Origin: an uncultured Solirubrobacteraceae bacterium | Lineage (GTDB): Bacteria > Actinomycetota > Thermoleophilia > Solirubrobacterales > Solirubrobacteraceae | Direction of reading: 5' to 3' | DNA length: 64,000 nucleotides | NCBI GenBank assembly: GCA_963740605.1 | Contig: CAVUFC010000028.1 | Coordinates: 40,330 to 104,329 of the forward strand | Part shown: in pieces, positions 1 through 64,000 of the stretch | Layout: each line of letters opens with the position of its first letter | How positions within the stretch are numbered: the first letter of the stretch is position 1 | Position numbers and translations under genes: made by a program | Notes under the pieces: model-generated | What the model was told of the DNA's origin: nothing | What the model saw: only the letters and a program-made list of their open reading frames with translations | Database searches by the model: none

Positions 1-1
1 C

Positions 2-769
2 GGCGACTATCCCTCGATGGTCGAGACCTTCCTGCTCCCGCTCGGCCCGCACCTGGTCGACGCGGCTGAGATCACCGCCGGCACGCGCGTCCTCGACGTC
101 GCCGCCGGCACCGGGAACGCCTCGGTCGTAGCTGCTCAGCGCGGCGCCGACGTCGTCGCCAGCGACCTCGTCCCCGATCTGCTCGAGGCCGGCCGGCGCC
201 GTGCCGAGGCGGCCGGCGTGAACGTGAACTGGGTCCAGGCCGATGCCGAGGCGCTGCCGTTCGACGACGCGTCGTTCGAGGTCGTGATGTCGAGCATCGG
301 CGTGATGTTCGCGCCGCACCATCAGGTGGCCGCCGACGAGATCTTCCGCGTCTGCCGCCCGGGCGGCAGGATCGCCCTGCTGAGCTGGACGCCCGACGGC
401 ATGCTCGGCTCGCTGTTCCGGATGATGGGCCAGTTCGCCCCGCCGGCTCCGGCCGGCGCGGAGCCCCCGCCGCTCTGGGGCAGCGAGGAGCACCTGCGCG
501 GCCTGTTCGGTGATCGCCTGCAGGTCACGCGCCAGTACCGCGACGTGCTGCAGGTCACCGCGTTCGAGCGCGCGACCGACTACGGCGAGCACTTCAAGGC
601 CCGCTACGGCCCGACGATGGCGATCCGCGCGAACGCCGAGAAGAACGGGCTCACGGACGAGTTCGACGCCGCATTCGACGCACTCTGCGCCGAGTGGAAC
701 CGCGGCACCGACGACCAGGCGCGCTTCGAGATGCAGTACCTGGTGACCGTCGGGACCGTCGTCGGCTAG
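2..769 (+). CDS. class I SAM-dependent methyltransferase (5' end probably outside window)
   Basis: ORF 17..769. SAM motif I VLDVAAGTGN, then DAEALPFDDASF and RPGGRIALLSWTP. The frame stays open to the window edge (GDYPS before the ATG). Confidence 0.8.
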   Translation, partial: GDYPSMVETFLLPLGPHLVDAAEITAGTRVLDVAAGTGNASVVAAQRGADVVASDLVPDLLEAGRRRAEAAGVNVNWVQADAEALPFDDASFEVVMSSIGVMFAPHHQVAADEIFRVCRPGGRIALLSWTPDGMLGSLFRMMGQFAPPAPAGAEPPPLWGSEEHLRGLFGDRLQVTRQYRDVLQVTAFERATDYGEHFKARYGPTMAIRANAEKNGLTDEFDAAFDALCAEWNRGTDDQARFEMQYLVTVGTVVG

Positions 770-1695
770 AAATCACCGCCGCCGAAGTCCCCGCCCGCGC
801 CGAAGTCTCCGCCGCCGAAGTCGCCACCGCCGTCTCCCGGCCCGTTGTCCCAGAAGCCGCCGAGCGCTTCGCCGATGAACAGCCCCGGGAGGAGACCGGG
901 GCCGAAGAAGCCGCCCATGAACGGCGCGTACATCGGCCCGGCGCTGTAATACGGCATCGACTGGCCGCCGACGGTGACCTCCCGGGTCTCCGGAAGCAAC
1001 CCGCGTTCGACGCGCTGGGCGTCGGCCTCGCAGGCGGGGACTTCGCGCGGTGCGCCGCCGGGCGGCGTCCACTCGACGTCGCGGGTGGACGGGCCGTGGC
1101 GTGGGTCGAAGAAGCACGGTGGGCGGCGCTCAGGCGGCTCGCGGCCATCGAGGCGGGCGCGGGACGACTCCATCGCCCAGCGGCCCTCCTCGAGCGCCTC
1201 GCCGACCGGGGCCAGGTCGCCCGGGGCGCGCGACTGCTCCCACGCCGTGTTGGCGCGGTCGTAGGCGTTGACGGCACGCTCGTAGTCCTCGCGCACCGGC
1301 TCGGCGAGGCCCGGTATCTGCACATCGAGATCGAGCGCGCGGATGTCGTCGCCGAGCGCGACGAGGTCGTCGCGGGCGTTCTCCTTGACCTCGGCGAACG
1401 CGGCGGCGTCGCGCTCGCGCCGCCGGCGACGGCTGAGCAGCAGCGCGCCGCCGCCGACCGCGGCTGCCCCGATCAGGATCAGCGCGCCGAAGTCGGGTCC
1501 GCCTCCCCCGCCGCCGGAGTCGCCGATCGTCGCCATCCGATCGAGCCAGTCCTGGATCACGATCTGCGGGCCGTTCGGGTCGAGGTAGACGGTGTCGTTC
1601 TGCAGCGCGTCGATCGCGTCGTCGACCGGGCTCTGCGCGAGCGCCGCCGGCGAGCACATCAACAGCGCCGCGAGGCTGATCAGGAGGGCGCGCAC
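766..1695 (-). CDS. hypothetical membrane protein with signal peptide and Gly-rich GGDF-repeat C-terminus
   Basis: N-terminal MRALLISLAALLMCSPAALA, internal TM followed by an RRRRRER stop-transfer, C-terminal GGGDFGGGDFGAGGDFGGGDF. No family recognised. Confidence 0.6.
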   Translation of the reverse strand: MRALLISLAALLMCSPAALAQSPVDDAIDALQNDTVYLDPNGPQIVIQDWLDRMATIGDSGGGGGGPDFGALILIGAAAVGGGALLLSRRRRRERDAAAFAEVKENARDDLVALGDDIRALDLDVQIPGLAEPVREDYERAVNAYDRANTAWEQSRAPGDLAPVGEALEEGRWAMESSRARLDGREPPERRPPCFFDPRHGPSTRDVEWTPPGGAPREVPACEADAQRVERGLLPETREVTVGGQSMPYYSAGPMYAPFMGGFFGPGLLPGLFIGEALGGFWDNGPGDGGGDFGGGDFGAGGDFGGGDF

Positions 1696-2114
1696 AGCTT
1701 GCGCAGTCGCTCGAGATCTTCCGTGAGCTTCTGCTCCAGCCGTGGCTGGATGATCGGAACGAGCATCCGCGCGGTCAGGCCGCTGGGCTTGGCGTCGACC
1801 GACTGTGTGAGCCGCGTCCCGCCGCCCGTGGCCGTGAGCGCGTACGCGTTGACGACCTCGATCCCGTTCGTCGAGAAGACCGTCTCGGCCCCGTTCGGCG
1901 GGTCATACGACGTGATCTCCAGCTCGACGTCGATCCGCCGGCCGCTGATCTCGAGCACCTGGCGCACGTGCGAGCCCCGGCCGAGCGTCCCGTCGACCTG
2001 TGAGTAGCTCTCGAGGTTGCCCGTCCACTGCGGCACCTTGTCCTCTTCGAGCAGCCACGGGAAGACCTCCGCGGGCGGCAGCGGGATCTCGACGCTGTAC
2101 GAGAAGCTAGCCAC
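1680..2114 (-). CDS. SRPBCC (polyketide cyclase/dehydrase-like) family protein
   Basis: VASFSYSVEIPLPPAEVFPWLLEEDKVPQWTG is a typical SRPBCC N-terminus. GTG at 2114 chosen because it precedes this motif; the ORF-track start at 2240 gives an implausible Arg/Pro leader. Confidence 0.7.
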   Translation of the reverse strand: MASFSYSVEIPLPPAEVFPWLLEEDKVPQWTGNLESYSQVDGTLGRGSHVRQVLEISGRRIDVELEITSYDPPNGAETVFSTNGIEVVNAYALTATGGGTRLTQSVDAKPSGLTARMLVPIIQPRLEQKLTEDLERLRKLCAPS

Positions 2115-2415
2115 CGGCGGGATTGGCGATCGGGTCGGGCAGGTGCACCCAGTCGGCGTCGGGGCCCTCGGGCTTGCGGCCCTCGATGCGCACCGGATGG
2201 CCGGGGTTGCCGACGACGGTCGAGTTCGGCGGGACGTCATGGATCACGACCGCGGTGGCGCCGATCTTGGCGCCGTGGCCGATCGTGATCGGCCCGAGCA
2301 GCTTCGCCCCGGGGGTGGCGGCGACGTTCGTGGCAGCCGCGTCGCGCTCGTAGGCGGCGCCGACGTCCCGGCGCACCTCACCCGCGGTCCGGCGCACAGT
2401 GCCGAGGCCCAACAT
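2107..2415 (-). pseudogene. serine O-acetyltransferase (CysE) C-terminal fragment
   Basis: 102-aa ORF. The last ~65 aa, GAKLLGPITIGHGAKIGATAVVIHDVPPNSTVVGNPGHPVRIEGRKPEGPDADWVHLPDP, match the hexapeptide-repeat C-terminus of CysE. There is no room for the N-terminal half because the upstream gene stops at 2426. Confidence 0.5.
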
Positions 2416-2425
2416 CGGCTAAAGC

Positions 2426-3247
2426 CTACGCGTCGCCGCAGTCAGGGCAGTCGTCACGGCGCTTGACCGTCACACGCAGGAAGTCGTGGGTGGCGAGGTC
2501 GATCTGCAGGAACGCGCCGGTCAACGCCGGGAGCCCGGCCAGCAGCTTCAGCGCCTCGAGCGCCTGCAGCGACCCGACCACGCCCGCCGCCGGACCGAGC
2601 ACCCCCGCCTCCGCGCACGTCGCCACCGCACCGTCCGGCGGGGCCTGCGGAAACGCGCACCGGTAGCAGGCGCTCTCCCCCGGGCGGATCGCCATCACCA
2701 GCCCGCTCATGCCGACGACGCCACCCTCCACCAGCGGGATGCCCGCCGCGCAGCAGGCAGCGTTGATCGCGTACCGGGTGGCGAACGCGTCGGTGCAGTC
2801 GACGACGAGGTCGATGTCCTCGAGCATCGCCTCGTTGAACGCCGCCTGGTACGGCTCGATCACGATGTCGGGGTTGAGGAAGCCGAGCTTGGACACCGCG
2901 CTGTGCGCCTTCGGCACGCCCACGTCGGGCGTGAAGTGCAGGTGCTGGCGGTGCAGGTTGGAGACCTCGACGTCGCCGTCGTCGACCACGCCGAGGCGAC
3001 CGACCCCTGCGCCGGCGAGGTAGGTCGCGACCGGCGAGCCGAGCGCCCCCGCGCCGACGACCAGCACGCTCGCGTCTTCGAGCGCGCGCTGGGCGGCCTC
3101 GCTCCACTGCGGCAGCACGAGCTGGCGCGAGTAGCGCTCAACCGCAGAGGGGGTCAGACCCCTTGAGTCGGGGGCACTCAAGGGGTCTGACCCCTTGGGT
3201 AGTGCAGCGCCCACCAAACCCTTGAGAAACGCGCGCCGCTCACTCAT
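2426..3247 (-). CDS. ThiF/MoeB-family adenylyltransferase (no rhodanese domain)
   Basis: RYSRQLVLPQW, VVGAGALGSP Rossmann motif, SNLHRQ, CYRC...CPDC zinc motif. ATG at 3247 overlaps the upstream TGA (ATGA). Confidence 0.85.
   Translation of the reverse strand: MSERRAFLKGLVGAALPKGSDPLSAPDSRGLTPSAVERYSRQLVLPQWSEAAQRALEDASVLVVGAGALGSPVATYLAGAGVGRLGVVDDGDVEVSNLHRQHLHFTPDVGVPKAHSAVSKLGFLNPDIVIEPYQAAFNEAMLEDIDLVVDCTDAFATRYAINAACCAAGIPLVEGGVVGMSGLVMAIRPGESACYRCAFPQAPPDGAVATCAEAGVLGPAAGVVGSLQALEALKLLAGLPALTGAFLQIDLATHDFLRVTVKRRDDCPDCGDA
3150..3194. repeat. perfect 19-bp inverted repeat with 7-nt spacer (45 bp) inside the thiF/moeB 5' coding region
   Basis: GGGGTCAGACCCCTTGAGT cgggggc ACTCAAGGGGTCTGACCCC, read directly. 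The length is a multiple of three. Confidence 0.9.
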
Positions 3248-3453
3248 CGGCGCACGATCGTGACGAGGGCGCCGCTGACCTGCACGTTGTGGCCCGCGTC
3301 GGCAGCCGACCGCGGGACGTTCTCGAGCGCCTCGCCCTCCGGGCAGCGGACCTCGAGCGCCTCGCCGGGCGTGAGCTTCTCGAGCTCGAGCTTGGTTCGG
3401 ACCCAGGTCATCGGGCACGTCAGGTCCGTGATGTCCAGCGTTCGGACCGCCAC
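3244..3453 (-). CDS. TusA/SirA-family sulfurtransferase
   Basis: 69 aa from GTG 3453. LDITDLTCPMTWVRTKLELEKL fits the TusA CPxP-type active-site region. The rest of the long ORF 3244..4590 is Arg-rich shadow. Confidence 0.7.
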   Translation of the reverse strand: MAVRTLDITDLTCPMTWVRTKLELEKLTPGEALEVRCPEGEALENVPRSAADAGHNVQVSGALVTIVRR

Positions 3454-3474
3454 GCGGGTTACGGTAGCGATCGG

Positions 3475-4029
3475 ATGGCGCGCAGTTTCCTGATCCTGCA
3501 CGGCCTGGAGGGATCCGGGCCGGGCCACTGGCAGACCTGGCTCACTGCTCGCCTCCGGGCCGACACCGAACGCGTCGCCTACCCCGATCTCCCGGACGCC
3601 GACATGCCGTCGCTGCACTCCTGGCGCGACGCGCTGGACGGCGAGCTCGCCGCGCAGCCCGACGTCGAGACCGTGGTCGTCTGCCACTCGCTCGCCTGCC
3701 TGCTGTACCTGCACCATGTCGCCGACGGAGGAGCGCAGGCCGATCGCGTGCTGCTCGTCGCGCCGCCGTCCGAGGGCGCCGGCCTGCCCCAGATCGCGGC
3801 CTTCTTCCCCGCGCCGCTGCCCGCGCTCCAGGCTGGCAGCGCCCGGCTGGTCTGCTCCGACAACGACCCGTACTGCCCGGAGGGCGCGGCGACGCTGTAC
3901 GGCGCGCCGCTCAGCATCCCGGTGGACCTCATTCCCGGCGGCGGACACCTGAACCCCGAGGCCGGCTATGGGCCGTGGCCCGCGGTCGAGGCGTGGTGTC
4001 TTGGCAGCGACGCGCCGATCAGCGGCTGA
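3475..4029 (+). CDS. alpha/beta serine hydrolase (YdeN/RBBP9-like family)
   Basis: MARSFLILHGLEGSGPGHWQTW..., nucleophile elbow CHSLAC, C-terminal GGGHLN. ATG at 3475. Confidence 0.75.
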   Translation: MARSFLILHGLEGSGPGHWQTWLTARLRADTERVAYPDLPDADMPSLHSWRDALDGELAAQPDVETVVVCHSLACLLYLHHVADGGAQADRVLLVAPPSEGAGLPQIAAFFPAPLPALQAGSARLVCSDNDPYCPEGAATLYGAPLSIPVDLIPGGGHLNPEAGYGPWPAVEAWCLGSDAPISG

Positions 4030-5077
4030 GCGCGAGCACGAGCTCCCGGATCGCCCCCGGATAGCGGTAGGTGAGGCCGCCGTGCTTGCCGTCGAACAGG
4101 TCGATCGTGTGCGCCACGCCGAGGGCCTCGAGCTCGTGCGCGAACGCCTGCGCCCCGAGATCGAGGTAGTACTCGTCGCTGCGGCCCGCGTCGAGATAGA
4201 TGCGCCGCATCGAGCGCAGCGCTGCGGCATGCGGACGCGCCATCCGCACCGGGTCCTTGTCGAGCCACTGGGCCCACACGTCGTCGTGCAGGCGACCGGT
4301 CGCGATGTCGAACGGCAGCAGCGCCTTGCCCGGCTGCCCGGGATCGGGCGAGTACGCGGCCGCGTAGCCGTACATCTCCAGCGGCGCGGCGAGCTTGGCC
4401 CAGTCCACGTGGTCGGCCTTCGCGAGCCGCTCGAAGAAGACCTCGTACGAGCCGTCGTGGTGGTCGCGCAGCGCGCGGGCGACCTGCGGGAACTCCGGCA
4501 CGTAGCACGCCTCGAACAGCGCGTCACCGGCGTGCGAGGCGAGCGCGCCGAACACGTCCGCCCGCACCATCGGCACGACCATCGCGCCATACCCGCCGGA
4601 CGACTTGCCGGTGAGCGCGCGCGACTCGCGGTCGGCCAGCGCCGGGTACCGGTCCTCGACGAACGGGACGACCTCGTCGCACAGGTAGTCCTGGTAGCGG
4701 CCGAGCCCGAGCGAGTTCAGGAACTGCGAGCCGCCGTAGGACGTCCAGCAGTCGACGAACACGACCAGCGCGTCAGGGCAGTCGCCGGTCGCGAACATCG
4801 CGTCGATCCGCTCGACCATCCCGAGCTCGAGCGCGGTGCGGTTGAGCCACATGTCGATCTGGCCCGTGTAGCCCTGGATCACGTAGACGACGGGCAGCGC
4901 CCGCGGGTGGTCGAGCTCGACCCCGGGCGGCCGGTAGACGTACAGCGGCCGGCGTGACGGATCGCCCAGCGGGTTGTCCGCCAGGAGCTCGGATTCGACG
5001 ACGAGACGGTCGAGCGTGCCGTGCATCGGCCGCTCCCACGGCGCGCCCGCCGGACCTTCAACTTCGCGCAGTGCCAT
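4019..5077 (-). CDS. esterase family protein (putative esterase / enterochelin-esterase-like fold)
   Basis: GKSSGGYGA nucleophile elbow, PVVYVIQGYTG, DAGRSDEYYLD. ATG at 5077. Confidence 0.75.
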   Translation of the reverse strand: MALREVEGPAGAPWERPMHGTLDRLVVESELLADNPLGDPSRRPLYVYRPPGVELDHPRALPVVYVIQGYTGQIDMWLNRTALELGMVERIDAMFATGDCPDALVVFVDCWTSYGGSQFLNSLGLGRYQDYLCDEVVPFVEDRYPALADRESRALTGKSSGGYGAMVVPMVRADVFGALASHAGDALFEACYVPEFPQVARALRDHHDGSYEVFFERLAKADHVDWAKLAAPLEMYGYAAAYSPDPGQPGKALLPFDIATGRLHDDVWAQWLDKDPVRMARPHAAALRSMRRIYLDAGRSDEYYLDLGAQAFAHELEALGVAHTIDLFDGKHGGLTYRYPGAIRELVLALSR

Positions 5078-5100
5078 TACGCGAACGCTACCGTTCGGAG

Positions 5101-6264
5101 ATGCCCCGAATTCTTGTCGCCGTCGTTCTGGCGTTCGCCGTCCTTGCCGTCCCGGCCTCCGCGGCCCCGAAGAAAGGCCCCGGCGGAGCCGGCTTCTACA
5201 AGCCACCGAAGCATCTGAGGGGCACGCACGGCGGGCTGATCTGGGTGCACAAGCAGACCGGGAAGGACGCGCTGAAGGGCGCACGCAACGAGCTCCTCCT
5301 CTATCGCTCAAAGGATCTCAGCGGCAAGGTGACCGCGGTGTCGGGCTCGGTCGCGATCCCGAAGGGCAAGGCCCCGAAGGGCGGCTGGCCGATCATCACG
5401 TACGCCCACGGGACGACCGGCGCGGCAGACGCCTGCGCGCCGACCAAGGGCTACGACAAGGACAAGCTCACCAGCTATGCGTTCCCGCTGCTGAAGCGCT
5501 GGATCAAGGCCGGCTACGCGGTCGTGCGAACCGACTACGACGGGCTCGGGACCCCGGGCGTGCACCAGTACCTGGTCGGCGCGTCCGAAGGCCGGAGCGT
5601 GCTCGACGCCGTGCGGGCCGCCCGCGCGTTCGACGGCAAGCTGTCCAAGCGCTACATGATCGCGGGGCACTCGCAGGGCGGTCATGCCGCGCTGTTCGCC
5701 GCCGCGGCAGCGCCGAAGTACCTGCCCGAGCTCAAGCTGCGCGGCACGGTCGCGTTCGCGCCCGCCTCGCATCTGAAGTCGCAGTTCCAGCTGAGCACCT
5801 CGATCGCGGCTCCCGTCGGCGGCCTCGGGGCGATCATCGGGTTGGGCCTGCGCGCGATCGATAGTTCCGACTCCAGCCTGGGCGTGCCGAACTTTCTGAC
5901 GCCGGAGGCGCTGGCGCTGTACCCGCAGACCAAGACGGCCTGTTACGACGCGCTGAGTAAGCCGGCCTCGTTCGGCGGCCTGCCGCTCAACGACATCCTC
6001 AAGTCCGGCACGGACCTGACCGCACTGCTCAACGCCGTCGGCGAGAGCGACCCGGAGCACCTGCGGATGAAGACGCCGGTGCGGATCGAGCAGGGCACCG
6101 GCGACGGGACCGTTATCCCCTCGTTCACGCAGCAGCTCGTCGACGAGTACAAGCAGAACGGCGTGAGCGTCGTCTACAAGACGTACGACGGCGTCAGCCA
6201 CGGCGGCGTGGTCGACGCGGCCGCGAAGGACTCCACCAACTACATCAACAGCCGGCTCAAGTAG
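5101..6264 (+). CDS. secreted lipase (LIP / secretory lipase family)
   Basis: Signal peptide MPRILVAVVLAFAVLAVPASA, GHSQGGHAA elbow, typical LIP-family layout. Confidence 0.7.
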   Translation: MPRILVAVVLAFAVLAVPASAAPKKGPGGAGFYKPPKHLRGTHGGLIWVHKQTGKDALKGARNELLLYRSKDLSGKVTAVSGSVAIPKGKAPKGGWPIITYAHGTTGAADACAPTKGYDKDKLTSYAFPLLKRWIKAGYAVVRTDYDGLGTPGVHQYLVGASEGRSVLDAVRAARAFDGKLSKRYMIAGHSQGGHAALFAAAAAPKYLPELKLRGTVAFAPASHLKSQFQLSTSIAAPVGGLGAIIGLGLRAIDSSDSSLGVPNFLTPEALALYPQTKTACYDALSKPASFGGLPLNDILKSGTDLTALLNAVGESDPEHLRMKTPVRIEQGTGDGTVIPSFTQQLVDEYKQNGVSVVYKTYDGVSHGGVVDAAAKDSTNYINSRLK

Positions 6265-7204
6265 CCGTCGCGCGCTCGGGCTCGGGCGCAAAGAAGGGTG
6301 TCGAGACGTAACGCTCGCCCGAGTCCGGCAGGACGACGGCGATCCGGGCGCCGCGCGCGTCATCGCGCGCGGCGATCTGGAGCGCGCCGGCGACCGCGGC
6401 GCCGCACGAGATCCCGCCGAGCACGCCTTCGCGACGGGCGACGAGGCGCGCCGTCTCGATCGCGTCCTCGTCGTCGATCGGGATGATCTCGTCGAGCAGA
6501 TCGCGGTCGAGCACGGGCGGTACGAACCCCGCGCCGATGCCCTGGATCTTGTGCGGGCCGGGCAGGCTGCCGGACAGCACGGCGGACGCCGCGGGCTCGA
6601 CGGCGACGATCTTGAGGCCCGGGTTGCGCTCCTTGAGGTACGCCCCGGCCCCGGTGATCGTGCCGCCGGTGCCGACGCCGGCGACGAGGTAGTCGATGCG
6701 GCCGTCGAGCGCTTCCCAGATCTCGGGTCCGGTGGTGCGCCGGTGAGCCTCGGGATTGGCGGGGTTGGAGAACTGGTCGGGCAGCCACGCGTCCGGACCG
6801 CTGGCGAGCGTCTGGGCGGCTGCAACGGCCTCGTTCATCCCGCCGAGCGACTCGGTGACCTGCACCTGGGCGCCGTAGAGGCGCAGCAGGCCCTCGCGCT
6901 CGCGGCTCATCCCCTGCGGGAGCGTGAGCACGAGGTCGTAGCCGCGGGCGGCGCACACGAACGCGAGCGCGATCCCGGTGTTGCCGCTGGTGGCCTCCAC
7001 GATCGTCGTGCGGCCCGGCTCGATGATCCCGTCGGCCTCCGCGGCCTCGATCATCGCGATGCCGATCCGGTCCTTGACCGATCCGCCCGGGTTGAGCATT
7101 TCGAGCTTGGCGAACAGCTCGACGCCGTCGGGCGCGATCCGCGTCAGCTGCACCATCGGCGTGTTGCCGATGTGATCGGCAATGTTGATCGGGATACCAG
7201 GCAT
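6257..7204 (-). CDS. cysK: cysteine synthase A (O-acetylserine sulfhydrylase)
   Basis: IGNTPMVQL, NPGGSVKDR (PLP lysine), TSGNTGIALA, GVGTGGTITG. Confidence 0.9.
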   Translation of the reverse strand: MPGIPINIADHIGNTPMVQLTRIAPDGVELFAKLEMLNPGGSVKDRIGIAMIEAAEADGIIEPGRTTIVEATSGNTGIALAFVCAARGYDLVLTLPQGMSREREGLLRLYGAQVQVTESLGGMNEAVAAAQTLASGPDAWLPDQFSNPANPEAHRRTTGPEIWEALDGRIDYLVAGVGTGGTITGAGAYLKERNPGLKIVAVEPAASAVLSGSLPGPHKIQGIGAGFVPPVLDRDLLDEIIPIDDEDAIETARLVARREGVLGGISCGAAVAGALQIAARDDARGARIAVVLPDSGERYVSTPFFAPEPERATAT

Positions 7205-7263
7205 TTGGCTGTCTCAGCCTATCGCTGGCAGCCGTATCCGTTCGCTAGCGTGCTCGGGCGGAG

Positions 7264-8184
7264 GTGTCCGGCTCCTACCTGACGTTCGCTGCGCGCCGCA
7301 TCGTGGCCGCGTTCCTGATCGCCGTGCTTGTCGCTGCGATCACGTTTCTGATGCTCCACGTCCTGCGACCGGAGTCGTTCTTCGATCCGCGCGCGCTTCC
7401 CGTTCAGCTCGGCGACTACCTCTGGAGCGCGTTCGCGCATCTCGACCTCGGGAACTCCCGTCAGCCGCCGTTCCGCCCGGTCAGTGACCTGATTTTCGAA
7501 CGCGTCGGCGCTGACCTGTCGCTGTTCATCGGCGCCGCCGTGTTCGGTGTGCTGGCGGGGATGGCCGGCGGCGTGGTGTGCGCGCGGTACCCCCGGTCCA
7601 TCCGCGCGTACGCCCTTCAAGGCCTCGCGACGTTCCTGATCTGCGCGCCGGTCTACTGGGTCGCGTTGCTGGTCATCCTGGCGTTCGGCAAGGGCATCGG
7701 CGTGGTCGTCGGGCTTCCGATCATCGACACCGGGCTCTACACGCCGCTGCGCGAGAACCCGGTCGCCTGGTTCGGCTACCTGCTCGTGCCGTGGATGGTC
7801 ACGGGCGCGCCGTTGGCGGCGATCTGCCTGCGGCTGACCGCCTCCGGGATGCGCGACATCGACGATGCCGACTTCATCCGCACCGCGTACGGCAAGGGGC
7901 TGTCGGGCAACCGGGTCGCGTTCCGGCACTCGCTTCCGGCCTCCGCGGCGCCGACGATTGCGTTCGCGGGGTCGTACGCGCCGCTCCTGGTCAGCAACGC
8001 GCTGCTCGTCGAGCAGGTCTTCAACATCCCGGGCGTGTTCCGCTCCACGACCGGAGCGATCAACAACGGCGACTTCGAGCTGCTGCAGGGGATGATCATC
8101 ATCGGAGCGGTGCTGGTCGTGTTCGGCAACCTGCTGGCCGATCTCGCCCTGGCGCGGCTCGACCCGCGCGTGCGGAATCAGTAG
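7264..8184 (+). CDS. ABC transporter permease (DppB/OppB-type), no partner genes adjacent
   Basis: Six hydrophobic segments, EAA-loop-like IRTAYGKGLSGNRVAFRHSL. GTG start. Confidence 0.8.
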   Translation: MSGSYLTFAARRIVAAFLIAVLVAAITFLMLHVLRPESFFDPRALPVQLGDYLWSAFAHLDLGNSRQPPFRPVSDLIFERVGADLSLFIGAAVFGVLAGMAGGVVCARYPRSIRAYALQGLATFLICAPVYWVALLVILAFGKGIGVVVGLPIIDTGLYTPLRENPVAWFGYLLVPWMVTGAPLAAICLRLTASGMRDIDDADFIRTAYGKGLSGNRVAFRHSLPASAAPTIAFAGSYAPLLVSNALLVEQVFNIPGVFRSTTGAINNGDFELLQGMIIIGAVLVVFGNLLADLALARLDPRVRNQ

Positions 8185-8525
8185 TTGCCGGAGAGGTAGT
8201 CCCAGGCGCGGCGGAGCTTGTCGTCGAGCCCGCCGGGCGTGAGGTCGTCCGGCTCCATGCTCGCGGGGTTCTGCCCGGGCCTGGGCAGCCGCTGCGCGGC
8301 CTGCGCGTCGAGGTTGAGCACGACGCCGCGCTCGTAGAGACGGTCGACGTCGGGCGCGTCGGCGAAGCAGTGGCCGTCGCCGGTGTCGACGATCACGCCG
8401 TCGAAGACGTCCACCTCGGGTACGGCGAGCACGTGCTCGACCGTGCCGATCTGCTGCCCGTCCGAGCTCATCACCGGCACGCCCTCGGTCAGGACGAGGT
8501 ACGAGACAGGGTCGCCGAGATCCAT
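8178..8525 (-). CDS. PRC-barrel domain protein
   Basis: VMSSDGQQIGTVEHVLAVPEVDVFDGVIV is a PRC-barrel-like pattern. ATG at 8525. Confidence 0.55.
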   Translation of the reverse strand: MDLGDPVSYLVLTEGVPVMSSDGQQIGTVEHVLAVPEVDVFDGVIVDTGDGHCFADAPDVDRLYERGVVLNLDAQAAQRLPRPGQNPASMEPDDLTPGGLDDKLRRAWDYLSGNY

Positions 8526-8566
8526 GAGAATCCGGAACCCTACCGCCGTCGCGTCACAATCTTCGG

Positions 8567-10087
8567 GTGGTCGAGCTCGAACCAGGTGCCGAGTTCGCCG
8601 GCTGCCGCATTGAAGCGGTCGCCGGCCGCGGCGGCATGGGCGTGGTGTACCGGGCAACCGAGCTGAGCCTCGGGCGGCCGGTCGCGCTCAAGCTCCTGGC
8701 GCCCGATCGGGCCCGCGACGAGGCGTTCCGGGAGCGGTTCCAGCGCGAGTCGCGCATGGCGGCGGCGATCGACCATCCCAACGTGATCCCGGTGTACGCG
8801 GCGGGCGAGCACGACGGGTCGCTGTACCTGGTGATGCGCTACGTCGGCGGCACCGACCTCCACGCGCTGCTGCGCGAGAGCGGCGCGCTGTCGCCCGCGC
8901 GCGCGGCCGACATCGTCGCCCAGATCGCCTCGGCGCTCGACGCCGCCCATCGCGCGGGCCTCGTGCACCGGGACGTGAAGCCCGCCAACGTGCTGCTCGC
9001 CGGGCACCACGCCTACCTGAGCGACTTCGGGCTGACACGGCTGGCGGGGTCGGACTCGGGGCTGACCGAGTCGGGCCACTGGATCGGGACGGTCGAGTAC
9101 TGCTCGCCGGAGCAGCTGCGCGGTCACCGCACGGACGCGCGCGCCGACGTGTACTCGCTCGGGTGCGTGCTGTTCGCCGCCTTGACCGGTGCGCCGCCGT
9201 TCACGAACGGGACCGTGCCGGCGACGATGCTCGCTCACCTCAACGATCCTCCGCAGCGGCCGTCCTCGATGGGAGCGCCGGCGGAATTCGACCGTGTGCT
9301 CGCGCGAGCGCTCGCGAAGTCACCGGACGATCGCTATCCGTCGGCCGGCGATCTCGGACGCGCGGCGCTGGCGGCGGCGCGCGGCGAGCCGGTCACGGAG
9401 TCCGAGCGCAGCGTGGCGGTCGGGCCGGCGGCCCCTTCGGAGGCGCCCACGGTGGTGAACGGCGGCGGGACCGCGATCACGCGCTGGGATCCGGACTCGC
9501 ACGAGGACGATCTCACCGCGGTCACGGCGATCGCCTCGCCGACGCGCACAGCGCCACGTCACGACGAACCCCCGCTCGAGCCCCACCAGGTCTCGCGGCC
9601 GCGCCGCTGGCCGTTCCAGATCGCCGCGGGGCTGATGGTGTTCATCGCGCTGGTCGCGGTCGGGCTGCTGCTCGGCCAGGTGTTCGGCGATCCGGGCGGC
9701 GCAAGCGGCTCCGGGGCGCAGACCGGGCCCCTGAGCGAGGACGAGGTCCGCTCGGTCGCCGAGGATTTCGCGACCGCTTACGGCAACGAGGACCCGGCCG
9801 CGCTGCGCGCGACGCTGGCGCGCAACGTCGTCCGCGTGCTCCCGGGTGGGCGCAGCCAGGGGCGCGATCAGGTGGTCGACCAGTACCAGCGCCAGTTCGA
9901 CGGCAACGTCGGCAGCTACGACCTCAACGACCTCACCGTCACCGGCGGGAAGGTCGGCCGCGCGACTGGCAACTACCACGTCGACCGCAAGGGAGGCGAC
10001 CCCTACGTGGGTCACATCGTGCTCGGCGTCATCCGCGAGCGCGGCGAGCCGCGCATCCAGCTGATCGCCGCGCGGCCCGCGAGCTAA
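8567..10087 (+). CDS. Ser/Thr protein kinase with one TM and an NTF2/SnoaL-like ectodomain
   Basis: GRGGMGVVYRA, ALKLL, HRDVKPANVLL, DFGL, SPEQ. TM at AAGLMVFIALVAVGLLLG. C-terminal AEDFATAYGNEDPAALRATLA... Confidence 0.9.
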   Translation: MVELEPGAEFAGCRIEAVAGRGGMGVVYRATELSLGRPVALKLLAPDRARDEAFRERFQRESRMAAAIDHPNVIPVYAAGEHDGSLYLVMRYVGGTDLHALLRESGALSPARAADIVAQIASALDAAHRAGLVHRDVKPANVLLAGHHAYLSDFGLTRLAGSDSGLTESGHWIGTVEYCSPEQLRGHRTDARADVYSLGCVLFAALTGAPPFTNGTVPATMLAHLNDPPQRPSSMGAPAEFDRVLARALAKSPDDRYPSAGDLGRAALAAARGEPVTESERSVAVGPAAPSEAPTVVNGGGTAITRWDPDSHEDDLTAVTAIASPTRTAPRHDEPPLEPHQVSRPRRWPFQIAAGLMVFIALVAVGLLLGQVFGDPGGASGSGAQTGPLSEDEVRSVAEDFATAYGNEDPAALRATLARNVVRVLPGGRSQGRDQVVDQYQRQFDGNVGSYDLNDLTVTGGKVGRATGNYHVDRKGGDPYVGHIVLGVIRERGEPRIQLIAARPAS

Positions 10088-10641
10088 CAGCTCTTGGAGA
10101 TCACGACGTGGACCTTCGAGCCACGTCGCACCTGCGTGCCGGAGTCGGGATTCTGCTGGCACACGGCCGGGTCGCCGGGGAGCAGGTTCTCGAGCAGGCC
10201 GCCGCCCTTCTCGATCTCCGCCTTCAGGCCGAGGCCGGACAGCGTCTGCTGGACCTCGTCCTCCTTCTTGCCGCCGAGGTCGGGCACCGTCACCGGCACC
10301 TCCCGGGTCACGCGGAATGCGGTCAGCGCCGGCCCCCGCCGGGGCGCCGTCGCCATCACGTCGATCACGTTCGCCCCGGGCTCCAGCGCGACAGTCGCCG
10401 TGAACGTCCCACCACCGCTGACCGGCGCCTTCTGCCCGACGACCGTCACCGAGGCGCCGGCAGGCTCCACCGTGCCCTTCACCGCGACGGTCTCGTCCCG
10501 CACCGTCGTCAGGTCCGTGGGCGAGTTGACCTTCAGCGCCACCGGCGTGGGCGGCTTCTGCGCGCGCGGTGGGTCCTGTGCGCCGCAGCCGGTCATAGCC
10601 GCCGCGGCTATGCAGGCGAAAAGGATGTATTGGCGGCGCAT
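10084..10641 (-). CDS. lipoprotein with Ig-like domain and one PASTA domain
   Basis: Lipobox AAMTGC. C-terminal VTVPDLGGKKEDEVQQTLSGLGLKAEIEKGG...GSKVHVVISK is PASTA-like. Confidence 0.7.
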   Translation of the reverse strand: MRRQYILFACIAAAAMTGCGAQDPPRAQKPPTPVALKVNSPTDLTTVRDETVAVKGTVEPAGASVTVVGQKAPVSGGGTFTATVALEPGANVIDVMATAPRRGPALTAFRVTREVPVTVPDLGGKKEDEVQQTLSGLGLKAEIEKGGGLLENLLPGDPAVCQQNPDSGTQVRRGSKVHVVISKSC

Positions 10642-10741
10642 GGGGCCGTATGAGGCTAGCCACGGGTGCGAAAGCGGACACCCGACCGCGAACGCGCGAA
10701 CCTACGGGCGTCCGACGCGTTTCATCCCTTGGGGACCAAAC

Positions 10742-10813
10742 GGGCGCCCCACCGCGTGGCATCAGGGCGTACGGATCGATGCACGGAGGGCGGGGCGCCC
10801 TTAGCCCCTTTTT
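10742..10813 (+). promoter_or_regulatory. candidate attenuator/terminator structure in the 245-bp leader of the PLD gene
   Basis: GGGCGCCCC (10742-50) is complementary to GGGGCGCCC (10792-800). Alternatively GGGGC (10792-96) pairs with GCCCC (10804-08) and is followed by TTTTT (10809-13). Confidence 0.25.
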
Positions 10814-10886
10814 GCCCGCGCGGCCCCAGAAATCCGACCGCTGGGTCAGATGTAGTACACGCCCCCGCAGCGGGGATAACCGGTTC

Positions 10887-12335
10887 ATGTCCGCCCTCGA
10901 CTCTGTCGACCGTCTGGTTGGGCGTGCGCTCGAGCTCTCGCTCGAGACGCACCATCGCTACCGCTTGTGGCGTCTTGGCCGGCTCGACGCGCTGAACCCG
11001 CCGGACGACGGCTCGCCCTGGTGCCGGGAGGCGCCGCCGCCGCGGCACGGGTGCTCGATCGACGTGCTGATCGACGGGCAGGAGGCGCTCGCCGCGATCG
11101 CCGAGGCGATTCGCGGCGCACAGCGCTCGGTGCGTATCGCGGGCTGGCACTCGGCACCGCATTTCGCGCTCGAGCGCGGCGAGCCGCCGACCGTGCTGCG
11201 CGAGCTGCTGGCCGAGACCGCCGCGCGCGGCGTCGAGGTCCGCGTGCTGCTGTGGGCCGGCGCGCCGCTGCGCGTGTTCACGCCGGCGCGCGCCGCCGTC
11301 CGCGCCGACGCGGATGAGCTCCGACACGACACCGGCGTCCGCGTCGCCCTCGACGGCCGGGAGCGCCTGCTGCACTGTCACCACGAGAAGCTCGTCGTCG
11401 TGGACGACGAGCTCGCGTTCGTGGGCGGCGTCGACCTCACCGATCTCGGCGGCGATCGCTGGGACACGCCTCAACATCCTGCACGCGGGAGGCTCGGCTG
11501 GCACGACGCCGCCACGAGGCTGCGCGGTCCGATCGTCGCGGACGTTGCCGCGCACCTCGACCTGCGCTGGACGGCCGTGACCGGCGAGCCGCTCGCGGCG
11601 GTGCAGGCGCCTGCGGCCGCAGGCGACACCACGATCCAGCTGCTGCGTACCGTCCCGGAGCGCGTCTACGACAGCATGCGCAACGGCGCCTTCGGCATCC
11701 TCGAGGGGTACATGCGAGCGTTGCGCTCGGCCCGCGAGCTCGTGTACCTCGAGTCGCAGTTCTTCTGGCTACCCGAGCTCGTCCAGCTCCTGGCGGAGAA
11801 GCTGCGGGAGCCACCGAGCGACCGGTTCCGCGTCGTGGTCCTGCTCCCGTCGAAGGCGAACAACGGCGAGGAGGACACCCGCGGGATGCTCGCCCACCTG
11901 GTCGATGCCGACGGTGGGCGCGGACGGTTCCTGGCGACGACGATCGACGCGATGACCGGCTCCACGGTGGACCGGCTCTACGTCCACGCCAAGATCGGGA
12001 TCGTCGACGACCGCTGGCTGACGATCGGATCGGCCAACCTCAACGCCCACTCGTTCCTCAACGACACCGAGGTCAACGTCCAGGTCGCCGACGAGACGCT
12101 CGCGCGCGCCACGCGGCTCCGGCTGTGGAGCGAACATCTCGGGCTGCCCGAGGACGCGGTTGCGGGCGATCCCACCGACGTCGTCGACCGGCTCTGGATC
12201 CCGATCGCCAAGCGTGGCCGCGAGCAGCACCGTGCGGGTCGCCGTCGCGAGCACCGCCTTCGCGAGCTCGCCCCGAGCTCCCGCAAGGTCGAGCGGCTGA
12301 TCGGCCCCATGGACGCGATCGTCGTCGACTCCTGA
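10887..12335 (+). CDS. phospholipase D-family protein (two HKD motifs)
   Basis: HCHHEKLVVVDD...GGVDL and HAKIGIVDDRWLTIGSANLN. ATG at 10887. Confidence 0.85.
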   Translation: MSALDSVDRLVGRALELSLETHHRYRLWRLGRLDALNPPDDGSPWCREAPPPRHGCSIDVLIDGQEALAAIAEAIRGAQRSVRIAGWHSAPHFALERGEPPTVLRELLAETAARGVEVRVLLWAGAPLRVFTPARAAVRADADELRHDTGVRVALDGRERLLHCHHEKLVVVDDELAFVGGVDLTDLGGDRWDTPQHPARGRLGWHDAATRLRGPIVADVAAHLDLRWTAVTGEPLAAVQAPAAAGDTTIQLLRTVPERVYDSMRNGAFGILEGYMRALRSARELVYLESQFFWLPELVQLLAEKLREPPSDRFRVVVLLPSKANNGEEDTRGMLAHLVDADGGRGRFLATTIDAMTGSTVDRLYVHAKIGIVDDRWLTIGSANLNAHSFLNDTEVNVQVADETLARATRLRLWSEHLGLPEDAVAGDPTDVVDRLWIPIAKRGREQHRAGRRREHRLRELAPSSRKVERLIGPMDAIVVDS

Positions 12336-12345
12336 CGGGCTCGGC

Positions 12346-12735
12346 CTAGATGTAGTACATGTGCGCGCCCGCGGAGCGGTTCTCGCGCTCGACCACGTCA
12401 CTGATCGTGGCGTTCTGCATGATCGCGCGGGCGGCCGCGGCGGCGTCGGAGAACACGGACTCGGCGCCGGCGCCGAACGGGCCGTCGAGCAGCTCGACGA
12501 CCTCGAGTACGGTGACCTCGGACGGGTCGCGGGCGAACGAGTAGCCGCCCTTGACGCCGCGCTGGGACTTCAGGATCCCGGCCCGGCGGAGGTTGGCGAA
12601 CAGCTGCTCGAGGAACTGGACCGGGATGTCGCGGCGCTTGGCCAGCTCGCCGATCGGCACGGGGCCGGCGCCGCTGCGGGCGAGCTCCGCGAGTGCGCGC
12701 ACGGCGTAGGGGGACTTGGTCGTGATCGACAGCAT
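12346..12735 (-). CDS. Rrf2-family transcriptional regulator (no Cys ligands)
   Basis: MLSITTKSPYAVRALAELA...IPVQFLEQLFANLRRAGILKSQRGVKGGY. No cysteine in the 129 aa. Confidence 0.85.
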   Translation of the reverse strand: MLSITTKSPYAVRALAELARSGAGPVPIGELAKRRDIPVQFLEQLFANLRRAGILKSQRGVKGGYSFARDPSEVTVLEVVELLDGPFGAGAESVFSDAAAAARAIMQNATISDVVERENRSAGAHMYYI

Positions 12736-12765
12736 CTCCCCTCATCCTGCCAGCATCACCGGCCG

Positions 12766-13116
12766 ATGCGCGTCCTATCCCGGTTCGGGCCGCCGATAGC
12801 GCTGATGGCGGTGATCTTCTTCCTGTCGGCGCAGCCGGACCTGAACTCGGGCCTCGGCGTGTGGGACACGATCGGTCGGAAGCTGATCCACATGGCCTCG
12901 TTCGGCCTCCTGTGGCTGCTGTGGCAGCGCGCGCTGGCGACCCCCGTCGTGTATCCGGCGATCCTCATCACGCTCGCGTATGCGGCGCTCGACGAGTACC
13001 ACCAGACGTTCGTGGAAGGGCGACACGGGACGCCGGCCGACGTGTTGATCGACGCGGTCGGCATCGCCATCGCGGTCGCCCTGCACGCCCGGCTGCGCAC
13101 ACGCATCCGGGAATAG
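12766..13116 (+). CDS. VanZ-family membrane protein
   Basis: IFFLSAQP...KLIHMASFGLL...LDEYHQTFVEGRHGTPADVLIDAVG. ATG at 12766. Confidence 0.7.
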   Translation: MRVLSRFGPPIALMAVIFFLSAQPDLNSGLGVWDTIGRKLIHMASFGLLWLLWQRALATPVVYPAILITLAYAALDEYHQTFVEGRHGTPADVLIDAVGIAIAVALHARLRTRIRE

Positions 13117-13144
13117 CCACCCGCGCAGGGGCGTCGTCCCCTGT

Positions 13145-14284
13145 ATGCGAGTCATGTTCTGTACCCGTGCGGGCGCCGGCCACTTCGGGCCGCTCGTCCC
13201 GTTCGCGAAAGCCTTCCTGAGAAACAACGACGAGGTCGTGTTCGTGGCCCCCGCCGAGTCGGCCGCGATGATCGCGGGCGCCGGCTTCGACCACGAGCTG
13301 ATCCCGAACCCGCCCACCCAAGGGCGCGCCGAGCTGTTAACCCGCGCGCGCCGGATGAGCTGGGACGAGGCCAACGTGGTGGTCGTCCGCGACCTGTTCG
13401 TCGCCACGGACACCCCCGCCAACTTCCCCCACGTCGTCGACGCGATCGAGACCCACCGCCCCGACGTCGTGCTCTGGGAGGCGTCGGATTTCGCCGCCGC
13501 CCTCGCCGCCGAGGCGACGGGAGTTCCGGCGGTGTGTATCGGCATCACGCAGGCCCGCCACCGCGAGGTGCTGGCCGACGTCGTGAGCGAGGCGCTCGAG
13601 GCGGTCCGCCCCGGGCTCGGCCTCCCGCCCGACCCCACGCTCGGGCGGATGGACTCGATCCCCTACTTCACACTCATGCCAGAGGAGTTCGAGGACCCGG
13701 AGACGCCCGGGCTGCCGCACGCGCTCCGGTTCCGCGAGCGGACCACCAAGGCGCGCCCGCTGCCGGACTGGTGGGAGCACGCCGAGTGGCCGCTCGTCTA
13801 CCTGACGCTCGGCTCGGTCGCCCCGACGATGGACTTCTTCCCCGGCGTCTACCGCGAGTCGCTCGACTCCCTCAGCCACCTGCCCGTCCGCGTGCTGGTG
13901 ACAGTGGGCCGCGACCGCGACCCCGCCGATCTCGGTCCGGTCGGGCCGAACGTGCACGTCGCCCGCTGGGTGCCGCAGGCCGACGTGATGCCCCACACCG
14001 CCGCGATGATCTGCCACGGCGGGTCGGGCACGGTGCGCGCCGGTCTCGCCGCGGGCGTCCCGCTGGCGGTGCTCCCGCTGTTCGCCGACCAGCCCTTCAA
14101 CGCGCAGCGCGTCAGCGAGCTCGGGGCGGGCATCACGCTCGACGACGCCGCAGGCGCCGGCGACGCCGTGCGCCGGCTCCTCGGCGACCCCTCCTACGGG
14201 AAGGCGGCGCAGAGAGTCGCGGCGGCAACCCGCAGGCTGCCGACGGTGGACCGAGCGGTAGAGATCGTGCGCGGGCTGGCCTAG
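13145..14284 (+). CDS. GT1-family glycosyltransferase (MGT/UDP-glycosyltransferase-like)
   Basis: N-terminal RAGAGHFGPLVPFA. C-terminal HGGSGTVRAGLAAGVPLAVLPLFADQPFNA. Confidence 0.8.
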   Translation: MRVMFCTRAGAGHFGPLVPFAKAFLRNNDEVVFVAPAESAAMIAGAGFDHELIPNPPTQGRAELLTRARRMSWDEANVVVVRDLFVATDTPANFPHVVDAIETHRPDVVLWEASDFAAALAAEATGVPAVCIGITQARHREVLADVVSEALEAVRPGLGLPPDPTLGRMDSIPYFTLMPEEFEDPETPGLPHALRFRERTTKARPLPDWWEHAEWPLVYLTLGSVAPTMDFFPGVYRESLDSLSHLPVRVLVTVGRDRDPADLGPVGPNVHVARWVPQADVMPHTAAMICHGGSGTVRAGLAAGVPLAVLPLFADQPFNAQRVSELGAGITLDDAAGAGDAVRRLLGDPSYGKAAQRVAAATRRLPTVDRAVEIVRGLA

Positions 14285-15447
14285 AGCCAGCCGCGCTCGG
14301 TGGCGTGCAGGACGGCCTGGGCGCGGTCGACCGCGCCGAGCTTGCCGTAGATGTTGTGCAGGTGCGTACGCACCGTGCTCGTCGAGAGCGAGAGCTCGAG
14401 CGCGATCTGCTTGTAGACCATGCCCTGCGCCAGCCGCTTGAGGACCTCGAGCTCACGCGAGGACAGCGGGCACGGCTCGACCGAGCGCGGGCGGTCCTTG
14501 CTCGGGTACGGCAGGTCGTAGAGGACGGCCCGGAGCTCGCTCGGGCCGAAGCCGACCGCGCGGGCGGCCTTCAGCAGCTCGGTCGAGGAGACCGGCGAGC
14601 CCTGCGAGTAGTGCGCCAGCATGTCGGCGAGGCGGACGAACGCGCTGTCACCCTGGGCATCCTCGGCGTGGTGGCGCTCGATCGCGGTCGCGACGGCCTT
14701 CGGCAGGTTCCACCGGCGGGCGAGGACGCCGCCCACCAGCGCGTGGTCGACACCGAGCTCGCGGCGCTCGTAGTGCAGGCGCTCCTCCGGCGTGCGCGCG
14801 GGGCCGTGGACCTGGCGCGGGTAGCCCGGGTACGCGTGCATGAGCACGAGCTTGCCGACATCGTGGAGAAGGGCGGTGACGAGCAGGCGGTCGCGATGCG
14901 GGTAGCCGGACGCGGCGGCGAGCCGATCGGCCGCGCGCTGAACGGCGACGGCGTGCAGACGGAAGCGCTCCGGTGCCGCGTCCCACGTCTTGCCGCGCTC
15001 GAAGAACTCGAACGTCTCGGTGTTCGTCGCCAGCCGCTGGACGGCCTCCGGAGAGAGCACCTCGACCGCGCTGACAATCGACTCGACCTGGCCGCGCTTG
15101 GGCGAGTCGAGCCCGTTCGCGAGGCGCAGCACGGCGATCACGAGCGCGACGTCGGACTCGATGGCCCGCACGACCTCGCCGGTCGACGGATGCTCCTCGG
15201 CCATCAGCGCGACCAGGCGGTTGCGCGACTCGGCGAGTGCGGGGAAGAGTTCGAGCGCCTCGAAGGCGGCGGTCAGGCGCTTGCCGTGACCCTCGTTGCG
15301 CGGACGGCCGACGACCGCGTACGGCTCGCGGCCAGGGGCCTTCGCCACGCGGGTCGCGTCGGGGGTGCTGGCAGGGGGTGCAGCAGGCGGCATGAGAGTG
15401 TCGTCAGGCGTCACGGGAATCTGTTCAGGCGGTTCTTGGCCTGGCAT
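14281..15447 (-). CDS. HDOD domain / LuxR-type HTH fusion regulator (start may be GTG 15522)
   Basis: HDOD-like LHDVGKLVL...HAxVGGVLARRWNLP...IERHH. C-terminal LSSRELEVLKRLAQGMVYKQIALELSLSTSTVRTHLHNIYGKLG. Confidence 0.75.
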   Translation of the reverse strand: MPGQEPPEQIPVTPDDTLMPPAAPPASTPDATRVAKAPGREPYAVVGRPRNEGHGKRLTAAFEALELFPALAESRNRLVALMAEEHPSTGEVVRAIESDVALVIAVLRLANGLDSPKRGQVESIVSAVEVLSPEAVQRLATNTETFEFFERGKTWDAAPERFRLHAVAVQRAADRLAAASGYPHRDRLLVTALLHDVGKLVLMHAYPGYPRQVHGPARTPEERLHYERRELGVDHALVGGVLARRWNLPKAVATAIERHHAEDAQGDSAFVRLADMLAHYSQGSPVSSTELLKAARAVGFGPSELRAVLYDLPYPSKDRPRSVEPCPLSSRELEVLKRLAQGMVYKQIALELSLSTSTVRTHLHNIYGKLGAVDRAQAVLHATERGWL

Positions 15448-15518
15448 GGCCCCGCCTTCAAGCCCTATCGGCAAGTCTGGACGGATCGTTGAGCCGCCAG
15501 CCCCGCCTTCGCGCCGCT

Positions 15519-16859
15519 TCACGTCCCCTTCCTCCCGTTAAGCGCATGGTCCACCCGAGCCAGGGTTTCGTCGCGCCCGAGCAGCGCAACTGTCTCGAAG
15601 ATACCCGGTGAGACGGTCGTTCCAGTCACCGCAACCCGCAACGGCTGGAAAACCTGCTTGCGCTTGACACCCAGCCGCTCGGCCACGTCGCCCAGCGCGG
15701 ACTCGAGGTTCTCCTCGGTCCACGGTGCCGGAACGTCGGCCAAAGCGGTCCGTACGGCGCTCAGCGCGTCCTTCGCACCCGGCGCTTCGAGGATCTTCTC
15801 GCGGGCCGCCGGATCGTCCGCGGGGCCGTCGAAGAAGAACTGCGTGAGCGGCCAGAACTCCGCCAGGGTCGAGATCTTGTCCTGTGAGATTTCGACCGCA
15901 CCGCGGAGTCCGCTCCGACCGGTGAGCGACTCCAGTCGCGCCGTCAGTTCGTCGACATCGAGCTCACGGAGGTAGCGCCCATTCATCCAGCGCAGCTTCT
16001 GCTCGTCGAACACGGCCGGCGATTTCGAGACCCGCTCGAGCCGGAAGCGCTGCTGGAGTTCGGAGATCGTGTGGAACGTCGTCTCCTCGTCATACCCCCA
16101 GCCGAGCAGCGCCAGGTAGTTGATGACCGCCTCCGCCAGGTACCCCGCGTCGCGCAGATCCTGCACCGATGTGGCGCCGTGGCGCTTGCTCAGCTTCTTC
16201 CCGTCAGGCCCGTGCAGCAGGGGCAGGTGGCCGTAGATCGGGGTCGGCGCCCCCATCGCCTGCTGTATCAGCATCTGCTTGGGCGTGTTGGAGTAGTGGT
16301 CGGCACCGCGCACGACGTGGGTGATGCCGGCGTCGGCGTCGTCGACCACCACGGCCAGGTGGTAGATCGCCGATCCGTCGGCGCGGGCGATCACGAGATC
16401 GTCCAACAGGGAGTTCTCGAAGGCGCTCTCGCCGCGGATTACGTCGTTGACGACCGTGACGCCGTCATCGGGCACGCGCAGGCGCACGGCGCCGCTGCCC
16501 TCGTCCTCGCCACGGAAGCCGCGGTTGCCGTGCTGCTCCTTGAACGCCTTGACGTCGTCGGGGCCGGCATTCGAGCGGTAGGCGTGCCCGTCGGCCAGCA
16601 ACTGCTCGACGACCTCGCGGTGGCGGTCGGCGTTCTGCGCCTGGTAGGTCGGCCCCTCGTCCCAGTCGATGCCGAGCCACTCGAGCGCGTCGAAGATCGT
16701 CTGGACGTTCTCGGGCGTCGACCGCTCACGATCGGTGTCCTCGATGCGCAGCACCAGCTGGCCGCCTTGCCCGCGGGCAAGCAGCCAGTTGTAGAGCGCC
16801 GTCCTCGCGTTCCCGATGTGCAGCGCCCCTGTCGGCGAAGGGGGGAACCGTACCCGCAT
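15519..16859 (-). CDS. gltX: glutamate--tRNA ligase
   Basis: RFPPSPTGALHIGNARTALYNW (HIGH), KLSKRHG (KMSKS). ATG at 16859. Confidence 0.92.
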   Translation of the reverse strand: MRVRFPPSPTGALHIGNARTALYNWLLARGQGGQLVLRIEDTDRERSTPENVQTIFDALEWLGIDWDEGPTYQAQNADRHREVVEQLLADGHAYRSNAGPDDVKAFKEQHGNRGFRGEDEGSGAVRLRVPDDGVTVVNDVIRGESAFENSLLDDLVIARADGSAIYHLAVVVDDADAGITHVVRGADHYSNTPKQMLIQQAMGAPTPIYGHLPLLHGPDGKKLSKRHGATSVQDLRDAGYLAEAVINYLALLGWGYDEETTFHTISELQQRFRLERVSKSPAVFDEQKLRWMNGRYLRELDVDELTARLESLTGRSGLRGAVEISQDKISTLAEFWPLTQFFFDGPADDPAAREKILEAPGAKDALSAVRTALADVPAPWTEENLESALGDVAERLGVKRKQVFQPLRVAVTGTTVSPGIFETVALLGRDETLARVDHALNGRKGT

Positions 16860-16931
16860 GGCCCTAAGCATGCCATGCGAACGTGCGCCAAGGGGGAGCG
16901 TTTCCGCGCGGCGGCTAGCCTTCCCGGCCCA

Positions 16932-17795
16932 ATGCTGATCGGCGCACACGTCTCCCCGGCCGGTGGGCCCGCCAACGCGGTCGAGCGCGGCGTCGAGCGC
17001 GGCTGCAAATCAATCCAGATCTTCAACCAAAGTCCGCGCCAGTGGAAACCCACCGTCTATGACGACGAGAAGGTGGCCGCGTTCAAGGAGGCGATGGCGG
17101 GATCGGACGTCGACGCCCTCGTGATTCACGCCGTCTACCTCCTGAACTGCGGCTCCGAGGACAAGGAGATCCGGGCCAAGTCGCTGACCTCGCTGACCGC
17201 TTCCCTGCGGGCCGGCGAGGCCCTCGGGGCGGTCTCGGTGGTGCTCCACCCGGGGTCGGCCCTGAAGGGATCGGTCAGCGCGGCGATCAAGCGCGCTTCC
17301 AAGACGATCGGCGAGGCGCTGAAGGAGTCCGGGAACTGCGCGCTGCACCTGGAGAACACCGCGGGCGCGGGCGGCACGCTCGGCCGCACGTTCGAGGAGC
17401 TCGCGGCGCTGATCGACGGCGCGGGCGGCGGGAAGCGGCTCGGCGCCTGCCTGGACTCCTGCCACCTGCTGGCGAGCGGCTACGACATCCGCACCGCGGA
17501 AGGCCTGAGCGGCGTGCTCGACGAGTTCGACCGCGTGGTGGGACTTGACCGCCTCGGCACGCTGCACGTGAACGACTCCAAGACTCCGCTCGGCTCCAAC
17601 GTCGACCGCCACATCAACCTCGGCGACGGCGAGCTCGGCCGCAAGGGCTGTGCCGCGTTCCTGTCCGAGCCGCGCTTCGACGGCCTGGCGTGCGTGTTCG
17701 AGGGCCCCGGCGCGTTCGGCAAGGGCGTCGAGAAGCCGGACATCGACAACGCGTGGAAGCTTCGCAAGCAGGGGCTGCGCACCCGGAAGAAGTGA
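16932..17795 (+). CDS. nfo: deoxyribonuclease IV (endonuclease IV)
   Basis: MLIGAHVS...SIQIFNQSPRQW...VLHPGS...LENTAG...DSCH...HVNDSK. Confidence 0.9.
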   Translation: MLIGAHVSPAGGPANAVERGVERGCKSIQIFNQSPRQWKPTVYDDEKVAAFKEAMAGSDVDALVIHAVYLLNCGSEDKEIRAKSLTSLTASLRAGEALGAVSVVLHPGSALKGSVSAAIKRASKTIGEALKESGNCALHLENTAGAGGTLGRTFEELAALIDGAGGGKRLGACLDSCHLLASGYDIRTAEGLSGVLDEFDRVVGLDRLGTLHVNDSKTPLGSNVDRHINLGDGELGRKGCAAFLSEPRFDGLACVFEGPGAFGKGVEKPDIDNAWKLRKQGLRTRKK

Positions 17796-18199
17796 CGGTC
17801 CGCCCCGCCCGTCAGGAGGACCTCGACGCCGTGCTGGCCCTGTGGGGCGGGGCCCGCAGCGCCCACGCGGTGACCGAGGACACGCCGGAGCGGGTGGCGG
17901 CTCTCCTCGAGCACGACGCTCTGCTCGTCGCGGAGGTCGACGGCGAGGTCGTCGGCGCCGTGATCGCGGCGTTCGACGGCTGGCGCGGCAACTTCTACCG
18001 CCTGGCCGTCGCGCCCGACGTTCGCCGTCGCGGTATCGGCGCGCAGCTCGTGGCGGTCGGTGAGGCGCACCTGCGGGCGGCCGGGGCGCCCCGTGTCACC
18101 GCCCTGGTCGCGTTCGATGACGACGTCGCGCGCGGGTTCTGGGCCGCGGTGGGCTACGACGCCGACCTCGAGATCGGCCGCATGGTGCGGTCGATCTGA
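17792..18199 (+). CDS. GNAT-family N-acetyltransferase
   Basis: VAPDVRRRGIGAQLV acetyl-CoA motif A. GTG 17792 overlaps the nfo stop (GTGA). Confidence 0.75.
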   Translation: MTVRPARQEDLDAVLALWGGARSAHAVTEDTPERVAALLEHDALLVAEVDGEVVGAVIAAFDGWRGNFYRLAVAPDVRRRGIGAQLVAVGEAHLRAAGAPRVTALVAFDDDVARGFWAAVGYDADLEIGRMVRSI

Positions 18200-18207
18200 C
18201 GCCGGGG

Positions 18208-19056
18208 TCAACCGCTCGCGGCGGCGAGCAGCGGGACGATCACGTCGCTGATCGGCGTCGCGATGCCGTGGGCGCGGCCGCGGCGGGCGATGACGCCGTT
18301 GCGGGCGTCCCATTCGAGCGGGCGGCCGGCTTCGCGGTCGGCGAGGATCGAGGTGCCGGCGTCGTCCGGCAGCTCGGCGAACCAGCGCATGATCTCGTCC
18401 GCGACGGCGTCGTCCAGGTCGGCGCCCTCGGCACGGGCGACGGCGAGCGCCTCGGCCGCGAGTGCGCGGGCGAGGCGCTGCGCCTCGACGCTCTCGAACA
18501 TCGCCGCGCGGCGGCCGGTGAGGGCCATCAGGCCCGCTACGGCGTTGACGGTCAGCTTGTGCCAGGTCTGCGTGAGGAAGTCGTCGACGATCTCGGCTCC
18601 CTCGAGCAGGTTCGCGACCACGTCGGCGCCCGGCTCGCGCGGCAGAACAAAGCGCGGCGGCGTGACGACACGGACGTGGCCGGGTGCCGTCACCTCGGTG
18701 GCGAGCCAGACGACGGTCGGCAGGACCGTCGCGCCGGCCACCAACGGCGCGACGAGCTCGCGCTGCTCGACGCCGTTCTGGAGCACCGCGACGACCGTCT
18801 CCCGGCCAGTCAATGCGCGCAGGAAGCCGGAGGCCGCCTCGGTCTGGTGCGCCTTGACCGCGAGCAGCACGACGTCGGCTCGCCACGGCACGGCCGCGGG
18901 ATCCGTGATTACCGGGCCGGGGACGATTTCGTCGCCGACGACCAGCCGCTCGAGCGGCGTGCGCCCGCACAGCGCGAGCTCCGCGCCGGCGCGCTGCGCC
19001 ATCGCCGCGGCGGCCCCTCCGATCGCGCCCGGGCCGACGACCGCGACGCGGGTCAC
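18208..19056 (-). CDS. panE: 2-dehydropantoate 2-reductase (ketopantoate reductase family)
   Basis: VAVVGPGAIGG Rossmann N-terminus, ApbA/PanE-like C-terminal half. GTG overlaps the dnaE stop. Confidence 0.75.
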   Translation of the reverse strand: MTRVAVVGPGAIGGAAAAMAQRAGAELALCGRTPLERLVVGDEIVPGPVITDPAAVPWRADVVLLAVKAHQTEAASGFLRALTGRETVVAVLQNGVEQRELVAPLVAGATVLPTVVWLATEVTAPGHVRVVTPPRFVLPREPGADVVANLLEGAEIVDDFLTQTWHKLTVNAVAGLMALTGRRAAMFESVEAQRLARALAAEALAVARAEGADLDDAVADEIMRWFAELPDDAGTSILADREAGRPLEWDARNGVIARRGRAHGIATPISDVIVPLLAAASG

Positions 19057-22000
19057 GCAGCCGCGGTGACGGGCGCCGGTGCCGGCCCCAGCAGGCGATC
19101 GAGCTCAGCGGAGAGCGCGCCGTTGCGGCCGGCGATCTTGTACGCCTCACCGAACCGCAGGTAGCGGATGCCGTTGCGCGTGTGCATCTCGAGCACGAAC
19201 TCGGCGTCGCCGGGATAGCGGTCGAACAGGTCGCGCAGCTCCTCGATCACCGTCGGCTGCAGCCGGGCGGCGTCGACGCGGCGGCGGAGGTCGTTCGGCA
19301 CGGCCTCGGCGGCGAGGCGCGCGACCTGCTCCTTGGCCTTCTCGATCTCCTTCTCGGACGGATCGAAGCGCTCGACGTCCTGGACGATGATGCAGACCTT
19401 GCCGGCCTCCTTGTGGTCGACCCGGCCGCGCACGAGCACGATCTCGTCGGCCTTCACGACCTCCTCGACGGCGGCCAGCGCCTTCTCGAACACCACGATC
19501 TCGACCGCGCCGTCGAGGTCGTCGACCGTCGCGAACATCATCGTCGTCCCGGTCCGGGTCCGGATCTTCTTGGACTCGGTGATCATCCCGCCGACCTTCA
19601 CCCACTCGCCGTCGCGCTGGTCCATCACGTGGGCGCAGCTGCAGTCGGCCTTCATGCGGAGCGCCTCGCGCACGCGCTTGAGCGGGTGCTCGCTGATGAA
19701 CAGGCCGATCGACTCCTTCTCGGCCGCCAGCAGCTCCTGCCGCTCGTACTCGTGGGTCGGGATCGGCGGATGGGCGGGAGCGAACGCGTTGCTGGAGGCC
19801 ATGTCCTCGCCCCCGAGGCCGCCCAGGTCGAAGATCGAGCCCTGGCCGATCTGCGCATCGAGCTGCGCCTTCTGGCCGGCGCCCTGCGCGGACTCCAGCA
19901 CGTCGAGCATGCCACGGCGCGTCGCGCCCGTGGAGCCGAACGCCCCACACTTGATCAGCGCCTCGATCGCCTTCTTGTTGACCGCCCGGCAGTCGACGCG
20001 CTCGCAGAACTCCCACAGGCTGGTGAACGAGCCGCTCTCCTCGCGGGCGCGCTTGATCGCCTCGACCGCCGCGTAGCCGACGCCCTTGACGGCATCGAGC
20101 CCGAAGCGGATGTTGCCGTCGACGACCATGAACTCGTGGTCGGACTGGTTGACGTCCGGCGGCAGGATCTCGATCCCCATGCTCTCCGCCTGGTTGACGA
20201 AGAACGGCACCTTGTCCTTGGTGTCCATCACCGAGGAGATCAGCGCGGCCATGTACTCGGCGGGGTAGTTGGCCTTCAGCCACGCGGTGCGGTAGGCGAT
20301 CAGCCCGTAGCAGGCGGCGTGGGAGCGGTTGAACGAGTAGTCGGCCGAGCGCTCGTTGACCGTCCACAGCCACTCCGTGACGTCCTCCGACGTGCCCGAA
20401 GCCCGGCAGCCCTCGTAGAAGAGCGGCTTGAGCTTGGCCATCGCGTCGCGGTTCTTCTTGCCGATCGCCTTGCGCAGGTCGTCGGCCTTCGGACCGGAGA
20501 AGCCGGCGATCGTCTTGGCGATCTGCATCGACTGCTCCTGGTACAGGATCACGCCCTTCGTGGCCTCGGTGATCGGGCGCAGCCGGTCGTCCACGTACGT
20601 GACGGTCTCCGGGTTGCGCTTGCCGCGGGCGTACGTCGGGATCTGGTCCATGGCGCCTGGCCGATACAGCGCGTTGAGCGCCACGAGATCCTCGAACTCG
20701 TCTGGGCCGACCTTCTTCAGCGCCTCGCGCATGCCCTCGGACTCGAACTGGAACACGCCCACCGAGTCGCCCCGAGCCATCATCGCGAACGTCTTCTCGT
20801 CGTCGAGCGGGAGCGTCGTCATGTCGATCCGCTCGCCGGTCGCGCGCTCGATGATGGCCAGCGCGTCCTCGATCACGTCGAGGTTGCGCAGGCCGAGGAA
20901 GTCCATCTTCAGCAGGCCGATCTCCTCGACGGGCTTCATCGAGTACTGCGTCACCGTCCGGTAGGCCTTCTGGCCGTCCTCGGTGGTGCCGGCGTCGGCG
21001 AGCTGGAGCGGCACGATGTCGGTCAGCGGGCGGTCGGAGATCACGACCGCGGCCGCGTGGATCGACGCGTTGCGGACGATCCCCTCGAGGCCGCGCGCGA
21101 CATCGACGATCTGCTTCGCCGTCGGATCCTTCGAGTACTCGACCGCGAGGTCGGCGCCCGGCTGGAGGCATTCGTCGAAGCTCGGCGGGCGGCCCATGAT
21201 CGGATCCGGGATCAGCTTCGCCAGCCGGTCCCCCATGCCGTAGTCGTGCCCGAGGACGCGGGCGGCATCCCGCGTCGCCGCGCGCGGGAACATCTTGCCG
21301 AACGTGATGATCTGGGCCACGCGATCGGTCCCGTACTTCTCGGTCACGTAGCGGATCACGCGCTCGCGACCGCGGACCGAGAAGTCGATGTCGATATCCG
21401 GCATCGACACGCGCTCGGCGTTCAGGAAGCGCTCGAACAGGAGGTCGTAGCGCAGCGGGTCGACATCCGTGATCTGCAGGCAGTAGGAGACGATGCTGCC
21501 AGCCGCGCTGCCGCGCCCCGGGCCGACCGCGATCCCGTTGTTCTTGGCATAGAGGACGAAGTCCCAGACGATCAGGAAGTAGGCGTTGAAGCCCATGCTG
21601 TCGATGACGCCGAGCTCCATCTCCATCCGCTCGACGGCGTCCGCCGGGGGCGGGTCGCCGTAGCGGCTGCGCAGGCCTTCCTCGACCAGCTCGCGCAGGT
21701 ACGTGCGCTCGTCCTTGCCGTCCGGGCAGTCGAACCGCGGGATCAGGTGGTTGCCGAGCGCGATCTCGACGTTGCAGCGCTCGGCGATCTCCAGCGTGTT
21801 GGCGACGGCGCCGGGCATGTCGGCGAACGACTCCGCCATCTCCTCGGTCGACTTGAGGAAGAACTCGTTCGTGTCGAAGCTCATCTTCGGCTGCGCGAGC
21901 GTGGACTTCGTCTGCACGCACAGCAGCGCGGCGTGGTGGTGATAGTCCTCGCGCCGGAGGTAGTGGACATCGGCCGTGGCGACCAGCGGCCGGTTCATCT

Positions 22001-22586
22001 CCTGCGCGAAGCGCGAGATCGCCTCGTTGACCTGCTCCTGCTCCTTGAGGCCGTTGCGCTGGACCTCGAGATAGACGTCCTCGGCCCCGAACACCTGGAT
22101 CAACTCGTCGAGATGGGCGCGCGCCTGGTCGGGCTTGCCCTGGACGATCCGCTGGCTCGACCGGGAGGCGAGGCATCCGCTGAGCGCGATCACGCCTTCG
22201 GCGTGCCGGGACATCACCTCGAGGTCGACCCCCGGCTTGCCGCGGTGCAGTCCTTCGAGGAAGCCGGTGCTCGAGAGCTTGACGAGGTTCCTGAGCCCCT
22301 CATCCGACTGCGCGAGCAGCGTCAGGTGGTTGCGCTCCACCTTCGGGTCGCGGCTGTTGCGGTCGTCCACGAAGTAGGCCTCGAGGCCCACGAGCGGCTT
22401 GATGTCGTGCTTCTTGCAGGCCTTGTAGAGCTCGACCGCGCCGTTCATCACCCCGTGATCGGTGAGCGCGAGCGCGGGCTGGCCGAAGCTCGCGGCACGC
22501 TCGGCGAGCTTGTCGATCTTGCAGGCGCCGTCCAGCAGCGAGTACTCGCTGTGGACGTGAAGGTGGACGCATCCGGGCGCTGTCAC
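19053..22586 (-). CDS. dnaE: DNA polymerase III subunit alpha
   Basis: 1177 aa. PHP domain HLHVHSEYSLLDGA, DIDIDF, and a full-length DnaE pattern. Confidence 0.95.
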   Translation of the reverse strand: MTAPGCVHLHVHSEYSLLDGACKIDKLAERAASFGQPALALTDHGVMNGAVELYKACKKHDIKPLVGLEAYFVDDRNSRDPKVERNHLTLLAQSDEGLRNLVKLSSTGFLEGLHRGKPGVDLEVMSRHAEGVIALSGCLASRSSQRIVQGKPDQARAHLDELIQVFGAEDVYLEVQRNGLKEQEQVNEAISRFAQEMNRPLVATADVHYLRREDYHHHAALLCVQTKSTLAQPKMSFDTNEFFLKSTEEMAESFADMPGAVANTLEIAERCNVEIALGNHLIPRFDCPDGKDERTYLRELVEEGLRSRYGDPPPADAVERMEMELGVIDSMGFNAYFLIVWDFVLYAKNNGIAVGPGRGSAAGSIVSYCLQITDVDPLRYDLLFERFLNAERVSMPDIDIDFSVRGRERVIRYVTEKYGTDRVAQIITFGKMFPRAATRDAARVLGHDYGMGDRLAKLIPDPIMGRPPSFDECLQPGADLAVEYSKDPTAKQIVDVARGLEGIVRNASIHAAAVVISDRPLTDIVPLQLADAGTTEDGQKAYRTVTQYSMKPVEEIGLLKMDFLGLRNLDVIEDALAIIERATGERIDMTTLPLDDEKTFAMMARGDSVGVFQFESEGMREALKKVGPDEFEDLVALNALYRPGAMDQIPTYARGKRNPETVTYVDDRLRPITEATKGVILYQEQSMQIAKTIAGFSGPKADDLRKAIGKKNRDAMAKLKPLFYEGCRASGTSEDVTEWLWTVNERSADYSFNRSHAACYGLIAYRTAWLKANYPAEYMAALISSVMDTKDKVPFFVNQAESMGIEILPPDVNQSDHEFMVVDGNIRFGLDAVKGVGYAAVEAIKRAREESGSFTSLWEFCERVDCRAVNKKAIEALIKCGAFGSTGATRRGMLDVLESAQGAGQKAQLDAQIGQGSIFDLGGLGGEDMASSNAFAPAHPPIPTHEYERQELLAAEKESIGLFISEHPLKRVREALRMKADCSCAHVMDQRDGEWVKVGGMITESKKIRTRTGTTMMFATVDDLDGAVEIVVFEKALAAVEEVVKADEIVLVRGRVDHKEAGKVCIIVQDVERFDPSEKEIEKAKEQVARLAAEAVPNDLRRRVDAARLQPTVIEELRDLFDRYPGDAEFVLEMHTRNGIRYLRFGEAYKIAGRNGALSAELDRLLGPAPAPVTAAA

Positions 22587-22684
22587 GGGTCGACAACCCT
22601 ACGAACTGATTCGGACGCGTTCGGGTTGACGACCCGCATCGTGCGGGACTAGCGTGAACCGATGGTTGGAAGGGTCGCCAGCCG

Positions 22685-23341
22685 ATGAGCATCGTCCCCC
22701 TGTGGAGGATCACCGCGGCGAGCACAGTCGCCGCCGATCTGCGCGAGGCGTTGCTCTCGGGGCTGTTCGCGCCCGGCACGCAACTGGCGCCGGAGGATCT
22801 CGCCGGACGCACCGGCACCGACCCCGCGACGGTCCGCGAGGCCCTGTGCGAGCTCGAGCGCGACGGGCTCGTCATCCACTCGCTGCACCGCGGCCCCGAG
22901 GTCGCGCACCTGACGGCCGACGAGCTGCGGGACATCTACGCCGCGCGCCGCGTCTACGAGGTCGCGGGGCTGCAGGCCATGCTGCGAGCGCGGCCGGTCG
23001 ACGTGAGCTGGCTCGGCGCGGCGGTCGAGCGGATGGGCGAGGCGTCGATCGCCGGCAACGAGCGCGCGCTGGTGGAGGCCGACCTCGCGTTCCACCTCGC
23101 GATCGTCGCCGCGGCGGGGTCGCGGCGGCTCACGCGTGCCGCCCAGAGCGGGCTGATGGAGTTGCGGCTGGTGCTCTCCGTGGCCGACCGTGAGGCCGAC
23201 GACATGCCGGCCCTCGTCGCCGACCACCAGTATCTGATCGAGGTCTTCCGGGCCGGGCACGTGCGCGAGTCGGTCGCCGCGCTCGAGGACCATCTCGGCC
23301 GCGGCGAAGTCCTCGCCCGCTCGACCGCGTCTGTGCTCTGA
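22685..23341 (+). CDS. GntR-family (FadR/FCD-type) transcriptional regulator
   Basis: wHTH ...EDLAGRTGTDPATVREALCELERDGLVI..., FCD-like helical C-terminus. Confidence 0.85.
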   Translation: MSIVPLWRITAASTVAADLREALLSGLFAPGTQLAPEDLAGRTGTDPATVREALCELERDGLVIHSLHRGPEVAHLTADELRDIYAARRVYEVAGLQAMLRARPVDVSWLGAAVERMGEASIAGNERALVEADLAFHLAIVAAAGSRRLTRAAQSGLMELRLVLSVADREADDMPALVADHQYLIEVFRAGHVRESVAALEDHLGRGEVLARSTASVL

Positions 23342-23342
23342 C

Positions 23343-26261
23343 CTAGCGGGCGTCTTCGGTCCAGGAATGGATGAGCGCGACTGCGCCAGCGTCGCCGCGG
23401 ATCACCGGCCGCTCGCCGCTCGGGACGAGGTCGTTGCGCAGGAGCCGGTCGAACGTGGCGCGGGTCATGGTGACCCTGGCGGCGGGTTCGTCGGCAGGTG
23501 GGTTGGCCGAGACCGTGAGGCCGGTGCCGTCGCTCGCCGTCAGGAACCAGGTCTCCGCCGGGTCGCTGTCGATCGTCTGCGCGACCGTGAACGAGTGGCC
23601 CTTCGTCTGGGACGGGTGCACCGCGTAGGCGAACGTGCGGTAGACGAGCTCGGGATCGAGCTGTGCGCCGGCACGGGCGGCGTCCGCGAGCGTGAGCGTG
23701 CTCTGCGGGAGCGCCTGGAGCGCCTTCACGCGGCGCTTGCGGCCGCGCACCCGCGCCGGGCCGAAGAAGCGCCCGATGCGGTGCTCGACGCCCGCCAGCA
23801 GCTCGGCGAGGATCAGCGGGTCGGCGGTCAGGTGGAACTCGGCGTCGGGGCGGCCGCGCGGGCGGTCGAGCGGTTCGACGAAGGCGCGCCCGCCGGCGAT
23901 CGCGACCGAGTACGTGCCCACGCCGCTGATCGTCAGGTCGTAGCCGAGCGGGCCGTCGATGACGGCCCCCTGCGCCGGCAGCAGCGCCGCGAGGACGCGG
24001 CCGGCGAGCGCGGCGTTGTCGTGCGCGAGCTTGACGATGGCGCCGCGGAGCAGCGGGTAGTCGCGGCGCTCGGTGCCGAGCATGAGGCCGCGAGCCGGTG
24101 GCTTGGTCGCCGAGATGATGCGCGGGGCGCTCGGCGCGACGAGCGCCTCGGCGGCCGGCGGCGGGGCTGCGACGGGCTCTGCCGGCGGCGCGTCGAGATC
24201 GGGCGCGGGCAGCGGGACGAGCTCGGGCGTGGGCGGCGCGGCGGTCAGTGTCTCCGGCGGCGACCACTCGACGTACGGCTCGGCGTCCGGCGCGGGCGGC
24301 TCGAGCAGCACACCGGCGTGCTCGTATCCGGGCGGCGCCCACTGGACGTCGGGCTGGTCCGGCCCGGCTCGCCGGCGCTCGACTCCCGGCTCGACGGGCT
24401 CCCGCTCGCTCTCGACGATCTCCGACCACTCGACCACCGGCTCCGCGTCGGGCGCGGCCGGCTCTTCCTCCGGCGCCGACCACTCGACCGCTGGCTCGGC
24501 GTCGGGCGCCACCGGCTCGGCCTGCGGCACCGGCGACGCCCACGCCTCGGCCTCGGGCTCCGAGGGCACCTCCGCCGGGATCTCGAAGGCGGCGGTGGCG
24601 GGCGCCTCGGCCGCCGGCCACGGCGCGTCCTCGCTGGCGGGCTCGGCGTCGGGTGCGGGCGGCTCCGGCGTGCGGCTCCGCAACGCCTCGGCGGCGGCGT
24701 CGAGATTCGCGACCATGCGCGTCGAGTCCTCGGCCGGCGCCCAGGCGGGCGCGGCGGCGGCCTGTTCCTGGGCAAGCCGCTCGAGCTGCTCGCGACCGGT
24801 GCGCTCGAGCTCGGCGATCCGCTCCTGCAGTGTCGTGCCTTCGGCGCGCCGGGCCGCGCGCTCGGCGTCGAGCTCCGTGCGCAGCTCCTCGACGTCGGTG
24901 CGCGCCGCGGTGGCCGCCGCCCGTGCGAGCTCGAGCTCGGCGCGCAGGTCGTTCGCCGCGCTGTGTGAGAACGCGGCTTCGCGCCGCGCGGCGTCGAGAT
25001 CGGCGGCGAGCGCGTCGGCGGCGGCGCGCGCAGACGCCCCGTCGGCCTGCGCGGACGCGGCGTCAGACCGCGCGGTTTGAAGATCGGCGGCGAGCGTGCC
25101 GGCGGTCGCGCGGCTCGACGCGGCGTTGGCCCGTGTCGTCTCGAGGTCGGCCCGGAGCCGGTCGGCCTCGGCGCGGGCGGCGCGCAACTCGTCGCCGGTG
25201 CGATCCGCGGCGCGGGCGGCGCGTTCGCGGTCGAGCTCGTCCTCGAGCGTGGTGCGGGCGACAGTCTCCACCTGCAGGCGGGCCTCGGCCGTCGCGGCAC
25301 GAGCTTCGGCCTCGGCGACCACGGCCTCGAGCCCGCGCGCCTCCTCGAGCGCGGCGCGGACCGACGTCAGCTCGGCCTCGAGCTCGGCGCGGCGGCGATC
25401 CCAGGCGGCGCGTGCCTCGCCGAACCGTCCGTCGGCCTCACCCAGCGCCGCACGCGCGGACACGGCCTCGGCCTCTGCCTCGTCCAGCGCGGCGCGGAGC
25501 GCCGGCGCGGTGGTGGCCTTCTCGGCCTCCAGCACGGCCAGGCGCACGGCGTCCCCCGCGCGCGTGACCTCGTGGGTCCGCAGTCGCAGTTGCCATTCGC
25601 GCGAACGGGACCGCAGGTCGGCGGCCGACGCCAGCGCGGCCGTCAGCGCGCCCCGCCGCTCGTCCGCCTCGGTCTCGCGCGCCAGCAGCGTGTCGCGCTC
25701 GGCGGTCGCCTCCTCCAGGCGCCGCTCCAGCTCGGTCGAGCGCAGCTCCAGCACCTCGACGGCCTTCAGCGCCTCGGCGGCGACGCGCGCCTGCTGCTTC
25801 TCGGCCGCCTCGGCCCGGCGGGCGCGCCGCTCGGCCAGCACGGCCCGGTCGATCACCTCGCCGCCGGAATCCTCGATCTCAGGCTCAGGCCGCGCCGCTC
25901 CCGGCACCGGCGGTGGCTCGACCCCGCGCGACAAGACCGGGAGTCCCGCCCGTGTGCCGCTCGCCCACTCCAGCCACAGGGCGTCGGGATCGGCCGCGAC
26001 CAGCGCCGCGGGCACGAGATAGGTCCCCCGCCAGGAGCCGGGATCGCGTGAGAAGCGCGCGTCGGGCAGCGAGTCGAACCGATGCTCGGCCCCCGCGGCG
26101 CGCAGCGCCAGCACCGGCAGGTCCGGCTGGCGGGCGCCTTCGTCGGTCCACCGCCCGCGCACGCGCACGAGTCCGCTCTCGGCCCCCGATGGGAGCCATT
26201 CGACCGTCTCTACGGCGAGGCCCGGGAGCGCAGGGATGCTCGGAGACGAGGACTCGGCCAC
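23343..26261 (-). CDS. 972-aa protein: N-terminal domain, ~400-aa Ala/Glu/Arg coiled coil, acidic Pro-rich 18-aa repeats, two SCP2-like C-terminal domains
   Basis: Heptad-like AELE/ARAA runs. Repeats of PDAEPxVEWS. The C-terminus has two segments with an SCP2-like pattern (LAELLAG..., TFDRLL...). Confidence 0.7.
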   Translation of the reverse strand: MAESSSPSIPALPGLAVETVEWLPSGAESGLVRVRGRWTDEGARQPDLPVLALRAAGAEHRFDSLPDARFSRDPGSWRGTYLVPAALVAADPDALWLEWASGTRAGLPVLSRGVEPPPVPGAARPEPEIEDSGGEVIDRAVLAERRARRAEAAEKQQARVAAEALKAVEVLELRSTELERRLEEATAERDTLLARETEADERRGALTAALASAADLRSRSREWQLRLRTHEVTRAGDAVRLAVLEAEKATTAPALRAALDEAEAEAVSARAALGEADGRFGEARAAWDRRRAELEAELTSVRAALEEARGLEAVVAEAEARAATAEARLQVETVARTTLEDELDRERAARAADRTGDELRAARAEADRLRADLETTRANAASSRATAGTLAADLQTARSDAASAQADGASARAAADALAADLDAARREAAFSHSAANDLRAELELARAAATAARTDVEELRTELDAERAARRAEGTTLQERIAELERTGREQLERLAQEQAAAAPAWAPAEDSTRMVANLDAAAEALRSRTPEPPAPDAEPASEDAPWPAAEAPATAAFEIPAEVPSEPEAEAWASPVPQAEPVAPDAEPAVEWSAPEEEPAAPDAEPVVEWSEIVESEREPVEPGVERRRAGPDQPDVQWAPPGYEHAGVLLEPPAPDAEPYVEWSPPETLTAAPPTPELVPLPAPDLDAPPAEPVAAPPPAAEALVAPSAPRIISATKPPARGLMLGTERRDYPLLRGAIVKLAHDNAALAGRVLAALLPAQGAVIDGPLGYDLTISGVGTYSVAIAGGRAFVEPLDRPRGRPDAEFHLTADPLILAELLAGVEHRIGRFFGPARVRGRKRRVKALQALPQSTLTLADAARAGAQLDPELVYRTFAYAVHPSQTKGHSFTVAQTIDSDPAETWFLTASDGTGLTVSANPPADEPAARVTMTRATFDRLLRNDLVPSGERPVIRGDAGAVALIHSWTEDAR
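24261..24518. repeat. 54-bp-period coding repeat (3 well-kept ~42-bp copies)
   Basis: CGACCACTCGAC-N5/6-GGCTC-GCGTC-GGCGC at 24261, 24423 and 24477. Offsets are 162 (3x54) and 54 bp. Confidence 0.8.
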
Positions 26262-26324
26262 GACCCATCCATCCTCCCAGACGCACCGGCGCCCGGCGTC
26301 ATAACGCGCCGCAGTTTCCGGGCG

Positions 26325-26492
26325 TCAGCTATCCGACCCGTTGCTGCGCGCCGCCAGGAGGGCGACGCCGCCGACCACCGCGAGCACGGCGCCGGCCACA
26401 ACGGGCTTGGGCAAGTAGGTGCGGCCGTAGCGCTGGCGCAGCATGACCTTCAGGCCGTTCCAGACCAGCATTCCGAGGAGCCGATAGAACAT
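26325..26492 (-). CDS. small (55-aa) membrane protein
   Basis: MFYRLLGMLVWNGL...VVAGAVLAVVGGVALLAA. Starts 10 nt after the argG stop. Confidence 0.35.
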   Translation of the reverse strand: MFYRLLGMLVWNGLKVMLRQRYGRTYLPKPVVAGAVLAVVGGVALLAARSNGSDS

Positions 26493-26502
26493 GCCGGGAG
26501 TT

Positions 26503-27804
26503 CTACCCGTTCCGGAGCCTGTGAGCCATCCGGGACTGCAGCGACCAGATCTCGATGAACCCGGGCGAGGCCTGCTGGGAGAACAGGCCGCCGGACTCGG
26601 CGAACGTGGCGAGCTGCGCGTCGTAGACGGCATTCGGCGACTCGCGCGTCACGACCCGCGCCGATCCCTTGAACAGCTTGAGCCCGATCGTGCCGGTCAC
26701 GCGCTCGTTGACGTGGCGCGCGTACGCTTCGATGTCGGTCCGCAGCGGCTCCCACCACAGGCCCGCGTAGACGAGGTAGGCCCATCTCTGGTCGAGCTGC
26801 GGCTTGAACTGGTTCTGGTGGATCGTCCCGCACAGGCGCTCGAGCTCGCGGTGGGCGGTCAGCAGGATCGCGGCGGCCGGGACCTCGTAGATGTCGCGCA
26901 CCTTCAGGCCGACGATCCGGTCCTCGATGTGGTCGACGATGCCGACCCCGTGCTTGACGCCGAGCTCGGCGGCCGCCTCCAGGAGCGCCACAAGATCCAT
27001 CTGCTCGCCGTTCAAAGCCACCGGCACGCCGGCCTCGAAGCCGACGGTCACGACCTCCGGCTCGTCGGGCGCCAGCTCCGGGCGGGTGACGAGCTGGAAG
27101 ACGTCGTCGTCAGGCGCATGGGAGAGGTCCTCGATCCACTTGCCCTCGGACGATCGGCCCCAGAGGTTGTCGTCGATCGAGTACGGCGCGGTCTCGGTGC
27201 CGCCCTTGACCGGGATGCCGTGCTTGCGCGCGTACGCAATCTCCTCGTCGCGCCCCATCTGCCATGACCGCACCGGTGCGATCACCTTCAGCTCCGGCGC
27301 CAGCGTCGCGATCGTGCCCTCGATCCGCACCTGGTCGTTGCCCTTGCCGGTGCAGCCGTGGGCGATCGTGTCGCAGCCGGTCCGGCGCGCGTACTCGACC
27401 GCCAGCTTGGCGATCAGCGGCCGCCCGAGCGCGGTGAACAGCGGGTAGCCGTCGCCGTAGTCGGCGTTCGCCTGGATCGCCGGGAGCACGTACTCGCGCG
27501 CGAACTCCTCGCGCGCGTCGACCACGTGGGCCTCGAGCGCGCCGAGCCGAAGTGCCTTGCCCTTGACCACGTCGTAGTCCTCGCCCGGCTGGCCGAGATT
27601 CACGGTCAAGGCGACGACCTCCGCCTCGTACTCGTCCTGGATCCACTTGAGCATCACGCTCGTGTCCAGGCCGCCGGAGTACAGGAGCAGCACCCGGCCG
27701 ACCTCGCCGGGCTGGGCCAGGTAGGTCGCCACGCGCGTCGCCTGCGGGTCGGCGACGCGATGGACCTCGGTATGTGTCTTGGGATCGCGCGGCTCGTCGT
27801 TCAC
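26503..27804 (-). CDS. argG: argininosuccinate synthase
   Basis: LLYSGGLDTSV, CTGKGNDQVR, typical ArgG length. Confidence 0.92.
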   Translation of the reverse strand: MNDEPRDPKTHTEVHRVADPQATRVATYLAQPGEVGRVLLLYSGGLDTSVMLKWIQDEYEAEVVALTVNLGQPGEDYDVVKGKALRLGALEAHVVDAREEFAREYVLPAIQANADYGDGYPLFTALGRPLIAKLAVEYARRTGCDTIAHGCTGKGNDQVRIEGTIATLAPELKVIAPVRSWQMGRDEEIAYARKHGIPVKGGTETAPYSIDDNLWGRSSEGKWIEDLSHAPDDDVFQLVTRPELAPDEPEVVTVGFEAGVPVALNGEQMDLVALLEAAAELGVKHGVGIVDHIEDRIVGLKVRDIYEVPAAAILLTAHRELERLCGTIHQNQFKPQLDQRWAYLVYAGLWWEPLRTDIEAYARHVNERVTGTIGLKLFKGSARVVTRESPNAVYDAQLATFAESGGLFSQQASPGFIEIWSLQSRMAHRLRNG

Positions 27805-27825
27805 GACGGGCAGCTTATGAGGACG

Positions 27826-28347
27826 CTAGTGACCGCGACGGGTGACGCCGGCGGCCCGCAGGTAGCGGAAGCCGTCCTCGCCGTCGTGCTCGACGTAGCC
27901 GGAGTCCTCGACCTGGTCGGCCGAGTCGCGCGCGTCGCGCAGCCAGCGGGCGCCGATCAGGTCGCTCATCCCGGCCGCCTCGTCGAACAGCCGGTCGCCG
28001 TCGACGTCGAGCTTCTCGGTACTGCGGCGGTGGAGCGGGGCGATCAGCATCGCCTCTCCCGCGGCCGCTTCGTCGGCCAGGCTGAGGCCGATGAGCCCGA
28101 GCACGATCGGGCGCTCGCTGTCGAGCCGCACGGCGAGCGCGGCGACACGCTCGCTCCAGGCGCACAGCAGGTCCGCGCGGTCGTGGTCGATCGCATCGCG
28201 GAACGCGGCCTGCCACGTGGGGTCGGCCTCGGTGAACGCCCGGACGGCTCGGGCGATGTGGGAATCCTCGGCGTTCGGGATCGGGCTGTCGTAGTACCCG
28301 TCGATGCGGGGCAGCTCGAGCATCGCCAGTGCGTCGCGGACGTCCAT
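27826..28347 (-). CDS. hypothetical acidic protein (173 aa), no family recognised
   Basis: Clean ORF co-directional with and tightly packed inside the arg operon. Confidence 0.55.
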   Translation of the reverse strand: MDVRDALAMLELPRIDGYYDSPIPNAEDSHIARAVRAFTEADPTWQAAFRDAIDHDRADLLCAWSERVAALAVRLDSERPIVLGLIGLSLADEAAAGEAMLIAPLHRRSTEKLDVDGDRLFDEAAGMSDLIGARWLRDARDSADQVEDSGYVEHDGEDGFRYLRAAGVTRRGH

Positions 28348-28366
28348 GTCAGCTCAGTCAATCACG

Positions 28367-29419
28367 TCAGGGCGACCGCACGCGCGCACGCATGTGCGGG
28401 GTGGCGAACCCGGCGACCAGGGCGAGCAGGATCAGCGTGATCCCGATCGCGAGCGAGACGCCGCCGGCGTCGCGTCCGCCGCCGCCACCGGTCAGGGGCG
28501 GCGGGAGCCGGGTCTCGGACTCGCCGCGCACACTCCCGCTTCCCGTCGACGAGTCGTGCCCCGCCGACTCGCCGGCCACCTGGCCCTTGTCGGGCTCCGG
28601 GACCAGCCCGCCGCCGTCGCCGCCGTCCGCGCTGGTGCCGGCGGCGAGCGCCGTCGGCGTGTTCGGCGTGGCCGCTCCGCCGCACGCACCGGCGCGCGAG
28701 AGGTGGCGCGCTTCACGCACCCCGCGGCGTTCGATCCGCGCGACGCGCCGCACCCGCAGGTCGAGCAGCTGCGCGACGCCTCGGCGCGAGTGCGGCCGCG
28801 CCGAGCCGAGCCCGGTGCGCAGCACGAGTACGCGTCGCTGCAGGGCGCTGAGGTCGTTGAGGCAGGCGCTGAGTCGGGTGACCAGGCGACGCAGCCGGCG
28901 TTCGGCACGGTGGCGCTGCGCCGGCGTGCGGGCGGCGGTGCGCGCGCGGGCGCCGCGACCGCGTGACGACGAGCCGCCCCGCGCGCCGGCACCGCCGGAC
29001 GACGCGCTGGGCGCCGCCGCGGATCCACTGCTGCCCTGCGATGAGGTCGAGCCACCGCCGCCAGAGGAGGATCCACCGCCGCCGCCGCCAGAGGAGGATC
29101 CACCGCCGCCGCCGCCAGAGGAGGACCCACCGCCGCCACCCGAAGGGCCGGTCACGCCCGGCACCGTCGGCAGCGGCACGGAGGGTGGCGCAGTCGGGAC
29201 CGGGACCACGGTCGGCACGGGCACCGGCGGAGGCTTCGGGAGCGGGACCACGGTGGCACCGACCGGCACCGGCACCGGCACCGGCGGAGGCTTCGGGAGC
29301 GGGACGACGGGCGGGACCGGTGGGACCGGTGGGACCGGCGGCAGTTGCGCAGACGTCGACGCCGGCGCTGCAAGAGCCCCCACTCCCGCCACGAGCGCTG
29401 CGACCACCCGCTTCCTCAT
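28367..29419 (-). CDS. signal-peptide protein with Pro-rich and Gly/Ser-rich repeats, sigma-70 region-4-like HTH and C-terminal TM anchor
   Basis: MRKRVVAALVAGVGALAAPASTSA; (PPV)n / VVPLPKPPPVPVP x2; (SSSGGGGGG)x3; LSALQRRVLVLRTGLGSARPHSRRGVAQLLDLRVRRVARIERRGVREA; VSLAIGITLILLALVAGFA + RARVR. Confidence 0.6.
   Translation of the reverse strand: MRKRVVAALVAGVGALAAPASTSAQLPPVPPVPPVPPVVPLPKPPPVPVPVPVGATVVPLPKPPPVPVPTVVPVPTAPPSVPLPTVPGVTGPSGGGGGSSSGGGGGGSSSGGGGGGSSSGGGGSTSSQGSSGSAAAPSASSGGAGARGGSSSRGRGARARTAARTPAQRHRAERRLRRLVTRLSACLNDLSALQRRVLVLRTGLGSARPHSRRGVAQLLDLRVRRVARIERRGVREARHLSRAGACGGAATPNTPTALAAGTSADGGDGGGLVPEPDKGQVAGESAGHDSSTGSGSVRGESETRLPPPLTGGGGGRDAGGVSLAIGITLILLALVAGFATPHMRARVRSP
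29051..29140. repeat. 27-bp tandem coding repeat (~3.3 copies) encoding SSSGGGGGG
   Basis: CCACCGCCGCCGCCGCCAGAGGAGGAT repeated head to tail. Confidence 0.85.
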
Positions 29420-29467
29420 CTACACACCGAATACCGGGAGTACGGGACTCCCAAACCGTCCGCGTCG

Positions 29468-30592
29468 CTATTCGGTCATCAGCCGCCGCAGCCTGGACGC
29501 GGCGTCGTCGATCTGCTCGGCGTCCACTACGAGCGGAGGCAGGAAGCGCAGCGTCCGCGGGCCGGTCGCGTTGATCACCAGACGCTCCTCGAGCAGCGCC
29601 CGCCGCGCGAGCCCCGGAGCATCGCCGGCGACGTCGATCGCGACCATCAGCCCGACCCCGCGCACGTCGCCCACGCCCGGCAGCTCGCGGAGCCGCTCGC
29701 GCAACCGCTCGCCGAGCTCGCGCACGCGCGCGAACAACGCCTCGTCGTCGAGCACGTCGAGCGCGGCGTTGGCGGCCGCGCTCGCCAAAGGACCCCCGGC
29801 GAACGTCGAGCCGTGGTCGCCGGGCACGAACACCTCCGCCAGCGAAGGCCCGATGATCAGCGCGCCGATCGGCACGCCGCCGCCGAGGCTCTTGGCGACC
29901 GTCATCGCGTCCGGCACGACACCGGACTGCTCGTACGCCCACAGCGTCCCGGTGCGGCCGAGGCCGGTCTGGATCTCGTCGAACACCAGCGCGGCGCCGA
30001 CCGCGTCGCACGCCTCGCGCGCGGCGCGCATCAGATCCTCTCCCATGGGCCACACGCCGGACTCGCCGAGGATCGGCTCCATCAGCACCGCCGCGGTCCC
30101 TTCGTCGACTGCCGCGCGCACGGCGTCCGGCGACCGCGGAATCGCGCGAAAGCCCGGCACGAGCGGCGCGAACGGCGCCTGCTTGGACTCCTGCGGCGTC
30201 GCCGACAGGGCGCCGTAGGTGCGGCCGTGGAACGCGTCGTGGAAGACCACGATGTCACCGCGCGGGCGGGCCTTGCGCACGAGCTTCAAAGCCGCCTCGT
30301 TGGCCTCGGCGCCCGAGTTGGCGAAGTACACGACCTTCCCGAACGACCGCTCGACGAGCCGCTCGGCGAGCCGCACGTTCGGCCCGTTGAAGTACAGGTT
30401 GCTGACGTGCATGAGCCGAGCCGCCTGCTCCTGGATCGCGGCGACGACGTGCGGATGGCAGTGGCCGGTGTTGCAGACCGAGATCCCGGCGAGGAAGTCG
30501 AGGTACTCGTTGCCCTCGGCGTCGACGAGCACGCAGCCGGAGCCCGAGGCGAACTCGACCGGATAACGCGCGTAGGTGGGCGCGAGGCTCAC
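29468..30592 (-). CDS. argD: acetylornithine aminotransferase
   Basis: YARYPVEF..GSGCVLVDAEGNEYLDFLAGISVCNTGHCHP, FDEIQTGLGRTG. GTG 30592 overlaps the argB stop (GTGA). Confidence 0.9.
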   Translation of the reverse strand: MSLAPTYARYPVEFASGSGCVLVDAEGNEYLDFLAGISVCNTGHCHPHVVAAIQEQAARLMHVSNLYFNGPNVRLAERLVERSFGKVVYFANSGAEANEAALKLVRKARPRGDIVVFHDAFHGRTYGALSATPQESKQAPFAPLVPGFRAIPRSPDAVRAAVDEGTAAVLMEPILGESGVWPMGEDLMRAAREACDAVGAALVFDEIQTGLGRTGTLWAYEQSGVVPDAMTVAKSLGGGVPIGALIIGPSLAEVFVPGDHGSTFAGGPLASAAANAALDVLDDEALFARVRELGERLRERLRELPGVGDVRGVGLMVAIDVAGDAPGLARRALLEERLVINATGPRTLRFLPPLVVDAEQIDDAASRLRRLMTE

Positions 30593-31437
30593 GACGCGGG
30601 CCTGATCTTGGTGCCCTGGCCGGCGTCGGTGAACAGCTCGAGCAGCACCGAGTGCGGCACCCGCCCGTCGACGATGTGGGCGAAGCTCACGCCACCGTGG
30701 ATGGCGTCCAGGCACGCCTGCAGCTTCGGGCGCATGCCACCGGCCGTCACGCCGAGCGCCTGCTCGACCTCGTCGGCGCCGACCTCGGAGATCACCGACT
30801 CCGGATCGCTCGGATCGCGCAGCCACCCGGGGACATCGGTGAGGAACATGATCTTGTAGGCGCCCAGCGCCCGCGCGACGGCCGCCGCCGCCTCGTCGGC
30901 GTTCACGTTGTGCGAGCGTCCGTCGCGGTCGGCGCCGACCGAGGCGATGACCGGGATGTAGTCGGCGGCGATGTGCTCGATCACGCCGGCGTTGACGCGT
31001 TCGATCCGCCCGACCAGGCCGATGTCCTCGCCGCCCGGGCCCTCCATCGTCGCCACGCGGAAGAGCTGGCCGTCGTCGCCGGACAGGCCGACGCCGGGCT
31101 GGCCGTGGCGGTTGATCCGCTGGACGATGTCCTTGTTGACCTTGCCGACGAGCACCATCTTCGCGATCTCGACCGTCGCTTCGTCGCTGACTCGCAGGCC
31201 ACCGACGAACTCGACCGGCAGGTCGAGCTTCTCCATGTAGCGGGTGATCTCCGGCCCGCCGCCGTGGACGACGATCGGGTTCATCCCGACGTACTTGAGG
31301 AGCACGACGTCGCGCGCGAAATCCTCGCGCAGCGCCGGGTCGTTCATCGCCGCGCCGCCGTACTTGATCACGACCGTGCGACCGTGGAACTCGCGGATGT
31401 ACGGGAGCGCCTCGAGCAGCGTCCCGACGTCGCGCAT
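30589..31437 (-). CDS. argB: acetylglutamate kinase
   Basis: LPYIREFHGRTVVIKYGGAAM, VVHGGGPEI. Confidence 0.9.
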   Translation of the reverse strand: MRDVGTLLEALPYIREFHGRTVVIKYGGAAMNDPALREDFARDVVLLKYVGMNPIVVHGGGPEITRYMEKLDLPVEFVGGLRVSDEATVEIAKMVLVGKVNKDIVQRINRHGQPGVGLSGDDGQLFRVATMEGPGGEDIGLVGRIERVNAGVIEHIAADYIPVIASVGADRDGRSHNVNADEAAAAVARALGAYKIMFLTDVPGWLRDPSDPESVISEVGADEVEQALGVTAGGMRPKLQACLDAIHGGVSFAHIVDGRVPHSVLLELFTDAGQGTKIRPAS

Positions 31438-32663
31438 CACGTCGTGTACTCCGCGTTGAGCGTCACGTAGTCGTGCCCGAGGTCGGAGAAGAACACCTCG
31501 GCCTCGGCCCCCTCGCCCGGCAGGCCGATCGTGTACTCGACCTCCTCGCCCCCCACCGCACCGGCGAGCGCCGACTCGTCGAACGGCAGCGCCGCGCCCG
31601 CGCGGCAGACCTGGACGTCCTCGATCCAGATGTCGAGCGGCAGCGGCGCGCTGTCGTGCAGCGCGGCGCCGACGGCCTGCGCGATCCGGCCCCAGTTCGG
31701 GTCGCCGCCGTTGAGCGCGGTCTTGACGAGCGGCGAGTCGGCGACCGCTCGCGCCGCGCGCGCCACGATCGGCTCGTGACCGCCGTGGACGACAACGCGG
31801 CCGACCCGGCGCGCGCCCTCGCCGTCGCGCACCATCAGGATCGCGAGCCGGCGCAGCAGCATGTCGAGCGCCTGCCCGAACACCAGCTCGTCCTCGGACT
31901 CGGGCGCGATCTGGACGCCACTCGCGCCCGACGCCATCAGGATCGCGGTGTCGTTGGTGGAGAGCTGGCCGTCGACCGAGATGCGGTCGAACGAGCGCTT
32001 GACGCAGACGCCGAGCAGCAGGTCGGCGGTCTCCGGCGTCAGCCCGGCGTCGGTCTCGACGAAGCACAGCATCGTCGCGAACGCGGGCGAGAGCATCCCA
32101 GCGCCCTTCGCCTGCGCGGCGAGCCGCACGGTGCCCGACGGCAGCGCGACTTCAAGGGTCGCGCGCTTGGGGAAGCGGTCGGTGGTGGAGATCGCCTCGG
32201 TGAACAGCTCGTCCCCGTCGGCGGCGAGCTCGCTGCGGGCGGACGCCATCCCGCGGATGATCTTCTCCGTGTCGAGCGGGACGCCGATCACGCCGGTCGA
32301 CGCGATCGCCACGCGATCCTCGGCCACGCCGGCGACCATCGCGCCCGCGCCCTGCATCCGCGCCGCATCCTCGAGCCCGCGGCGGCCGGTGGCGGCGTTG
32401 GCGTTGCCGGAGTTGGCGATCACGGCGCGGATACCGGCCAGCTCGCAGCGCTCCTGCGTGAGCAGGACCGGCGCGGCCAGCACGCCGGAGCGCGTGAACC
32501 GCGCGGCGCTGACCGTCTCCGGGGCGTCGGACACCAGCAGCCCGAGATCGCGCGCGCCTGATGGCTTGAGCCCGCAGGCGACGCCGGACGCGCGGAAGCC
32601 CGCCGGAAGGCCGGGCCCGACCTCGGTGACGTGCTCGGGGATCTCGATCCAGCGCGACTTCAC
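31437..32663 (-). CDS. argJ: bifunctional glutamate N-acetyltransferase / amino-acid acetyltransferase
   Basis: GFRASGVACGLK, ATMLCF autoprocessing-site region. Confidence 0.92.
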   Translation of the reverse strand: MKSRWIEIPEHVTEVGPGLPAGFRASGVACGLKPSGARDLGLLVSDAPETVSAARFTRSGVLAAPVLLTQERCELAGIRAVIANSGNANAATGRRGLEDAARMQGAGAMVAGVAEDRVAIASTGVIGVPLDTEKIIRGMASARSELAADGDELFTEAISTTDRFPKRATLEVALPSGTVRLAAQAKGAGMLSPAFATMLCFVETDAGLTPETADLLLGVCVKRSFDRISVDGQLSTNDTAILMASGASGVQIAPESEDELVFGQALDMLLRRLAILMVRDGEGARRVGRVVVHGGHEPIVARAARAVADSPLVKTALNGGDPNWGRIAQAVGAALHDSAPLPLDIWIEDVQVCRAGAALPFDESALAGAVGGEEVEYTIGLPGEGAEAEVFFSDLGHDYVTLNAEYTT

Positions 32664-33637
32664 AGCCCCTCCCCTTCATCCCGCCCGAACATCAGGTTCA
32701 GGTTCTGGACCGCCTGCGACGACGTCCCCTTCCACAGGTTGTCGATCGTCGCGAACACGATCACGCGGCCGGTGCGCTCGTCGCCGTGGACCGAGATGCG
32801 GCAGTAGTTCGTCTCGCGCACCTCCTGCATGCCCGGCGGACCCTCCACGACCTCGACCCACGGCTCGTCGTCGTAGGCATCCCGGTACAGGGCCGCCACG
32901 TCTTCGGACCGAGTCGGGCTCACATAGCAGGAGACGAGCTCGCCGTAGGCGAGTGGGACGAGGTGCGGGGTGAACGTCACGCGCACGCCGTCGCCCAGCT
33001 CCTGCTCGATCTCCGGGGTGTGGCGGTGACGTCCGACCTTGTACGGCGTCACGGTCTCGTCGACCGCCACGAAGTGCTTCTCGGCGGTCGGCTCGCGGCC
33101 GGCGCCGGACACACCCGACTTCGCGTCGATCACGACGTCGCCGAGCAGCCCCGCCCGGGCGAGCGGCGCCAGCGCGAGGATCGCTGCGGTCGGGTAGCAG
33201 CCAGGGTTGGCGACGAGCCCGGCGCCGGCGATCTCGGCGCGATGCAGCTCCGGCAGGCCGTAGACGGCATCGGCGATCAGCCCGGGGGCGCCGTGCTCGC
33301 CGTACCACTCCTCGTACGTGTCGCGCGAGTGGAGGCGGAAATCGGCCGAGAGGTCGACCACCCGCACGCCTCGTTCGCAGAGCTCGGCAACGACGGGCGC
33401 AGCGGCGCCGTGCGGGTACGCCACCACCGCAGCATCGACCTCAGCATGACGGTGAGGGTCGTACTCCTCGAGCACGAGCGGCACGCGCGAGCGCGGGTGC
33501 ACGGCGTCGAGCCGCTCGCCGGCGTCCGACCGCGCGGTCACGAACGCCAGCTCGAAGTGCGGGTGGCGGTGCAGCAGCGCGCTCGCGACCGCGCCGGCGT
33601 AGCCGGCGGCGCCGAGGACGGCGACTCGTTCAGCCAC
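32660..33637 (-). CDS. argC: N-acetyl-gamma-glutamyl-phosphate reductase
   Basis: VAVLGAAGYAG, NPGCYPTA active-site Cys. GTG 33637 chosen just after the pheT stop. Confidence 0.9.
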   Translation of the reverse strand: MAERVAVLGAAGYAGAVASALLHRHPHFELAFVTARSDAGERLDAVHPRSRVPLVLEEYDPHRHAEVDAAVVAYPHGAAAPVVAELCERGVRVVDLSADFRLHSRDTYEEWYGEHGAPGLIADAVYGLPELHRAEIAGAGLVANPGCYPTAAILALAPLARAGLLGDVVIDAKSGVSGAGREPTAEKHFVAVDETVTPYKVGRHRHTPEIEQELGDGVRVTFTPHLVPLAYGELVSCYVSPTRSEDVAALYRDAYDDEPWVEVVEGPPGMQEVRETNYCRISVHGDERTGRVIVFATIDNLWKGTSSQAVQNLNLMFGRDEGEGL

Positions 33638-36059
33638 GCGGCTCGCCCCCGAGGCGCTCGGCCACGGCGGCGTCGATCTTCTCGCGCCGCTTGGCGACCT
33701 CTTCATCGGTGAGCGTGCGGTCGTTGGCCCGGAACTGCAGGCGCAGCGCCAGCGACACGCGGTCCTCGGTGGGATAGACGTCGAAGATCTCGACCGCGCG
33801 GAGCAGCGGCCCGCCCGCCTCGCGCACGGTCGCGACGACGTCGGCGGCCGCCACGTCGCGCCCGAACCACCACGCCCGGTCCTGCAACACGGCGGGGAAC
33901 GACGTCAGGTCGACGTACCGCGGCACGTACAGCGCCTCGTGCTGGATCATGCCGAGGTCGAGCTCGAACGCGGTCGCGGCCTCAAGGTCCCACGCGCGCG
34001 TGACCTGCGGGTGCAGCTCTCCGATCCAGCCGGCGGGCCGCCCGCCGATCAGCACCTGCGCGCTGCGCCCCGGGTGCAGGAACGGCTCACTTCCCGGTTC
34101 CACGGCCCACGGCACCCGCAGCGCGTCGAGCACCGCCTCGAGCACCGCCTTGGCACTGTAGAAGTCGGCCCGCGGCGGGTCACTCTCGCGCCACGTAGCC
34201 GGCCGCATCGCGCCCGTCAGCAGCGCCCCGACGTGATGGCCCTCGTCGGGGAGCGGCTCCCCGCGCTCCTCGGCCGGCGTCCGCGCGCCCGAGCGCGGCT
34301 GGTCGACGAAGATGGCGCCGATCTCGAACAGCCGAATATCACCCATCCCCCGCGCGCGGTTTCGGTTCGCGACATCCAGCAGCGAGCCGAGCAGCGTCGT
34401 GCGGAGGACCGACATGTCCTCGGACATCGGGTTGCGCAGCGCGACCACCTTGCGGCGCCAGTCGTCGGCCGGGAGCCGCAGGCGTTCGACGAAATCGGGC
34501 GCGGTGAACACCCAGCCGTTGACCTCCGACAGCCCGGCGCCGGCCAGCGTGTCCTCGAGCCGGCGGCGGAGCCGCTGCTCGGGCGTGAGCACGCCGGTGG
34601 CGCCGCGCCGCGACGGCAGCGTGGCCGGGAGTTTCTCCAGCCCCCACAGCCGCGCGACCTCCTCGATCAGGTCCGCTTCGCGGGTCACGTCGCCGCGCCG
34701 GAACGCCGGCACGGTGACCTCGAGGGCGTCGGGCGCGTCGGCGACGCCGAACTCGAGCCGGCGCAGGATGTCGGCCGCCTCGTCACGCGGGATCGCGGTG
34801 CCGAGCACGCGCTCCGTGCGCTCGTCGCGCAGCCGGATCGTCACGGGGTCGGGACCGGGCCCGCCGACGTCGATCGTGCCGCCGACGAGTTTCGCGCCGG
34901 CCAGCTCGGTCATCAGGATCGTCGCGAGGATCTGGCCGTCCATCGCCTGCTCGGGCTGCAGCTGCTTCTCGAACCGGCCCGAGGCCTCGGTGCGCAGGGC
35001 GAGCCGCGTCGACGTGCGCTGGACGTTGGGGCCGTTCCAGGTCGCCGCCTCCATCAGCACGCGCGTGGTCGTGTCGCGCACCTCGGAGCGCTCGCCGCCC
35101 ATGATCCCGCCGATCGACGTCGGGCCGTCGTCGTCGCAGATGATCACCATGTCGGCATCGAACCTGCGCTCGACGTCGTCGAGCGTGGTCATCGTCTCGC
35201 CGTCGAGCGCCCGCCGGACGATCAACCGGCCGCCGCTGACGAGGTCGTGGTCGAACGCGTGCATCGGCTGCCCGGTGGCGAGCATCACGAAGTTGGTGAT
35301 GTCGACGACGTTGTTGATCGGCCGCATGCCCGCGGCGGTCAGCCGCGCCTTCAGCCACTCCGGCGACGGGCCGAGCTTGATGTTTTCGAACAGCCGCGCG
35401 GTGAAGCGCGGGCACAGGTCGGGATCCTGGACCTCGATCGTCACGCCCGGCACGTCGCCCGGCCCGCCGAGATCGGTCGTCCACGGCGGCGGCGTGATCG
35501 GCGCGCCGGTGGCGGCGTGGACCTCGCGCGCGACGCCGTAGATGCTCAGGCAGTCGGGCCGGTTCGGCGTGATCTCGAGCTCGAGCACGTCGGTCGCGAT
35601 CGGGAGCACCTCGATCAGCGGCGTGCCCGGACGCAGCTCGGGATCGAGCACCATGATCCCGTCGTGATCGGGGCCGATCGCGACCTCGTCCTCGGCCAGG
35701 ATCATCCCCGCCGACGCGACGCCGCGCAGCTTGGCCGCCTTGAGCTTCGTGCCGTCCGGCATCACCGCGCCGGGCTCGGCGACCGCGACGATCTGCCCGG
35801 CGGCGACGTTCGGCGCGCCGCAGACGATCGTGCGCGCGTCGCCGTCGCCGACGTCGACCGTGCAGACGGTCAGCCGGTCGGCGTCCGGGTGGCGCTCGGC
35901 GGTCAGCACGCGGCCGACGAGGAAGTGCTCGAGGGCGGCGACGCCGTGGGTGTGCAGCGCCTCGACCTTCGTGCCGGTCATCGTCAGCACGTGCTCGAGC
36001 TCGCTGACGCCGATCCCGGGATCGCAGTAGTCGTGCAGCCAGAACAGCGGGACTCTCAT
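33630..36059 (-). CDS. pheT: phenylalanine--tRNA ligase subunit beta
   Basis: MRVPLFWLHDY..., tRNA-binding, B3/4, B5 and FDX-ACB pattern. ATGA overlap with pheS. Confidence 0.93.
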   Translation of the reverse strand: MRVPLFWLHDYCDPGIGVSELEHVLTMTGTKVEALHTHGVAALEHFLVGRVLTAERHPDADRLTVCTVDVGDGDARTIVCGAPNVAAGQIVAVAEPGAVMPDGTKLKAAKLRGVASAGMILAEDEVAIGPDHDGIMVLDPELRPGTPLIEVLPIATDVLELEITPNRPDCLSIYGVAREVHAATGAPITPPPWTTDLGGPGDVPGVTIEVQDPDLCPRFTARLFENIKLGPSPEWLKARLTAAGMRPINNVVDITNFVMLATGQPMHAFDHDLVSGGRLIVRRALDGETMTTLDDVERRFDADMVIICDDDGPTSIGGIMGGERSEVRDTTTRVLMEAATWNGPNVQRTSTRLALRTEASGRFEKQLQPEQAMDGQILATILMTELAGAKLVGGTIDVGGPGPDPVTIRLRDERTERVLGTAIPRDEAADILRRLEFGVADAPDALEVTVPAFRRGDVTREADLIEEVARLWGLEKLPATLPSRRGATGVLTPEQRLRRRLEDTLAGAGLSEVNGWVFTAPDFVERLRLPADDWRRKVVALRNPMSEDMSVLRTTLLGSLLDVANRNRARGMGDIRLFEIGAIFVDQPRSGARTPAEERGEPLPDEGHHVGALLTGAMRPATWRESDPPRADFYSAKAVLEAVLDALRVPWAVEPGSEPFLHPGRSAQVLIGGRPAGWIGELHPQVTRAWDLEAATAFELDLGMIQHEALYVPRYVDLTSFPAVLQDRAWWFGRDVAAADVVATVREAGGPLLRAVEIFDVYPTEDRVSLALRLQFRANDRTLTDEEVAKRREKIDAAVAERLGGEPRG

Positions 36060-37105
36060 CCGAACTGCTCCAGGAAGCGCAGGTCGTTGTCGTAGAAGAG
36101 ACGCAGGTCGGTGACGCCGTGCTTGAGCATCGCGACGCGCTCGATCCCGAGGCCGAAGGCGAAGCCCTGATGCTTCTCGGGGTCGTAGCCGCCCTCGCGC
36201 ACGTACTCGAACACGTTCGGGTCGACCTCGCCGGCGCCGAGGATCTCGATCCACGCCTCGCCCTTGCACAGCGGGCAGCGCGAGCCGTCCTTCATGAAGC
36301 CGTCGGTGCAGTTGAAGCAGGAGACGTCGCATTCGACGCTCGGCTCGGTGAAGGGGAAGAAGTGCGGGCGCAGCCGTACGCGCCGGTCCTCGCCGAAGTA
36401 CGCGCGCGCGAACGCGAGCAGCGTGCCCTGGAGGTCGCCGAGCGTGACGTCCTCGTCGACCGCGAGGCCCTCGACCTGGTTGAACTGCGGCGTGTGCGTC
36501 GCGTCGTTGTCGCGCCGGTAGGTGCGGCCCGGGACCACGACGTACAGCGGCGGCGGGAACATCTCCATCGCGCGCGTCTGCATCGGTGACGTGTGCACCC
36601 GCAGCAGCACCTCGTCGGAGATGTAGAACGTGTCCGTCGCCTGCCGCGACGGATGCGTCTCGTCGAAGTTGAGGGCGTCGAAGTTGTAGTAGGTGAGCTC
36701 GGTCTCCGGGCCCTCCATCACGCGGAACCCGAGGCCGAGGAAGATGTCCTCGATCTCGCGCCGGGTCTGGGTGAGCAGGTGGATGCGGCCGGGGGCGACG
36801 GCCGGGGAGCCGGGCAGCGTGACGTCGACGACGTCGCCGGCGAGCTTGGAGTCGAGCTCCGCGGTCGCGAGCTCGGTCTCGCGCGCGGCGATCGCGGCCT
36901 CGAGCGCCTTGCGCGCCTCGTTCGCGGCGCGGCCGACCAAGCCGCGCTCCTCGGGCGGGAGCTGGCCGACGCCGCGCAGGAGGTTCGGCAGCTCGGCCTT
37001 GCGACCCAGGAAGCGGACCCGCACGTCCTCGAGCTCGGCGGTGCCCGGGGCGTCGGCGATCGCCGCCTCTCCGGCGGCGCGCAGCTCGCTGATCCTCTCG
37101 TTCAT
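36056..37105 (-). CDS. pheS: phenylalanine--tRNA ligase subunit alpha
   Basis: HPSRQATDTFY, VVPGRTYRRD, GFAFGLGIERVAMLK. Confidence 0.93.
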   Translation of the reverse strand: MNERISELRAAGEAAIADAPGTAELEDVRVRFLGRKAELPNLLRGVGQLPPEERGLVGRAANEARKALEAAIAARETELATAELDSKLAGDVVDVTLPGSPAVAPGRIHLLTQTRREIEDIFLGLGFRVMEGPETELTYYNFDALNFDETHPSRQATDTFYISDEVLLRVHTSPMQTRAMEMFPPPLYVVVPGRTYRRDNDATHTPQFNQVEGLAVDEDVTLGDLQGTLLAFARAYFGEDRRVRLRPHFFPFTEPSVECDVSCFNCTDGFMKDGSRCPLCKGEAWIEILGAGEVDPNVFEYVREGGYDPEKHQGFAFGLGIERVAMLKHGVTDLRLFYDNDLRFLEQFG

Positions 37106-37809
37106 GGAGCGGCCATCCTACGGTTGCACTCGTACAGGGCGACGGTTGCCGCCATCGCGGCGTTCAGGGACTCGTTGGCGATCGGTATGTGCGCGACCTC
37201 GTCGCACGCCGAGAGCACCTTTGCGGGCAGACCTTCACGCTCGGCGCCGACCACGATCGTCCCCGGGACCTCGGAGATCTCGCTGAGCGGGCGGCCCGAC
37301 CGCGCGACCAGGCCGATGCGCGGGGACGGCAGGTCGGCTGGGTCGCGGACGCGCGCCACCGGCACCTCGAACAGCGCGCCCATCGACGCTCGCACGGCCT
37401 TCGGCCCGTACGGGTCGGCCGTGCCGGGCCCAAGCGCCACGCTCCCGGCCCGGAACGCCAGCGCGCTGCGCAGCACGGTGCCGACGTTGCCCGGGTCGTT
37501 GACGCCCCACAGCGCCAGGCACAGCGGCCCGACCGGCGCGGGCGCCCAGCGCTGCCCGTAGACGGCGAGCGCGCGGGTGCCCGAGCCGAGCTGGGACACG
37601 TCGGCGAGCAGGTGCGGCTTGACCTCCTCGCCGTCGAGCCCGGAGCCCTCAGCAACCAGCCGTGCCAGCGGCGCCCAGCCGGCCGCGTCGGCGGCCGCGA
37701 GCAGGTCCTCCCCCTCGGCGACGAACTCGCGCAGCTTGTCGCGCCACTTGCGACCCGCGAGCTTGCGGATCTCCTTGAGTTGGTCGTTATGGGGGCTGGA
37801 AATTGTCAA
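37102..37809 (-). CDS. TrmH/SpoU-family RNA 2'-O-methyltransferase (TsnR position)
   Basis: NDPGNVGTVLRSA, VGAEREGL, IPI...ESLNAAMAATVALYE. TTG start is uncertain. Confidence 0.8.
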   Translation of the reverse strand: MTISSPHNDQLKEIRKLAGRKWRDKLREFVAEGEDLLAAADAAGWAPLARLVAEGSGLDGEEVKPHLLADVSQLGSGTRALAVYGQRWAPAPVGPLCLALWGVNDPGNVGTVLRSALAFRAGSVALGPGTADPYGPKAVRASMGALFEVPVARVRDPADLPSPRIGLVARSGRPLSEISEVPGTIVVGAEREGLPAKVLSACDEVAHIPIANESLNAAMAATVALYECNRRMAAP

Positions 37810-37832
37810 AACTGCGTTTTCGATAGGTCATT

Positions 37833-37869
37833 AACGAGAAAGGGCGCCGCTCCGATGGGAGGGGCGCCC
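37833..37869 (-). terminator. intrinsic terminator after rplT
   Basis: Minus strand GGGCGCC-C-CTCC-CATC-GGAG-C-GGCGCCC followed by TTTCTCGTT, 22 nt after the rplT stop. Confidence 0.55.
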
Positions 37870-37891
37870 GGAAGCGGGGGTGTCGGCGGAC

Positions 37892-38251
37892 TCAGGCCGC
37901 TGACGCCTCGCGGGCGCTTTCGGCGAATCGGCGGAACGTCTCGGGGTCGCGCACGGCGATGTCGGCCAGCACCTTGCGGTCGATCTCGATGCCGGCGAGC
38001 TTCATACCGTGCATGAACGTGGAGTAGCTCATCCCGTTCTGGCGCGCTGCCGCGTTGATGCGGGTGATCCACAGCCGGCGGAAATCGCGCTTGCGATTGC
38101 GGCGGTCGCGGTAGGCGTAGGCATCGGCCTTCATGACCGCTTCCTTGGCCCGCTTGTACGACGAGTTCGCCTCGCCGCGGAAGCCCTTGGCCCGCTCGAG
38201 GACGGCGCGGCGCTTCTTGCGCGCGTGGACGGAGCGCTTGACGCGGGTCAT
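37892..38251 (-). CDS. rplT: 50S ribosomal protein L20
   Basis: [26 protein letters not shown]... Confidence 0.95.
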
Positions 38252-38451
38252 CGCCCGTTCCCTCCGAGCAGCTTGGTGACCACCTTGCGATCGGCCTTGG
38301 AGATGTCGCGGTCCAGCCCGAACGAGCGCTTGCGCTTCGGCGACTTCTTCTCGAGGAAGTGGCTCGAGAAGGCGTGGCGGGCCTTGAGCTTGCCCGTCCC
38401 GGTCTTCTTGAAGCGCTTCTTCGCGCCCGAGTGCGACTTCATCTTCGGCAT
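38248..38451 (-). CDS. rpmI: 50S ribosomal protein L35
   Basis: [27 protein letters not shown]... ATGA overlap with rplT. Confidence 0.93.
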
Positions 38452-38462
38452 ATCGGGCGCCG

Positions 38463-38468
38463 AGTATA
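38463..38468 (-). promoter_or_regulatory. candidate -10 hexamer TATACT 11 nt upstream of the rpmI ATG (near-leaderless transcript)
   Basis: Minus strand ...GGCTCTCTATACTCGGCGCCCGAT-ATG. No Shine-Dalgarno sequence in between. Confidence 0.25.
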
Positions 38469-38595
38469 GAGAGCCGGTGTCCACGGCCCGCCTGAACCGT
38501 GCCGTGACTTTCGATCACCGACAGCAGAGTTCTGCCTACCGCTCGCCTAAATGGCAGGTGTGGCCTAGACTCCTCGAGGGGACCCCGCGATCAAG

Positions 38596-38850
38596 GTGCC
38601 CCCGCTGGCGATCGGCTCGCGGCTGGTGCGCAAGAAACTCGGATTTCGCACACTGCTCGACGTGATCCCGCTCGACGCATCGCTGGTGAAGGGCTCGCAC
38701 GGCCGCATCCCCGACGATCCGGCCAAGGGCCCGCTGCTGATGACGCGCCATCCCGACCTGCTGGGCGACGGCGAGGTCGCCGCCACCGACGTGCACGACG
38801 TGATCCTCCGCCACCACGGCGTGCCGGTGCGGGAGGTGGCCGCCCGGTGA
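38596..38850 (+). pseudogene. C-terminal remnant of an alkaline-phosphatase-superfamily (nucleotide pyrophosphatase/phosphodiesterase-like) gene
   Basis: 84-aa ORF. FRTLLDVIPLDASLVKGSHGRIPDDP resembles the extreme C-terminus of ~450-aa AP-family proteins. No upstream coding sequence for the catalytic domain. Confidence 0.4.
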
Positions 38851-39845
38851 CGACGCTCGGCCGCAAGGCCGACCACCTGCGGATCGCCGCGCGGCCCGAT
38901 GTCGAGCACACGGGCAGCACCGGCTTCGCGGCGCTGCGTCTGCGGCACCGCGCGCTGCCCGAGCGCGACCTCGACGAGGTGTCGCTGGAGACGACGCTGC
39001 TCGGCAAGGAGCTGGCCGCCCCGCTGGTCGTGTCGGCGATGACCGGCGGCACCGACGAGGCGGCGGAGATCAACGCCCGGCTGGCACGCGCGGCCTGCGA
39101 GCAAGGGCTCGCGCTGGTGCTCGGATCCGGTCGCGCGCTGCTCGACGACCCGGAGCTGCTCCCGACCTATCGCAGCGGCGACCGCCCTCCACTGCTGCTC
39201 GGCAACCTCGGCGCGGCGCAGGTGCGCCTGGCGGACGCGCCGACGCGGGCGGAGCGGCTGATCGAGCTGCTCGACGCCGACGGGCTGACGATCCACCTGA
39301 ACCCGATCCAGGAAGCCGTGCAGCCCGAGGGCGAGCCGCGCTTTGTGGGCGTCGCGGCCGGGATCGCCGCCGTCGCCGCGCACCTGGCACCGCTGCCGGT
39401 GCTGGTCAAGGAGGTCGGCTTCGGGATGGACGCGGCCGACGTGATGCTGCTGCGCGACGCCGGCGTCGCGGCGATCGACGTCGCCGGTGCCGGCGGCACC
39501 AACTGGGCGCTCGTCGAGGGTCACCGTGACGAGCGCGCCGGCGACGTCGCGGCGGCGTTCTCCGACTGGGGCGTACCCACCGCCACCGCGCTGGCCGAAG
39601 CCCACGCCGCCGCGCCCGACCTGCCGCTGATCGCCTCCGGCGGCCTGCGTGACGGTGTCGACGCCGCCAAGGCGCTCGCGCTGGGAGCGCGCGCCGCCGG
39701 GCTCGCGCGCCCGTTCCTGCTCGCCGCGCGGGCCGACCGCACGTCCGAGACCGCGGCGACTCTGGTCCGCCAGCTGCGCATCGCAGTCTGGGCCGTGGGC
39801 GCGGGCAGCCCCCCCGAGCTGTCACCGGCGCATCTGCGCATGTAG
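38847..39845 (+). CDS. fni: type 2 (FMN-dependent) isopentenyl-diphosphate delta-isomerase
   Basis: KADHLRIA..., PLVVSAMTGG, IHLNPIQEAVQPEG, VKEVGFGM, ASGGLRDGVD. Confidence 0.85.
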   Translation: MTTLGRKADHLRIAARPDVEHTGSTGFAALRLRHRALPERDLDEVSLETTLLGKELAAPLVVSAMTGGTDEAAEINARLARAACEQGLALVLGSGRALLDDPELLPTYRSGDRPPLLLGNLGAAQVRLADAPTRAERLIELLDADGLTIHLNPIQEAVQPEGEPRFVGVAAGIAAVAAHLAPLPVLVKEVGFGMDAADVMLLRDAGVAAIDVAGAGGTNWALVEGHRDERAGDVAAAFSDWGVPTATALAEAHAAAPDLPLIASGGLRDGVDAAKALALGARAAGLARPFLLAARADRTSETAATLVRQLRIAVWAVGAGSPPELSPAHLRM

Positions 39846-39856
39846 CGTCCGCGCGC

Positions 39857-40759
39857 ATGGGAGAGCGAGCGCTGCAGACACTGCTGGACGGCGGGTCCTT
39901 CTTCGAGAGCCCGCGCTGGCACGAGGGACGCTGGTGGGTGTCGGACTTCTACAACGAGCGCGTGCTCGCCGTGGACACGGACGGGCGCGCCGAAGACGTC
40001 ATGATCATCCCCGAGCGGCCGTCGGGCCTTGGCTGGATGCCGGACGGGTCGATGCTCGTGGTCTCGATGCGCGACCACAAGATCCTGCGGCGGTCGCCGG
40101 ACGGCGCGGTGAGCGAGCACGCCGACGTCAGCGAGCACTGCGGCGGGGTGCTCAACGACATGGTCGTCGACTCGCGCGGCCGCGCGTACGTGGGCAACTT
40201 CGGCTTCGACCTGATGAACGGCGGTGACCCGGTCCCGGCGAACCTCGTCCGCGTCGACCCGGACGGGAGCGCCACGGTCGTGGCCGAGGAGATGCTGTTC
40301 CCGAACGGCTCGGTGGTCACGCCGGACGGCCGGACGCTGATCGTCGGCGAGACCGCCGGCGCTCGCTACACGGCGTTCACGATCGCCGACGACGGGTCGC
40401 TGACCGAGCGGCGGATCTGGGCCCAGGTCGCCGAGACGCCGCCGATCACGACGCTCCAGGAGACGCTCGGAAAGCTCAAGTTCGGCCCGGACGGCTGCGG
40501 GCTCGACGCCGAGGAGCACATCTGGTCGGCCGACGAGGTCGGCGCCCGCTGCGTGCGCCTCGCGCCCGGCGGCGAGATCGTCGAGGAGATCCGCATGCCC
40601 GAAGGGCTCGACGTGTTCGCTTGCATGCTCGGCGGCGACGACGGCCGCACGCTGCTGATGTGCGCCGCGCCGGACTTCCTCGAGCACAACCGCATCGGCG
40701 CCACCGACGCCGTCCTGCTCACGACGACGGTCGACGTCCCGCACGCCGGGTTGCCGTAA
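39857..40759 (+). CDS. SMP-30/gluconolactonase/LRE-family beta-propeller protein
   Basis: ESPRWHEGRWWVSDF, NDMVVDSRGRAYVGNFGFD, FPNGSVVTPDGRTLIVGET. Confidence 0.8.
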   Translation: MGERALQTLLDGGSFFESPRWHEGRWWVSDFYNERVLAVDTDGRAEDVMIIPERPSGLGWMPDGSMLVVSMRDHKILRRSPDGAVSEHADVSEHCGGVLNDMVVDSRGRAYVGNFGFDLMNGGDPVPANLVRVDPDGSATVVAEEMLFPNGSVVTPDGRTLIVGETAGARYTAFTIADDGSLTERRIWAQVAETPPITTLQETLGKLKFGPDGCGLDAEEHIWSADEVGARCVRLAPGGEIVEEIRMPEGLDVFACMLGGDDGRTLLMCAAPDFLEHNRIGATDAVLLTTTVDVPHAGLP

Positions 40760-40804
40760 CCGGATTGAAGGCGGCGTGCAGGCGGCGTGGCCGAGTCTGC
40801 GGCC

Positions 40805-41233
40805 ATGACCTCCTTCACTCCCCGCATCATCACCATCGCCCTCGCGATCCTTGCCTTCGCGGCCCCCGTGGCCGGCGCGGCCCCGATCCGCGACGGCAGC
40901 CCGCCCATCACGCGTCCCAATCAGCGCGCGCACGTCTACGTCATCCCGGCGTCGGCGTTCAAGCAGCAGCCGGCGACCACGGCGGCGGCGCACCAGGCGA
41001 AGCCGTCCGTCTCCGGCACCGGCGACCGCTCGGCGCACGTCTACGTGATCCCGGCGTCGGCGTTCAAGCAGCAGCCGGCGACCACGGTGGCGACGCACCA
41101 CGCGAAGCCGTCCGTCTCCGGCGACAGCGACCCCTCGCCGCTCGTCTACATCTTGCCGAGCCTCGCGCTCATCGCGATGTTCGGTGCCGCGGCCGTGTAC
41201 GTCCGCGGCTCGCGCCAGCCCGCGCAGATCTGA
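40805..41233 (+). CDS. small secreted/anchored repeat protein, paralogue A
   Basis: Signal peptide MTSFTPRIITIALAILAFAAPVAGA, 2 x 35-aa repeat, C-terminal PSPLVYILPSLALIAMFGAAAVYVRGSR. Confidence 0.6.
   Translation: MTSFTPRIITIALAILAFAAPVAGAAPIRDGSPPITRPNQRAHVYVIPASAFKQQPATTAAAHQAKPSVSGTGDRSAHVYVIPASAFKQQPATTVATHHAKPSVSGDSDPSPLVYILPSLALIAMFGAAAVYVRGSRQPAQI
40928..41137. repeat. 2 x 105-bp tandem coding repeat
   Basis: AHVYVIPASAFKQQPATT(A/V)A(A/T)H(Q/H)AKPSVSG... encoded twice, at 40928-41032 and 41033-41137. Confidence 0.85.
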
Positions 41234-41294
41234 CGCTCCGGCGAATCCCGGCGCGGTCTCCGCCGCGCCGGGGTCGCCCGGGGGTACGCTCCGC

Positions 41295-44132
41295 GTGAGC
41301 GTGCTCGACATCGGGATCCTGGGACCGTTGGAGGTCCGGCACGAGGGTCGTGCCCTGGATCTCGGCGGGCCACGGGGGCGGACGCTGCTCGGCGTGCTGG
41401 TCGTGCGCGGCAGGATGAGCGCCGACGAGCTGATCGAGGCGCTGTGGGGCGACGATGCGCCGCCGACCGCACCAAAGGCGCTGCAGGTGACCGTGTCGCG
41501 GCTGCGCCGGGCGCTCGGGCCCGCGGCGGACCGGCTCGAGACGACGGGCGACGGCTACCGCCTCGGCATCGAGCCCGGAGAGCTCGACGCCGACCGGTTC
41601 GAGCAGGCCTGCCGACAGGGCATCGAGCTGCCGCCACGCGAGGCCGCGGTCGTGTTACGGGAGGCGCTCGCGCTGTGGCGCGGGCCCGCGCTCGCCGACC
41701 AGCGCTACGAGGCGTGGGCGCAGCCGGAGATCCGCCGGCTCGAAGAACTGCGAGGGCTCGCCATCGAGGAGCGCGTGAAGGCCGACCTCGCGCTCGGCGA
41801 GTCCGCACGTCTTGTCGGTGAGCTGGAGGCGCTGGTGGCCGAGCATCCGCACCGCGAGCGCCTGCGCGCGCAGCAGATGCTCGCGCTGTACCGCTCCGGC
41901 CGCCATGCCGACGCGCTCGCCGCCTACCGTGACGCCCGCGCCGCGTTCGGCGAGCTGGGCCTCGAGCCCGGCCCGGACCTGCGCGCGCTCGAGCAGGCGA
42001 TCCTCACGCATGACCCGTCGCTGGCGGCGCCGGCGGTCACCGCGCCTGGGATCCCGCCGGCCCCTCCCACGCCCACGTTCGGCCGCGACGATGACCTGCG
42101 CGACGTCCTCGCAGGGCTCGACGGCACACGGCTGCTCACGCTCACCGGGCCCGGTGGCGTCGGCAAGACCCGGCTCGCGATCGAGGTCGCGCGCGCGGCC
42201 GACGGCCGCTTCGTCTCGCTGGCCTCGACCTCCGATGCCGAACGGATCCCGTCGCTGATCTGCGACGCTCTCGCGGTCGCCCGCGTCCCGGGCGAGACCG
42301 ACCGTGAGGCGCTCGACCGCGCGCTCGGCCGCGGATCGCTGCTGCTCGTACTCGACAACCTCGAGCACCTCGCGGACGCCCCGCCGCTGCTGGCCGAGCT
42401 GCTCGACACCCACCCGAATCTCCGACTCCTCGCGACGAGCCGCCAGCCGATCGGCATCCGCGCCGAGCGGCTGTCCCCCGTGCCGCCGCTCGTACCCGGC
42501 GCGGACGCCGCGTTGTTTGCGGACCGCGCCCGCGCGCACGACCCCGCCTTCGCCATCGACGACGACAACGCCGCCGCGGTCACGACGATCTGCGAGCGGC
42601 TCGCGGGGATGCCACTGGCGATCGAGCTCGCCGCCGCACGGCTCGGCGTGCTCTCACCCGCCGACCTCGCCGACCGGCTGTCCGCGGCCCTGGGCGTCCT
42701 CGACCGCGGCCCGCACGACGCGCCGCCGCGGCAACGGACGCTGCGCGCGACGCTCGACTGGAGCTACGACCTGCTCGACGACGAAGAGCAGCGGGCGTTC
42801 ATCGCGCTCGGGGTCTTCGCCGGCGGTTGCGAGCTCGATGCGGCCGAGGCGGTGACGGGCGCCGGTCTCGACGTCCTCGAGAGCCTCGTCGCGAAGAGCC
42901 TCGTGACGGCCCGCGCGGGCCGGCTGGGAATGCTCGAGCCCGTCCGCCAGTACGCCGCCGAACGGCTGGCCGCGAGCCCGGATCTCGACGCGATCCACGC
43001 CCGCCATCTCGGCCACTACCTGGCGCTCGCGAGGCGCGCCGAGCCCGACATCTTCACGCGCGGCCGGTCCTCCCCACTCCTCCCGGTCCTTCATCGCGAG
43101 CGAGACAACCTCGACGTCGCGTTCGAACGCGCGATCATCGCGCGGCCGATCGACGCCCTCGCGCTGGCGGGCGAGCTCTCGCCGTACGGCTGGAACGCGC
43201 ACGCCGCCGAGCAGGTCGGTCGCCGGTGCGAGCGCGCCCTGAACGCCGCCGGCGAGGACGCCCCGGCGGAGCTCCGCGCCCGCGCACTGCTCGCCGCCGG
43301 CAACAACAACGCGGCATACATGACCGATCCGGAGTTCGTCTCCGCCGCGCTCGCCCTCTTCCGCGAGCTCGGCGACGAGCGCTGGATCGTGCGGAGCCTG
43401 CTGGCACTGAGCAACGCCCGCAGCGTCCGCGGCGACTACGACGAGGGACGGCGCGCCGCCGAGGAGGCGTTCGCGATCGCGCGTCGGCTCGAAGACCCCG
43501 GGCTGATCGCCGAGGCGGTCGGTCAGGTCGCGCTCTCGATCGACGGGGTCGAAGAGGCGTTGCCGCTCATCGTCGAGGCCGCAGACCGGTGCCGCAGCGT
43601 CGGAGCTGTGGCACGAGCCGCGGGGCTGCTGTCGACCGCCGGGATGGCCGCGCTGCGCGAGGACGCGTACGAGCGATCCGAGCAGTTGCAGCGCGACGCG
43701 CTCGAATTCGCGCTCGAGACCGGCGATCCCAACGTCATCGCGCTCGTGCAGGGAAACCTCGGGCTCGCGGCCTTGCTCGGCGGGCGCCTCGAAGCGGCGC
43801 GTCCGGCATTCCGGGACGAGCTCGTGATGGCGCACGAACACGCGCTCGCGATGTTCTACATGGAAGGGCTGCTCGGGCTCGCCGCGCTCGCCGCGGCGGA
43901 CGGGAACGACCATTTCGCCGCAGTTCTGCACGGCGCCGCCTGGGAGCTGAACGACCGCCCGATCTACCCCTCAGAGGCACCCGTGTACGAGCGCGTCGAG
44001 CAGCGTTTCATCGCCCCCGCTCGCGGGCGGCTCGGCGAGCCGGCGTGGGCGGCAGCGCAGGCCGAGGGCCGCGCGATGACGGTCGCGGATGCGGTGGGTT
44101 ACGCGCTGCGACCGGCGCTGTTACCGCACTGA
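41295..44132 (+). CDS. SARP/AfsR-type regulator (OmpR-like wHTH + BTAD + NB-ARC ATPase + TPR)
   Basis: ILGPLEVRHEGRALDLGGPRGRTLLGVLV, LWRGPALAD, Walker A GPGGVGKTRLA, LLVLDNLEH, long helical C-terminus. Confidence 0.85.
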   Translation: MSVLDIGILGPLEVRHEGRALDLGGPRGRTLLGVLVVRGRMSADELIEALWGDDAPPTAPKALQVTVSRLRRALGPAADRLETTGDGYRLGIEPGELDADRFEQACRQGIELPPREAAVVLREALALWRGPALADQRYEAWAQPEIRRLEELRGLAIEERVKADLALGESARLVGELEALVAEHPHRERLRAQQMLALYRSGRHADALAAYRDARAAFGELGLEPGPDLRALEQAILTHDPSLAAPAVTAPGIPPAPPTPTFGRDDDLRDVLAGLDGTRLLTLTGPGGVGKTRLAIEVARAADGRFVSLASTSDAERIPSLICDALAVARVPGETDREALDRALGRGSLLLVLDNLEHLADAPPLLAELLDTHPNLRLLATSRQPIGIRAERLSPVPPLVPGADAALFADRARAHDPAFAIDDDNAAAVTTICERLAGMPLAIELAAARLGVLSPADLADRLSAALGVLDRGPHDAPPRQRTLRATLDWSYDLLDDEEQRAFIALGVFAGGCELDAAEAVTGAGLDVLESLVAKSLVTARAGRLGMLEPVRQYAAERLAASPDLDAIHARHLGHYLALARRAEPDIFTRGRSSPLLPVLHRERDNLDVAFERAIIARPIDALALAGELSPYGWNAHAAEQVGRRCERALNAAGEDAPAELRARALLAAGNNNAAYMTDPEFVSAALALFRELGDERWIVRSLLALSNARSVRGDYDEGRRAAEEAFAIARRLEDPGLIAEAVGQVALSIDGVEEALPLIVEAADRCRSVGAVARAAGLLSTAGMAALREDAYERSEQLQRDALEFALETGDPNVIALVQGNLGLAALLGGRLEAARPAFRDELVMAHEHALAMFYMEGLLGLAALAAADGNDHFAAVLHGAAWELNDRPIYPSEAPVYERVEQRFIAPARGRLGEPAWAAAQAEGRAMTVADAVGYALRPALLPH

Positions 44133-44169
44133 AAGCGTGCGGTTACCGCCGTCTCGGAGGCTGCCGTCC

Positions 44170-44655
44170 ATGACCTCCACCACCCGCATCATCACCACCG
44201 CCCTCGCGATGCTCGCGATCGCCGTCCCCGCGGCGAGCGCGATGCCCATGTACGAGCACGGCGACACCACCGCCACCGGCCGGAGCAGCGCCGACATCCG
44301 CACGTCCAGCCTCGCCGGCACCACGTCGGCGCCGGTGCAGGACCTGCGCAACGCCGACGAGCGTGCCCCGCAGCCGGCCGAGCCGACGCAGGACCTCCGC
44401 AACCCGGACAACCGCGCCCCCGGCGTCGAGGCCGCCCCGGCCCCGACCGACACGAGCCGCGTCCCGGTCCAGCAGTCGCCTTACTCGCCGGCGCAGCTCA
44501 AGCCGATCTCGACCCCGCAGGCGGCCCCCGTCGCCGATGACGGACCGTCCCCGTTCGTCTACATCATCCCGAGCGTCGTGCTGATCGCACTGCTCGGCGC
44601 GGGATTCGCGTTCATCAAGACCACCTCGCGGCCCGTCCGCCGGTCGGCTGCCTGA
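44170..44655 (+). CDS. small secreted/anchored repeat protein, paralogue B
   Basis: MTSTTRIITTALAMLAIAVPAASA, QDLRN(A/P)D(E/N)RAP x2, C-terminal PSPFVYIIPSVVLIALLGAGFAFIKTTSRPVRR. Confidence 0.6.
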   Translation: MTSTTRIITTALAMLAIAVPAASAMPMYEHGDTTATGRSSADIRTSSLAGTTSAPVQDLRNADERAPQPAEPTQDLRNPDNRAPGVEAAPAPTDTSRVPVQQSPYSPAQLKPISTPQAAPVADDGPSPFVYIIPSVVLIALLGAGFAFIKTTSRPVRRSAA

Positions 44656-44682
44656 CAGACAGCGATCGCTAGCGTCAGCAGG

Positions 44683-45453
44683 GTGAAGGTCGAGCTGGGA
44701 GGCGTGCCGGAAACCCTGCTGTGGACGCTGTACCACCGTTCGATCGAAGCGCGGCGGCCCGATGCGATCCTCACGGATCCTCGGGCCGTCGCGCTCGTCG
44801 ACGAGATCGACTATGCGTTCGCGGCGCGCTTCGGCGGCGGCGAGGGCGCGCTCTCGCAGGGGCAGGCACTGCGCGTCCGGCGGTTCGACGGCGAGGTGCG
44901 GCGCTTCCTCTCCCAGCATCCCGACGGCGCCGTCGTCGCGCTCGGCGAAGGGCTCGAGACCCAGTTCTGGCGGGTCGACAACGGCCGCGTGTCCTGGATC
45001 ACCGTCGATGTGCCGGAGGCGATCGAGGTCCGCGAGCGGCTGCTCGAACCAGGCGAACGCCAGACCCTGATCGCCGGCTCCGCACTCGACGAGGACTGGA
45101 TGGACGAGGTCGACGCCTCACGCGGCCTGCTCATCACCGCCCAGGGCCTGCTCATGTACTTCAACTTCGACGACGTCGAGCGACTCGTCGCCGACTGCCG
45201 GCAGCGGTTCCCGGGCGCCACGCTCGTGTTCGACGCGATGCCGGGCTGGCTCAGCAAGGCGAGCCAGCGGGGCAAGCTCGGCGACCCGGATCACTACCAG
45301 CCGCCGGCCTGGCACTGGGGCATGGACTACGACAAGCGGCGCCGGCTCGGCGCCGAACGGTTGCGGCTCCCACGCGGACGGGGGGTCTTCTTCGGCTACG
45401 TCGCCCCGCTGCTCCGGCTCGGCCTCGTCCAGATCTTCCGCGTGCGCCTGTAG
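44683..45453 (+). CDS. class I SAM-dependent methyltransferase, LCM/TcmP-like O-methyltransferase family
   Basis: ETLLWTLYHRSIEARRPDAILTDPRAVALV, VVALGEGLETQFWR, ITAQGLLMYF. Confidence 0.75.
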   Translation: MKVELGGVPETLLWTLYHRSIEARRPDAILTDPRAVALVDEIDYAFAARFGGGEGALSQGQALRVRRFDGEVRRFLSQHPDGAVVALGEGLETQFWRVDNGRVSWITVDVPEAIEVRERLLEPGERQTLIAGSALDEDWMDEVDASRGLLITAQGLLMYFNFDDVERLVADCRQRFPGATLVFDAMPGWLSKASQRGKLGDPDHYQPPAWHWGMDYDKRRRLGAERLRLPRGRGVFFGYVAPLLRLGLVQIFRVRL

Positions 45454-45506
45454 CGGACGTCCACGCCGCCCCGCAGCGCGATGGCTGCGGAGCGGGGGAC
45501 TTGGCT

Positions 45507-46088
45507 TTAAGAGGCCGCTGCGGCCGGCTTGTCGCCGGTACCGGTCTTCTGCGGCGCCAGCATCATCGTCATGTTGCGGCCGTCCTGCTGTGGCCGCTGC
45601 TCGATCACCGCGAGGTCGCCGAGGTCCTCCGCGAGCCGGTTGAGAATCATCTCACCGCGCTCGGGGTGGGCCATCTCGCGGCCGCGGAACATGATCGTCA
45701 CCTTGACCTTGTCGCGCCCCTTGAGGAAGCGCTCGACATGGCCCTTCTTGGTGTCGTAGTCGTGCTGGGCGATCTTCGGCCGGAACTTGATCTCGCGGAC
45801 GTTGATCTGCTGCTGATGCTTGCGCGCGGCCTTCTGCTTCTGGTTCTGCTCGTACTTGTACTTCGAGTAGTCCAGGATGCGGCACACGGGCGGCTTGGCA
45901 TCGGGAGCCACCTCGACGAGGTCGAGGTCGCGGTCCTGCGCCTGGCGCAGGGCCTCTTGGGTGCGCATGATCCCCACCTGCTGTCCGTTCTCGTCGATGA
46001 GCCGGACCTCGGGAACGCGGATGCGCTCATTGATCCGGGTGGGGTCGCGCTCAGGCGGCTGCCGGTCGAAACGTCTTGGGACCGGCAC
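45507..46088 (-). CDS. infC: translation initiation factor IF-3 (start codon uncertain)
   Basis: [22 protein letters not shown]..., [16 protein letters not shown]. Confidence 0.9.
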
Positions 46089-46176
46089 TAGTGCTGTTGG
46101 CGGCGCCTCAAGAAGAGCGCGACGCTGAGTTAGAACGCGTATTCAACGTGGCGCAGTATAGCTACGGTTCAAGCGA

Positions 46177-47649
46177 GTGGCGGGCATTCATGATGAGTTG
46201 CAGGCGATCCTCGACGCGACGATGGACGTTGTCGCCGTGTTCGATTCCGAGCGCCGCTTCCAGTTCGTCAACGATGCGGCCTGCCGGTTCTACGGCCGCA
46301 CGCGCGAGCAGCTGCTGCGTTCGCGGCTCGACGATCTGATCGGCACGGAGCGCGCCGAGGCCGACTGGGCAAGCTTTCTTGAGCCCGAGCGCATCGCCCA
46401 GGGCATGCTCGAGCACGTCTGGGACGGCGAGCAGGACGGCGACCGGCGCGTGCTCGAGGTCCGCTCGCAGCCGGAGTTCATCCCCGGCCGCCACCTGTTC
46501 GTGCTGCGTGACATCACCGAGCGCCGCCGGCTCGAGGACCAGCTCCGGCAGGCGCAGAAGATGGAGGCCGTCGGCCAGCTCGCCGGCGGTGTCGCGCACG
46601 ACTTCAACAACCTGCTGACCGTGATCGGCGGGTACAGCGAGCTCGCGCGGCGGCGGATCGGCGCCGGCCCGGGCGGCAACGAGCTGCTCGAGGTCGAGCG
46701 CGCCGCCGAGCGCGCCACCCAGCTCACCCGCCAGCTGCTCGCGTTCTCCCGCCAGCAGGTGCTCGACCCGCATCCGCTCGACCTCGGCGAGGTCGCCGCC
46801 TCGCTGCTGCCGATGCTGCGGCGGCTGATCGGTGAGGACATCGAGATCGCGATGCTCGCGGCGCCCGGCCTTCCCGCGGTGCTCGCCGACCGCTCACAGA
46901 TCGAGCAGGTGGTGCTCAACCTCTCGGTCAACGGCCGCGACGCGATGCCGACCGGCGGCACGCTCACGATCGAGACGCGGCTGGTCGAGGACCGCGTGGC
47001 GCTGATCGTCACCGACACCGGCGTCGGCATGACGTCCGAGACGCTCGAGCACATCTTCGAGCCGTTCTTCACGACCAAGACCGTCGGCAAGGGCACCGGG
47101 CTCGGCCTGGCGACCGTGCACGGGATCGTCAACCAGTCGGGCGGCGAGGTCCTCGTGTACTCCGAGCCGGGGCTCGGCACGAGCTTCAAGGTCTACCTGC
47201 CGGTGTCGGGAGCGGTGCCCGAGCCGCCCGCGCCCGCCACGCCGGACGAGGACGAGTTGCGCGGCGACGAGACCGTCCTCCTGTGCGAGGACGAGGAAGG
47301 CGTGCGGCACCTGATCGAGGCCGTGCTGACCAGCCACGGGTACCGCGTCCTGGCGGCGTCCGGGCCGCTGCAGGCGCTGGAGATCGCAGCCGAGCGCCCG
47401 ATCGACGTGCTCGTCTCCGACGTGATCATGCCCGACCTGTCAGGCCCCGAGCTGGCGCGGCGGATGGAGAGCCTGCGCCCGGGCGTGCGGACGCTGTTCG
47501 TCTCCGGCTACACCGCCGAGACCGTGCGCGGCCGGGGCCGGCTCCCCGAGGACAGTGCCTTCCTCGAGAAGCCGTTCCACCAGCTCACCCTGCTGCGCGC
47601 GATTCGCGCGCTGATCGCTCAACCGCGCTCGCGCAACGAGGCCAGGTAG
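46177..47649 (+). CDS. hybrid sensor histidine kinase / response regulator (PAS-HisKA-HATPase-REC)
   Basis: GGVAHDFNNLLTVI H-box, NLSVNGRDAM, DTGVGM, GTGLGLATV, REC with DVLVSDVIMPDLSG. Confidence 0.88.
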   Translation: MAGIHDELQAILDATMDVVAVFDSERRFQFVNDAACRFYGRTREQLLRSRLDDLIGTERAEADWASFLEPERIAQGMLEHVWDGEQDGDRRVLEVRSQPEFIPGRHLFVLRDITERRRLEDQLRQAQKMEAVGQLAGGVAHDFNNLLTVIGGYSELARRRIGAGPGGNELLEVERAAERATQLTRQLLAFSRQQVLDPHPLDLGEVAASLLPMLRRLIGEDIEIAMLAAPGLPAVLADRSQIEQVVLNLSVNGRDAMPTGGTLTIETRLVEDRVALIVTDTGVGMTSETLEHIFEPFFTTKTVGKGTGLGLATVHGIVNQSGGEVLVYSEPGLGTSFKVYLPVSGAVPEPPAPATPDEDELRGDETVLLCEDEEGVRHLIEAVLTSHGYRVLAASGPLQALEIAAERPIDVLVSDVIMPDLSGPELARRMESLRPGVRTLFVSGYTAETVRGRGRLPEDSAFLEKPFHQLTLLRAIRALIAQPRSRNEAR

Positions 47650-48564
47650 TCGTAGCTGCGCTCGGCGTCGCCGAACGAGCCGCCCGCGGCCTGCGCCGCG
47701 TCGTCGTTCTCCATGACGAAGTGGTGCTTGCTCGTGTCGATGCCGCAGAAGAACGGCTCGTACGGCAGGTCGCCCGCGCCGACGTCGGTCATCGTCCAGC
47801 CCGAGTGCGGGCCGCCGTTGAAGAGCCCGTCCTTGACGTGGAAGAGCGGGTAGCGCTCCGGGTGGTCCCAGACATAGTCGTTGGGCCGGAAGCCCGGGAA
47901 CCGGCTCTGACCGACGTACGCCCAGAAGATGTCCATCTCCAGGAACACGAGCCGCGGGTCCGTCTCCTGGAACAGCACGTCGTCAGCCGCGTGCCGCCCA
48001 CGACCTCGAACTCGCTGTCGTGGTTGTGCTGGTAGAAGCGCAGCCCGCGCTTGCGCGCCGCGGTGGCGAACATGTTGAAGTCCTCGGCGGCCTGCTTGTA
48101 GCCGTCGACGGTCTGGCTGTTGCCCCCGGCCGGGCTCGACGCCGTGCCGACGTACTTCATGCCGATCTCCTCGGCGTCGTCGAGCACCTGCTCGAGATCC
48201 GTGCGGAACGTCCCGTAGCCGACGTGGCTGCCCGCGGCTGAGAGGCGGTACTTGCGCAGCAGCCCGCCAGCTCCTGGTTGCTCCAGCGCCGGCCCTGGGC
48301 GTTGTAGCCCGCGAACTCGACCTCTTTGTAGCCGATCCCCGCGAGCCGCTTGAACACCTCTGCGAACCCGAGCGTGTTCACCTGGTCGCCGACCGTGTAG
48401 AGCTGGATGCCGATCCGGCTCTTCGGCAGCAGCCGGCTCCGCTCGTGATGATGGCGGTGCCGCCCGTGAGCGGACGCCGACCACGGCGTCAGTGCGCTTG
48501 CTGCGGCCGTTCCCGCCGCCGCGCCGATCAAGCCGCGGCGACTCAACGTGGGCTTGTCACCCAT
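47619..48564 (-). pseudogene. Tat-signal sugar phosphate isomerase/epimerase (xylose-isomerase-like TIM barrel) with two frameshifts
   Basis: The protein is readable only by joining three frames: MGDKPTLSRRGLIGAAAG...WSNQELAG | LLRKYRLSAAGSHVGY...EVVGGTRL | DDVLFQETDPRLVFLEMDIFW...LRERG. Breaks lie near 48262 and 47985. Confidence 0.7.
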
Positions 48565-48625
48565 GTTCTCCCTCCCTTCCTCCGCGCGCACACCCCTGCG
48601 GCGCGTAGAAAGGTCAACGGTACAA

Positions 48626-50593
48626 CTAATCGCGCTTCGCGGCCTCCGCGACGAGCCGCTCGACGGCGTCGGCGAGGGCGACGGTACCCTGGTCGCCCTC
48701 GCGGTGGCGGCGCAGCGCGACCGCCCCTTGCTCGGCCTCGCGGTCGCCGACCACCAGCATGTACGGGACCTTCTGCAGCTCGGCCTCGCGGATCTTGCGG
48801 CCGACCGACTCGGTGCGGCCGTCGACCTCGGCTCGCAGCCCGGCCGCGGCGAGTGCGGACTCGACCTCACGCGCGTAGTCGATGTGGCGGTCGGCGAGCG
48901 GGAGCACGGCGGCCTGGACGGGCGCGAGCCAGAGCGGGAACTCGCCGGCGTAGTGCTCGATGAGGATGCCGATGAAGCGCTCGAACGACCCGAACAGCGC
49001 GCGGTGGATCATCACCGGCGTGTGCTCGGCGTTGTCGGCGCCCGTATAGGTGAGGCCGAAGCGCTCGGGCATGTTGTAGTCAAGCTGCACCGTGCCGAGC
49101 TGCCACGAGCGTCCGAGCGAGTCGGTCATGTGCAGGTCGATCTTCGGCGCGTAGAACGCGCCCTCGCCCTCGGCGATCTTGTAGTCGATCCCCTCGGTCT
49201 CCAGCGCCCTCGTCAGCATGCCCTCGGCGCGATCCCAGAACTCATCGCTGCCGAGGCGGTTGTCCGGGCGCGTCGAGAGCTCGGCATGCACGGGGAAGCC
49301 GAACATCCCGTAGATGTCGTAGCCAAAGTTCAGGCAGCGGGCGACCTCGTCCTCGATCTGGTCCTCGGTGCAGAAGATGTGCGCGTCGTCCTGCACGAAG
49401 TGCCGGACGCGCAGCAGGCCGTGCAGCGTGCCGCTCGGCTCGCGGCGGTGCAGGTGGCCGGGCTCGGCGCAGCGGTACGGCAGGTCGCGGTAGGACCAGT
49501 GCTGGAGCGAGAACAGATGGGCATGGCCCGGGCAGTTCATCGGCTTGAGCCCGAACTCACGGTCCTCGTACGGCGCGACGAAGATGTTGTCCTTGTACTT
49601 GCCCCAGTGGCCGGAGGTCTCCCACAGCGAGGACTCGTAGAGCAGCGGCGTCTGCACCTCGACGTAGCCGCGCTCGACCTGCATCCGGCGATTGACGTCG
49701 ACGAGCGCGTTGAAGATCGCCGTGCCGCGCGGCAGCCAGAACACGGAGCCGGGCGAGACCTCGGAGAACGTGAACAGCCCGAGCTCGCGGCCGAGCTTGC
49801 GGTGGTCGCGCGCGCGCGCCTCCTCGAGCCGCTGCAGGTACTGCTCGAGGTCCTCCTTGGAGTGGAAGGCGGTGCCGTAGATGCGGGTCAGCATCTGGCG
49901 GTCCGCGTCGCCGCGCCAGTACGCGCCGGCGACCGACAGCAGCTTGAACGCCTTCACGCGCTTGGTCGAGGGCGTATGGGGGCCGCGGCAGAGATCGGTG
50001 AAGCCGTTGTTGGTGTAGAGGCTGACCGTCTCTACACCCTGGCTGGAGACCAGGTCCTCGATCAGCTCGACCTTGTAGTCCTGCTGCTCGCGGACGAAGC
50101 GCTCGAGCGCGTCGCCAACGGGGATGTCCTCACGCACGAACGGCTCGTCGGCCTGGACGTGCTCGCGCATCTTGGCCTCGAGCGCTTCGAAGTCGCTGTC
50201 GGAGATCGAGACGCCGTCGGGGAACTCGAAGTCGTAGTAGAAGCCGTCCGCGATCGGCGGGCCGATCGAGATCTTGGTACCGGGATAGAGCTCGAGCACG
50301 GCGGCGGCGAGCACGTGGGCCGTGTCGTGGCGGATCAGCTGGACCGAGTCGACGTCGTCGGCCTTCGCGGTGACGATCTCGACGCGATCGCCGTCGTGCA
50401 GCGGCGCCGAGAGGTCGTGCACGCGGCCGGCCTCGTAGGCGCTGCCGTCGCGGGAGTCCGGGCCGTCGCCGTCGACGACGCGGATGGCGAGCGCGGCACG
50501 CGCGAGCCCGGGGCCGATCGCGGCGGCGAGGTCGGCGCCGCTGGCGCCGTCTTCGAGCTCCTTGCTGGAGCCGTCGGGCAGGGTCACGTGCAT
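48626..50593 (-). CDS. thrS: threonine--tRNA ligase
   Basis: TGS N-terminus, HDTAHVLA, class II motifs, 655 aa. Confidence 0.95.
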   Translation of the reverse strand: MHVTLPDGSSKELEDGASGADLAAAIGPGLARAALAIRVVDGDGPDSRDGSAYEAGRVHDLSAPLHDGDRVEIVTAKADDVDSVQLIRHDTAHVLAAAVLELYPGTKISIGPPIADGFYYDFEFPDGVSISDSDFEALEAKMREHVQADEPFVREDIPVGDALERFVREQQDYKVELIEDLVSSQGVETVSLYTNNGFTDLCRGPHTPSTKRVKAFKLLSVAGAYWRGDADRQMLTRIYGTAFHSKEDLEQYLQRLEEARARDHRKLGRELGLFTFSEVSPGSVFWLPRGTAIFNALVDVNRRMQVERGYVEVQTPLLYESSLWETSGHWGKYKDNIFVAPYEDREFGLKPMNCPGHAHLFSLQHWSYRDLPYRCAEPGHLHRREPSGTLHGLLRVRHFVQDDAHIFCTEDQIEDEVARCLNFGYDIYGMFGFPVHAELSTRPDNRLGSDEFWDRAEGMLTRALETEGIDYKIAEGEGAFYAPKIDLHMTDSLGRSWQLGTVQLDYNMPERFGLTYTGADNAEHTPVMIHRALFGSFERFIGILIEHYAGEFPLWLAPVQAAVLPLADRHIDYAREVESALAAAGLRAEVDGRTESVGRKIREAELQKVPYMLVVGDREAEQGAVALRRHREGDQGTVALADAVERLVAEAAKRD

Positions 50594-50656
50594 CGGCGGA
50601 GCATGCTAGATGGTCGATTTCGTGACCTGCGTGCGTAGGTTGCGGAATCGGCCATC

Positions 50657-51868
50657 TCAGTCGCCGGGCATGGTTCGAACCTCTCTGATGCTGAGCGGGG
50701 CGAGGATCGAGGCGAACAGGACGATCGCGGCGATCCACAGCGCCTCGTGGATGCCGATCGCCACCGCGATCGGGCCCCAGATGATCAGGCCCAGGGGCCG
50801 GAACGCGAGCGCGCCGAACCAGTCGTAGGCGCTCACGCGCGACAGCGACTCGGGCGGCACGCGGCGCTGCAGGGTCGACTCCCAGATCGAGCCGCCGAGC
50901 ATCATCCCCGCGCCGGCCAGCAGCGCGCCGAACGCGACGAGCGGCGCCGGCGCTCCTGCGGCGAGCATCGCCAGCGGCGCGGCGAACATCGAGAACGCGA
51001 CGGTGGCGAGCACGAGCGGCCGGCGCGGCCGCACCCGGATGCCGGCGACCGCGCCCGCGAACGCGCCGACGCCCATCGCGCCGAGGATCACGCCCCAGAC
51101 CGCGGCGCCGCCGAGATCGGCCTCGGCCACCACCGGCCCGAGCGAGCTCCACGCGCCCCACAGCACGTTCCCGATCGAGGCGGAGAGCACGATGCTCCAC
51201 ACCCACTTGAGCGAGCGGAACGCGCCCCAGCCGTCCCTGAGGTCCTGGATGAACGAGCTCGCCTCGCGCCGGACGTGTGGCGGGAGCTGCAGCCCGGTCA
51301 GGAGGGCGGCGCTGACGCCGAACGAAGCGGCGTCGATCGCCAGCGCGTAGCCGGCGCCGGCCGCGGCCACCAGCCCGCCCGCGAGCACGGGCCCGGCGAT
51401 CTCCCCGCCCGCGATCGCGGTGGCTCTGAGCCCGTTGGCCTGCTGCAGGCGGTCGGAGCTGACAACGGCGGGCATCATGCCGATCGAGGCGGGCTCGAAG
51501 AAGCCGGTGGCGGCGCCGGTCAGGCCGGACAGCACGGCGATCGCCCAGATCGCCGGCTCGCCGGTGATCAGCAGCAGGGCGAGGATGCCCTGGGTCGCGA
51601 GCCGCGAGAGGTCGGCCGCAACCATCACCGACCGGCGTGGCAGCCGGTCCGCCACGACGCCGCCGATCAGCAGCGAGGCGACGAGCGGCAGCGTGCGCGC
51701 CGCGAGCACGATGCCGATGTCGGATGCGCTGCCGCCGAGGTGGATGACCGCGAAGGCGAGCGCGATGTTGACCATCCGGTCGCCGAGGACGGACACGGCG
51801 TACGCGCCGAACAGCAGCCGGAAGTCCCGCTGCCCCAGTACGGCGAGGCTGTCCGGGAGGCGAGGCAC
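50657..51868 (-). CDS. MFS transporter
   Basis: 12 hydrophobic segments; FRLLFGAYAVSVLGDRM; GGVVADRLPRR loop. Confidence 0.85.
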   Translation of the reverse strand: MPRLPDSLAVLGQRDFRLLFGAYAVSVLGDRMVNIALAFAVIHLGGSASDIGIVLAARTLPLVASLLIGGVVADRLPRRSVMVAADLSRLATQGILALLLITGEPAIWAIAVLSGLTGAATGFFEPASIGMMPAVVSSDRLQQANGLRATAIAGGEIAGPVLAGGLVAAAGAGYALAIDAASFGVSAALLTGLQLPPHVRREASSFIQDLRDGWGAFRSLKWVWSIVLSASIGNVLWGAWSSLGPVVAEADLGGAAVWGVILGAMGVGAFAGAVAGIRVRPRRPLVLATVAFSMFAAPLAMLAAGAPAPLVAFGALLAGAGMMLGGSIWESTLQRRVPPESLSRVSAYDWFGALAFRPLGLIIWGPIAVAIGIHEALWIAAIVLFASILAPLSIREVRTMPGD

Positions 51869-52008
51869 GGCCGGCGCAGGCTATCGTCGCCCCGATCGAC
51901 TCGATCGAACTCCAGGACCATCTCGAGCCGGCGCGGATCGGCCAGCTGGTCGAGCTCTACGGCACCGCCTGGTGGACCGATCAGCGCGAGGCCGCAGGCG
52001 TCGAGCAG

Positions 52009-52305
52009 ATGCTCGCGGGCACCAACCTCGTGCTCGCGCTGATCGACCGCGGCACCAACCGGCTCGTCGGCTTCACGCGCGCGCTCACGGACTGGCGCTA
52101 CCGCGCGTACCTCTACGACGTGATCGTCGCTCCCGACTGCCGCGGCCGCGGGCTCGGCCGCGTGCTGGTCGATGCAGCGCTCGGGCGGCTCGAGGGCGTC
52201 GAGTCGATCGAGCTCAGCTGCCAGCCGGACATGATCCCGTTCTACCGCCGCTGGGGGTTCGAGAACGAGCTCGGCGGGTCGCTGCTCATGCGGCTTCGAC
52301 GCTGA
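52009..52305 (+). CDS. GNAT-family N-acetyltransferase (only the C-terminal two thirds follow a canonical start)
   Basis: VAPDCRGRGLGRVLV motif A. The same frame upstream (from ~51883) encodes IELQDHLEPARIGQLVELYGTAWW, a GNAT-like N-terminus, but has no ATG/GTG/TTG. Confidence 0.6.
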   Translation: MLAGTNLVLALIDRGTNRLVGFTRALTDWRYRAYLYDVIVAPDCRGRGLGRVLVDAALGRLEGVESIELSCQPDMIPFYRRWGFENELGGSLLMRLRR

Positions 52306-52491
52306 GCTTGGGCCAGCGCTCGCGCCAGCGCTTCTCGCTCACGCGCTGCGCGTAGAAGCTCGGTGATTACGCGCTTCGGGTTGTGGCGGCAGACGAGGCC
52401 GAAGAGGTCGTCGAGGCCGTACGGCGCGCAGCGCGGCCATCAGGAGCGGCGACTCGCGCACCAGCGCGCACAGGCGGTCGCTGTCGTGCAT
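52286..52491 (-). pseudogene. collapsed remnant of a nucleotidyltransferase (DUF925/NTP_transf_6-like) gene
   Basis: Three frames give MHDSDRLCALVRESPLLMAALRAVR / PYGLDDLFGLVCRHNPKRVIT / SFYAQRVSEKRWRERWPKLSVEAA*. N- and C-terminal signatures are kept, but the central ~110 aa are missing. Confidence 0.5.
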
Positions 52492-52683
52492 CGGAGAGGT
52501 TTTACCCGTTGCTTACGCAACCAGTTGCTACCCTGCCCGGCCGCGACGGTGGGGTTGCCGCCGCGGGCCATGCGCCGCGCATATCGAGCGCGACGAGCGG
52601 AATTGGCCCGCCGGGTGGACGCCGTCCGAGGATCTTGAAAGCTCCCCGGCCTGCGCGTGTGCAGGCATTTAAGGACGTGAACG

Positions 52684-53214
52684 ATGAGAAAGACGACGAC
52701 AGCGCTTGCGCTGGCGGGCTCGCTGCTTGCCACGCCCATGGCCCTGGCGGCCGCTCCCCCGGCCGCCCCGACCCTGCACCCGCTCCTCGCGGGCCATCGG
52801 ACCCTGGCCGGCCAGATGAGGACCGCCAAGGTCGCCAACCTGCGCGCCGACCTCACCCCTCGCGCGGTGCGGCTCGCCCGCAAGCTCGATATTTCTCCCG
52901 CCGCCGAGCGCCGACGAGCGCGCGGTAAATCGCCCGCGCAGCTCCGCGCCCGCATCCGCAGCCTCGAGCACCGGCTCAACGCCCCGACCGCCTCGCCGAC
53001 GATGCAGGCGATCGCCCAGTGCGAATCCGGCGGCAACCCCGCGACCGACACCGGCAACGGCTTCTACGGCAAGTACCAGTTCACGCTTCAGACGTGGCAG
53101 ACGGTCGGCGGCTCCGGCAACCCCGCCCAGGCCTCCGAGGCCGAGCAGGACCGCCGCGCCGCCTCGCTCTACGCCCAGGCCGGCCCCTCTCCGTGGCCGG
53201 TCTGCGGGCGCTGA
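52684..53214 (+). CDS. Rpf-like (resuscitation-promoting factor) transglycosylase-domain secreted protein
   Basis: Signal peptide; IAQCESGGNPATDTGNGFYGKYQFTLQTW...ASEAEQDRRAASLYAQAGPSPWPVCG. Confidence 0.8.
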   Translation: MRKTTTALALAGSLLATPMALAAAPPAAPTLHPLLAGHRTLAGQMRTAKVANLRADLTPRAVRLARKLDISPAAERRRARGKSPAQLRARIRSLEHRLNAPTASPTMQAIAQCESGGNPATDTGNGFYGKYQFTLQTWQTVGGSGNPAQASEAEQDRRAASLYAQAGPSPWPVCGR

Positions 53215-53244
53215 ACACCTTGCATCGACGGGCGTGCTGAGGTT

Positions 53245-53285
53245 GGTGGCGGATAGACCACCGTATGGGTGGATTATCCGCCACC
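53245..53285 (+). terminator. 41-nt compound hairpin after the rpf-like gene (no U-tract)
   Basis: GGTGGCGGATA-GA-CCACC-GTATG-GGTGG-AT-TATCCGCCACC: 11-bp outer and 5-bp inner stem. Confidence 0.35.
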
Positions 53286-53345
53286 GACCGCACCCCCTCC
53301 CTACCCAGCCGCAGTTGACGTTCGGTCGCTAGCCTCCGGCGCCTC

Positions 53346-54422
53346 ATGGATGCCGCTGCCCTCCGCGCCGAGTTTCCCGTCCTCGCCCACAAGGCATACC
53401 TGAACGCCGGGACCGACGGGCCGGTGCCGAGCGCGGCGGTGCGGGCGGCGAAGGAGGCGCTCGGGTCGCAGGAGGCCGACGGGCGGTTCGTGACGCATTT
53501 CGCGGCGCGCCAGGCCGGCCACACGAAGCTGCGCGAGGCGTATGCGCGGGTGCTCGGCTGTGCGGTCGAGCACGTCGCGCTGAAGACCTCGACGAGCGAA
53601 GGGCTGGGGTCGGTGCTCGCCGGGCTCGACCTCGGGCCCGGGCACGAGATCGTCACCAGCGACACCGAGCACCCGGGACTCCTCGGGCCGCTCGTGGTCG
53701 CGCGCATGCGCGGTGTGAAGGTGCGAGCGGTCCCGCTGAAGGACGTCGCCGACGCGGTGACCGCGACCACGACGCTCGTCGCCTGCTCGCACGTGTCGTG
53801 GGTGAACGGCGAGATCGCGCCGGCCGAGCTCAAAGAGCTCGACATCCCCGTGATCCTCGACGGTGCGCAAGGCGCCGGCGCCATCCCGCTCGACATGGTG
53901 CAGATCGGTTGCGCCGCCTACGCCGCCGCCGGCCAGAAGTGGCTGTGCGGGGCCGACGCGACCGGGATGCTCTACGTCGCCCCGGAGTACCAGGAGCGGA
54001 TCCGGCCGGTCGCGCCCGCGTACCTCGCGTTCGCGGACACGAGCCAGGGCGTGGACTCCCCCCTGCACACCGACGCGCGCCGCTACGACACCGCGTCGGT
54101 CTCGCGCGAGGGCGTCGCGTTCACCGTGGCTGCGATCGAGCTGCTGGAGTCGTACGGGCTCGACGCCGTGCAGAAGCAGGCCGCACAGCTCGCGGAGACG
54201 TTTGCCGAGGCGCTCGCCGCAAGCGGCAGGACGGTCGCGCCCCGCGACGACACGACGCTCGTCGCCTGGGAGGACCCAGACCCCGAGGGCACGCGCGACC
54301 GCCTGACCGAAGCCGGGATCGTCATCCGCAACCTGCCGCGCACGCCGTACCTGCGCGCTTCGGTCGGCGCGTGGAACGACGAGTCGGACCTCGAGCAGCT
54401 GCTCGGCGCCCTCGCCGGTTAA
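53346..54422 (+). CDS. class V aminotransferase-fold PLP enzyme (cysteine desulfurase / selenocysteine lyase-like)
   Basis: FPVLAHKAYLNAGTDGP, SHVSWVNGE, DGAQGAGAIPLD, GQKWLCG. Confidence 0.85.
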   Translation: MDAAALRAEFPVLAHKAYLNAGTDGPVPSAAVRAAKEALGSQEADGRFVTHFAARQAGHTKLREAYARVLGCAVEHVALKTSTSEGLGSVLAGLDLGPGHEIVTSDTEHPGLLGPLVVARMRGVKVRAVPLKDVADAVTATTTLVACSHVSWVNGEIAPAELKELDIPVILDGAQGAGAIPLDMVQIGCAAYAAAGQKWLCGADATGMLYVAPEYQERIRPVAPAYLAFADTSQGVDSPLHTDARRYDTASVSREGVAFTVAAIELLESYGLDAVQKQAAQLAETFAEALAASGRTVAPRDDTTLVAWEDPDPEGTRDRLTEAGIVIRNLPRTPYLRASVGAWNDESDLEQLLGALAG

Positions 54423-54432
54423 GGTCGCGCTC

Positions 54433-55014
54433 GTGCGCCGCGTCTGCGTCTACGCCGGGTCCAATCCAGGGAGCGATCCCGCCTATGCAGACGCCGCCCG
54501 CGCTCTCGCCACGGTGATGGCCGAGCGCCAGATCGGGCTCGTGTTCGGCGGCGGCAAGGTTGGCCTGATGGGGGTGCTCGCGGACACGATCCTCGCCGCC
54601 GGCGGCGAGGCGATCGGGGTGATACCGAAGGGCCTGATCGACCGTGAGATCGGGCACCCGAATCTGACCGAGCTGAAGGTCGTCGGCTCGATGCACGAGC
54701 GCAAGGCGCAAATGGCCGAGCTCGCCGACGGCTTCGTGGCCGTGCCCGGCGGGATCGGGACGCTGGAAGAGCTGATCGAGGTCTACACCTGGAGCCAGCT
54801 CGGCATCCACGACAAGGGCTGCGGCGTGCTCAACACCCGCGGCTATTACGACGGCCTCGCCGCCTTCCTCGACCACGCCGTGCAGGAGGGCTTCCTGCGC
54901 GCGCCGCACCGCGCGGTCCTCACGGTCGCCGAGGACCCCGCCGACTTGCTCGACGCGCTGGCGACCTTTCGGCCGCCGCGCGTCGGCAAGTGGCTGGAGC
55001 TTGATCAGACCTGA
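54433..55014 (+). CDS. LOG-family (TIGR00730) nucleotide 5'-monophosphate nucleosidase
   Basis: VCVYAGS, LVFGGGKVGLMG, PGGIGTLEEL. Confidence 0.88.
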   Translation: MRRVCVYAGSNPGSDPAYADAARALATVMAERQIGLVFGGGKVGLMGVLADTILAAGGEAIGVIPKGLIDREIGHPNLTELKVVGSMHERKAQMAELADGFVAVPGGIGTLEELIEVYTWSQLGIHDKGCGVLNTRGYYDGLAAFLDHAVQEGFLRAPHRAVLTVAEDPADLLDALATFRPPRVGKWLELDQT

Positions 55015-55017
55015 CGC

Positions 55018-56174
55018 CTACGGCGTCTGGGTCAGCGCGATCTCGGCGTTGCCGGTGAGCGCGCCTTCACCGTCCGCGCCGGTGCCCGGATCCGTGTAGG
55101 AGGCCGCGAACACCGCGCGGATCTCCGACGGATCGTGGCCCGACGGGTAGGTCGTCACGAACTGCCCCGTGCAGCCGCTCGTGCTGCTGATCGGGTGCCC
55201 GTGCGTCTGGTGGCCCACGATGTAGTTCAGGCTCACCTTGGTGCGGTCGACGGGCTGGTCGTCCGTCACCTTCACCTCGACCTGGACCGTGTCACCGAAG
55301 TGGAACGCCTGGCCCTCGACGGGCTTGACGAACTCGATGACGGACGAGCGTTGCCGACGATGACCTGCGCCTCGGCCGCAGCGGAGCGGCCGGTGCGGTC
55401 GGTCACCTTCAGCGTCGAGTTGTAGACGCCGGCTTTATCGAACGTGTGCGTCGGGTTCGGCTCGGTCGAGTCGAACGTCCCGTTGGCGTCGAAGTCGCAC
55501 TGGTAGGTGAGACGGTCGCCGCCCGGATCGCTCGTGCCCGCGCTCGAGAAGTGGACCTCGAGCGGAGCGGTCGGGCTGTCGGGCGGGTCGGCCGCCGCCT
55601 TGACGATCGGCGTCCGGTTCCCGCGCACGTAATCGACGCGAGCGAGCTGGGCCTCCGGCAGCGTGACGAAGTAACCGGTGCCGTACTCGAGCGTGTACAG
55701 CGCGCCGTCCTCGCCGAACTCGATGTCCATCGGGTTGTCGAACGTGAACGACGGCAGGACCGGGTTGATCTTCAGGAGGCTGCCCGACTCGTCGAGCCGC
55801 ATCTCCTTGATGTAGTCCCGCGTCCACTCGTAGAACAGCGGCACGTTGTCGTAGTACTGCGGCCACTTGATCCGCGACGTGGACTTCGGCTTGTAGTTGT
55901 ACGCCGGGCCCGCCATCGGGCCGACGCCGCCGGTGCCGAGCTCCGGGAACCCGGTCGACTCGTTGTACGAGTACCAGACGTCCGGATGCCGCCCCGGCGG
56001 CAGGTCACGCAGGCCGGTGTTGTTCGGCGAGTCGTTGACCGTCGCCGCGCAATCGAACTTCGGGCCCGACGTCTTGGTGGCGAAGTCGTAGTGGAGCCTC
56101 CCTCCCAGATGTGGATGTCTCCTCCGCTCCCGGACCCCAGTGCCGCTCCCGACGGCACTTTGCCCGCTTTTCAC
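55018..56174 (-). pseudogene. N-terminally truncated, frameshifted remnant of a large PQQ-type sugar dehydrogenase / PKD-domain protein
   Basis: FDCAATVNDSPNNTGL...PMDIEFGEDGALYTLEYG, a PKD-like LTYQCDFDANGTFD...YNSTLKVTDRTG, then a frame break near 55348 (IVGNARP | VIEFVKPVEGQAFHFGD...VGHQTHGHP). Confidence 0.6.
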
Positions 56175-56254
56175 ATGGGCCCGACGACCTTCTGACGGAT
56201 CTAGCAGAACTCAGCGCTGCATCGCCCGCGGCCGAACCGCGAGACTTGCGCCGG

Positions 56255-58243
56255 ATGCGCCGGCTCGCTGCCCTGCTGTTCGTCGTCCTCGCGGGGCTCG
56301 CGAGCCCTGCGCCCGCGCGCGCGGCGTTCACCGATGCGGACTACTGGGCGTTCGCCGATCGCCAGATGGGCGGGCTCGACGAGCGCTGGAGCGCGCGGCG
56401 GCACGAATACGTCGGCGAATCCGGCGAAGCGGAGATCCGCGAGAACGCGGCGATGCTGATGACGCACTCGATCGCCGCCTACACCGGGCACGCCGGCCCG
56501 ACGCGGCAGGACGAGCGCGCGCACTTCCTGATCGAGAAGCTGACGTCGCCGCCGGCGTTCCTCGGCACCGCGCCGGCACCGGCGCCCACGCAGTCGACGT
56601 GCTGGTCCGTCGACCTCGAGACCTCCGCACGCGAGCACATGTCGCTCGAGCCGAAGGTGGCCGAGGCGCTCACGTGGGCGTGGAAGGCCCGGACCGCGCT
56701 GCGGCTGAGCGCCGGCGAGGTGCAGCGGATAGCGGACACGGTGACCGCGTGTGCCTACAGCGCCGCATGGCGGTACCCGCGCCGGCTCGCCAACCAGATC
56801 AACTGGAACGCCGAGATGTACGCGAGCGCGGCGACGGTGTCCGGACTGCCGGAGCTGCTGGTCAATGACTACGGACGCCAGCTCGGCGACTTCGCCGCGG
56901 GCATCACGCGACCGATGGCGGGCGAGAAGAGCCCCAACCTCGGCGCCGGCTACCAGTTCCACTACCGGCCCGACCATCGCGACCGCGCCAGCAGCAACCT
57001 CGACACGCCCGAGTACGCGAACATCGTCATCCAAGCGCTGTCGTACTACGTCCGGGCGCTGGCGCTCGGGATGCCGCCGCTCCCGGCCGACGAGGTGCGG
57101 CAGCTGCGGTCCTGGATGCTGCGGCTGCTCGCCGGCTCGTGGACGCACGCCGGCTACCTGAACTGGGACACCGCCCGTGGGCTGAAGCGCTGGCACTCCG
57201 GGCAGTACTGGGCGTTCGCGCAGCAGGGGCTGCAGACGATCGCGACCACGCCGCGGTTCTGGCGCGACCCGAACGAGGGCCGCTGGGCGAAGGCGATGTT
57301 CGACCAGGGGCTGGTCCTGTACCGGCGCCTTGCGGACGAGAACCACAGCGTGTTCGCGCCGCAGCTGATGTTCGGCGTCGACTCGCGCATGAAGCGCGAC
57401 GCGTTGTTCCGCGTCCGGATCCTCGCGAGCGCCGTGCGCGCGATCGGGCTCGGCATGGGCTCGCTGCCGTCGGCGACGCCACCGCCGCTGTGGGCGTACG
57501 ACTACGACACCGGCCGGCTCGCGATCACCACGCCGCGGTACTCGACCGCGATCGTCCCCGACGACCGCGGCCCACTCGGCTATGGCGGCCTCGAGCCGGC
57601 GCGGCTGTTCGGGCCGGGGCAGCGGGTCGCGTCGGGCACGGGCGGGCGGCCGCCGGAGGCGTTCGGGATCGTCGTCTACGACCGGCTTGGTCGCGCGGTG
57701 CTGTCGTCGCAGCGCCCGCGCACGGGGCTCGGGCTGCGGATCGTGCGCTCCCCGGCCGGGAACATCACGCACCCGCGCGCGTATCCGCGGCAGCCGTACG
57801 CCGGGCCGTTCTCGGTCGTCGAGGCCGTCGGGAGCGTGCGGCGGGCACGCGTGCGCGTCGAGTCGCGGCACACGTTCCGGCGCGCGACGATCGCCAACCG
57901 CTGGACGGTCGGCTGCCGGCGCCTGTGCCCGGCCGACCGCGTGCGGGCCTTCTTCCCCACCTGGAGCGAGACGATCGTGGCCGTCCTGCGCAACGGCCAT
58001 CGCGTCCGGCTCGGGATCGACGCGCCGCGCGCGCGCGTGCCGCTAGCCGCGGTCGACCACGTCCGGCTCGGGGGGTACCGGATCGCGCGGCTGAGCGGTC
58101 CACCGGGCGCGATGCTGTTCGCGGTTCCAGCGTCGTCCGAACGGACGAACCCGAAGCCGCAGCCGAGCTTGGCCGTCCAGCTGACAGAGCGCCGGCCGTT
58201 CCACGCCGTGCGGCTGGCCGCGGTGATCAAGCCGCTCGGCTGA
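56255..58243 (+). CDS. 662-aa secreted protein of unrecognised family
   Basis: Signal peptide MRRLAALLFVVLAGLASPAPARA. The first ~400 aa look mainly helical, then a beta-rich C-terminus. Coding-like composition. Confidence 0.65.
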   Translation: MRRLAALLFVVLAGLASPAPARAAFTDADYWAFADRQMGGLDERWSARRHEYVGESGEAEIRENAAMLMTHSIAAYTGHAGPTRQDERAHFLIEKLTSPPAFLGTAPAPAPTQSTCWSVDLETSAREHMSLEPKVAEALTWAWKARTALRLSAGEVQRIADTVTACAYSAAWRYPRRLANQINWNAEMYASAATVSGLPELLVNDYGRQLGDFAAGITRPMAGEKSPNLGAGYQFHYRPDHRDRASSNLDTPEYANIVIQALSYYVRALALGMPPLPADEVRQLRSWMLRLLAGSWTHAGYLNWDTARGLKRWHSGQYWAFAQQGLQTIATTPRFWRDPNEGRWAKAMFDQGLVLYRRLADENHSVFAPQLMFGVDSRMKRDALFRVRILASAVRAIGLGMGSLPSATPPPLWAYDYDTGRLAITTPRYSTAIVPDDRGPLGYGGLEPARLFGPGQRVASGTGGRPPEAFGIVVYDRLGRAVLSSQRPRTGLGLRIVRSPAGNITHPRAYPRQPYAGPFSVVEAVGSVRRARVRVESRHTFRRATIANRWTVGCRRLCPADRVRAFFPTWSETIVAVLRNGHRVRLGIDAPRARVPLAAVDHVRLGGYRIARLSGPPGAMLFAVPASSERTNPKPQPSLAVQLTERRPFHAVRLAAVIKPLG

Positions 58244-58485
58244 CGCGCCACTTCGCGCGACTGGGAGCGATCGAGGCGCGCGTCAACGAGCGCCTCGGGC
58301 CGATCGAGAGCGTCGACTCCGAGATCACGTCCACGCTCTGCGTGCTTCAGGTCGCCGCGCACGACGGTCGCCCGTTCCGCATGCTCGTCACCTGCGGAAT
58401 GAGAGCGCGGCCGATTACGGTGCCGGCCGAGCCCCGTGAAGCGCACGCGCTTCGGCCTGTTCTGATCCCGTACCACGGGCCGTGA
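58240..58485 (+). pseudogene. possible SUFU-like domain fragment without canonical start
   Basis: IEARVNERLGPIESVDSEITSTLCVLQVAAHDGRPFRMLVTCGMRARPITVP resembles the N-terminal third of bacterial SUFU-domain proteins. It stops after ~80 aa. Confidence 0.3.
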
Positions 58486-58552
58486 TGAGGCGCGCGATGG
58501 TCGCTGTGGCGACAGTGTCGGTGTGCGGGCTGGGGTGTAGCGGGGCGCCGCC

Positions 58553-58807
58553 GTGATCGTGATCAACAGCGACGACCGGACCGTCTCTCGCGGCGAGGAC
58601 CTCGCCCGCGGCCTCGAGAAGGGCGCCGAGCAACGGGGCGTCACGGCCGAGAAGATCGTGATCGGCGGCCGCCAGGGCCGCATGGTCCCCACGGCCGACG
58701 GCGGCTACATCGCGATGGCCTCGACCGGGCAGTGCGCGGTCGTGCTGCTGGTCGCGGACGAGGCGCCGCTCCTGCGCGACGCCGCATCGGTCATCCCGAA
58801 GCCTTAG
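58553..58807 (+). CDS. hypothetical 84-aa protein; a lipoprotein signal lies upstream in another frame
   Basis: GTG ORF 58553..58807. 58485..58556 encodes MRRAMVAVATVSVCGLGCSGAPP* in a different frame. Confidence 0.35.
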   Translation: MIVINSDDRTVSRGEDLARGLEKGAEQRGVTAEKIVIGGRQGRMVPTADGGYIAMASTGQCAVVLLVADEAPLLRDAASVIPKP

Positions 58808-60036
58808 ACATCGACCACCCGCCGTTCGCGCCGCGACGCCTCGGCCGCGAACGCGATCCGGTGCGACTCGAGCGTCTCCGCCGGCGACGTTGGGACAAGT
58901 GCGGGATCGCCCGCCGCCGCGGCCGCGACGAACTCCGCCATCACGCCGTCGTCGCCGCCACCGTGGCGGCCGAGATCGTCGCCGTTGGTCGTGGCGTGCA
59001 CCGTCGTCTCGCGCGTGAGGAAGTCGTGGACCTCGACCGTGTCGCCGTCGCCGTACAGCTCGCCGCGCGTGCCGAAGATGCGCGTCTCACGAGGCCGCAT
59101 GCGCGTGAACGCGGTCATGGTGAGGCTCGCGGTGACGCCACTCGCGTATTCGAGGTTCACGACCTGATGGTCGACCACGTCGTTGTCGCACCCCCACACG
59201 CAGCGCCCGTAGGGGCCGTCGCGCAGGGCCTGCTCGACGTTGCCCGGCGTCGGCGGCCACGCCACCACGTCGACCGGCCAGACGGTCTCGCCTCGCTCGG
59301 CCATCCCGAGGTACAGGCGCCGCGCCGAGAACGGGCAGTCCGCCTCGATCCCGCAGTCGACGCAGCGATCGCCGGCACCAGCCGGGCGGCGGTCACGCCG
59401 GAAGTGCGCGAGGCTCCCGAACGAGGAGACGGCGCGGCACGGCTCCTGCACCAGATACGACAGCCAGTCGAGGTCGTGGCAGCACTTGGCGAGCAGCATC
59501 GGGCCGGTCTCGTCCTCGCGGCGCCAGTTGCCGCGCACGTACGAGTGGGCCTGGTGCAGGAAGCCGACCGGCTCGAGGTGCTCGATGCTCACGATCTCGC
59601 CCACCGCGCCGTCGTCGAGCAGGCGCTTGAGCGCGCGCGTGTACGGCGTGTAGCGCATGACATGGGCGACGGCAGCCACGATCCCGGCGCGCTCGACCGC
59701 GCCGGCGATCTCCCGGCACTCCTCCTCGGTCGGCGCCAGCGGCTTCTCGATCAGCATCGCGTAGCCCTGCTCGGCGAACGCCAGCGCGGGCTCGGTGTGG
59801 TCGCGATCGAGCGTGGCGACCACGACGGCATCCGCCACGCGGCCGTGCGCCACCGCCTCGCGCCAGTCGGCGAAGCGGCCCGTGGACGGGACCTCGTGCG
59901 CGTCCCCGAGCCGGTCGCGGTAGACGGCGCGCGGCTCGGCGACCGCCACCACCCGAGCCTCACTCGGGTGGCGGCGTGCCCAGTCCGCGAACGTCGATCC
60001 GCGCGAGCCGGCGCCAACGATCAGCAGCGTGACCAT
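58804..60036 (-). CDS. Gfo/Idh/MocA-family oxidoreductase
   Basis: MVTLLIVGAGSRGSTFADWA Rossmann N-terminus, EKPLAPT motif. Confidence 0.85.
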   Translation of the reverse strand: MVTLLIVGAGSRGSTFADWARRHPSEARVVAVAEPRAVYRDRLGDAHEVPSTGRFADWREAVAHGRVADAVVVATLDRDHTEPALAFAEQGYAMLIEKPLAPTEEECREIAGAVERAGIVAAVAHVMRYTPYTRALKRLLDDGAVGEIVSIEHLEPVGFLHQAHSYVRGNWRREDETGPMLLAKCCHDLDWLSYLVQEPCRAVSSFGSLAHFRRDRRPAGAGDRCVDCGIEADCPFSARRLYLGMAERGETVWPVDVVAWPPTPGNVEQALRDGPYGRCVWGCDNDVVDHQVVNLEYASGVTASLTMTAFTRMRPRETRIFGTRGELYGDGDTVEVHDFLTRETTVHATTNGDDLGRHGGGDDGVMAEFVAAAAAGDPALVPTSPAETLESHRIAFAAEASRRERRVVDV

Positions 60037-61343
60037 CAGAACGCGGTCAGCGCCTTCTCGATCTCGGCCTGCCCCTGCTTGAGCGCGTCCTCGGGGCTCG
60101 TCTGGCCCGAGAGCGCGGCGTTGACGTTGTTGTAGATCGCCTGCGAGATCTGCGGATAGACCGGCGACACGGGACGCGCCTTGGCCGCTTCGATCGCCGC
60201 CTTGAGCTGTGCCGCGTACGGCACCGCCTTCTTCACCGCGGGCGCTTCGTACGTCGCGTTCAGCACCGACGGCAGCGAGAACTTGGACATGTTCAGCTCG
60301 AGCGTCTCCGGTGAGGTGATGTGGTCGATGAACAGCAGCGCGCCCTTCGGGTTCTTCGAGTAGGCGGACAGCACCGGGCCGTTGCCGCCGAGCACGCCGC
60401 CCTTGCCGCCGCCCTCGAACGACGGGAGCGGGGTCACCGCGAGCTTGCCCTTGAGCTCCTTCGCCTTGAGATCGAGCGCGTAGGCATAGCTCCAGTTGCG
60501 CATGAACGTGGCCTTGCCGGCCTCGAACGCCAGCCGCGCCGGCTCCTCCATGTAGGTCGTGACCGCCTTGCTGGCCGCCCCGTCCTTGACGCCGTCGACC
60601 ATGAACTGCAGGGCCTTCAGGTTCGCGGGCGAGTCGAACGTCGCGGTCTTGCCGTCCGGCGAGAGGATCGTCCCGCCGAGCGCGGAGGAGACCTCGATGA
60701 AGTTGCACGTCAAGCCCTCATACGGCGCGCCCTGATAGGCGAACCCGTCGTTGGCCGCCGCGTCCTTGTAGAGCTGCTGCCACGTGGACGGCGCGTCGGC
60801 GACCTGGTCGGTCCGGCGGTACAGCAGACCGGCGCCGGTCACCTGCGGGACGGCCCAGTAGCGGCCGTCGTACTTGTTCGGCGCCAGCGTCGAAGGGATG
60901 AACTCGTCCTGCCGGCTCTTGACGTAGTCCGACAGATCCATGATCCAGTGCTGCTGGGCGAACTCGGCGACCCAGATCACGTCGGACTGGTAGACGTCGC
61001 AGTCGGACGACTTGGCCTGCAGCCGCTGGATCGCCTGCTGGCGCTGCTCGTCGGACCCGTTCGGGAACTCGATCAGCTTGGCCTGCAGGCCCTGATCCTT
61101 GTAGCGGGCGTTGAACCGCTCGACCGCGCTGTGGTAGCCACCGCTGTTGTCCTTCCCGGCGCAGAACGTGACGGTGCCCGTCGCGTCCTTAGCCTCGGCC
61201 AGCGTCGGGGCCACCTTGGCGCCCTCCGTGCTGCCCTTCTCGGCCCCCGCCGTGCCCGCGTCGTCGTTGCTGCCGCAGGCCACGAGGCCCAAGGCAACCG
61301 CCGCGAGTAGCGCCGGCAGCACCCGCTGTACCGATCCAGTCAT
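60036..61343 (-). CDS. ABC transporter substrate-binding lipoprotein (family-1, sugar type)
   Basis: Lipobox LVACGS, GGGGAG Shine-Dalgarno before ATG 61343, SBP_bac_1-like sequence. No permease or ATPase adjacent. Confidence 0.85.
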   Translation of the reverse strand: MTGSVQRVLPALLAAVALGLVACGSNDDAGTAGAEKGSTEGAKVAPTLAEAKDATGTVTFCAGKDNSGGYHSAVERFNARYKDQGLQAKLIEFPNGSDEQRQQAIQRLQAKSSDCDVYQSDVIWVAEFAQQHWIMDLSDYVKSRQDEFIPSTLAPNKYDGRYWAVPQVTGAGLLYRRTDQVADAPSTWQQLYKDAAANDGFAYQGAPYEGLTCNFIEVSSALGGTILSPDGKTATFDSPANLKALQFMVDGVKDGAASKAVTTYMEEPARLAFEAGKATFMRNWSYAYALDLKAKELKGKLAVTPLPSFEGGGKGGVLGGNGPVLSAYSKNPKGALLFIDHITSPETLELNMSKFSLPSVLNATYEAPAVKKAVPYAAQLKAAIEAAKARPVSPVYPQISQAIYNNVNAALSGQTSPEDALKQGQAEIEKALTAF

Positions 61344-61386
61344 CGTCTCCCCTTCTCGTTTGGCCCCTGCCAGAGCCGAGACAGCT

Positions 61387-61406
61387 TTCGGGTATGAGTA
61401 CCCGAA
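61387..61406. promoter_or_regulatory. 20-bp palindrome spanning the first ATG of the GGT-family gene
   Basis: TTCGGGTA-tgag-TACCCGAA. A second in-frame ATG follows at 61406. Confidence 0.3.
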
Positions 61407-63076
61407 TGCGTCCCGCAACGCGTCCTGTCCTTCGCGGCACGTTCGGAATGGTGTCCGCCACCCACTGGCTGGCGGCGGCCTCGGGCATGCGGATGCTCGA
61501 GCGCGGAGGCAACGCGTTCGACGCGGCCGCAGCGGCCGGGTTCGTGCTGCAGATCGTCGAGCCGCACCAGAACGGCCCGGGCGGCGACCTGCCGGTGGTG
61601 TTCTGGAGCGCCGAGGTCGGCGCACCGCGGGTGCTGTGTGCCCAGGGCCCGGCCCCGGCGGCGGCCACGATGGAGCGCTACGCCGGCCTGGACCTCGTGC
61701 CGGGCGACGGGGTGCTGGCCGCGGTCGTGCCGGGAGCGTTCGACGGCTGGATGCAGCTCGTGCGCGACTTCGGGACGCTGCGCCTGGCGGAGATCCTCGA
61801 GCCCGCGATCAGCTACGCGGCCGACGGCTTCCCGGTGGTGCGCGAACTGGCTGCCGAGGTCGCGGCCCACGCGGAGCGGTTCCGCGCCGAGTGGCCCTCG
61901 TCGGCCGAGGTGTGGCTGCGCGACGGCGGGCCGCGCGAGATCTACACGCTGCCGGGCGTCGCCGCGACCTACCGGCGGATCGTCGGCGAGGCGTCAGGCC
62001 GCGACCGCGAGGCCGAGTTCGACGCGGCGCGCGACGCCTTCTACCGCGGGTTCGTCGCGGACGCGATCGACGGCTTCGGCTCGCTGGTGCGAGGCGACGA
62101 TCTGGCGCGGTGGAGCGCGTCCTACGAGGACCCGGTCGTGCTCGACTACGGCGGCCTGACGGTGTGCAAGCCAGGCCCCTGGAGCCAGGGGCCCGTGTTC
62201 CTGCAGCAGCTCGCGCTGCTGTCCGGCTTCGACCTTCCCGCGATGACGCCGGCTGAGCGGCTGCACACCGTGATCGAGTGCGCGAAGCTCGCGTTCGCCG
62301 ATCGCGAGGCGTGGTACGCCGACCCGGCGTTCGTCGACGTGCCGCTCGACGCGCTGCTGTCGGCGCCCTACAACGCCGAGCGCCGCGCGCTGGTCGGCGC
62401 GGAGGCTTCGTTCGCCGTGCGGCCCGGCTCGCCCGACGGCCGCGAGCCGGTGCTGGCAACCGGTGGGGAGCCGGGCGGGGCGTCGAGCGCCCCGGTCGGA
62501 AGCGACACCTGCGCGGTGATGACCGCGGACCGCTTCGGCAACGTCGTGTCCGCGATCCCGAGCGGCGGATGGCTGAAGAGCTCACCGGCGATCCCCGAGC
62601 TCGGCTTCTGCCTCGGCACTCGGGCGCAGATGTTCTGGCTCGACCCGGACGTCCCCGGCGCGCTCGCGCCCGGCAAGCGGCCGCGGACGACGCTCAGCCC
62701 AACGTTGACGCAGCGGAACGGCGAGCCCTACCTCGCGTTCGGGACGCCGGGCGGCGACGGGCAGGACCAGTGGACGCTGCAGTTCCTGCTGTCGCACCTC
62801 GACGGGCTCGACCTGCAGGCGGCGATCGAGGCGCCGAAGTTCACCAGCCACCATGTCGCGTCGTCGTTCCACCCGCGCGCGGCGCGACCGGGCAGCGTGG
62901 ACCTCGAGGCGCGGTTCGGCGACGCCGTGATCGCCGGGTTGCGGGAGCGCGGCCACGACGTGTCGGTGGTCGGCGACTGGAGCATCGGCCGCCTTGTGGC
63001 CGCGGGGCGCGACGGGTCGAGCCTGGTCGCGGCCGCAGACCCGCGCGGGATGATGCGCTATGCCGCCGGGCGCTGA
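61394..63076 (+). CDS. gamma-glutamyltransferase-family protein
   Basis: GNAFDAAAAAGFVL, NGPGGD, processing-site-like GSDTCAVMTAD, GTPGGDGQ. Confidence 0.88.
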   Translation: MSTRMRPATRPVLRGTFGMVSATHWLAAASGMRMLERGGNAFDAAAAAGFVLQIVEPHQNGPGGDLPVVFWSAEVGAPRVLCAQGPAPAAATMERYAGLDLVPGDGVLAAVVPGAFDGWMQLVRDFGTLRLAEILEPAISYAADGFPVVRELAAEVAAHAERFRAEWPSSAEVWLRDGGPREIYTLPGVAATYRRIVGEASGRDREAEFDAARDAFYRGFVADAIDGFGSLVRGDDLARWSASYEDPVVLDYGGLTVCKPGPWSQGPVFLQQLALLSGFDLPAMTPAERLHTVIECAKLAFADREAWYADPAFVDVPLDALLSAPYNAERRALVGAEASFAVRPGSPDGREPVLATGGEPGGASSAPVGSDTCAVMTADRFGNVVSAIPSGGWLKSSPAIPELGFCLGTRAQMFWLDPDVPGALAPGKRPRTTLSPTLTQRNGEPYLAFGTPGGDGQDQWTLQFLLSHLDGLDLQAAIEAPKFTSHHVASSFHPRAARPGSVDLEARFGDAVIAGLRERGHDVSVVGDWSIGRLVAAGRDGSSLVAAADPRGMMRYAAGR

Positions 63077-63783
63077 TTCAGGACATCGAGCGAGCCGTTG
63101 TTGAGCTCCACGGCGTAGCCGGCGGCGGCGACGATCTCCGCAACCTCTTTCGGCGTCTCCGCGGAGCGCTCGAGCAGCACCCGCGCGACGTCGCCGCGGG
63201 TCGCCTTGACCATGTGGCTGATCACCTTGCCGTCGGGCGTGAACGCGCGGACGGTCACCCGCTCGGCGGCCTTCGGCGCCCATGCGGCCACGTATCCGCC
63301 CGAGCGGAGGTCGACGATCAGGCCCTCGTCGGCCAGCGCCTTACGCAGGAACGGGCGCCAGAACGCGGCGAGGTTCGGCGTCCGCGGGAGCCGCGCGCCG
63401 ATCGACAGCCGGTACGCGGGGATGCGGTCGTCGGGCCGCACGACGCCCCACAGCGCGCTGGCGATCAGGACGCGCTGCCGGGCCTCGGCACCGATCTCGG
63501 GCAGGCGCAGCCGTTCGAACAACACGCCGGTGTAGACCTCGGCGGCGGGTGCCGCCGGCGCGCTGCGCAGCGCCTGGTTGAGCGCGAGCTCGCCCGCCTG
63601 GCCCTTGGACAGCTCGAGCGCCCTCAGCGCGGTCGCCTCCCGCCCTCCGCTCACGCGGATCAGTGCGCTGAGGATCCGCTCACGCGGCTTTGTAAGGGAA
63701 GGGTGTGAGAGCTCGGCGAGGTCGACCGGCGCTCCGGTGACGGGCGCGGTCTTGCCCTCCGAGGGCGGCAGGAGCACGAGCAC
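63058..63783 (-). CDS. yaaA: peroxide stress protein YaaA (DUF328)
   Basis: MLVLLPPSEGK..., YTGVLFERL, LSALWG-like ASALWGVVRP. Confidence 0.85.
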   Translation of the reverse strand: MLVLLPPSEGKTAPVTGAPVDLAELSHPSLTKPRERILSALIRVSGGREATALRALELSKGQAGELALNQALRSAPAAPAAEVYTGVLFERLRLPEIGAEARQRVLIASALWGVVRPDDRIPAYRLSIGARLPRTPNLAAFWRPFLRKALADEGLIVDLRSGGYVAAWAPKAAERVTVRAFTPDGKVISHMVKATRGDVARVLLERSAETPKEVAEIVAAAGYAVELNNGSLDVLNQRPAA

Positions 63784-63799
63784 GGCGGGCAGCTTATGC

Positions 63800-64000
63800 T
63801 CAGCCCGAGTCGCCGCCGTCCCCCGCGTTCTCGATCGCGTCCTGGATCTGCTGCTTCGCGGCGTCGAACTTCGACTTGAGATCGTCGAGCGCCTGCTGCG
63901 CGTTGCCGCCGGCGTTCTGAAGCGACTGGCTGATGTCGTCGACCTGCTGGGAAAGCGAGTCGATCTGGCTGTTCGCGGTGTCGGCCTGCTGCTGTGCCGC
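63800..64000 (-). CDS. 3' end of a coiled-coil protein gene continuing beyond the window
   Basis: The minus frame reads ...AAQQQADTANSQIDSLSQQVDDISQSLQNAGGNAQQALDDLKSKFDAAKQQIQDAIENAGDGGDSG*. Confidence 0.35.
   Translation of the reverse strand, partial: AAQQQADTANSQIDSLSQQVDDISQSLQNAGGNAQQALDDLKSKFDAAKQQIQDAIENAGDGGDSG

Follow-up and report, generated by a model that had tools for sequence, protein, structure and literature searches.

In Escherichia coli, the genes thrS, infC, rpmI and rplT follow each other in this order, rplT is coupled to rpmI, rpmI-rplT can be expressed apart from infC, and promoters sit inside infC itself. This arrangement is consistent with Figure 1 and the L20 section of PMC3616713. 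At the infC/rpmI junction, E. coli has a translational operator for L20, which is confined to Gammaproteobacteria (PMC3616713). In Bacillus subtilis, infC, rpmI and rplT are transcribed from one promoter under L20-controlled attenuation, and the leader carrying the attenuator (RF00558) is located upstream of infC (PMC1865079).

The window analyzed here, a stretch of 64 kb from a Solirubrobacteraceae bacterium, a soil actinobacterium, shares with B. subtilis the three genes, their order and L20 as the expected regulator, and with E. coli the gene order and, as far as can be predicted, a coupled rpmI-rplT unit which is expressed apart from infC. However, infC and rpmI are 7 kb apart with no detectable operator, and, unlike in B. 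subtilis, rpmI-rplT is physically detached from infC and no L20 leader was found.

Gene Order around infC and rpmI

The conserved backbone reads thrS-infC-[gap]-rpmI-rplT-spoU-pheS-pheT on the minus strand. The following features were assigned to it or lie within it:

48626..50593, minus strand: thrS, upstream backbone member (from its translation; tblastn identity 60-94% in 75 loci)
46177..47649, plus strand: hybrid PAS-histidine kinase/receiver gene (NCBIfam histidine-kinase matches; conserved in L001 and L002)
45507..46088, minus strand: infC (IF3), GTG start (TIGR00168, 231 bits; domains IF3_N and IF3_C)
38248..38451, minus strand: rpmI (L35), ATG start of MPKMK (TIGR00001, 70.9 bits)
37892..38251, minus strand: rplT (L20), ATGA overlap with the rpmI stop, GGAGG Shine-Dalgarno (SD) sequence within rpmI
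37102-37809, minus strand: spoU/rlmB-like methyltransferase gene, downstream backbone (PF00588)
36056-37105, minus strand: pheS, downstream backbone

The split of infC from rpmI described in the initial annotation was confirmed, as was the opposite orientation of all genes in between: 7,055 bp separate infC (45507) from the rpmI ATG (38451), and the seven ORFs inside are all located on the plus strand, whereas the ribosomal genes are on the minus strand. The window thus lacks the canonical infC-rpmI-rplT adjacency, which is retained in 47 related loci with gaps of at most 354 nt. The histidine kinase gene occupies the thrS|infC junction and forms a second, smaller interruption of the backbone. 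The start of rpmI was settled by an alignment of 75 loci and by an in-frame TAG upstream of it in L002. In a comparison of tails among the loci, the C-terminal tail of infC was found to be only 13 amino acids long. The L20 protein is identical to that encoded on 21 other contigs, and the overlap of rplT with rpmI together with the internal SD sequence suggests that translational coupling of L20 to L35 is retained. On the other side, spoU and pheS are syntenic in 64-69 loci, with gaps never exceeding 1 kb.

Gene Content of the Gap

The seven ORFs span 38596-45453 with GC3 values of 0.90-0.96. Together with the remnant to which the first of them belongs, they are:

38581..38850, plus strand: eboF', 3' remnant (about 90 codons) of an ebo-cluster phosphodiesterase gene, pseudogene fragment (89-93% identity to the C-terminus of a PF01663 protein)
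38847..39845, plus strand: fni, type 2 isopentenyl-diphosphate isomerase (TIGR02151, 337.5 bits against a cutoff of 281.3)
39857..40759, plus strand: SMP-30/gluconolactonase/LRE-like (SGL) beta-propeller protein (PF08450, 148 bits; 94% identity in L001)
40805..41233, plus strand: small protein A (repeat families D1-D3; 52% identity to an L001 ORF)
41295..44132, plus strand: SARP-family regulator, wHTH-BTAD with NB-ARC-like ATPase and TPR (PF03704, 135 bits)
44170..44655, plus strand: small protein B with signal peptide and C-terminal membrane anchor (repeat families D1 and D3; 58% identity to an L002 ORF)
44683..45453, plus strand: lcm, LCM/TIGR00027-type SAM-dependent methyltransferase (PF04072, 33.6 bits; 76% identity in L001)

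The earlier assignments as fni, SMP-30-like, SARP and LCM methyltransferase genes were borne out by profile matches, and the small proteins A and B are likewise as described. The match of Fni covers residues 6-326 of 332 and is therefore full-length as well as above the equivalog cutoff; its gene has an SD sequence (GGAGG, 38832-38836), and its start overlaps the stop of the preceding stub (GTGA). The SARP regulator combines an OmpR-type wHTH (Trans_reg_C, 26.3 bits) and a BTAD domain (134.7 bits) with AAA_22 and TPR_12. It was also compared with AfsR itself, but this identity was rejected (NF053617, 198 bits against a cutoff of 1430), and it is classified as a large AfsR-like SARP instead. 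The small proteins A and B are paralogs, as they share the repeat families D1 and D3. The gene for small protein A carries an internal 105-bp tandem duplication (40928-41137), and no family match was obtained for small protein B in the profile searches. The probable true starts are 40805 for small protein A, about 41295 for the SARP regulator and 44170 for small protein B. A TAGCGT hexamer is located 8 nt upstream of the ATG of the SGL gene and 7 nt upstream of the GTG of lcm. In L002, only a 55-bp remnant of lcm survives.

The composition of the gap is native (GC3 of 0.93 versus 0.91 in the flanks; codon-usage score p = 0.84). In agreement with the initial annotation, the borders bear no marks of mobile elements: integrase and transposase families gave no match among the seven ORFs (Pfam), no tRNA was found in the 64 kb window, and no direct repeats bracket the insert. 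The gap therefore has neither the integrase or recombinase, the tRNA and the border repeats nor the atypical composition of a mobile genomic island. The assembly is supported by contigs from four independent soil-metagenome runs, which cover the stretch from rpmI across the intergenic region to the stub without a single difference, and by an independent MAG (L001), with which the window is colinear from 52000 to 38580.

A Deletion Scar of an ebo Cluster

The first ORF, which had been described as an AP-family stub, is real, but it is not an independent gene. It represents the last ~90 codons of eboF, whose intact counterpart in L002 encodes a PF01663 protein of 478 amino acids. The 84-residue stub has no Pfam match of its own, and its start, a fortuitous GTG at 38596, lies within the region of homology to eboF, which begins at 38581. 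Three further features mark the scar:

38580..38582: deletion junction with a 3-nt microhomology, GGA (here the two alignment blocks obtained by BLAST with L081 and L082 meet, overlapping at 38580-38582)
38566..38571, plus strand: TAGACT, putative -10 hexamer of the promoter that formerly drove eboD and the ebo operon (in L082, located 10 nt upstream of the ATG of eboD)
38452..38580: native intergenic region between the divergent eboD and rpmI, kept intact (92-94% identity to the corresponding spacer in L081 and L082, 91% in L084)

The DNA homology of eboF' ends at 38580/38581, and the junction fuses codon ~394 of eboF to the site of the start codon of eboD. About 5.3 kb are absent from the window, i.e., the 5' part of eboF, eboC, eboE, eboB, eboA and eboD, corresponding to positions 4358 to 9668 of L082. 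Relatives with an identical L20 carry the full cluster next to rpmI, and the order eboD-A-B-E-C-F was found beside rpmI in L002, L081 and L082. In L002 and L082, EboE is well above its cutoff (NF035939, 406 versus 250 bits), whereas the EboC-like protein is below it (NF035940, 115 bits); TatD-like, DHQS-like and PF01663 genes are also present, as is a UbiA member. A complete cluster (eboA-F) is thus found in L002 and L082, while the window retains the 3' end of eboF only. This contradicts the view of the 7 kb as one intact insert, since they are the remnant of an island of ~12 kb with a complete ebo cluster.

The TAGACT hexamer now precedes eboF'-fni. In L083, the same hexamer is found 9 nt before the GTG of fni, and it may act as a promoter.

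The genes of the relatives fit the family descriptions of the ebo cluster, which are connected to prenylated cyclitols, export of scytonemin precursors and thallusin biosynthesis (PMC5133447; PMC6282210; bioRxiv 10.64898/2026.05.21.724671). The cluster of the Thermoleophilia contains eboD, whereas the Actinomycetota type was described without it (bioRxiv 10.64898/2026.05.21.724671), and it differs further by the appended fni and SGL genes. For the annotation of the window, the label eboF pseudogene fragment is appropriate for the stub, and fni and the SGL gene should be regarded as leftovers of an ebo-type meroterpenoid cluster and not as an independent module.

Variability of the Junction in Solirubrobacterales

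Bacterial chromosomes can have hotspots or plasticity zones, in which accessory genes are located between conserved core genes. The infC|rpmI junction was compared in 75 loci, 72 from the ingroup (Solirubrobacterales) and three from the outgroup. The distance from the infC stop to the rpmI ATG is bimodal, with at most 354 nt in 47 loci and at least 1.08 kb in 24; beyond these 71 loci, L001 and L003 have gaps of more than 10 kb, and the window adds its own. At the thrS|infC junction, gaps of more than 1 kb were found in 7 of the 75 loci, and none at rpmI|rplT, rplT|spoU and spoU|pheS. The cargo is unrelated between lineages and includes GH3, PAS-GGDEF, PhoX, FTR1, a LuxR-type STAND regulator and ebo genes. 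In a neighbor-joining tree, which is coarse as it was built on four proteins, short gaps are basal and long gaps appear in about 11 separate lineages. Accessory genes are gained and lost at the junction even among strains with identical L20.

The interruption is therefore not unique to the genome of the window, yet it is not universal, as about one third of the sampled species carry a different insert. Against an insertion, the initial annotation had set the case of a universal interruption with native composition; the composition is native, whereas universality does not hold. The junction has been filled independently many times, which is ordinary genome plasticity. It resembles chromosomal hotspots in that unrelated accessory genes are found at one core-gene junction across lineages, but the flanks belong to a translation-gene operon that is usually intact, and an integrase or tRNA anchor is missing.

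The Putative Promoter Region of rpmI

Leaderless and short-leader mRNAs in Mycobacterium, Streptomyces and Corynebacterium lack an SD sequence, and a -10 element (TANNNT) immediately precedes their start codon. A similar element precedes rpmI:

38463..38468, minus strand: TATACT, putative -10 element for transcription of rpmI-rplT (11 nt from its end to the ATG; no SD sequence)

The hexamer reported in the initial annotation was found as described (minus strand, 38468-38463), and the stretch from there to the ATG contains no GGAG-like motif. In 63 of the 72 ingroup loci, a -10-like hexamer has its end 10-15 nt upstream of the ATG of rpmI. Among the 63 hexamer-bearing sequences of a count that includes the window, it lies at 10-12 nt in 56 and is preceded by TGn in 52; the eight TATACT sequences lack TGn, and TATACT is closer to the consensus. 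TATACT is the form of the window's clade, and TTTACT, CATAAT and CATACT are found as variants. The information content reaches about 1-2.8 bits per position in TGn and the hexamer and is about 0 further upstream. Neither a -35 element conserved across the aligned rpmI upstream regions nor a promoter in a generic sigma-70 scan was found. In the ingroup, SD-like motifs before rpmI are restricted to 2 loci; in the outgroup (Gaiellales and relatives), all three loci lack the hexamer and carry GGAG instead.

In 5 loci, CATAAT is located 64-67 nt upstream and a covarying hairpin is inserted after the hexamer; two more loci have an expanded version of this hairpin of up to about 100 nt. A covariance model of the hairpin leader also matches both flanks of the short-leader loci, in which the hairpin itself is missing. 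Conservation of the hexamer despite a 55-nt hairpin before the ATG is the behavior expected of a promoter and not of a ribosome-binding element. Furthermore, at about 15 of 49 genes in the window, including thrS, the SGL gene and lcm, TAnnnT is found 7-12 nt upstream of the start codon and an SD sequence is missing, versus roughly 0.8 expected. Metatranscriptome unitigs, which are of multi-species origin, cover the conserved coding part only, and a literature search found no transcription start-site maps for any Thermoleophilia.

Judged from sequence conservation, the hexamers appear to function as promoters, and L35/L20 very probably have a promoter of their own across the whole order, as had been proposed for the window. 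However, the proposal that the insertion forced this promoter into use probably reverses cause and effect. The hexamer-bearing loci cover distances from the infC stop of 11 nt to 9.5 kb, and the element is already present where the infC stop lies 11-120 nt from rpmI; an autonomous SD-less promoter in short-gap species implies that the promoter predates the insertion.

As its putative -10 hexamer is no more than about 12 nt away from the start codon and an SD sequence is missing, rpmI has the sequence features of a short leader, and a 5'UTR of about 0-5 nt is predicted for its mRNA. Leaderless or short-leader mRNAs of Actinobacteria likewise combine a -10-only promoter near the start codon with a missing SD sequence, and here, too, this layout is common across the genome. 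Their spacing is about 6-8 nt, as expected for transcription starting at the A of the ATG, whereas that of rpmI is constrained to 10-12 nt, so that "leaderless" may here mean a leader of 3-5 nt. The CATAAT clade includes 13 loci whose infC reading frame ends on the TAA of the hexamer itself, 11-16 nt upstream of the ATG; in these, coupling by termination-reinitiation is a further possibility.

The Probable End of infC Transcription and the Question of Regulation by L20

Downstream of infC, one structure was identified by folding:

45469..45498: GC-rich hairpin in the space between the stop codons of infC and lcm, which converge here; candidate bidirectional terminator without U-tract

The 71-nt stretch which contains it (45445-45515) folds with -41 kcal/mol (z = -5.1; 0 of 200 shuffles as stable), and the hairpin may terminate transcription. 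No canonical U-tract terminator was found after infC. A hairpin at this position is not general in the relatives, with z < -2 in 8 of 49 loci only.

The initial annotation had also concluded that the classic coupling of L35/L20 synthesis to infC was lost in the window. This is not upheld, since the lineage did not demonstrably have such a coupling and the known L20 elements are not detectable here. An Rfam scan of 33-52 kb gave no match at E<=1 and hence no known RNA or L20 leader, and the region 38452-38600 folds no better than shuffled sequences (z about 0). Only 11 nt lie between the -10 hexamer and the ATG, and a 5'UTR of at most about 5 nt would leave no room for an L20-binding leader at rpmI of the window. 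Tentatively, and with somewhat less than an even chance, an ancestral switch in Solirubrobacterales can be proposed, by which L35/L20 would have passed to a self-promoted, SD-less and near-leaderless mRNA with no room for L20 operators, and infC|rpmI would have become an order-wide, integrase-free landing site where unrelated cargo was gained and lost at least about ten times. This raises the question of how L20 and L35 are balanced without any known L20 operator; if the switch is true, either an unknown mechanism balances them or there is no autoregulation at all.

Origin of the Split

The explanation we favor, at a probability of about 0.72, is that an autonomous extended -10 promoter of rpmI-rplT predates the insertions, and that an island of ~12 kb was acquired and later reduced by the 5.3-kb ebo deletion in the window strain. 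In Solirubrobacterales, rpmI-rplT would form an autonomous unit transcribed from this promoter about 11 nt before the ATG into a leaderless or very short-leader mRNA without an SD sequence, with L20 still coupled to L35. As the promoter would be older than any insertion, the DNA between it and the infC stop would be free to expand; that promoter autonomy permits insertions is probable, as a causal link drawn from a correlation. The lineage of the window would then have gained an island reading away from rpmI, in the order lcm - small protein B - SARP - small protein A - SGL - fni - eboF-C-E-B-A-D, and the window strain then lost eboD through most of eboF by a microhomology-mediated deletion of 5.3 kb, leaving the 3' stub of eboF and setting fni directly behind the old ebo promoter (TAGACT). 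Transcription of infC would probably end at the strong hairpin that infC has in common with lcm, its convergent neighbor.

Alternatively, the hexamer may be a translational element, i.e., an infC stop context for termination-reinitiation or an A/U-rich ribosome landing site, with rpmI normally carried on the infC transcript and dependent on read-through or another promoter in the window. The 13 CATAAT-clade loci, in which the infC tails end in ..VS*, the missing conserved -35 element and a spacing of 11 nt, which is long for strict leaderless initiation, are in line with it. This reading is nevertheless unlikely, because TTTACT and TATACT contain no stop codon and the infC stop is 31 nt to 9.5 kb away there, TGn, a typical part of extended -10 promoters, belongs to the conserved block, the hexamer is kept in 5 loci ahead of an inserted hairpin, which is expanded in two further loci, and many unrelated first genes in the window show the same TAnnnT spacing. 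Continued supply of rpmI-rplT by infC transcripts crossing the whole 7 kb antisense to the cargo, which would leave the operon functionally intact, agrees with the lack of a U-tract after infC. It is very improbable in view of the stable hairpin directly after the infC stop and of the at least three plus-strand units with their own -10 hexamers, which such transcripts would meet head-on over 7 kb; with a conserved promoter in front of rpmI, it is also unnecessary.

A recently acquired mobile genomic island that forced the use of a fortuitous promoter would explain seven opposite-strand genes with accessory functions and a content which varies even among genomes with identical L20, and horizontal movement is known for ebo clusters (PMC5133447). 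However, the missing integrase, transposase, tRNA and flanking direct repeat, a GC3 and codon usage indistinguishable from the flanks, a colinear island at 76-95% protein identity in other species-level genomes and a hexamer conserved in insert-free species, and hence not fortuitous, make it quite improbable. An assembly or binning chimera might be suspected, as the nearest relatives are MAGs, so that the window is probably metagenome-assembled too, and as some related contigs have frameshifts typical of long-read assemblies. It is hardly credible, since the zero-difference contigs from four runs cross the rpmI/stub junction, and colinearity holds with L001 on the infC side and with L081, L082 and L084 on the rpmI side.

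For the evolution of operons, the locus shows in a clean natural case how a gene cluster among the most conserved in bacteria can fall apart: a promoter of their own makes the downstream genes independent, and accessory genes then accumulate at a junction that has become neutral. In addition, a specific promoter and a near-leaderless mRNA are predicted, in testable form, for a ribosomal-protein unit of the Thermoleophilia, a poorly studied but abundant soil lineage.

Gene content of the split infC-rpmI region

The genes of the window (G+C content 72%) were called guided by GC3 and then subjected to family searches, which confirmed the backbone genes and every element of the observation made in the initial annotation, including the split of infC and rpmI by seven plus-strand ORFs. 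The spacing between the two genes is 7,055 bp. The InfC of the window shares 96% identity with its counterparts in MAGs of uncultured Solirubrobacteraceae.

Genes at the split locus of the window
48626-50593, minus, thrS (backbone)
45507-46088, minus, infC (backbone)
plus, insert ORF 7, LCM-type methyltransferase (lcm)
44170-44655, plus, insert ORF 6, small protein B
plus, insert ORF 5, large SARP regulator
40805-41233, plus, insert ORF 4, small protein A
plus, insert ORF 3, SMP-30/SGL protein
plus, insert ORF 2, fni (TIGR02151, above cutoff)
plus, insert ORF 1, 84-aa stub
38248-38451, minus, rpmI (backbone)
37892-38251, minus, rplT (backbone)
37102-37809, minus, SpoU-type methyltransferase (backbone)
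36056-37105, minus, pheS, followed by pheT (backbone)

The split arrangement is genuine. Four soil-metagenome runs yielded contigs that cross rplT/rpmI, the spacer and the stub without a single difference, and the infC side is colinear with the independent MAG L001 from 52000 down to 38580.

The small proteins A and B, located on either side of the SARP gene, are paralogs without a match to any family in the family searches, each with a signal peptide, a C-terminal hydrophobic anchor and a basic tail. The gene of protein A contains a 105-bp tandem duplication (40928-41137, 92% identical copies). The SARP protein is 58-59% identical overall to its L001 counterpart. The centre of its gene (42970-43854) cannot be aligned to L001 DNA and its flanks are 82-90% identical, which suggests that rapid divergence or recombination has acted locally on the NB-ARC/TPR part. 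The thrS-infC junction (46177-47978) is also occupied, by a plus-strand hybrid PAS-histidine kinase/receiver gene and a minus-strand 119-aa ORF without family match; both are kept in L001 and the related locus L002, and most relatives have only about 120 nt there.

The insert is native in composition, since GC3 is 0.93 versus 0.91 in the flanks and a leave-one-out codon-usage score makes no distinction (p = 0.84). As initially annotated, no integrase, transposase or tRNA marks the borders: mobility genes are absent, no tRNA was found anywhere in the 64-kb window and no direct repeats border the insert. Native composition and absent mobility genes speak against recent acquisition of a foreign island and are compatible with long residence as well as with exchange between close relatives.

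A hairpin between the convergent stops of infC and lcm (45469-45498) is a plausible bidirectional terminator; the 71-nt stretch containing it (45445-45515) has a folding energy of -41 kcal/mol (z = -5.1). This hairpin is strong yet lineage-specific. An order-wide terminator hairpin after infC is unsupported, as z < -2 was reached in only 8 of 49 loci.

The infC-rpmI junction across the order

For comparison, 80 InfC-anchored loci were retrieved. InfC in Solirubrobacterales carries genuine acidic low-complexity C-terminal tails (GC1/2/3 = 0.82/0.63/0.84), so that gaps need to be measured from the true stop codon; if the InfC domain end is taken as the reference instead, short gaps come out too long. 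In the loci L004-L077 the tails after the IF3_C domain are rich in Ala, Glu, Asp and Pro, about 30-230 aa long and coding-like in GC periodicity; that of the window is just 13 aa long (45507-45548). The gaps measured from the stop codon are bimodal, with at most 354 nt in 47 loci (many of them 11-120 nt) and at least 1.08 kb in 24. The gap is 7 kb in the window and exceeds 10 kb in L001 and the related locus L003. The neighbouring junctions are far less variable.

Loci with a gap >1 kb per junction, measured from the end of the InfC match
thrS-infC: 7 of 75
infC-rpmI: 24 of 71, plus L001 and L003
rpmI-rplT: 0
rplT-spoU: 0
spoU-pheS: 0

The cargo at infC-rpmI is unrelated from lineage to lineage and comprises a GH3 glycosidase on the same strand (Conexibacter clade), a PAS-GGDEF protein, PhoX, an FTR1 permease with an adjacent 360-aa ORF, a 999-aa LuxR-type STAND regulator, a class-I methyltransferase, MMPL and ankyrin genes, and the ebo island. 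In a coarse NJ tree of four proteins, short gaps are basal and occupy most other branches, and long gaps fall into about 11 separate lineages. Bimodal gaps, unrelated cargo and tree placement together indicate that the interruption is neither unique to the window genome nor ancestral and universal in the order, a possibility the initial annotation had raised, and that the site has been used repeatedly.

A conserved promoter-like element upstream of rpmI

The region upstream of the rpmI ATG was aligned for 75 sequences. In the window, TATACT (38468-38463, minus strand) lies 11 nt before the ATG and there is no Shine-Dalgarno (SD) sequence. A -10-like hexamer ends 10-15 nt before the ATG in 63 of 72 ingroup loci, and in 56 of the 63 hexamer-bearing sequences (window included) the distance is 10-12 nt.

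Forms of the hexamer (63 sequences, window included)
TTTACT: 25
CATAAT: 19
TATACT: 8
CATACT: 7
other forms: 4

The hexamer is preceded by TGn in 52 of these 63 sequences; the eight with TATACT, which is nearer to the consensus, are without TG. Information content is limited to the TGn and hexamer block, with neither a -35 signal nor further conservation upstream in the alignment. An SD-like motif occurs at rpmI in only two ingroup loci; in the three outgroup loci, GGAG is present and the hexamer is missing. A generic sigma-70 scan found no promoter, which is uninformative because the scan demands the -35 element that these promoters lack. Soil metatranscriptome contigs (88% likeness, many species) cover only the conserved coding part of rpmI/rplT.

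In five loci the same CATAAT is located 64-67 nt upstream of the ATG and is followed by a covarying nested hairpin, of which two more loci have an enlarged version; a covariance model built on this leader aligns with both flanks in loci that have a short leader, where the hairpin itself is missing. The hexamer is thus kept though moved away from the ATG, which argues for a promoter, since a ribosome-binding element would need proximity to the start codon.

Within the window, TAnnnT 7-12 nt before the start codon without SD was found for about 15 of 49 genes, where about 0.8 are expected by chance. Among them are thrS, the SGL gene and lcm. First genes of units with this arrangement lie at 6257-8184, 10084-10641, 19053-22586, 26503-27804, 48626-50593, 50657-51868, 53346-55014 and 63058-63783. 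This appears to be the normal style of the genome for the first gene of a unit, and leaderless-type initiation seems to be common. The predicted own promoter of rpmI-rplT and near-leaderless mRNA, as proposed initially, are well supported by the comparison; the 11-nt spacing suggests a leader of 3-5 nt and not a strictly leaderless mRNA.

In the related locus L052 (about 12180-12293), 39 nt of the 5′ coding end of rpmI (ATGCCCAAGATGAAGACGCAC...) are duplicated roughly 100 nt ahead of the true start codon, with a GC-rich hairpin behind the copy, as if an insertion into the start region of rpmI had left its footprint there.

The hexamer also occurs in loci whose infC stop lies just 11-120 nt upstream of rpmI, and in 13 loci it overlaps the infC stop codon, the InfC tails there ending in ..VS. 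Both point to a promoter older than the insertions. The claim that the insert forces rpmI-rplT onto their own promoter therefore seems to have the order reversed: in the most economical reading, ancestral autonomy of rpmI-rplT would have rendered the junction insertion-tolerant, and a promoter was not made necessary by the insertion.

Leader structures and L20 regulation

An Rfam search of 33-52 kb (E ≤ 1) was without any match, so that known leaders of ribosomal-protein genes, including that for L20, are absent there. The hairpin leaders before rpmI are found in the following relatives' loci.

Hairpin leaders before rpmI
L021, 4603-4690
L027, 10807-10891
L047, 12089-12173
L070, 10803-10888
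L071, 10776-10861
L023, 12013-12142
L049, 10926-11056

The nested hairpin occupies 55-100 nt between CATAAT and the ATG, and 6 of 19 pairs covary. Given its covariation, this leader may be a new L20 operator, but copies of the hairpin alone recur in the same genomes (matches at L021 6113-6161 and L027 12439-12483, and also at L036 8013-8057), and a palindromic repeat dispersed over the genome is no less likely. This lineage did not demonstrably have the classic coupling of L35/L20 synthesis to infC whose loss was initially proposed. The classical mechanisms are lineage-specific: the L20 operator known from E. coli is confined to Gammaproteobacteria (PMC3616713), and in B. subtilis the leader sits upstream of infC (PMC1865079). 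Neither is detectable in 33-52 kb with Rfam. The coupling of L35 to L20 is probably retained through the ATGA overlap and internal SD at the rpmI/rplT junction.

The stub as a remnant of an ebo cluster

At 89-93% identity, the stub matches the C-terminal end of a PF01663 phosphodiesterase of 478 aa. The gene of this protein is intact in L002 and followed there by five genes.

Genes following the PF01663 gene in L002
gene 1, UbiA prenyltransferase, best NCBIfam match EboC
gene 2, EboE (NF035939, 406 bits, above the cutoff of 250)
gene 3, TatD-like hydrolase
gene 4, 100-aa ORF
gene 5, DHQ-synthase-like cyclase

This set is the ebo cluster in the sense of PMC5133447 and PMC6282210, which has been tied to thallusin biosynthesis (2026 preprint 10.64898/2026.05.21.724671). 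According to the same preprint, Actinomycetota-type ebo loci are without eboD, whereas the Thermoleophilia clusters (L002 17690-19060; L082 8433-9656) contain an eboD-type DHQ-synthase-like cyclase (PRK06203, 567 bits).

On contigs with identical L20, eboD is divergent to and adjoins rpmI in five of ten places examined (L081, L082, L084, L085, L089); in L087 and L088 the spacers upstream of rpmI match that of L085 and short upstream ORFs are present. The 129 bp from rpmI to the scar in the window are 92-94% identical to the eboD-rpmI spacer of L081/L082 and 91% to that of L084, and thus represent the native spacer; the description of a 106-bp unique filler at this place was rejected. The two homology blocks meet at 38580-38582 with a 3-nt GGA microhomology. 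The window lacks about 5.3 kb (L082 4358-9668), beginning at the eboD start codon and reaching eboF codon ~394. An eboF deletion scar (eboF′) thus explains the stub precisely, and the insert is a decayed island. The missing segment, the shared spacer and the abutting blocks point to an ancestral island of about 12 kb with the order lcm - small B - SARP - small A - SGL - fni - eboF-C-E-B-A-D.

In L082, TAGACT is located 10 nt before the eboD ATG. The TAGACT of the window (38566-38571) now precedes eboF′-fni, so that the old ebo promoter would now drive these genes; fni still has its own GGAGG. In the identical-L20 contig L083 (2750-3800), a separate deletion has brought the GTG of fni to within 9 nt of the TAGACT hexamer that formerly served eboD; a mere 11 nt separate it from TATACT of rpmI. 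Loss of the ebo genes has thus happened at least twice, with fni staying under the putative ebo promoter. L002 has lost the SARP and SGL genes as well as lcm, of which a 55-bp remnant is left. Turnover of the island is rapid even at species level.

We infer promoter function, the 5′-end position, termination and the driving of fni by P_ebo from sequence. As a whole, the initial observation stands and its interpretation is supported in part: the split of infC and rpmI represents ordinary dynamics of operons and islands in a lineage-specific form. Worth recording are the predicted promoter, which lacks an SD and keeps its distance to the rpmI ATG across the order, and an infC-rpmI junction which is filled recurrently without an integrase.

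Follow-up and report, generated by a model that had tools for sequence, protein, structure and literature searches.

Two small genes for predicted exported proteins that flank the gene of a large transcriptional regulator raise the question of whether the three form one module, i.e., whether the regulator controls two substrates of a C-terminal protein-sorting system, as was proposed in an earlier note. The window, which is the whole stretch of 64,000 nucleotides (64 kb) analysed here, encodes protein A (40805-41233, forward strand), an A-type paralog whose ORF and translation yield the 142 aa reported before, and protein B (44170-44655, forward strand), for which they yield 161 aa and not the 162 aa claimed. 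Codon-position GC is of the coding type for both genes, with a GC3 of 0.95 for A and 0.93 for B. Their proposed paralogy was borne out, as BLASTP of A against B resulted in E=5e-11, the string ATGACCTCC...CGCATCATCACCA.CGCCCTCGCGAT is common to the 5'-ends of both genes at the DNA level and both proteins share the C-terminus composed of PSP(L/F)VYI(L/I)PS, a helix and basic residues. Among the ORFs of the 64-kb window, the pattern P.P[LF]VYI[IL]P is present at the C-terminus of A and B only.

A and B belong to one narrow small-protein family that is restricted to the Solirubrobacteraceae. For B, the canonical member, 162 matches with full-length homology were found. An HMM built from the C-terminus only (39 positions) and searched against 1.84 billion (1.84e9) representative proteins resulted in 47 matches. 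Two of these, P0135 and P0167, are repetitive hydrophobic artefacts, while the genuine ones are proteins of 30-215 aa with the motif at the extreme C-terminus, and all of them share the signal peptide MTSTTPRIIT..ALA.LA.AAP.A.A and the disordered QDLRNPD-type middle, showing that this is a single family rather than varied cargo sharing a tag. Moreover, a search with the ectodomain alone retrieved the same family and nothing else, and among 185,579 species genomes the peptide pattern was matched by 9 stretches, two of which encode confirmed relatives, both in Solirubrobacteraceae MAGs. A matches the family HMM with E=6e-33 and forms its own cluster (P0121) next to the A-type relatives P0122-P0127. 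Neither A nor B gave a match in Pfam or NCBIfam, and together they define an unannotated family of small, presumably envelope-located proteins.

Members of this family would consist of a Sec-type signal peptide, cleaved at A-x-A, a disordered Pro-rich ectodomain of 60-110 aa with QDLR(N/S)(P/A)D motifs, a highly conserved C-terminal membrane helix starting directly after DDGPSP and a short basic tail, which would be cytoplasmic. Signal peptides are predicted for aa 1-25 of A, with cleavage between AGA and AP, and for aa 1-24 of B, with cleavage between ASA and MP; cleavage, topology and any function in the envelope are putative features of the small protein. The ectodomain of B is disordered, rich in Pro, Thr and Asp and carries QDLRNxDxRAP twice (aa 57-67 and 74-84). 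AlphaFold2 predicts helices for B at residues 3-21 and 129-152 only and disorder for the rest; the second helix, predicted with pLDDT >90, is followed by the basic KTTSRPVRRSAA, and the conserved, putatively cytoplasmic tail ends in ...SRPxRRSxA-COOH. The C-terminal modules are DDGPSPFVYIIPSVVLIALLGAGFAFI plus KTTSRPVRRSAA in B (44536-44652, forward strand) and DSDPSPLVYILPSLALIAMFGAAAVYV plus RGSRQPAQI in A (41123-41230, forward strand, regex and HMM matches), scoring 71.8 bits and 71.4 bits against the C-terminus-only HMM. A hydrophobic stretch does follow the ...PS, as was noted before, but it comprises approximately 14 residues instead of approximately 17.

The gene between A and B encodes a large SARP regulator of about 945 aa (about 41295-44132, forward strand), and its earlier description as a SARP/NB-ARC/TPR regulator of the STAND type holds for all three parts. 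Its domain order, i.e., OmpR-type wHTH, BTAD, P-loop STAND NTPase and TPR, is AfsR-like. Pfam identifies BTAD with 134.7 bits (E=4e-39) and Trans_reg_C with 26.3 bits (cut-off 26.2), the matches to AAA_22, AAA_16 and NB-ARC at approximately aa 299-420 and to TPR_12 at aa 814-878 (24.6 bits, cut-off 30.1) are below the Pfam cut-offs, and the Walker A motif GPGGVGKT is present in the sequence. The NCBIfam AfsR model (NF053617) aligned end to end with aa 37-910; as the score of 197.7 bits compares to an equivalog cut-off of 1430, the assignment as AfsR ortholog was rejected and the likeness is one of architecture only. The ORF opens at 41184, but the L003 ortholog MLEFRILGPLEV points to a GTG start at about 41295/41301, so that the regulator and A would not overlap.

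Immediately upstream of B-type genes a conserved DNA element is present, which is new here and which in the window occupies 44120-44162 of the forward strand. It has the form GTTACCG-N15-GTTACCG, 8 bp, GAGGCT, 7 nt, ATG and is composed of box 1 (GTTACCG, 44120-44126), a degenerate middle heptamer (GAAAGCG, 44131-44137), box 2 (GTTACCG, 44142-44148), which is 22 bp from box 1, and the candidate -10 hexamer GAGGCT (44157-44162), ending 7 nt before the ATG of B at 44170. Box 1 encodes the regulator codons L-L-P and the middle heptamer overlaps the regulator stop codon TGA (44130-44132). Box 1 forces the use of a TTA leucine codon, of which there are three among 1,434 leucine codons in 32 window genes. 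In a search tolerating two mismatches, for which 0.12 chance matches were expected in the window, the exact GTTACCG-N15-GTTACCG was found once, at -50 of B. The same exact element is present at -50 of family genes in nine of ten related loci and nowhere else in those loci. A pattern-only scan of metagenomes returned 34 loci, 11 of which have the element directly upstream of family genes; two further matches are placed 41 and 63 nt upstream of start codons of SARP homologs (L033, L020), which exceeds chance expectation. In 13-15 independent loci the repeats keep this phasing (22 bp, with the degenerate middle heptamer). The distance from box 2 to a conserved GA(G/C)NCT hexamer, the putative -10, is exactly 8 bp, and sequence conservation sets in sharply at box 1, also in loci that differ further upstream. 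RNAalifold revealed no conserved RNA structure in the element (-1.35 kcal/mol, covariation 0.01).

According to the rule given for SARP-dependent promoters, repeats recur at a distance of 11 or 22 bp and the 3' repeat is followed after 8 bp by the -10, and the afsS promoter has weak -10 and -35 elements (PMC10936776). Heptamer spacers are 4-15 nt in length and the small gene afsS, a neighbour of the regulator gene, is a direct target of activation by AfsR (PMC10972967), while PimR uses a three-heptamer operator and has a single adjacent target (PMC5930380). The phasing of the element matches these published promoters, as would its 8-bp spacing with GAGGCT as the candidate -10, and the B unit thereby resembles AfsR activating afsS. 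On balance we favor the explanation that the proteins form a narrow small envelope-protein family of which B is switched on by the SARP via the repeats, A being a diverged paralog. The unit would be made up of a large, AfsR-like SARP gene and, after a gap of 38 nt, the small gene, with the 3' end of the regulator gene harbouring an activator-type promoter dedicated to B; by binding to the GTTACCG repeats the SARP would switch on B, in the manner of AfsR at afsS or PimR at pimM. As the weak candidate -10 ends 7 nt before the ATG, the B transcript is probably leaderless. However, conservation of the stretch GCTGCCGnCC before the ATG goes beyond what a leaderless transcript would call for, and the leader in L012 is about 50 nt.

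The likeness to AfsR-AfsS of Streptomyces comprises the regulator architecture, a small, repeat-containing disordered protein encoded immediately downstream and direct repeats that overlap the -35 region and stop 8 bp short of a weak -10, the latter being putative here. In contrast to AfsR-AfsS, the repeat reads GTTACCG and differs from the afs box, the two strong boxes are spaced by 22 bp instead of 11 bp, the promoter would be located in the last codons of the regulator, and B is predicted to be exported and membrane-anchored whereas AfsS is cytoplasmic. With PimR-pimM and the SARP-LAL regulators, the B unit shares a heptamer operator with 11-bp phasing and one dedicated neighbouring target, and L020 and L033 resemble them in the divergent arrangement with the operator adjoining the regulator gene; the heptamer differs (CGGCAAG in PimR, GTTACCG here), as does the target, which is the regulator PimM there and a small membrane protein here. 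Large SARPs of the AfsR type are widespread in actinobacteria, but only for a handful of them, nearly all from Streptomyces, have direct targets and inputs been established. The locus, from an uncultured soil actinobacterium of a deep-branching family without cultured members here, adds a predicted triplet of regulator, operator and target, with a GTTACCG operator that is clean, conserved, testable and placed within the stop-codon region of the regulator itself.

Alternatively, the GTTACCG boxes might serve a different, dimeric regulator as operator or belong to a promoter that is not SARP-dependent, with B as second gene of a regulator-B-methyltransferase operon, which is rather unlikely. Each box is nearly palindromic (CGGTnACCG), which would suit a dimeric repressor. 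About half of the related loci have no regulator gene or a deleted one. Its loss occurred repeatedly, with the small gene and the boxes retained, and the boxes are perfect despite deletion of the adjacent SARP in L007, L010/L006, L025, L013, L041 and L026, implying that there the binder is encoded elsewhere in the genome or is not the SARP. Moreover, the intergenic gaps are 28-46 nt in length and free of terminators, including the 38-nt gap between regulator and B, which also allows simple co-transcription, and GGAGG within the candidate -10 lies 9 nt ahead of the ATG and might rather serve as a ribosome-binding site. The methyltransferase, an LCM-family (PF04072) SAM-dependent enzyme (44683-45453, forward strand, Pfam 4.6e-08), is found downstream of the B-type gene also in L001, L003, L007, L017 and L025. 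Against this reading, the published SARP rule fits at three independent points, namely the 22-bp phasing, the 8 bp to a -10-like hexamer and the heptamer unit, and the two pattern-only matches adjoin starts of SARP homologs. Finally, deletion derivatives always retain exactly the segment from box 1 to the ATG, which implies an autonomous promoter.

Regarding the C-terminus, the note had compared its layout to that of sorting signals. The tripartite layout is present and strongly conserved, as a motif, a hydrophobic helix and a basic cluster form the extreme C-terminus in the sequences and the AlphaFold2 model. One tag on many unrelated cargo proteins, the property that defines such signals, was not found, since the C-terminal HMM search proposed as a check found carriers beyond A and B solely within the one small-protein family and never on other cargo. 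A portable sorting tag is thus not supported, as the module is present, among the 1.84e9 representatives, only on a family homologous from signal peptide to tail. As part of the favored explanation, the C-terminal signature is probably the start of a family-specific anchor helix. Nevertheless, conservation of the membrane helix (70-79 bits over 39 positions) exceeds what plain anchoring needs. It is conceivable, though doubtful, that helix and tail are a recognition element, either for an intramembrane enzyme that processes this one family or for docking of the tail to the regulator TPR. The former, if true, would amount to a novel sorting or regulated-proteolysis system with a single substrate family in Solirubrobacteraceae, the latter to a membrane-to-transcription feedback loop and a first physical input signal for a large SARP.

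A dedicated sorting signal in the strict sense, in which an intramembrane enzyme reads PSP(F/L)VYI(I/L)P, cleaves and attaches or releases the ectodomain, appears improbable. It would fit the signature at the outer edge of the helix, the helix-breaking Pro and Gly inside, the basic tail and the unusually strong conservation of the helix sequence, and VY(V/I)IP is found also outside the membrane segment in A and some relatives, like a motif in its own right. However, whole A and B gave no sorting-domain match against the curated NCBIfam profiles, and the best matches of the C-termini alone, to PGF_CTERM (13.3 bits, cut-off 24.5) and strep_LAETG (13.1 bits, cut-off 30), are sub-threshold and confined to the hydrophobic part. 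The module is absent from other cargo among the 1.84e9 representatives. The suggested check for sortase-like genes was negative, with no sortase, exosortase, rhomboid or CPBP-type protein among the 10 ORFs of the window for which a membrane segment is predicted and no processing-enzyme gene in the Pfam tables of six related loci (+/-10 kb). Some exosortase/archaeosortase systems act on one or few substrates only, and in known single-substrate systems the enzyme gene adjoins the substrate gene. LPXTG/sortase, PEP-CTERM/exosortase, PGF-CTERM/archaeosortase and GlyGly-CTERM/rhombosortase resemble A and B in the signature at the outer helix end and the basic cluster, whereas A and B differ from them in the absence of an HMM match, of cargo diversity and of a nearby enzyme gene and in the position of the motif (FVYIIPS in B), which AlphaFold2 places inside helix 129-152. 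An ending of motif, helix and basic tail alone thus does not mark a sorting signal.

A signalling loop, in which a released ectodomain peptide is sensed by the TPR as in RRNPP systems or the tail binds the TPR and tethers the regulator to the membrane, would fit the gene order, with a TPR regulator upstream of the gene for a small exported product, a promoter that probably gives positive feedback and the conserved tail, but is very unlikely, as many loci have kept the small gene in the absence of the regulator and the related loci examined have no peptide-import genes nearby. RRNPP cassettes share with this locus the gene order, the TPR-bearing cytoplasmic regulator, the exported small product and likely autoregulation but differ in having an HTH instead of a SARP and a product without C-terminal anchor; RRNPP propeptides are not known to have such an anchor and RRNPP regulators use a different DNA-binding domain.

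The proposal of a regulator with two substrates holds for one half of the locus, as regulator and downstream B form the conserved unit, linked by a putative SARP-type promoter, whereas A is a diverged paralog with degenerate boxes. We propose that A is the older paralog left by duplication of the regulator and small-gene unit, after which its boxes would have decayed. Alignment of the upstream regions revealed a degenerate element before A (40756-40804, forward strand), composed of GTAACCG (40756-62), TGA, two copies of GGCGGCGTG replacing box 2, GAGTCT (40793-98), 6 nt and ATG, and the A-type genes of L001 and L026 have the same degenerate form. Upstream, Pfam and synteny identify a type-2 IPP isomerase-like FMN_dh protein (38847-39845) and an SMP-30/gluconolactonase-like protein (39857-40759), both on the forward strand. 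A starts 46 nt past the latter gene and may be co-transcribed with both, with neither a terminator nor a sigma-70 consensus promoter in between; its transcription is probably read-through from these IDI-2/SGL genes. The middle of A is built from duplicated AHVYVIPASAFKQQPATT... units, followed by the C-terminal helix and the basic tail, and corresponds to a 105-bp tandem duplication (40928-41149, forward strand; 2.1 copies, 91% matches, Tandem Repeats Finder score 374). The membrane helix of A begins with a third, partial repeat copy (PLVYILPS), and the internal VYVIPAS copies are also matched by the C-terminal HMM. That the middles of A and B are internally repetitive, as had been stated, applies to this duplication and to the two QDLRNxDxRAP copies of B. 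They are not truly unrelated, as the AHVYVIPASAFKQQPATT unit of A has its counterpart in a VY(V/I)(I/P)P..QQP.T segment of the B-type members P0074, P0136 and P0138.

In the window, whose G+C content is 70–73%, a run of plus-strand genes sits between rplT-rpmI (37892–38484, minus strand) and infC (45507–46088, minus strand). It comprises genes for an FMN_dh protein resembling type-2 IPP isomerases (IDI2; 38847–39845), an SMP-30/gluconolactonase-like protein (SGL; 39857–40759), the small protein A (40805–41233; 142 aa), a large SARP regulator, the small protein B (44170–44655; 161 aa) and an LCM-family methyltransferase (44683–45453). The regulator ORF opens at 41184 and ends at 44132, and comparison with orthologs places its real start at about 41295/41301. 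The infC-rpmI-rplT operon, usually contiguous, is split by this plus-strand island of ~7 kb (37892–46088), a split common to all related Solirubrobacteraceae loci. It had been proposed in the earlier note that A and B are paired small ORFs with a common 5′ DNA string and C-terminal motif, and both were confirmed: the 5′ ends of the two genes share this string, the proteins align with E=5e-11, and the motif P.P(L/F)VYI(I/L)P is found within the window in these two ORFs only. Spurious ORFs were ruled out by the coding-type third-position GC (A 0.95, B 0.93) and by more than 160 homologous clusters. Details needed correction: B has 161 rather than 162 residues, and the motif, which itself belongs to the predicted helix, has only ~14 hydrophobic residues after it. 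Internally, A contains a 105-bp tandem duplication and B carries QDLRNxDxRAP twice.

Alignment of the 75 nt upstream of the family genes revealed a conserved element of the form GTTACCG-N15-GTTACCG-N8-GA(G/C)NCT-N7-ATG. Upstream of B, on the plus strand, it consists of box 1 (GTTACCG, 44120–44126), box 2 (GTTACCG, 44142–44148), the −10-like hexamer GAGGCT (44157–44162) 8 bp after box 2, and the start codon ATG at 44170, 7 nt after the hexamer. A conserved but degenerate middle heptamer, GAAAGCG (44131–44137), follows box 1 by 11 bp and overlaps the regulator stop codon TGA (44130–44132). A single exact copy of the double box exists in the 64-kb window, where 0.12 chance matches are expected at the 2-mismatch tolerance of the search; in nine of ten related loci it is present at the same position, and these loci contain no other exact copy. 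Conservation sets in abruptly at box 1, even where the sequence further upstream is unrelated. Moreover, box 1 lies in the regulator codons CTG-TTA-CCG and forces a TTA codon (44122–44124), one of only three among the 1,434 leucine codons of 32 window genes, which points to a constraint at the DNA level. A second of these TTA codons also falls in the SARP gene (codon 121, 41655–41657), within GTGTTACGG, which differs from the box at one position and has no partner 22 bp away.

SARP sites are heptamers with spacers of 4–15 nt, often three in number, and the neighboring small gene afsS is a direct activation target of AfsR (PMC10972967); for PimR, three heptamers and a single adjacent target were described (PMC5930380). 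With the hexamer taken as the putative −10, the element matches at each point the SARP promoter rule, according to which the repeats are 11 or 22 bp apart and the 3′ repeat lies 8 bp from the −10 (PMC10936776). The regulator shares the wHTH-BTAD-NTPase-TPR architecture of AfsR and likewise adjoins a small gene, although its alignment to the AfsR model over aa 37–910 scores far below the ortholog cut-off. Therefore, the locus is read as an AfsR/afsS-like activator-target unit, in which the SARP would activate B via a putative promoter that overlaps the 3′ end of the regulator gene. Since the hexamer ends 7 nt before the ATG, the B mRNA would be leaderless, as far as can be inferred from the sequence; at locus L012 the leader is about 50 nt long. 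The idea of a regulator module in the earlier note was thus borne out in part and sharpened to a testable SARP-operator-target model.

It is possible, however, that the boxes are not SARP sites or that B is expressed in another way. The boxes are near-palindromes and stay intact where the neighboring SARP is lost, the GGAGG in the hexamer region could serve as ribosome-binding site, and B might be co-transcribed with the regulator; on the other side stands the agreement of the element with the SARP promoter rule. No sigma-70 consensus promoter or terminator was found between the genes. The near-palindromic boxes might form an RNA hairpin or attenuator, as GTTACCGCAC could pair with GTGCGGTTAC in the window, but RNAalifold on 13 loci returned no conserved structure (−1.35 kcal/mol, no covariation). 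An ECF-type promoter, in which box 1 would be the −35 and box 2 the −10 element, was judged unlikely by eye, because the two have one and the same heptamer sequence and AAC/CGT signatures are missing from them.

A scan of metagenome contigs with the pattern only resulted in 34 loci, 11 of which lie directly upstream of family genes. In two more, the double box with a GANNCT hexamer precedes a SARP-homolog gene in divergent orientation, at a distance from its start codon of 41 nt in L033 (2899–2941, minus strand; regulator 2982–6515) and of 63 nt in L020 (680–722, plus strand; SARP 617–3, minus strand). These copies point away from the SARP homologs with no obvious gene to drive; they could be relics or serve autoregulation. 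In L033 the SARP has 1177 aa, about 230 residues more than the regulator of the window. The remaining non-family matches, about 12 independent loci, look like chance hits in unrelated lineages. They include a group of six (L018, L034, L035, L037, L038 and L044) from an unrelated lineage with a GC of about 0.67 and xanthine-dehydrogenase-like genes adjoining, exemplified by GTTACCG-N15-GTTACCG-N8-GATGCT at L038 5527–5569, separated by 6 nt from the GTG of a downstream 127-aa ORF; the double box of this lineage is probably a coincidence. A wider regulon was searched for in about 210 kb of related sequence with up to two mismatches, and the double box was found only at family promoter sites and at the SARP-adjacent sites of L020 and L033. 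Other matches at this tolerance were weak, overlapping promoter sites or on the reverse strand, apart from one stray 2-mismatch copy shortly after the B-type gene of L001.

Relatives are found at the corresponding place on the chromosome, between rplT-rpmI and infC/thrS, and the order small gene-SARP-small gene recurs in L001/L005 and L003/L004. Several loci lack the SARP: L007 has the order SGL-small-LCM, five others (L010, L006, L025, L013 and L041) have IDI2-small, and in L008 the small gene stands in a different context. L026 is closely related to the window; it keeps A and B, while regulator residues 31–862 are deleted internally. In SARP-less loci the final 30–60 nt of the regulator coding sequence (...YAL....LLPH*) often still precede the small gene; therefore, the SARP losses are secondary. 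The ancestral unit is a SARP gene with a small gene directly behind it. L009 (3763–15959) has three to four SARP paralogs in a row, with assembly frameshifts, interleaved with two or more small-protein genes, which indicates tandem amplification of the regulator-small gene unit. Downstream of B-type genes the LCM methyltransferase is a recurrent neighbor (also L003 13543–14652), in L003 with an epoxide-hydrolase-like gene inserted in between. Just upstream of the unit, relatives carry IDI-2 and a complete ebo cluster (L010 2892–8555; L003 3234–8909) with eboD (DHQS-like), eboA, eboB (TatD-like), eboE (AP_endonuc_2), eboC (UbiA) and eboF (phosphodiesterase). The window retains only an eboF remnant of the last ~85 codons (38581–38835, in the plus-strand ORF 38569–38850; 90.6% identity to L010 eboF aa 371–455), and the cluster has therefore been deleted in this genome.

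Protein A belongs to a small subfamily (window, L001, L026 and the protein clusters P0122–P0127). The sequence upstream of A-type genes is homologous to the B element, yet with GTAACCG as box 1 and GGCGGCG in place of box 2. The repeat unit of A, AHVYVIPASAFKQQPATT, has a counterpart in the VY(V/I)(I/P)P..QQP.T segment of certain B-type proteins; in the DNA it also corresponds to the beginning of A's own membrane helix. The best explanation for A is an older duplicate of the unit, of which the small gene persisted and the regulator was lost. Its gene lies 46 nt behind the SGL gene, with which it is probably co-transcribed.

In a collection of 5.8 billion proteins, 162 relatives of B were found, all of 100–215 aa and homologous over their whole length. 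They share a signal peptide (MTSTTPRIIT.ALA.LALAAP.ASA|MP), a middle (TSSLAGTTSAP.QDLRNPD.RAP) that is often repeated and followed by a Pro/Gln-rich linker, and the C-terminus DDGPSP(F/L)V(Y/F)I(I/L)P(S/G/A)..LIA(L/M)LGAG.AF.RTSRP.RR. A scan of a genome collection returned two loci, and, as far as names are available, the family is confined to uncultured Solirubrobacteraceae. The suggestion that this C-terminus is a protein-sorting signal was not supported. An HMM of its last 39 positions, run without word filter against 1.84 billion representative proteins, gave 47 matches at E≤1e-3; except for two repetitive hydrophobic artefacts, all are of 30–215 aa, carry the module at the extreme C-terminus, share the signal peptide and have a middle of the same kind. 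An ectodomain-only search returned the same family. NCBIfam scans gave no match to curated sorting-domain models, the best hits being sub-threshold and covering the hydrophobic stretch only. Furthermore, no sortase, exosortase, rhomboid or CPBP protease was found among the 10 window ORFs with a predicted membrane segment or within ±10 kb in six related loci. With no portable tag found, nor a cognate enzyme in the window and these loci, the defining features of a sorting signal were not observed and a general sorting tag was rejected; the C-terminus appears instead to be a strikingly conserved anchor helix of one narrow family.

AlphaFold2, using a 78-sequence alignment, predicts only two helices with pLDDT above 90 (3–21 and 129–152), the second beginning at F129 immediately after PSP, and a disordered ectodomain; a structure search found no solved relatives. 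The small protein thus has a predicted export signal with an A-x-A site, a disordered Pro-rich ectodomain, a single C-terminal helix and a basic tail; its topology is probably type I, and it may have a role at the cell envelope. The QDLRNPD motifs of the ectodomain are conserved and acidic/basic, and the helix contains invariant Pro and Gly. With 70–79 bits over 39 positions, the helix is so conserved as to suggest that a specific partner or enzyme meets it within the membrane; for this reason a dedicated processing system or an interaction of the tail with the TPR domain is kept in mind, improbable as either is.

Elsewhere in the window, two ORFs (766–1902, minus strand, 378 aa; 56039–58243, plus strand, 734 aa), both of coding-type GC3 and both predicted to have a membrane segment, have no Pfam match, and an HDOD-HD-LuxR regulator is encoded at 14281–15537 (minus strand). 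AfsR is controlled by Ser/Thr kinases, which makes a Ser/Thr protein kinase at 8528–10087 (plus strand), predicted to have a membrane segment and ending in a domain that resembles SnoaL/DUF4440, of interest; it is 31 kb distant from the SARP unit.
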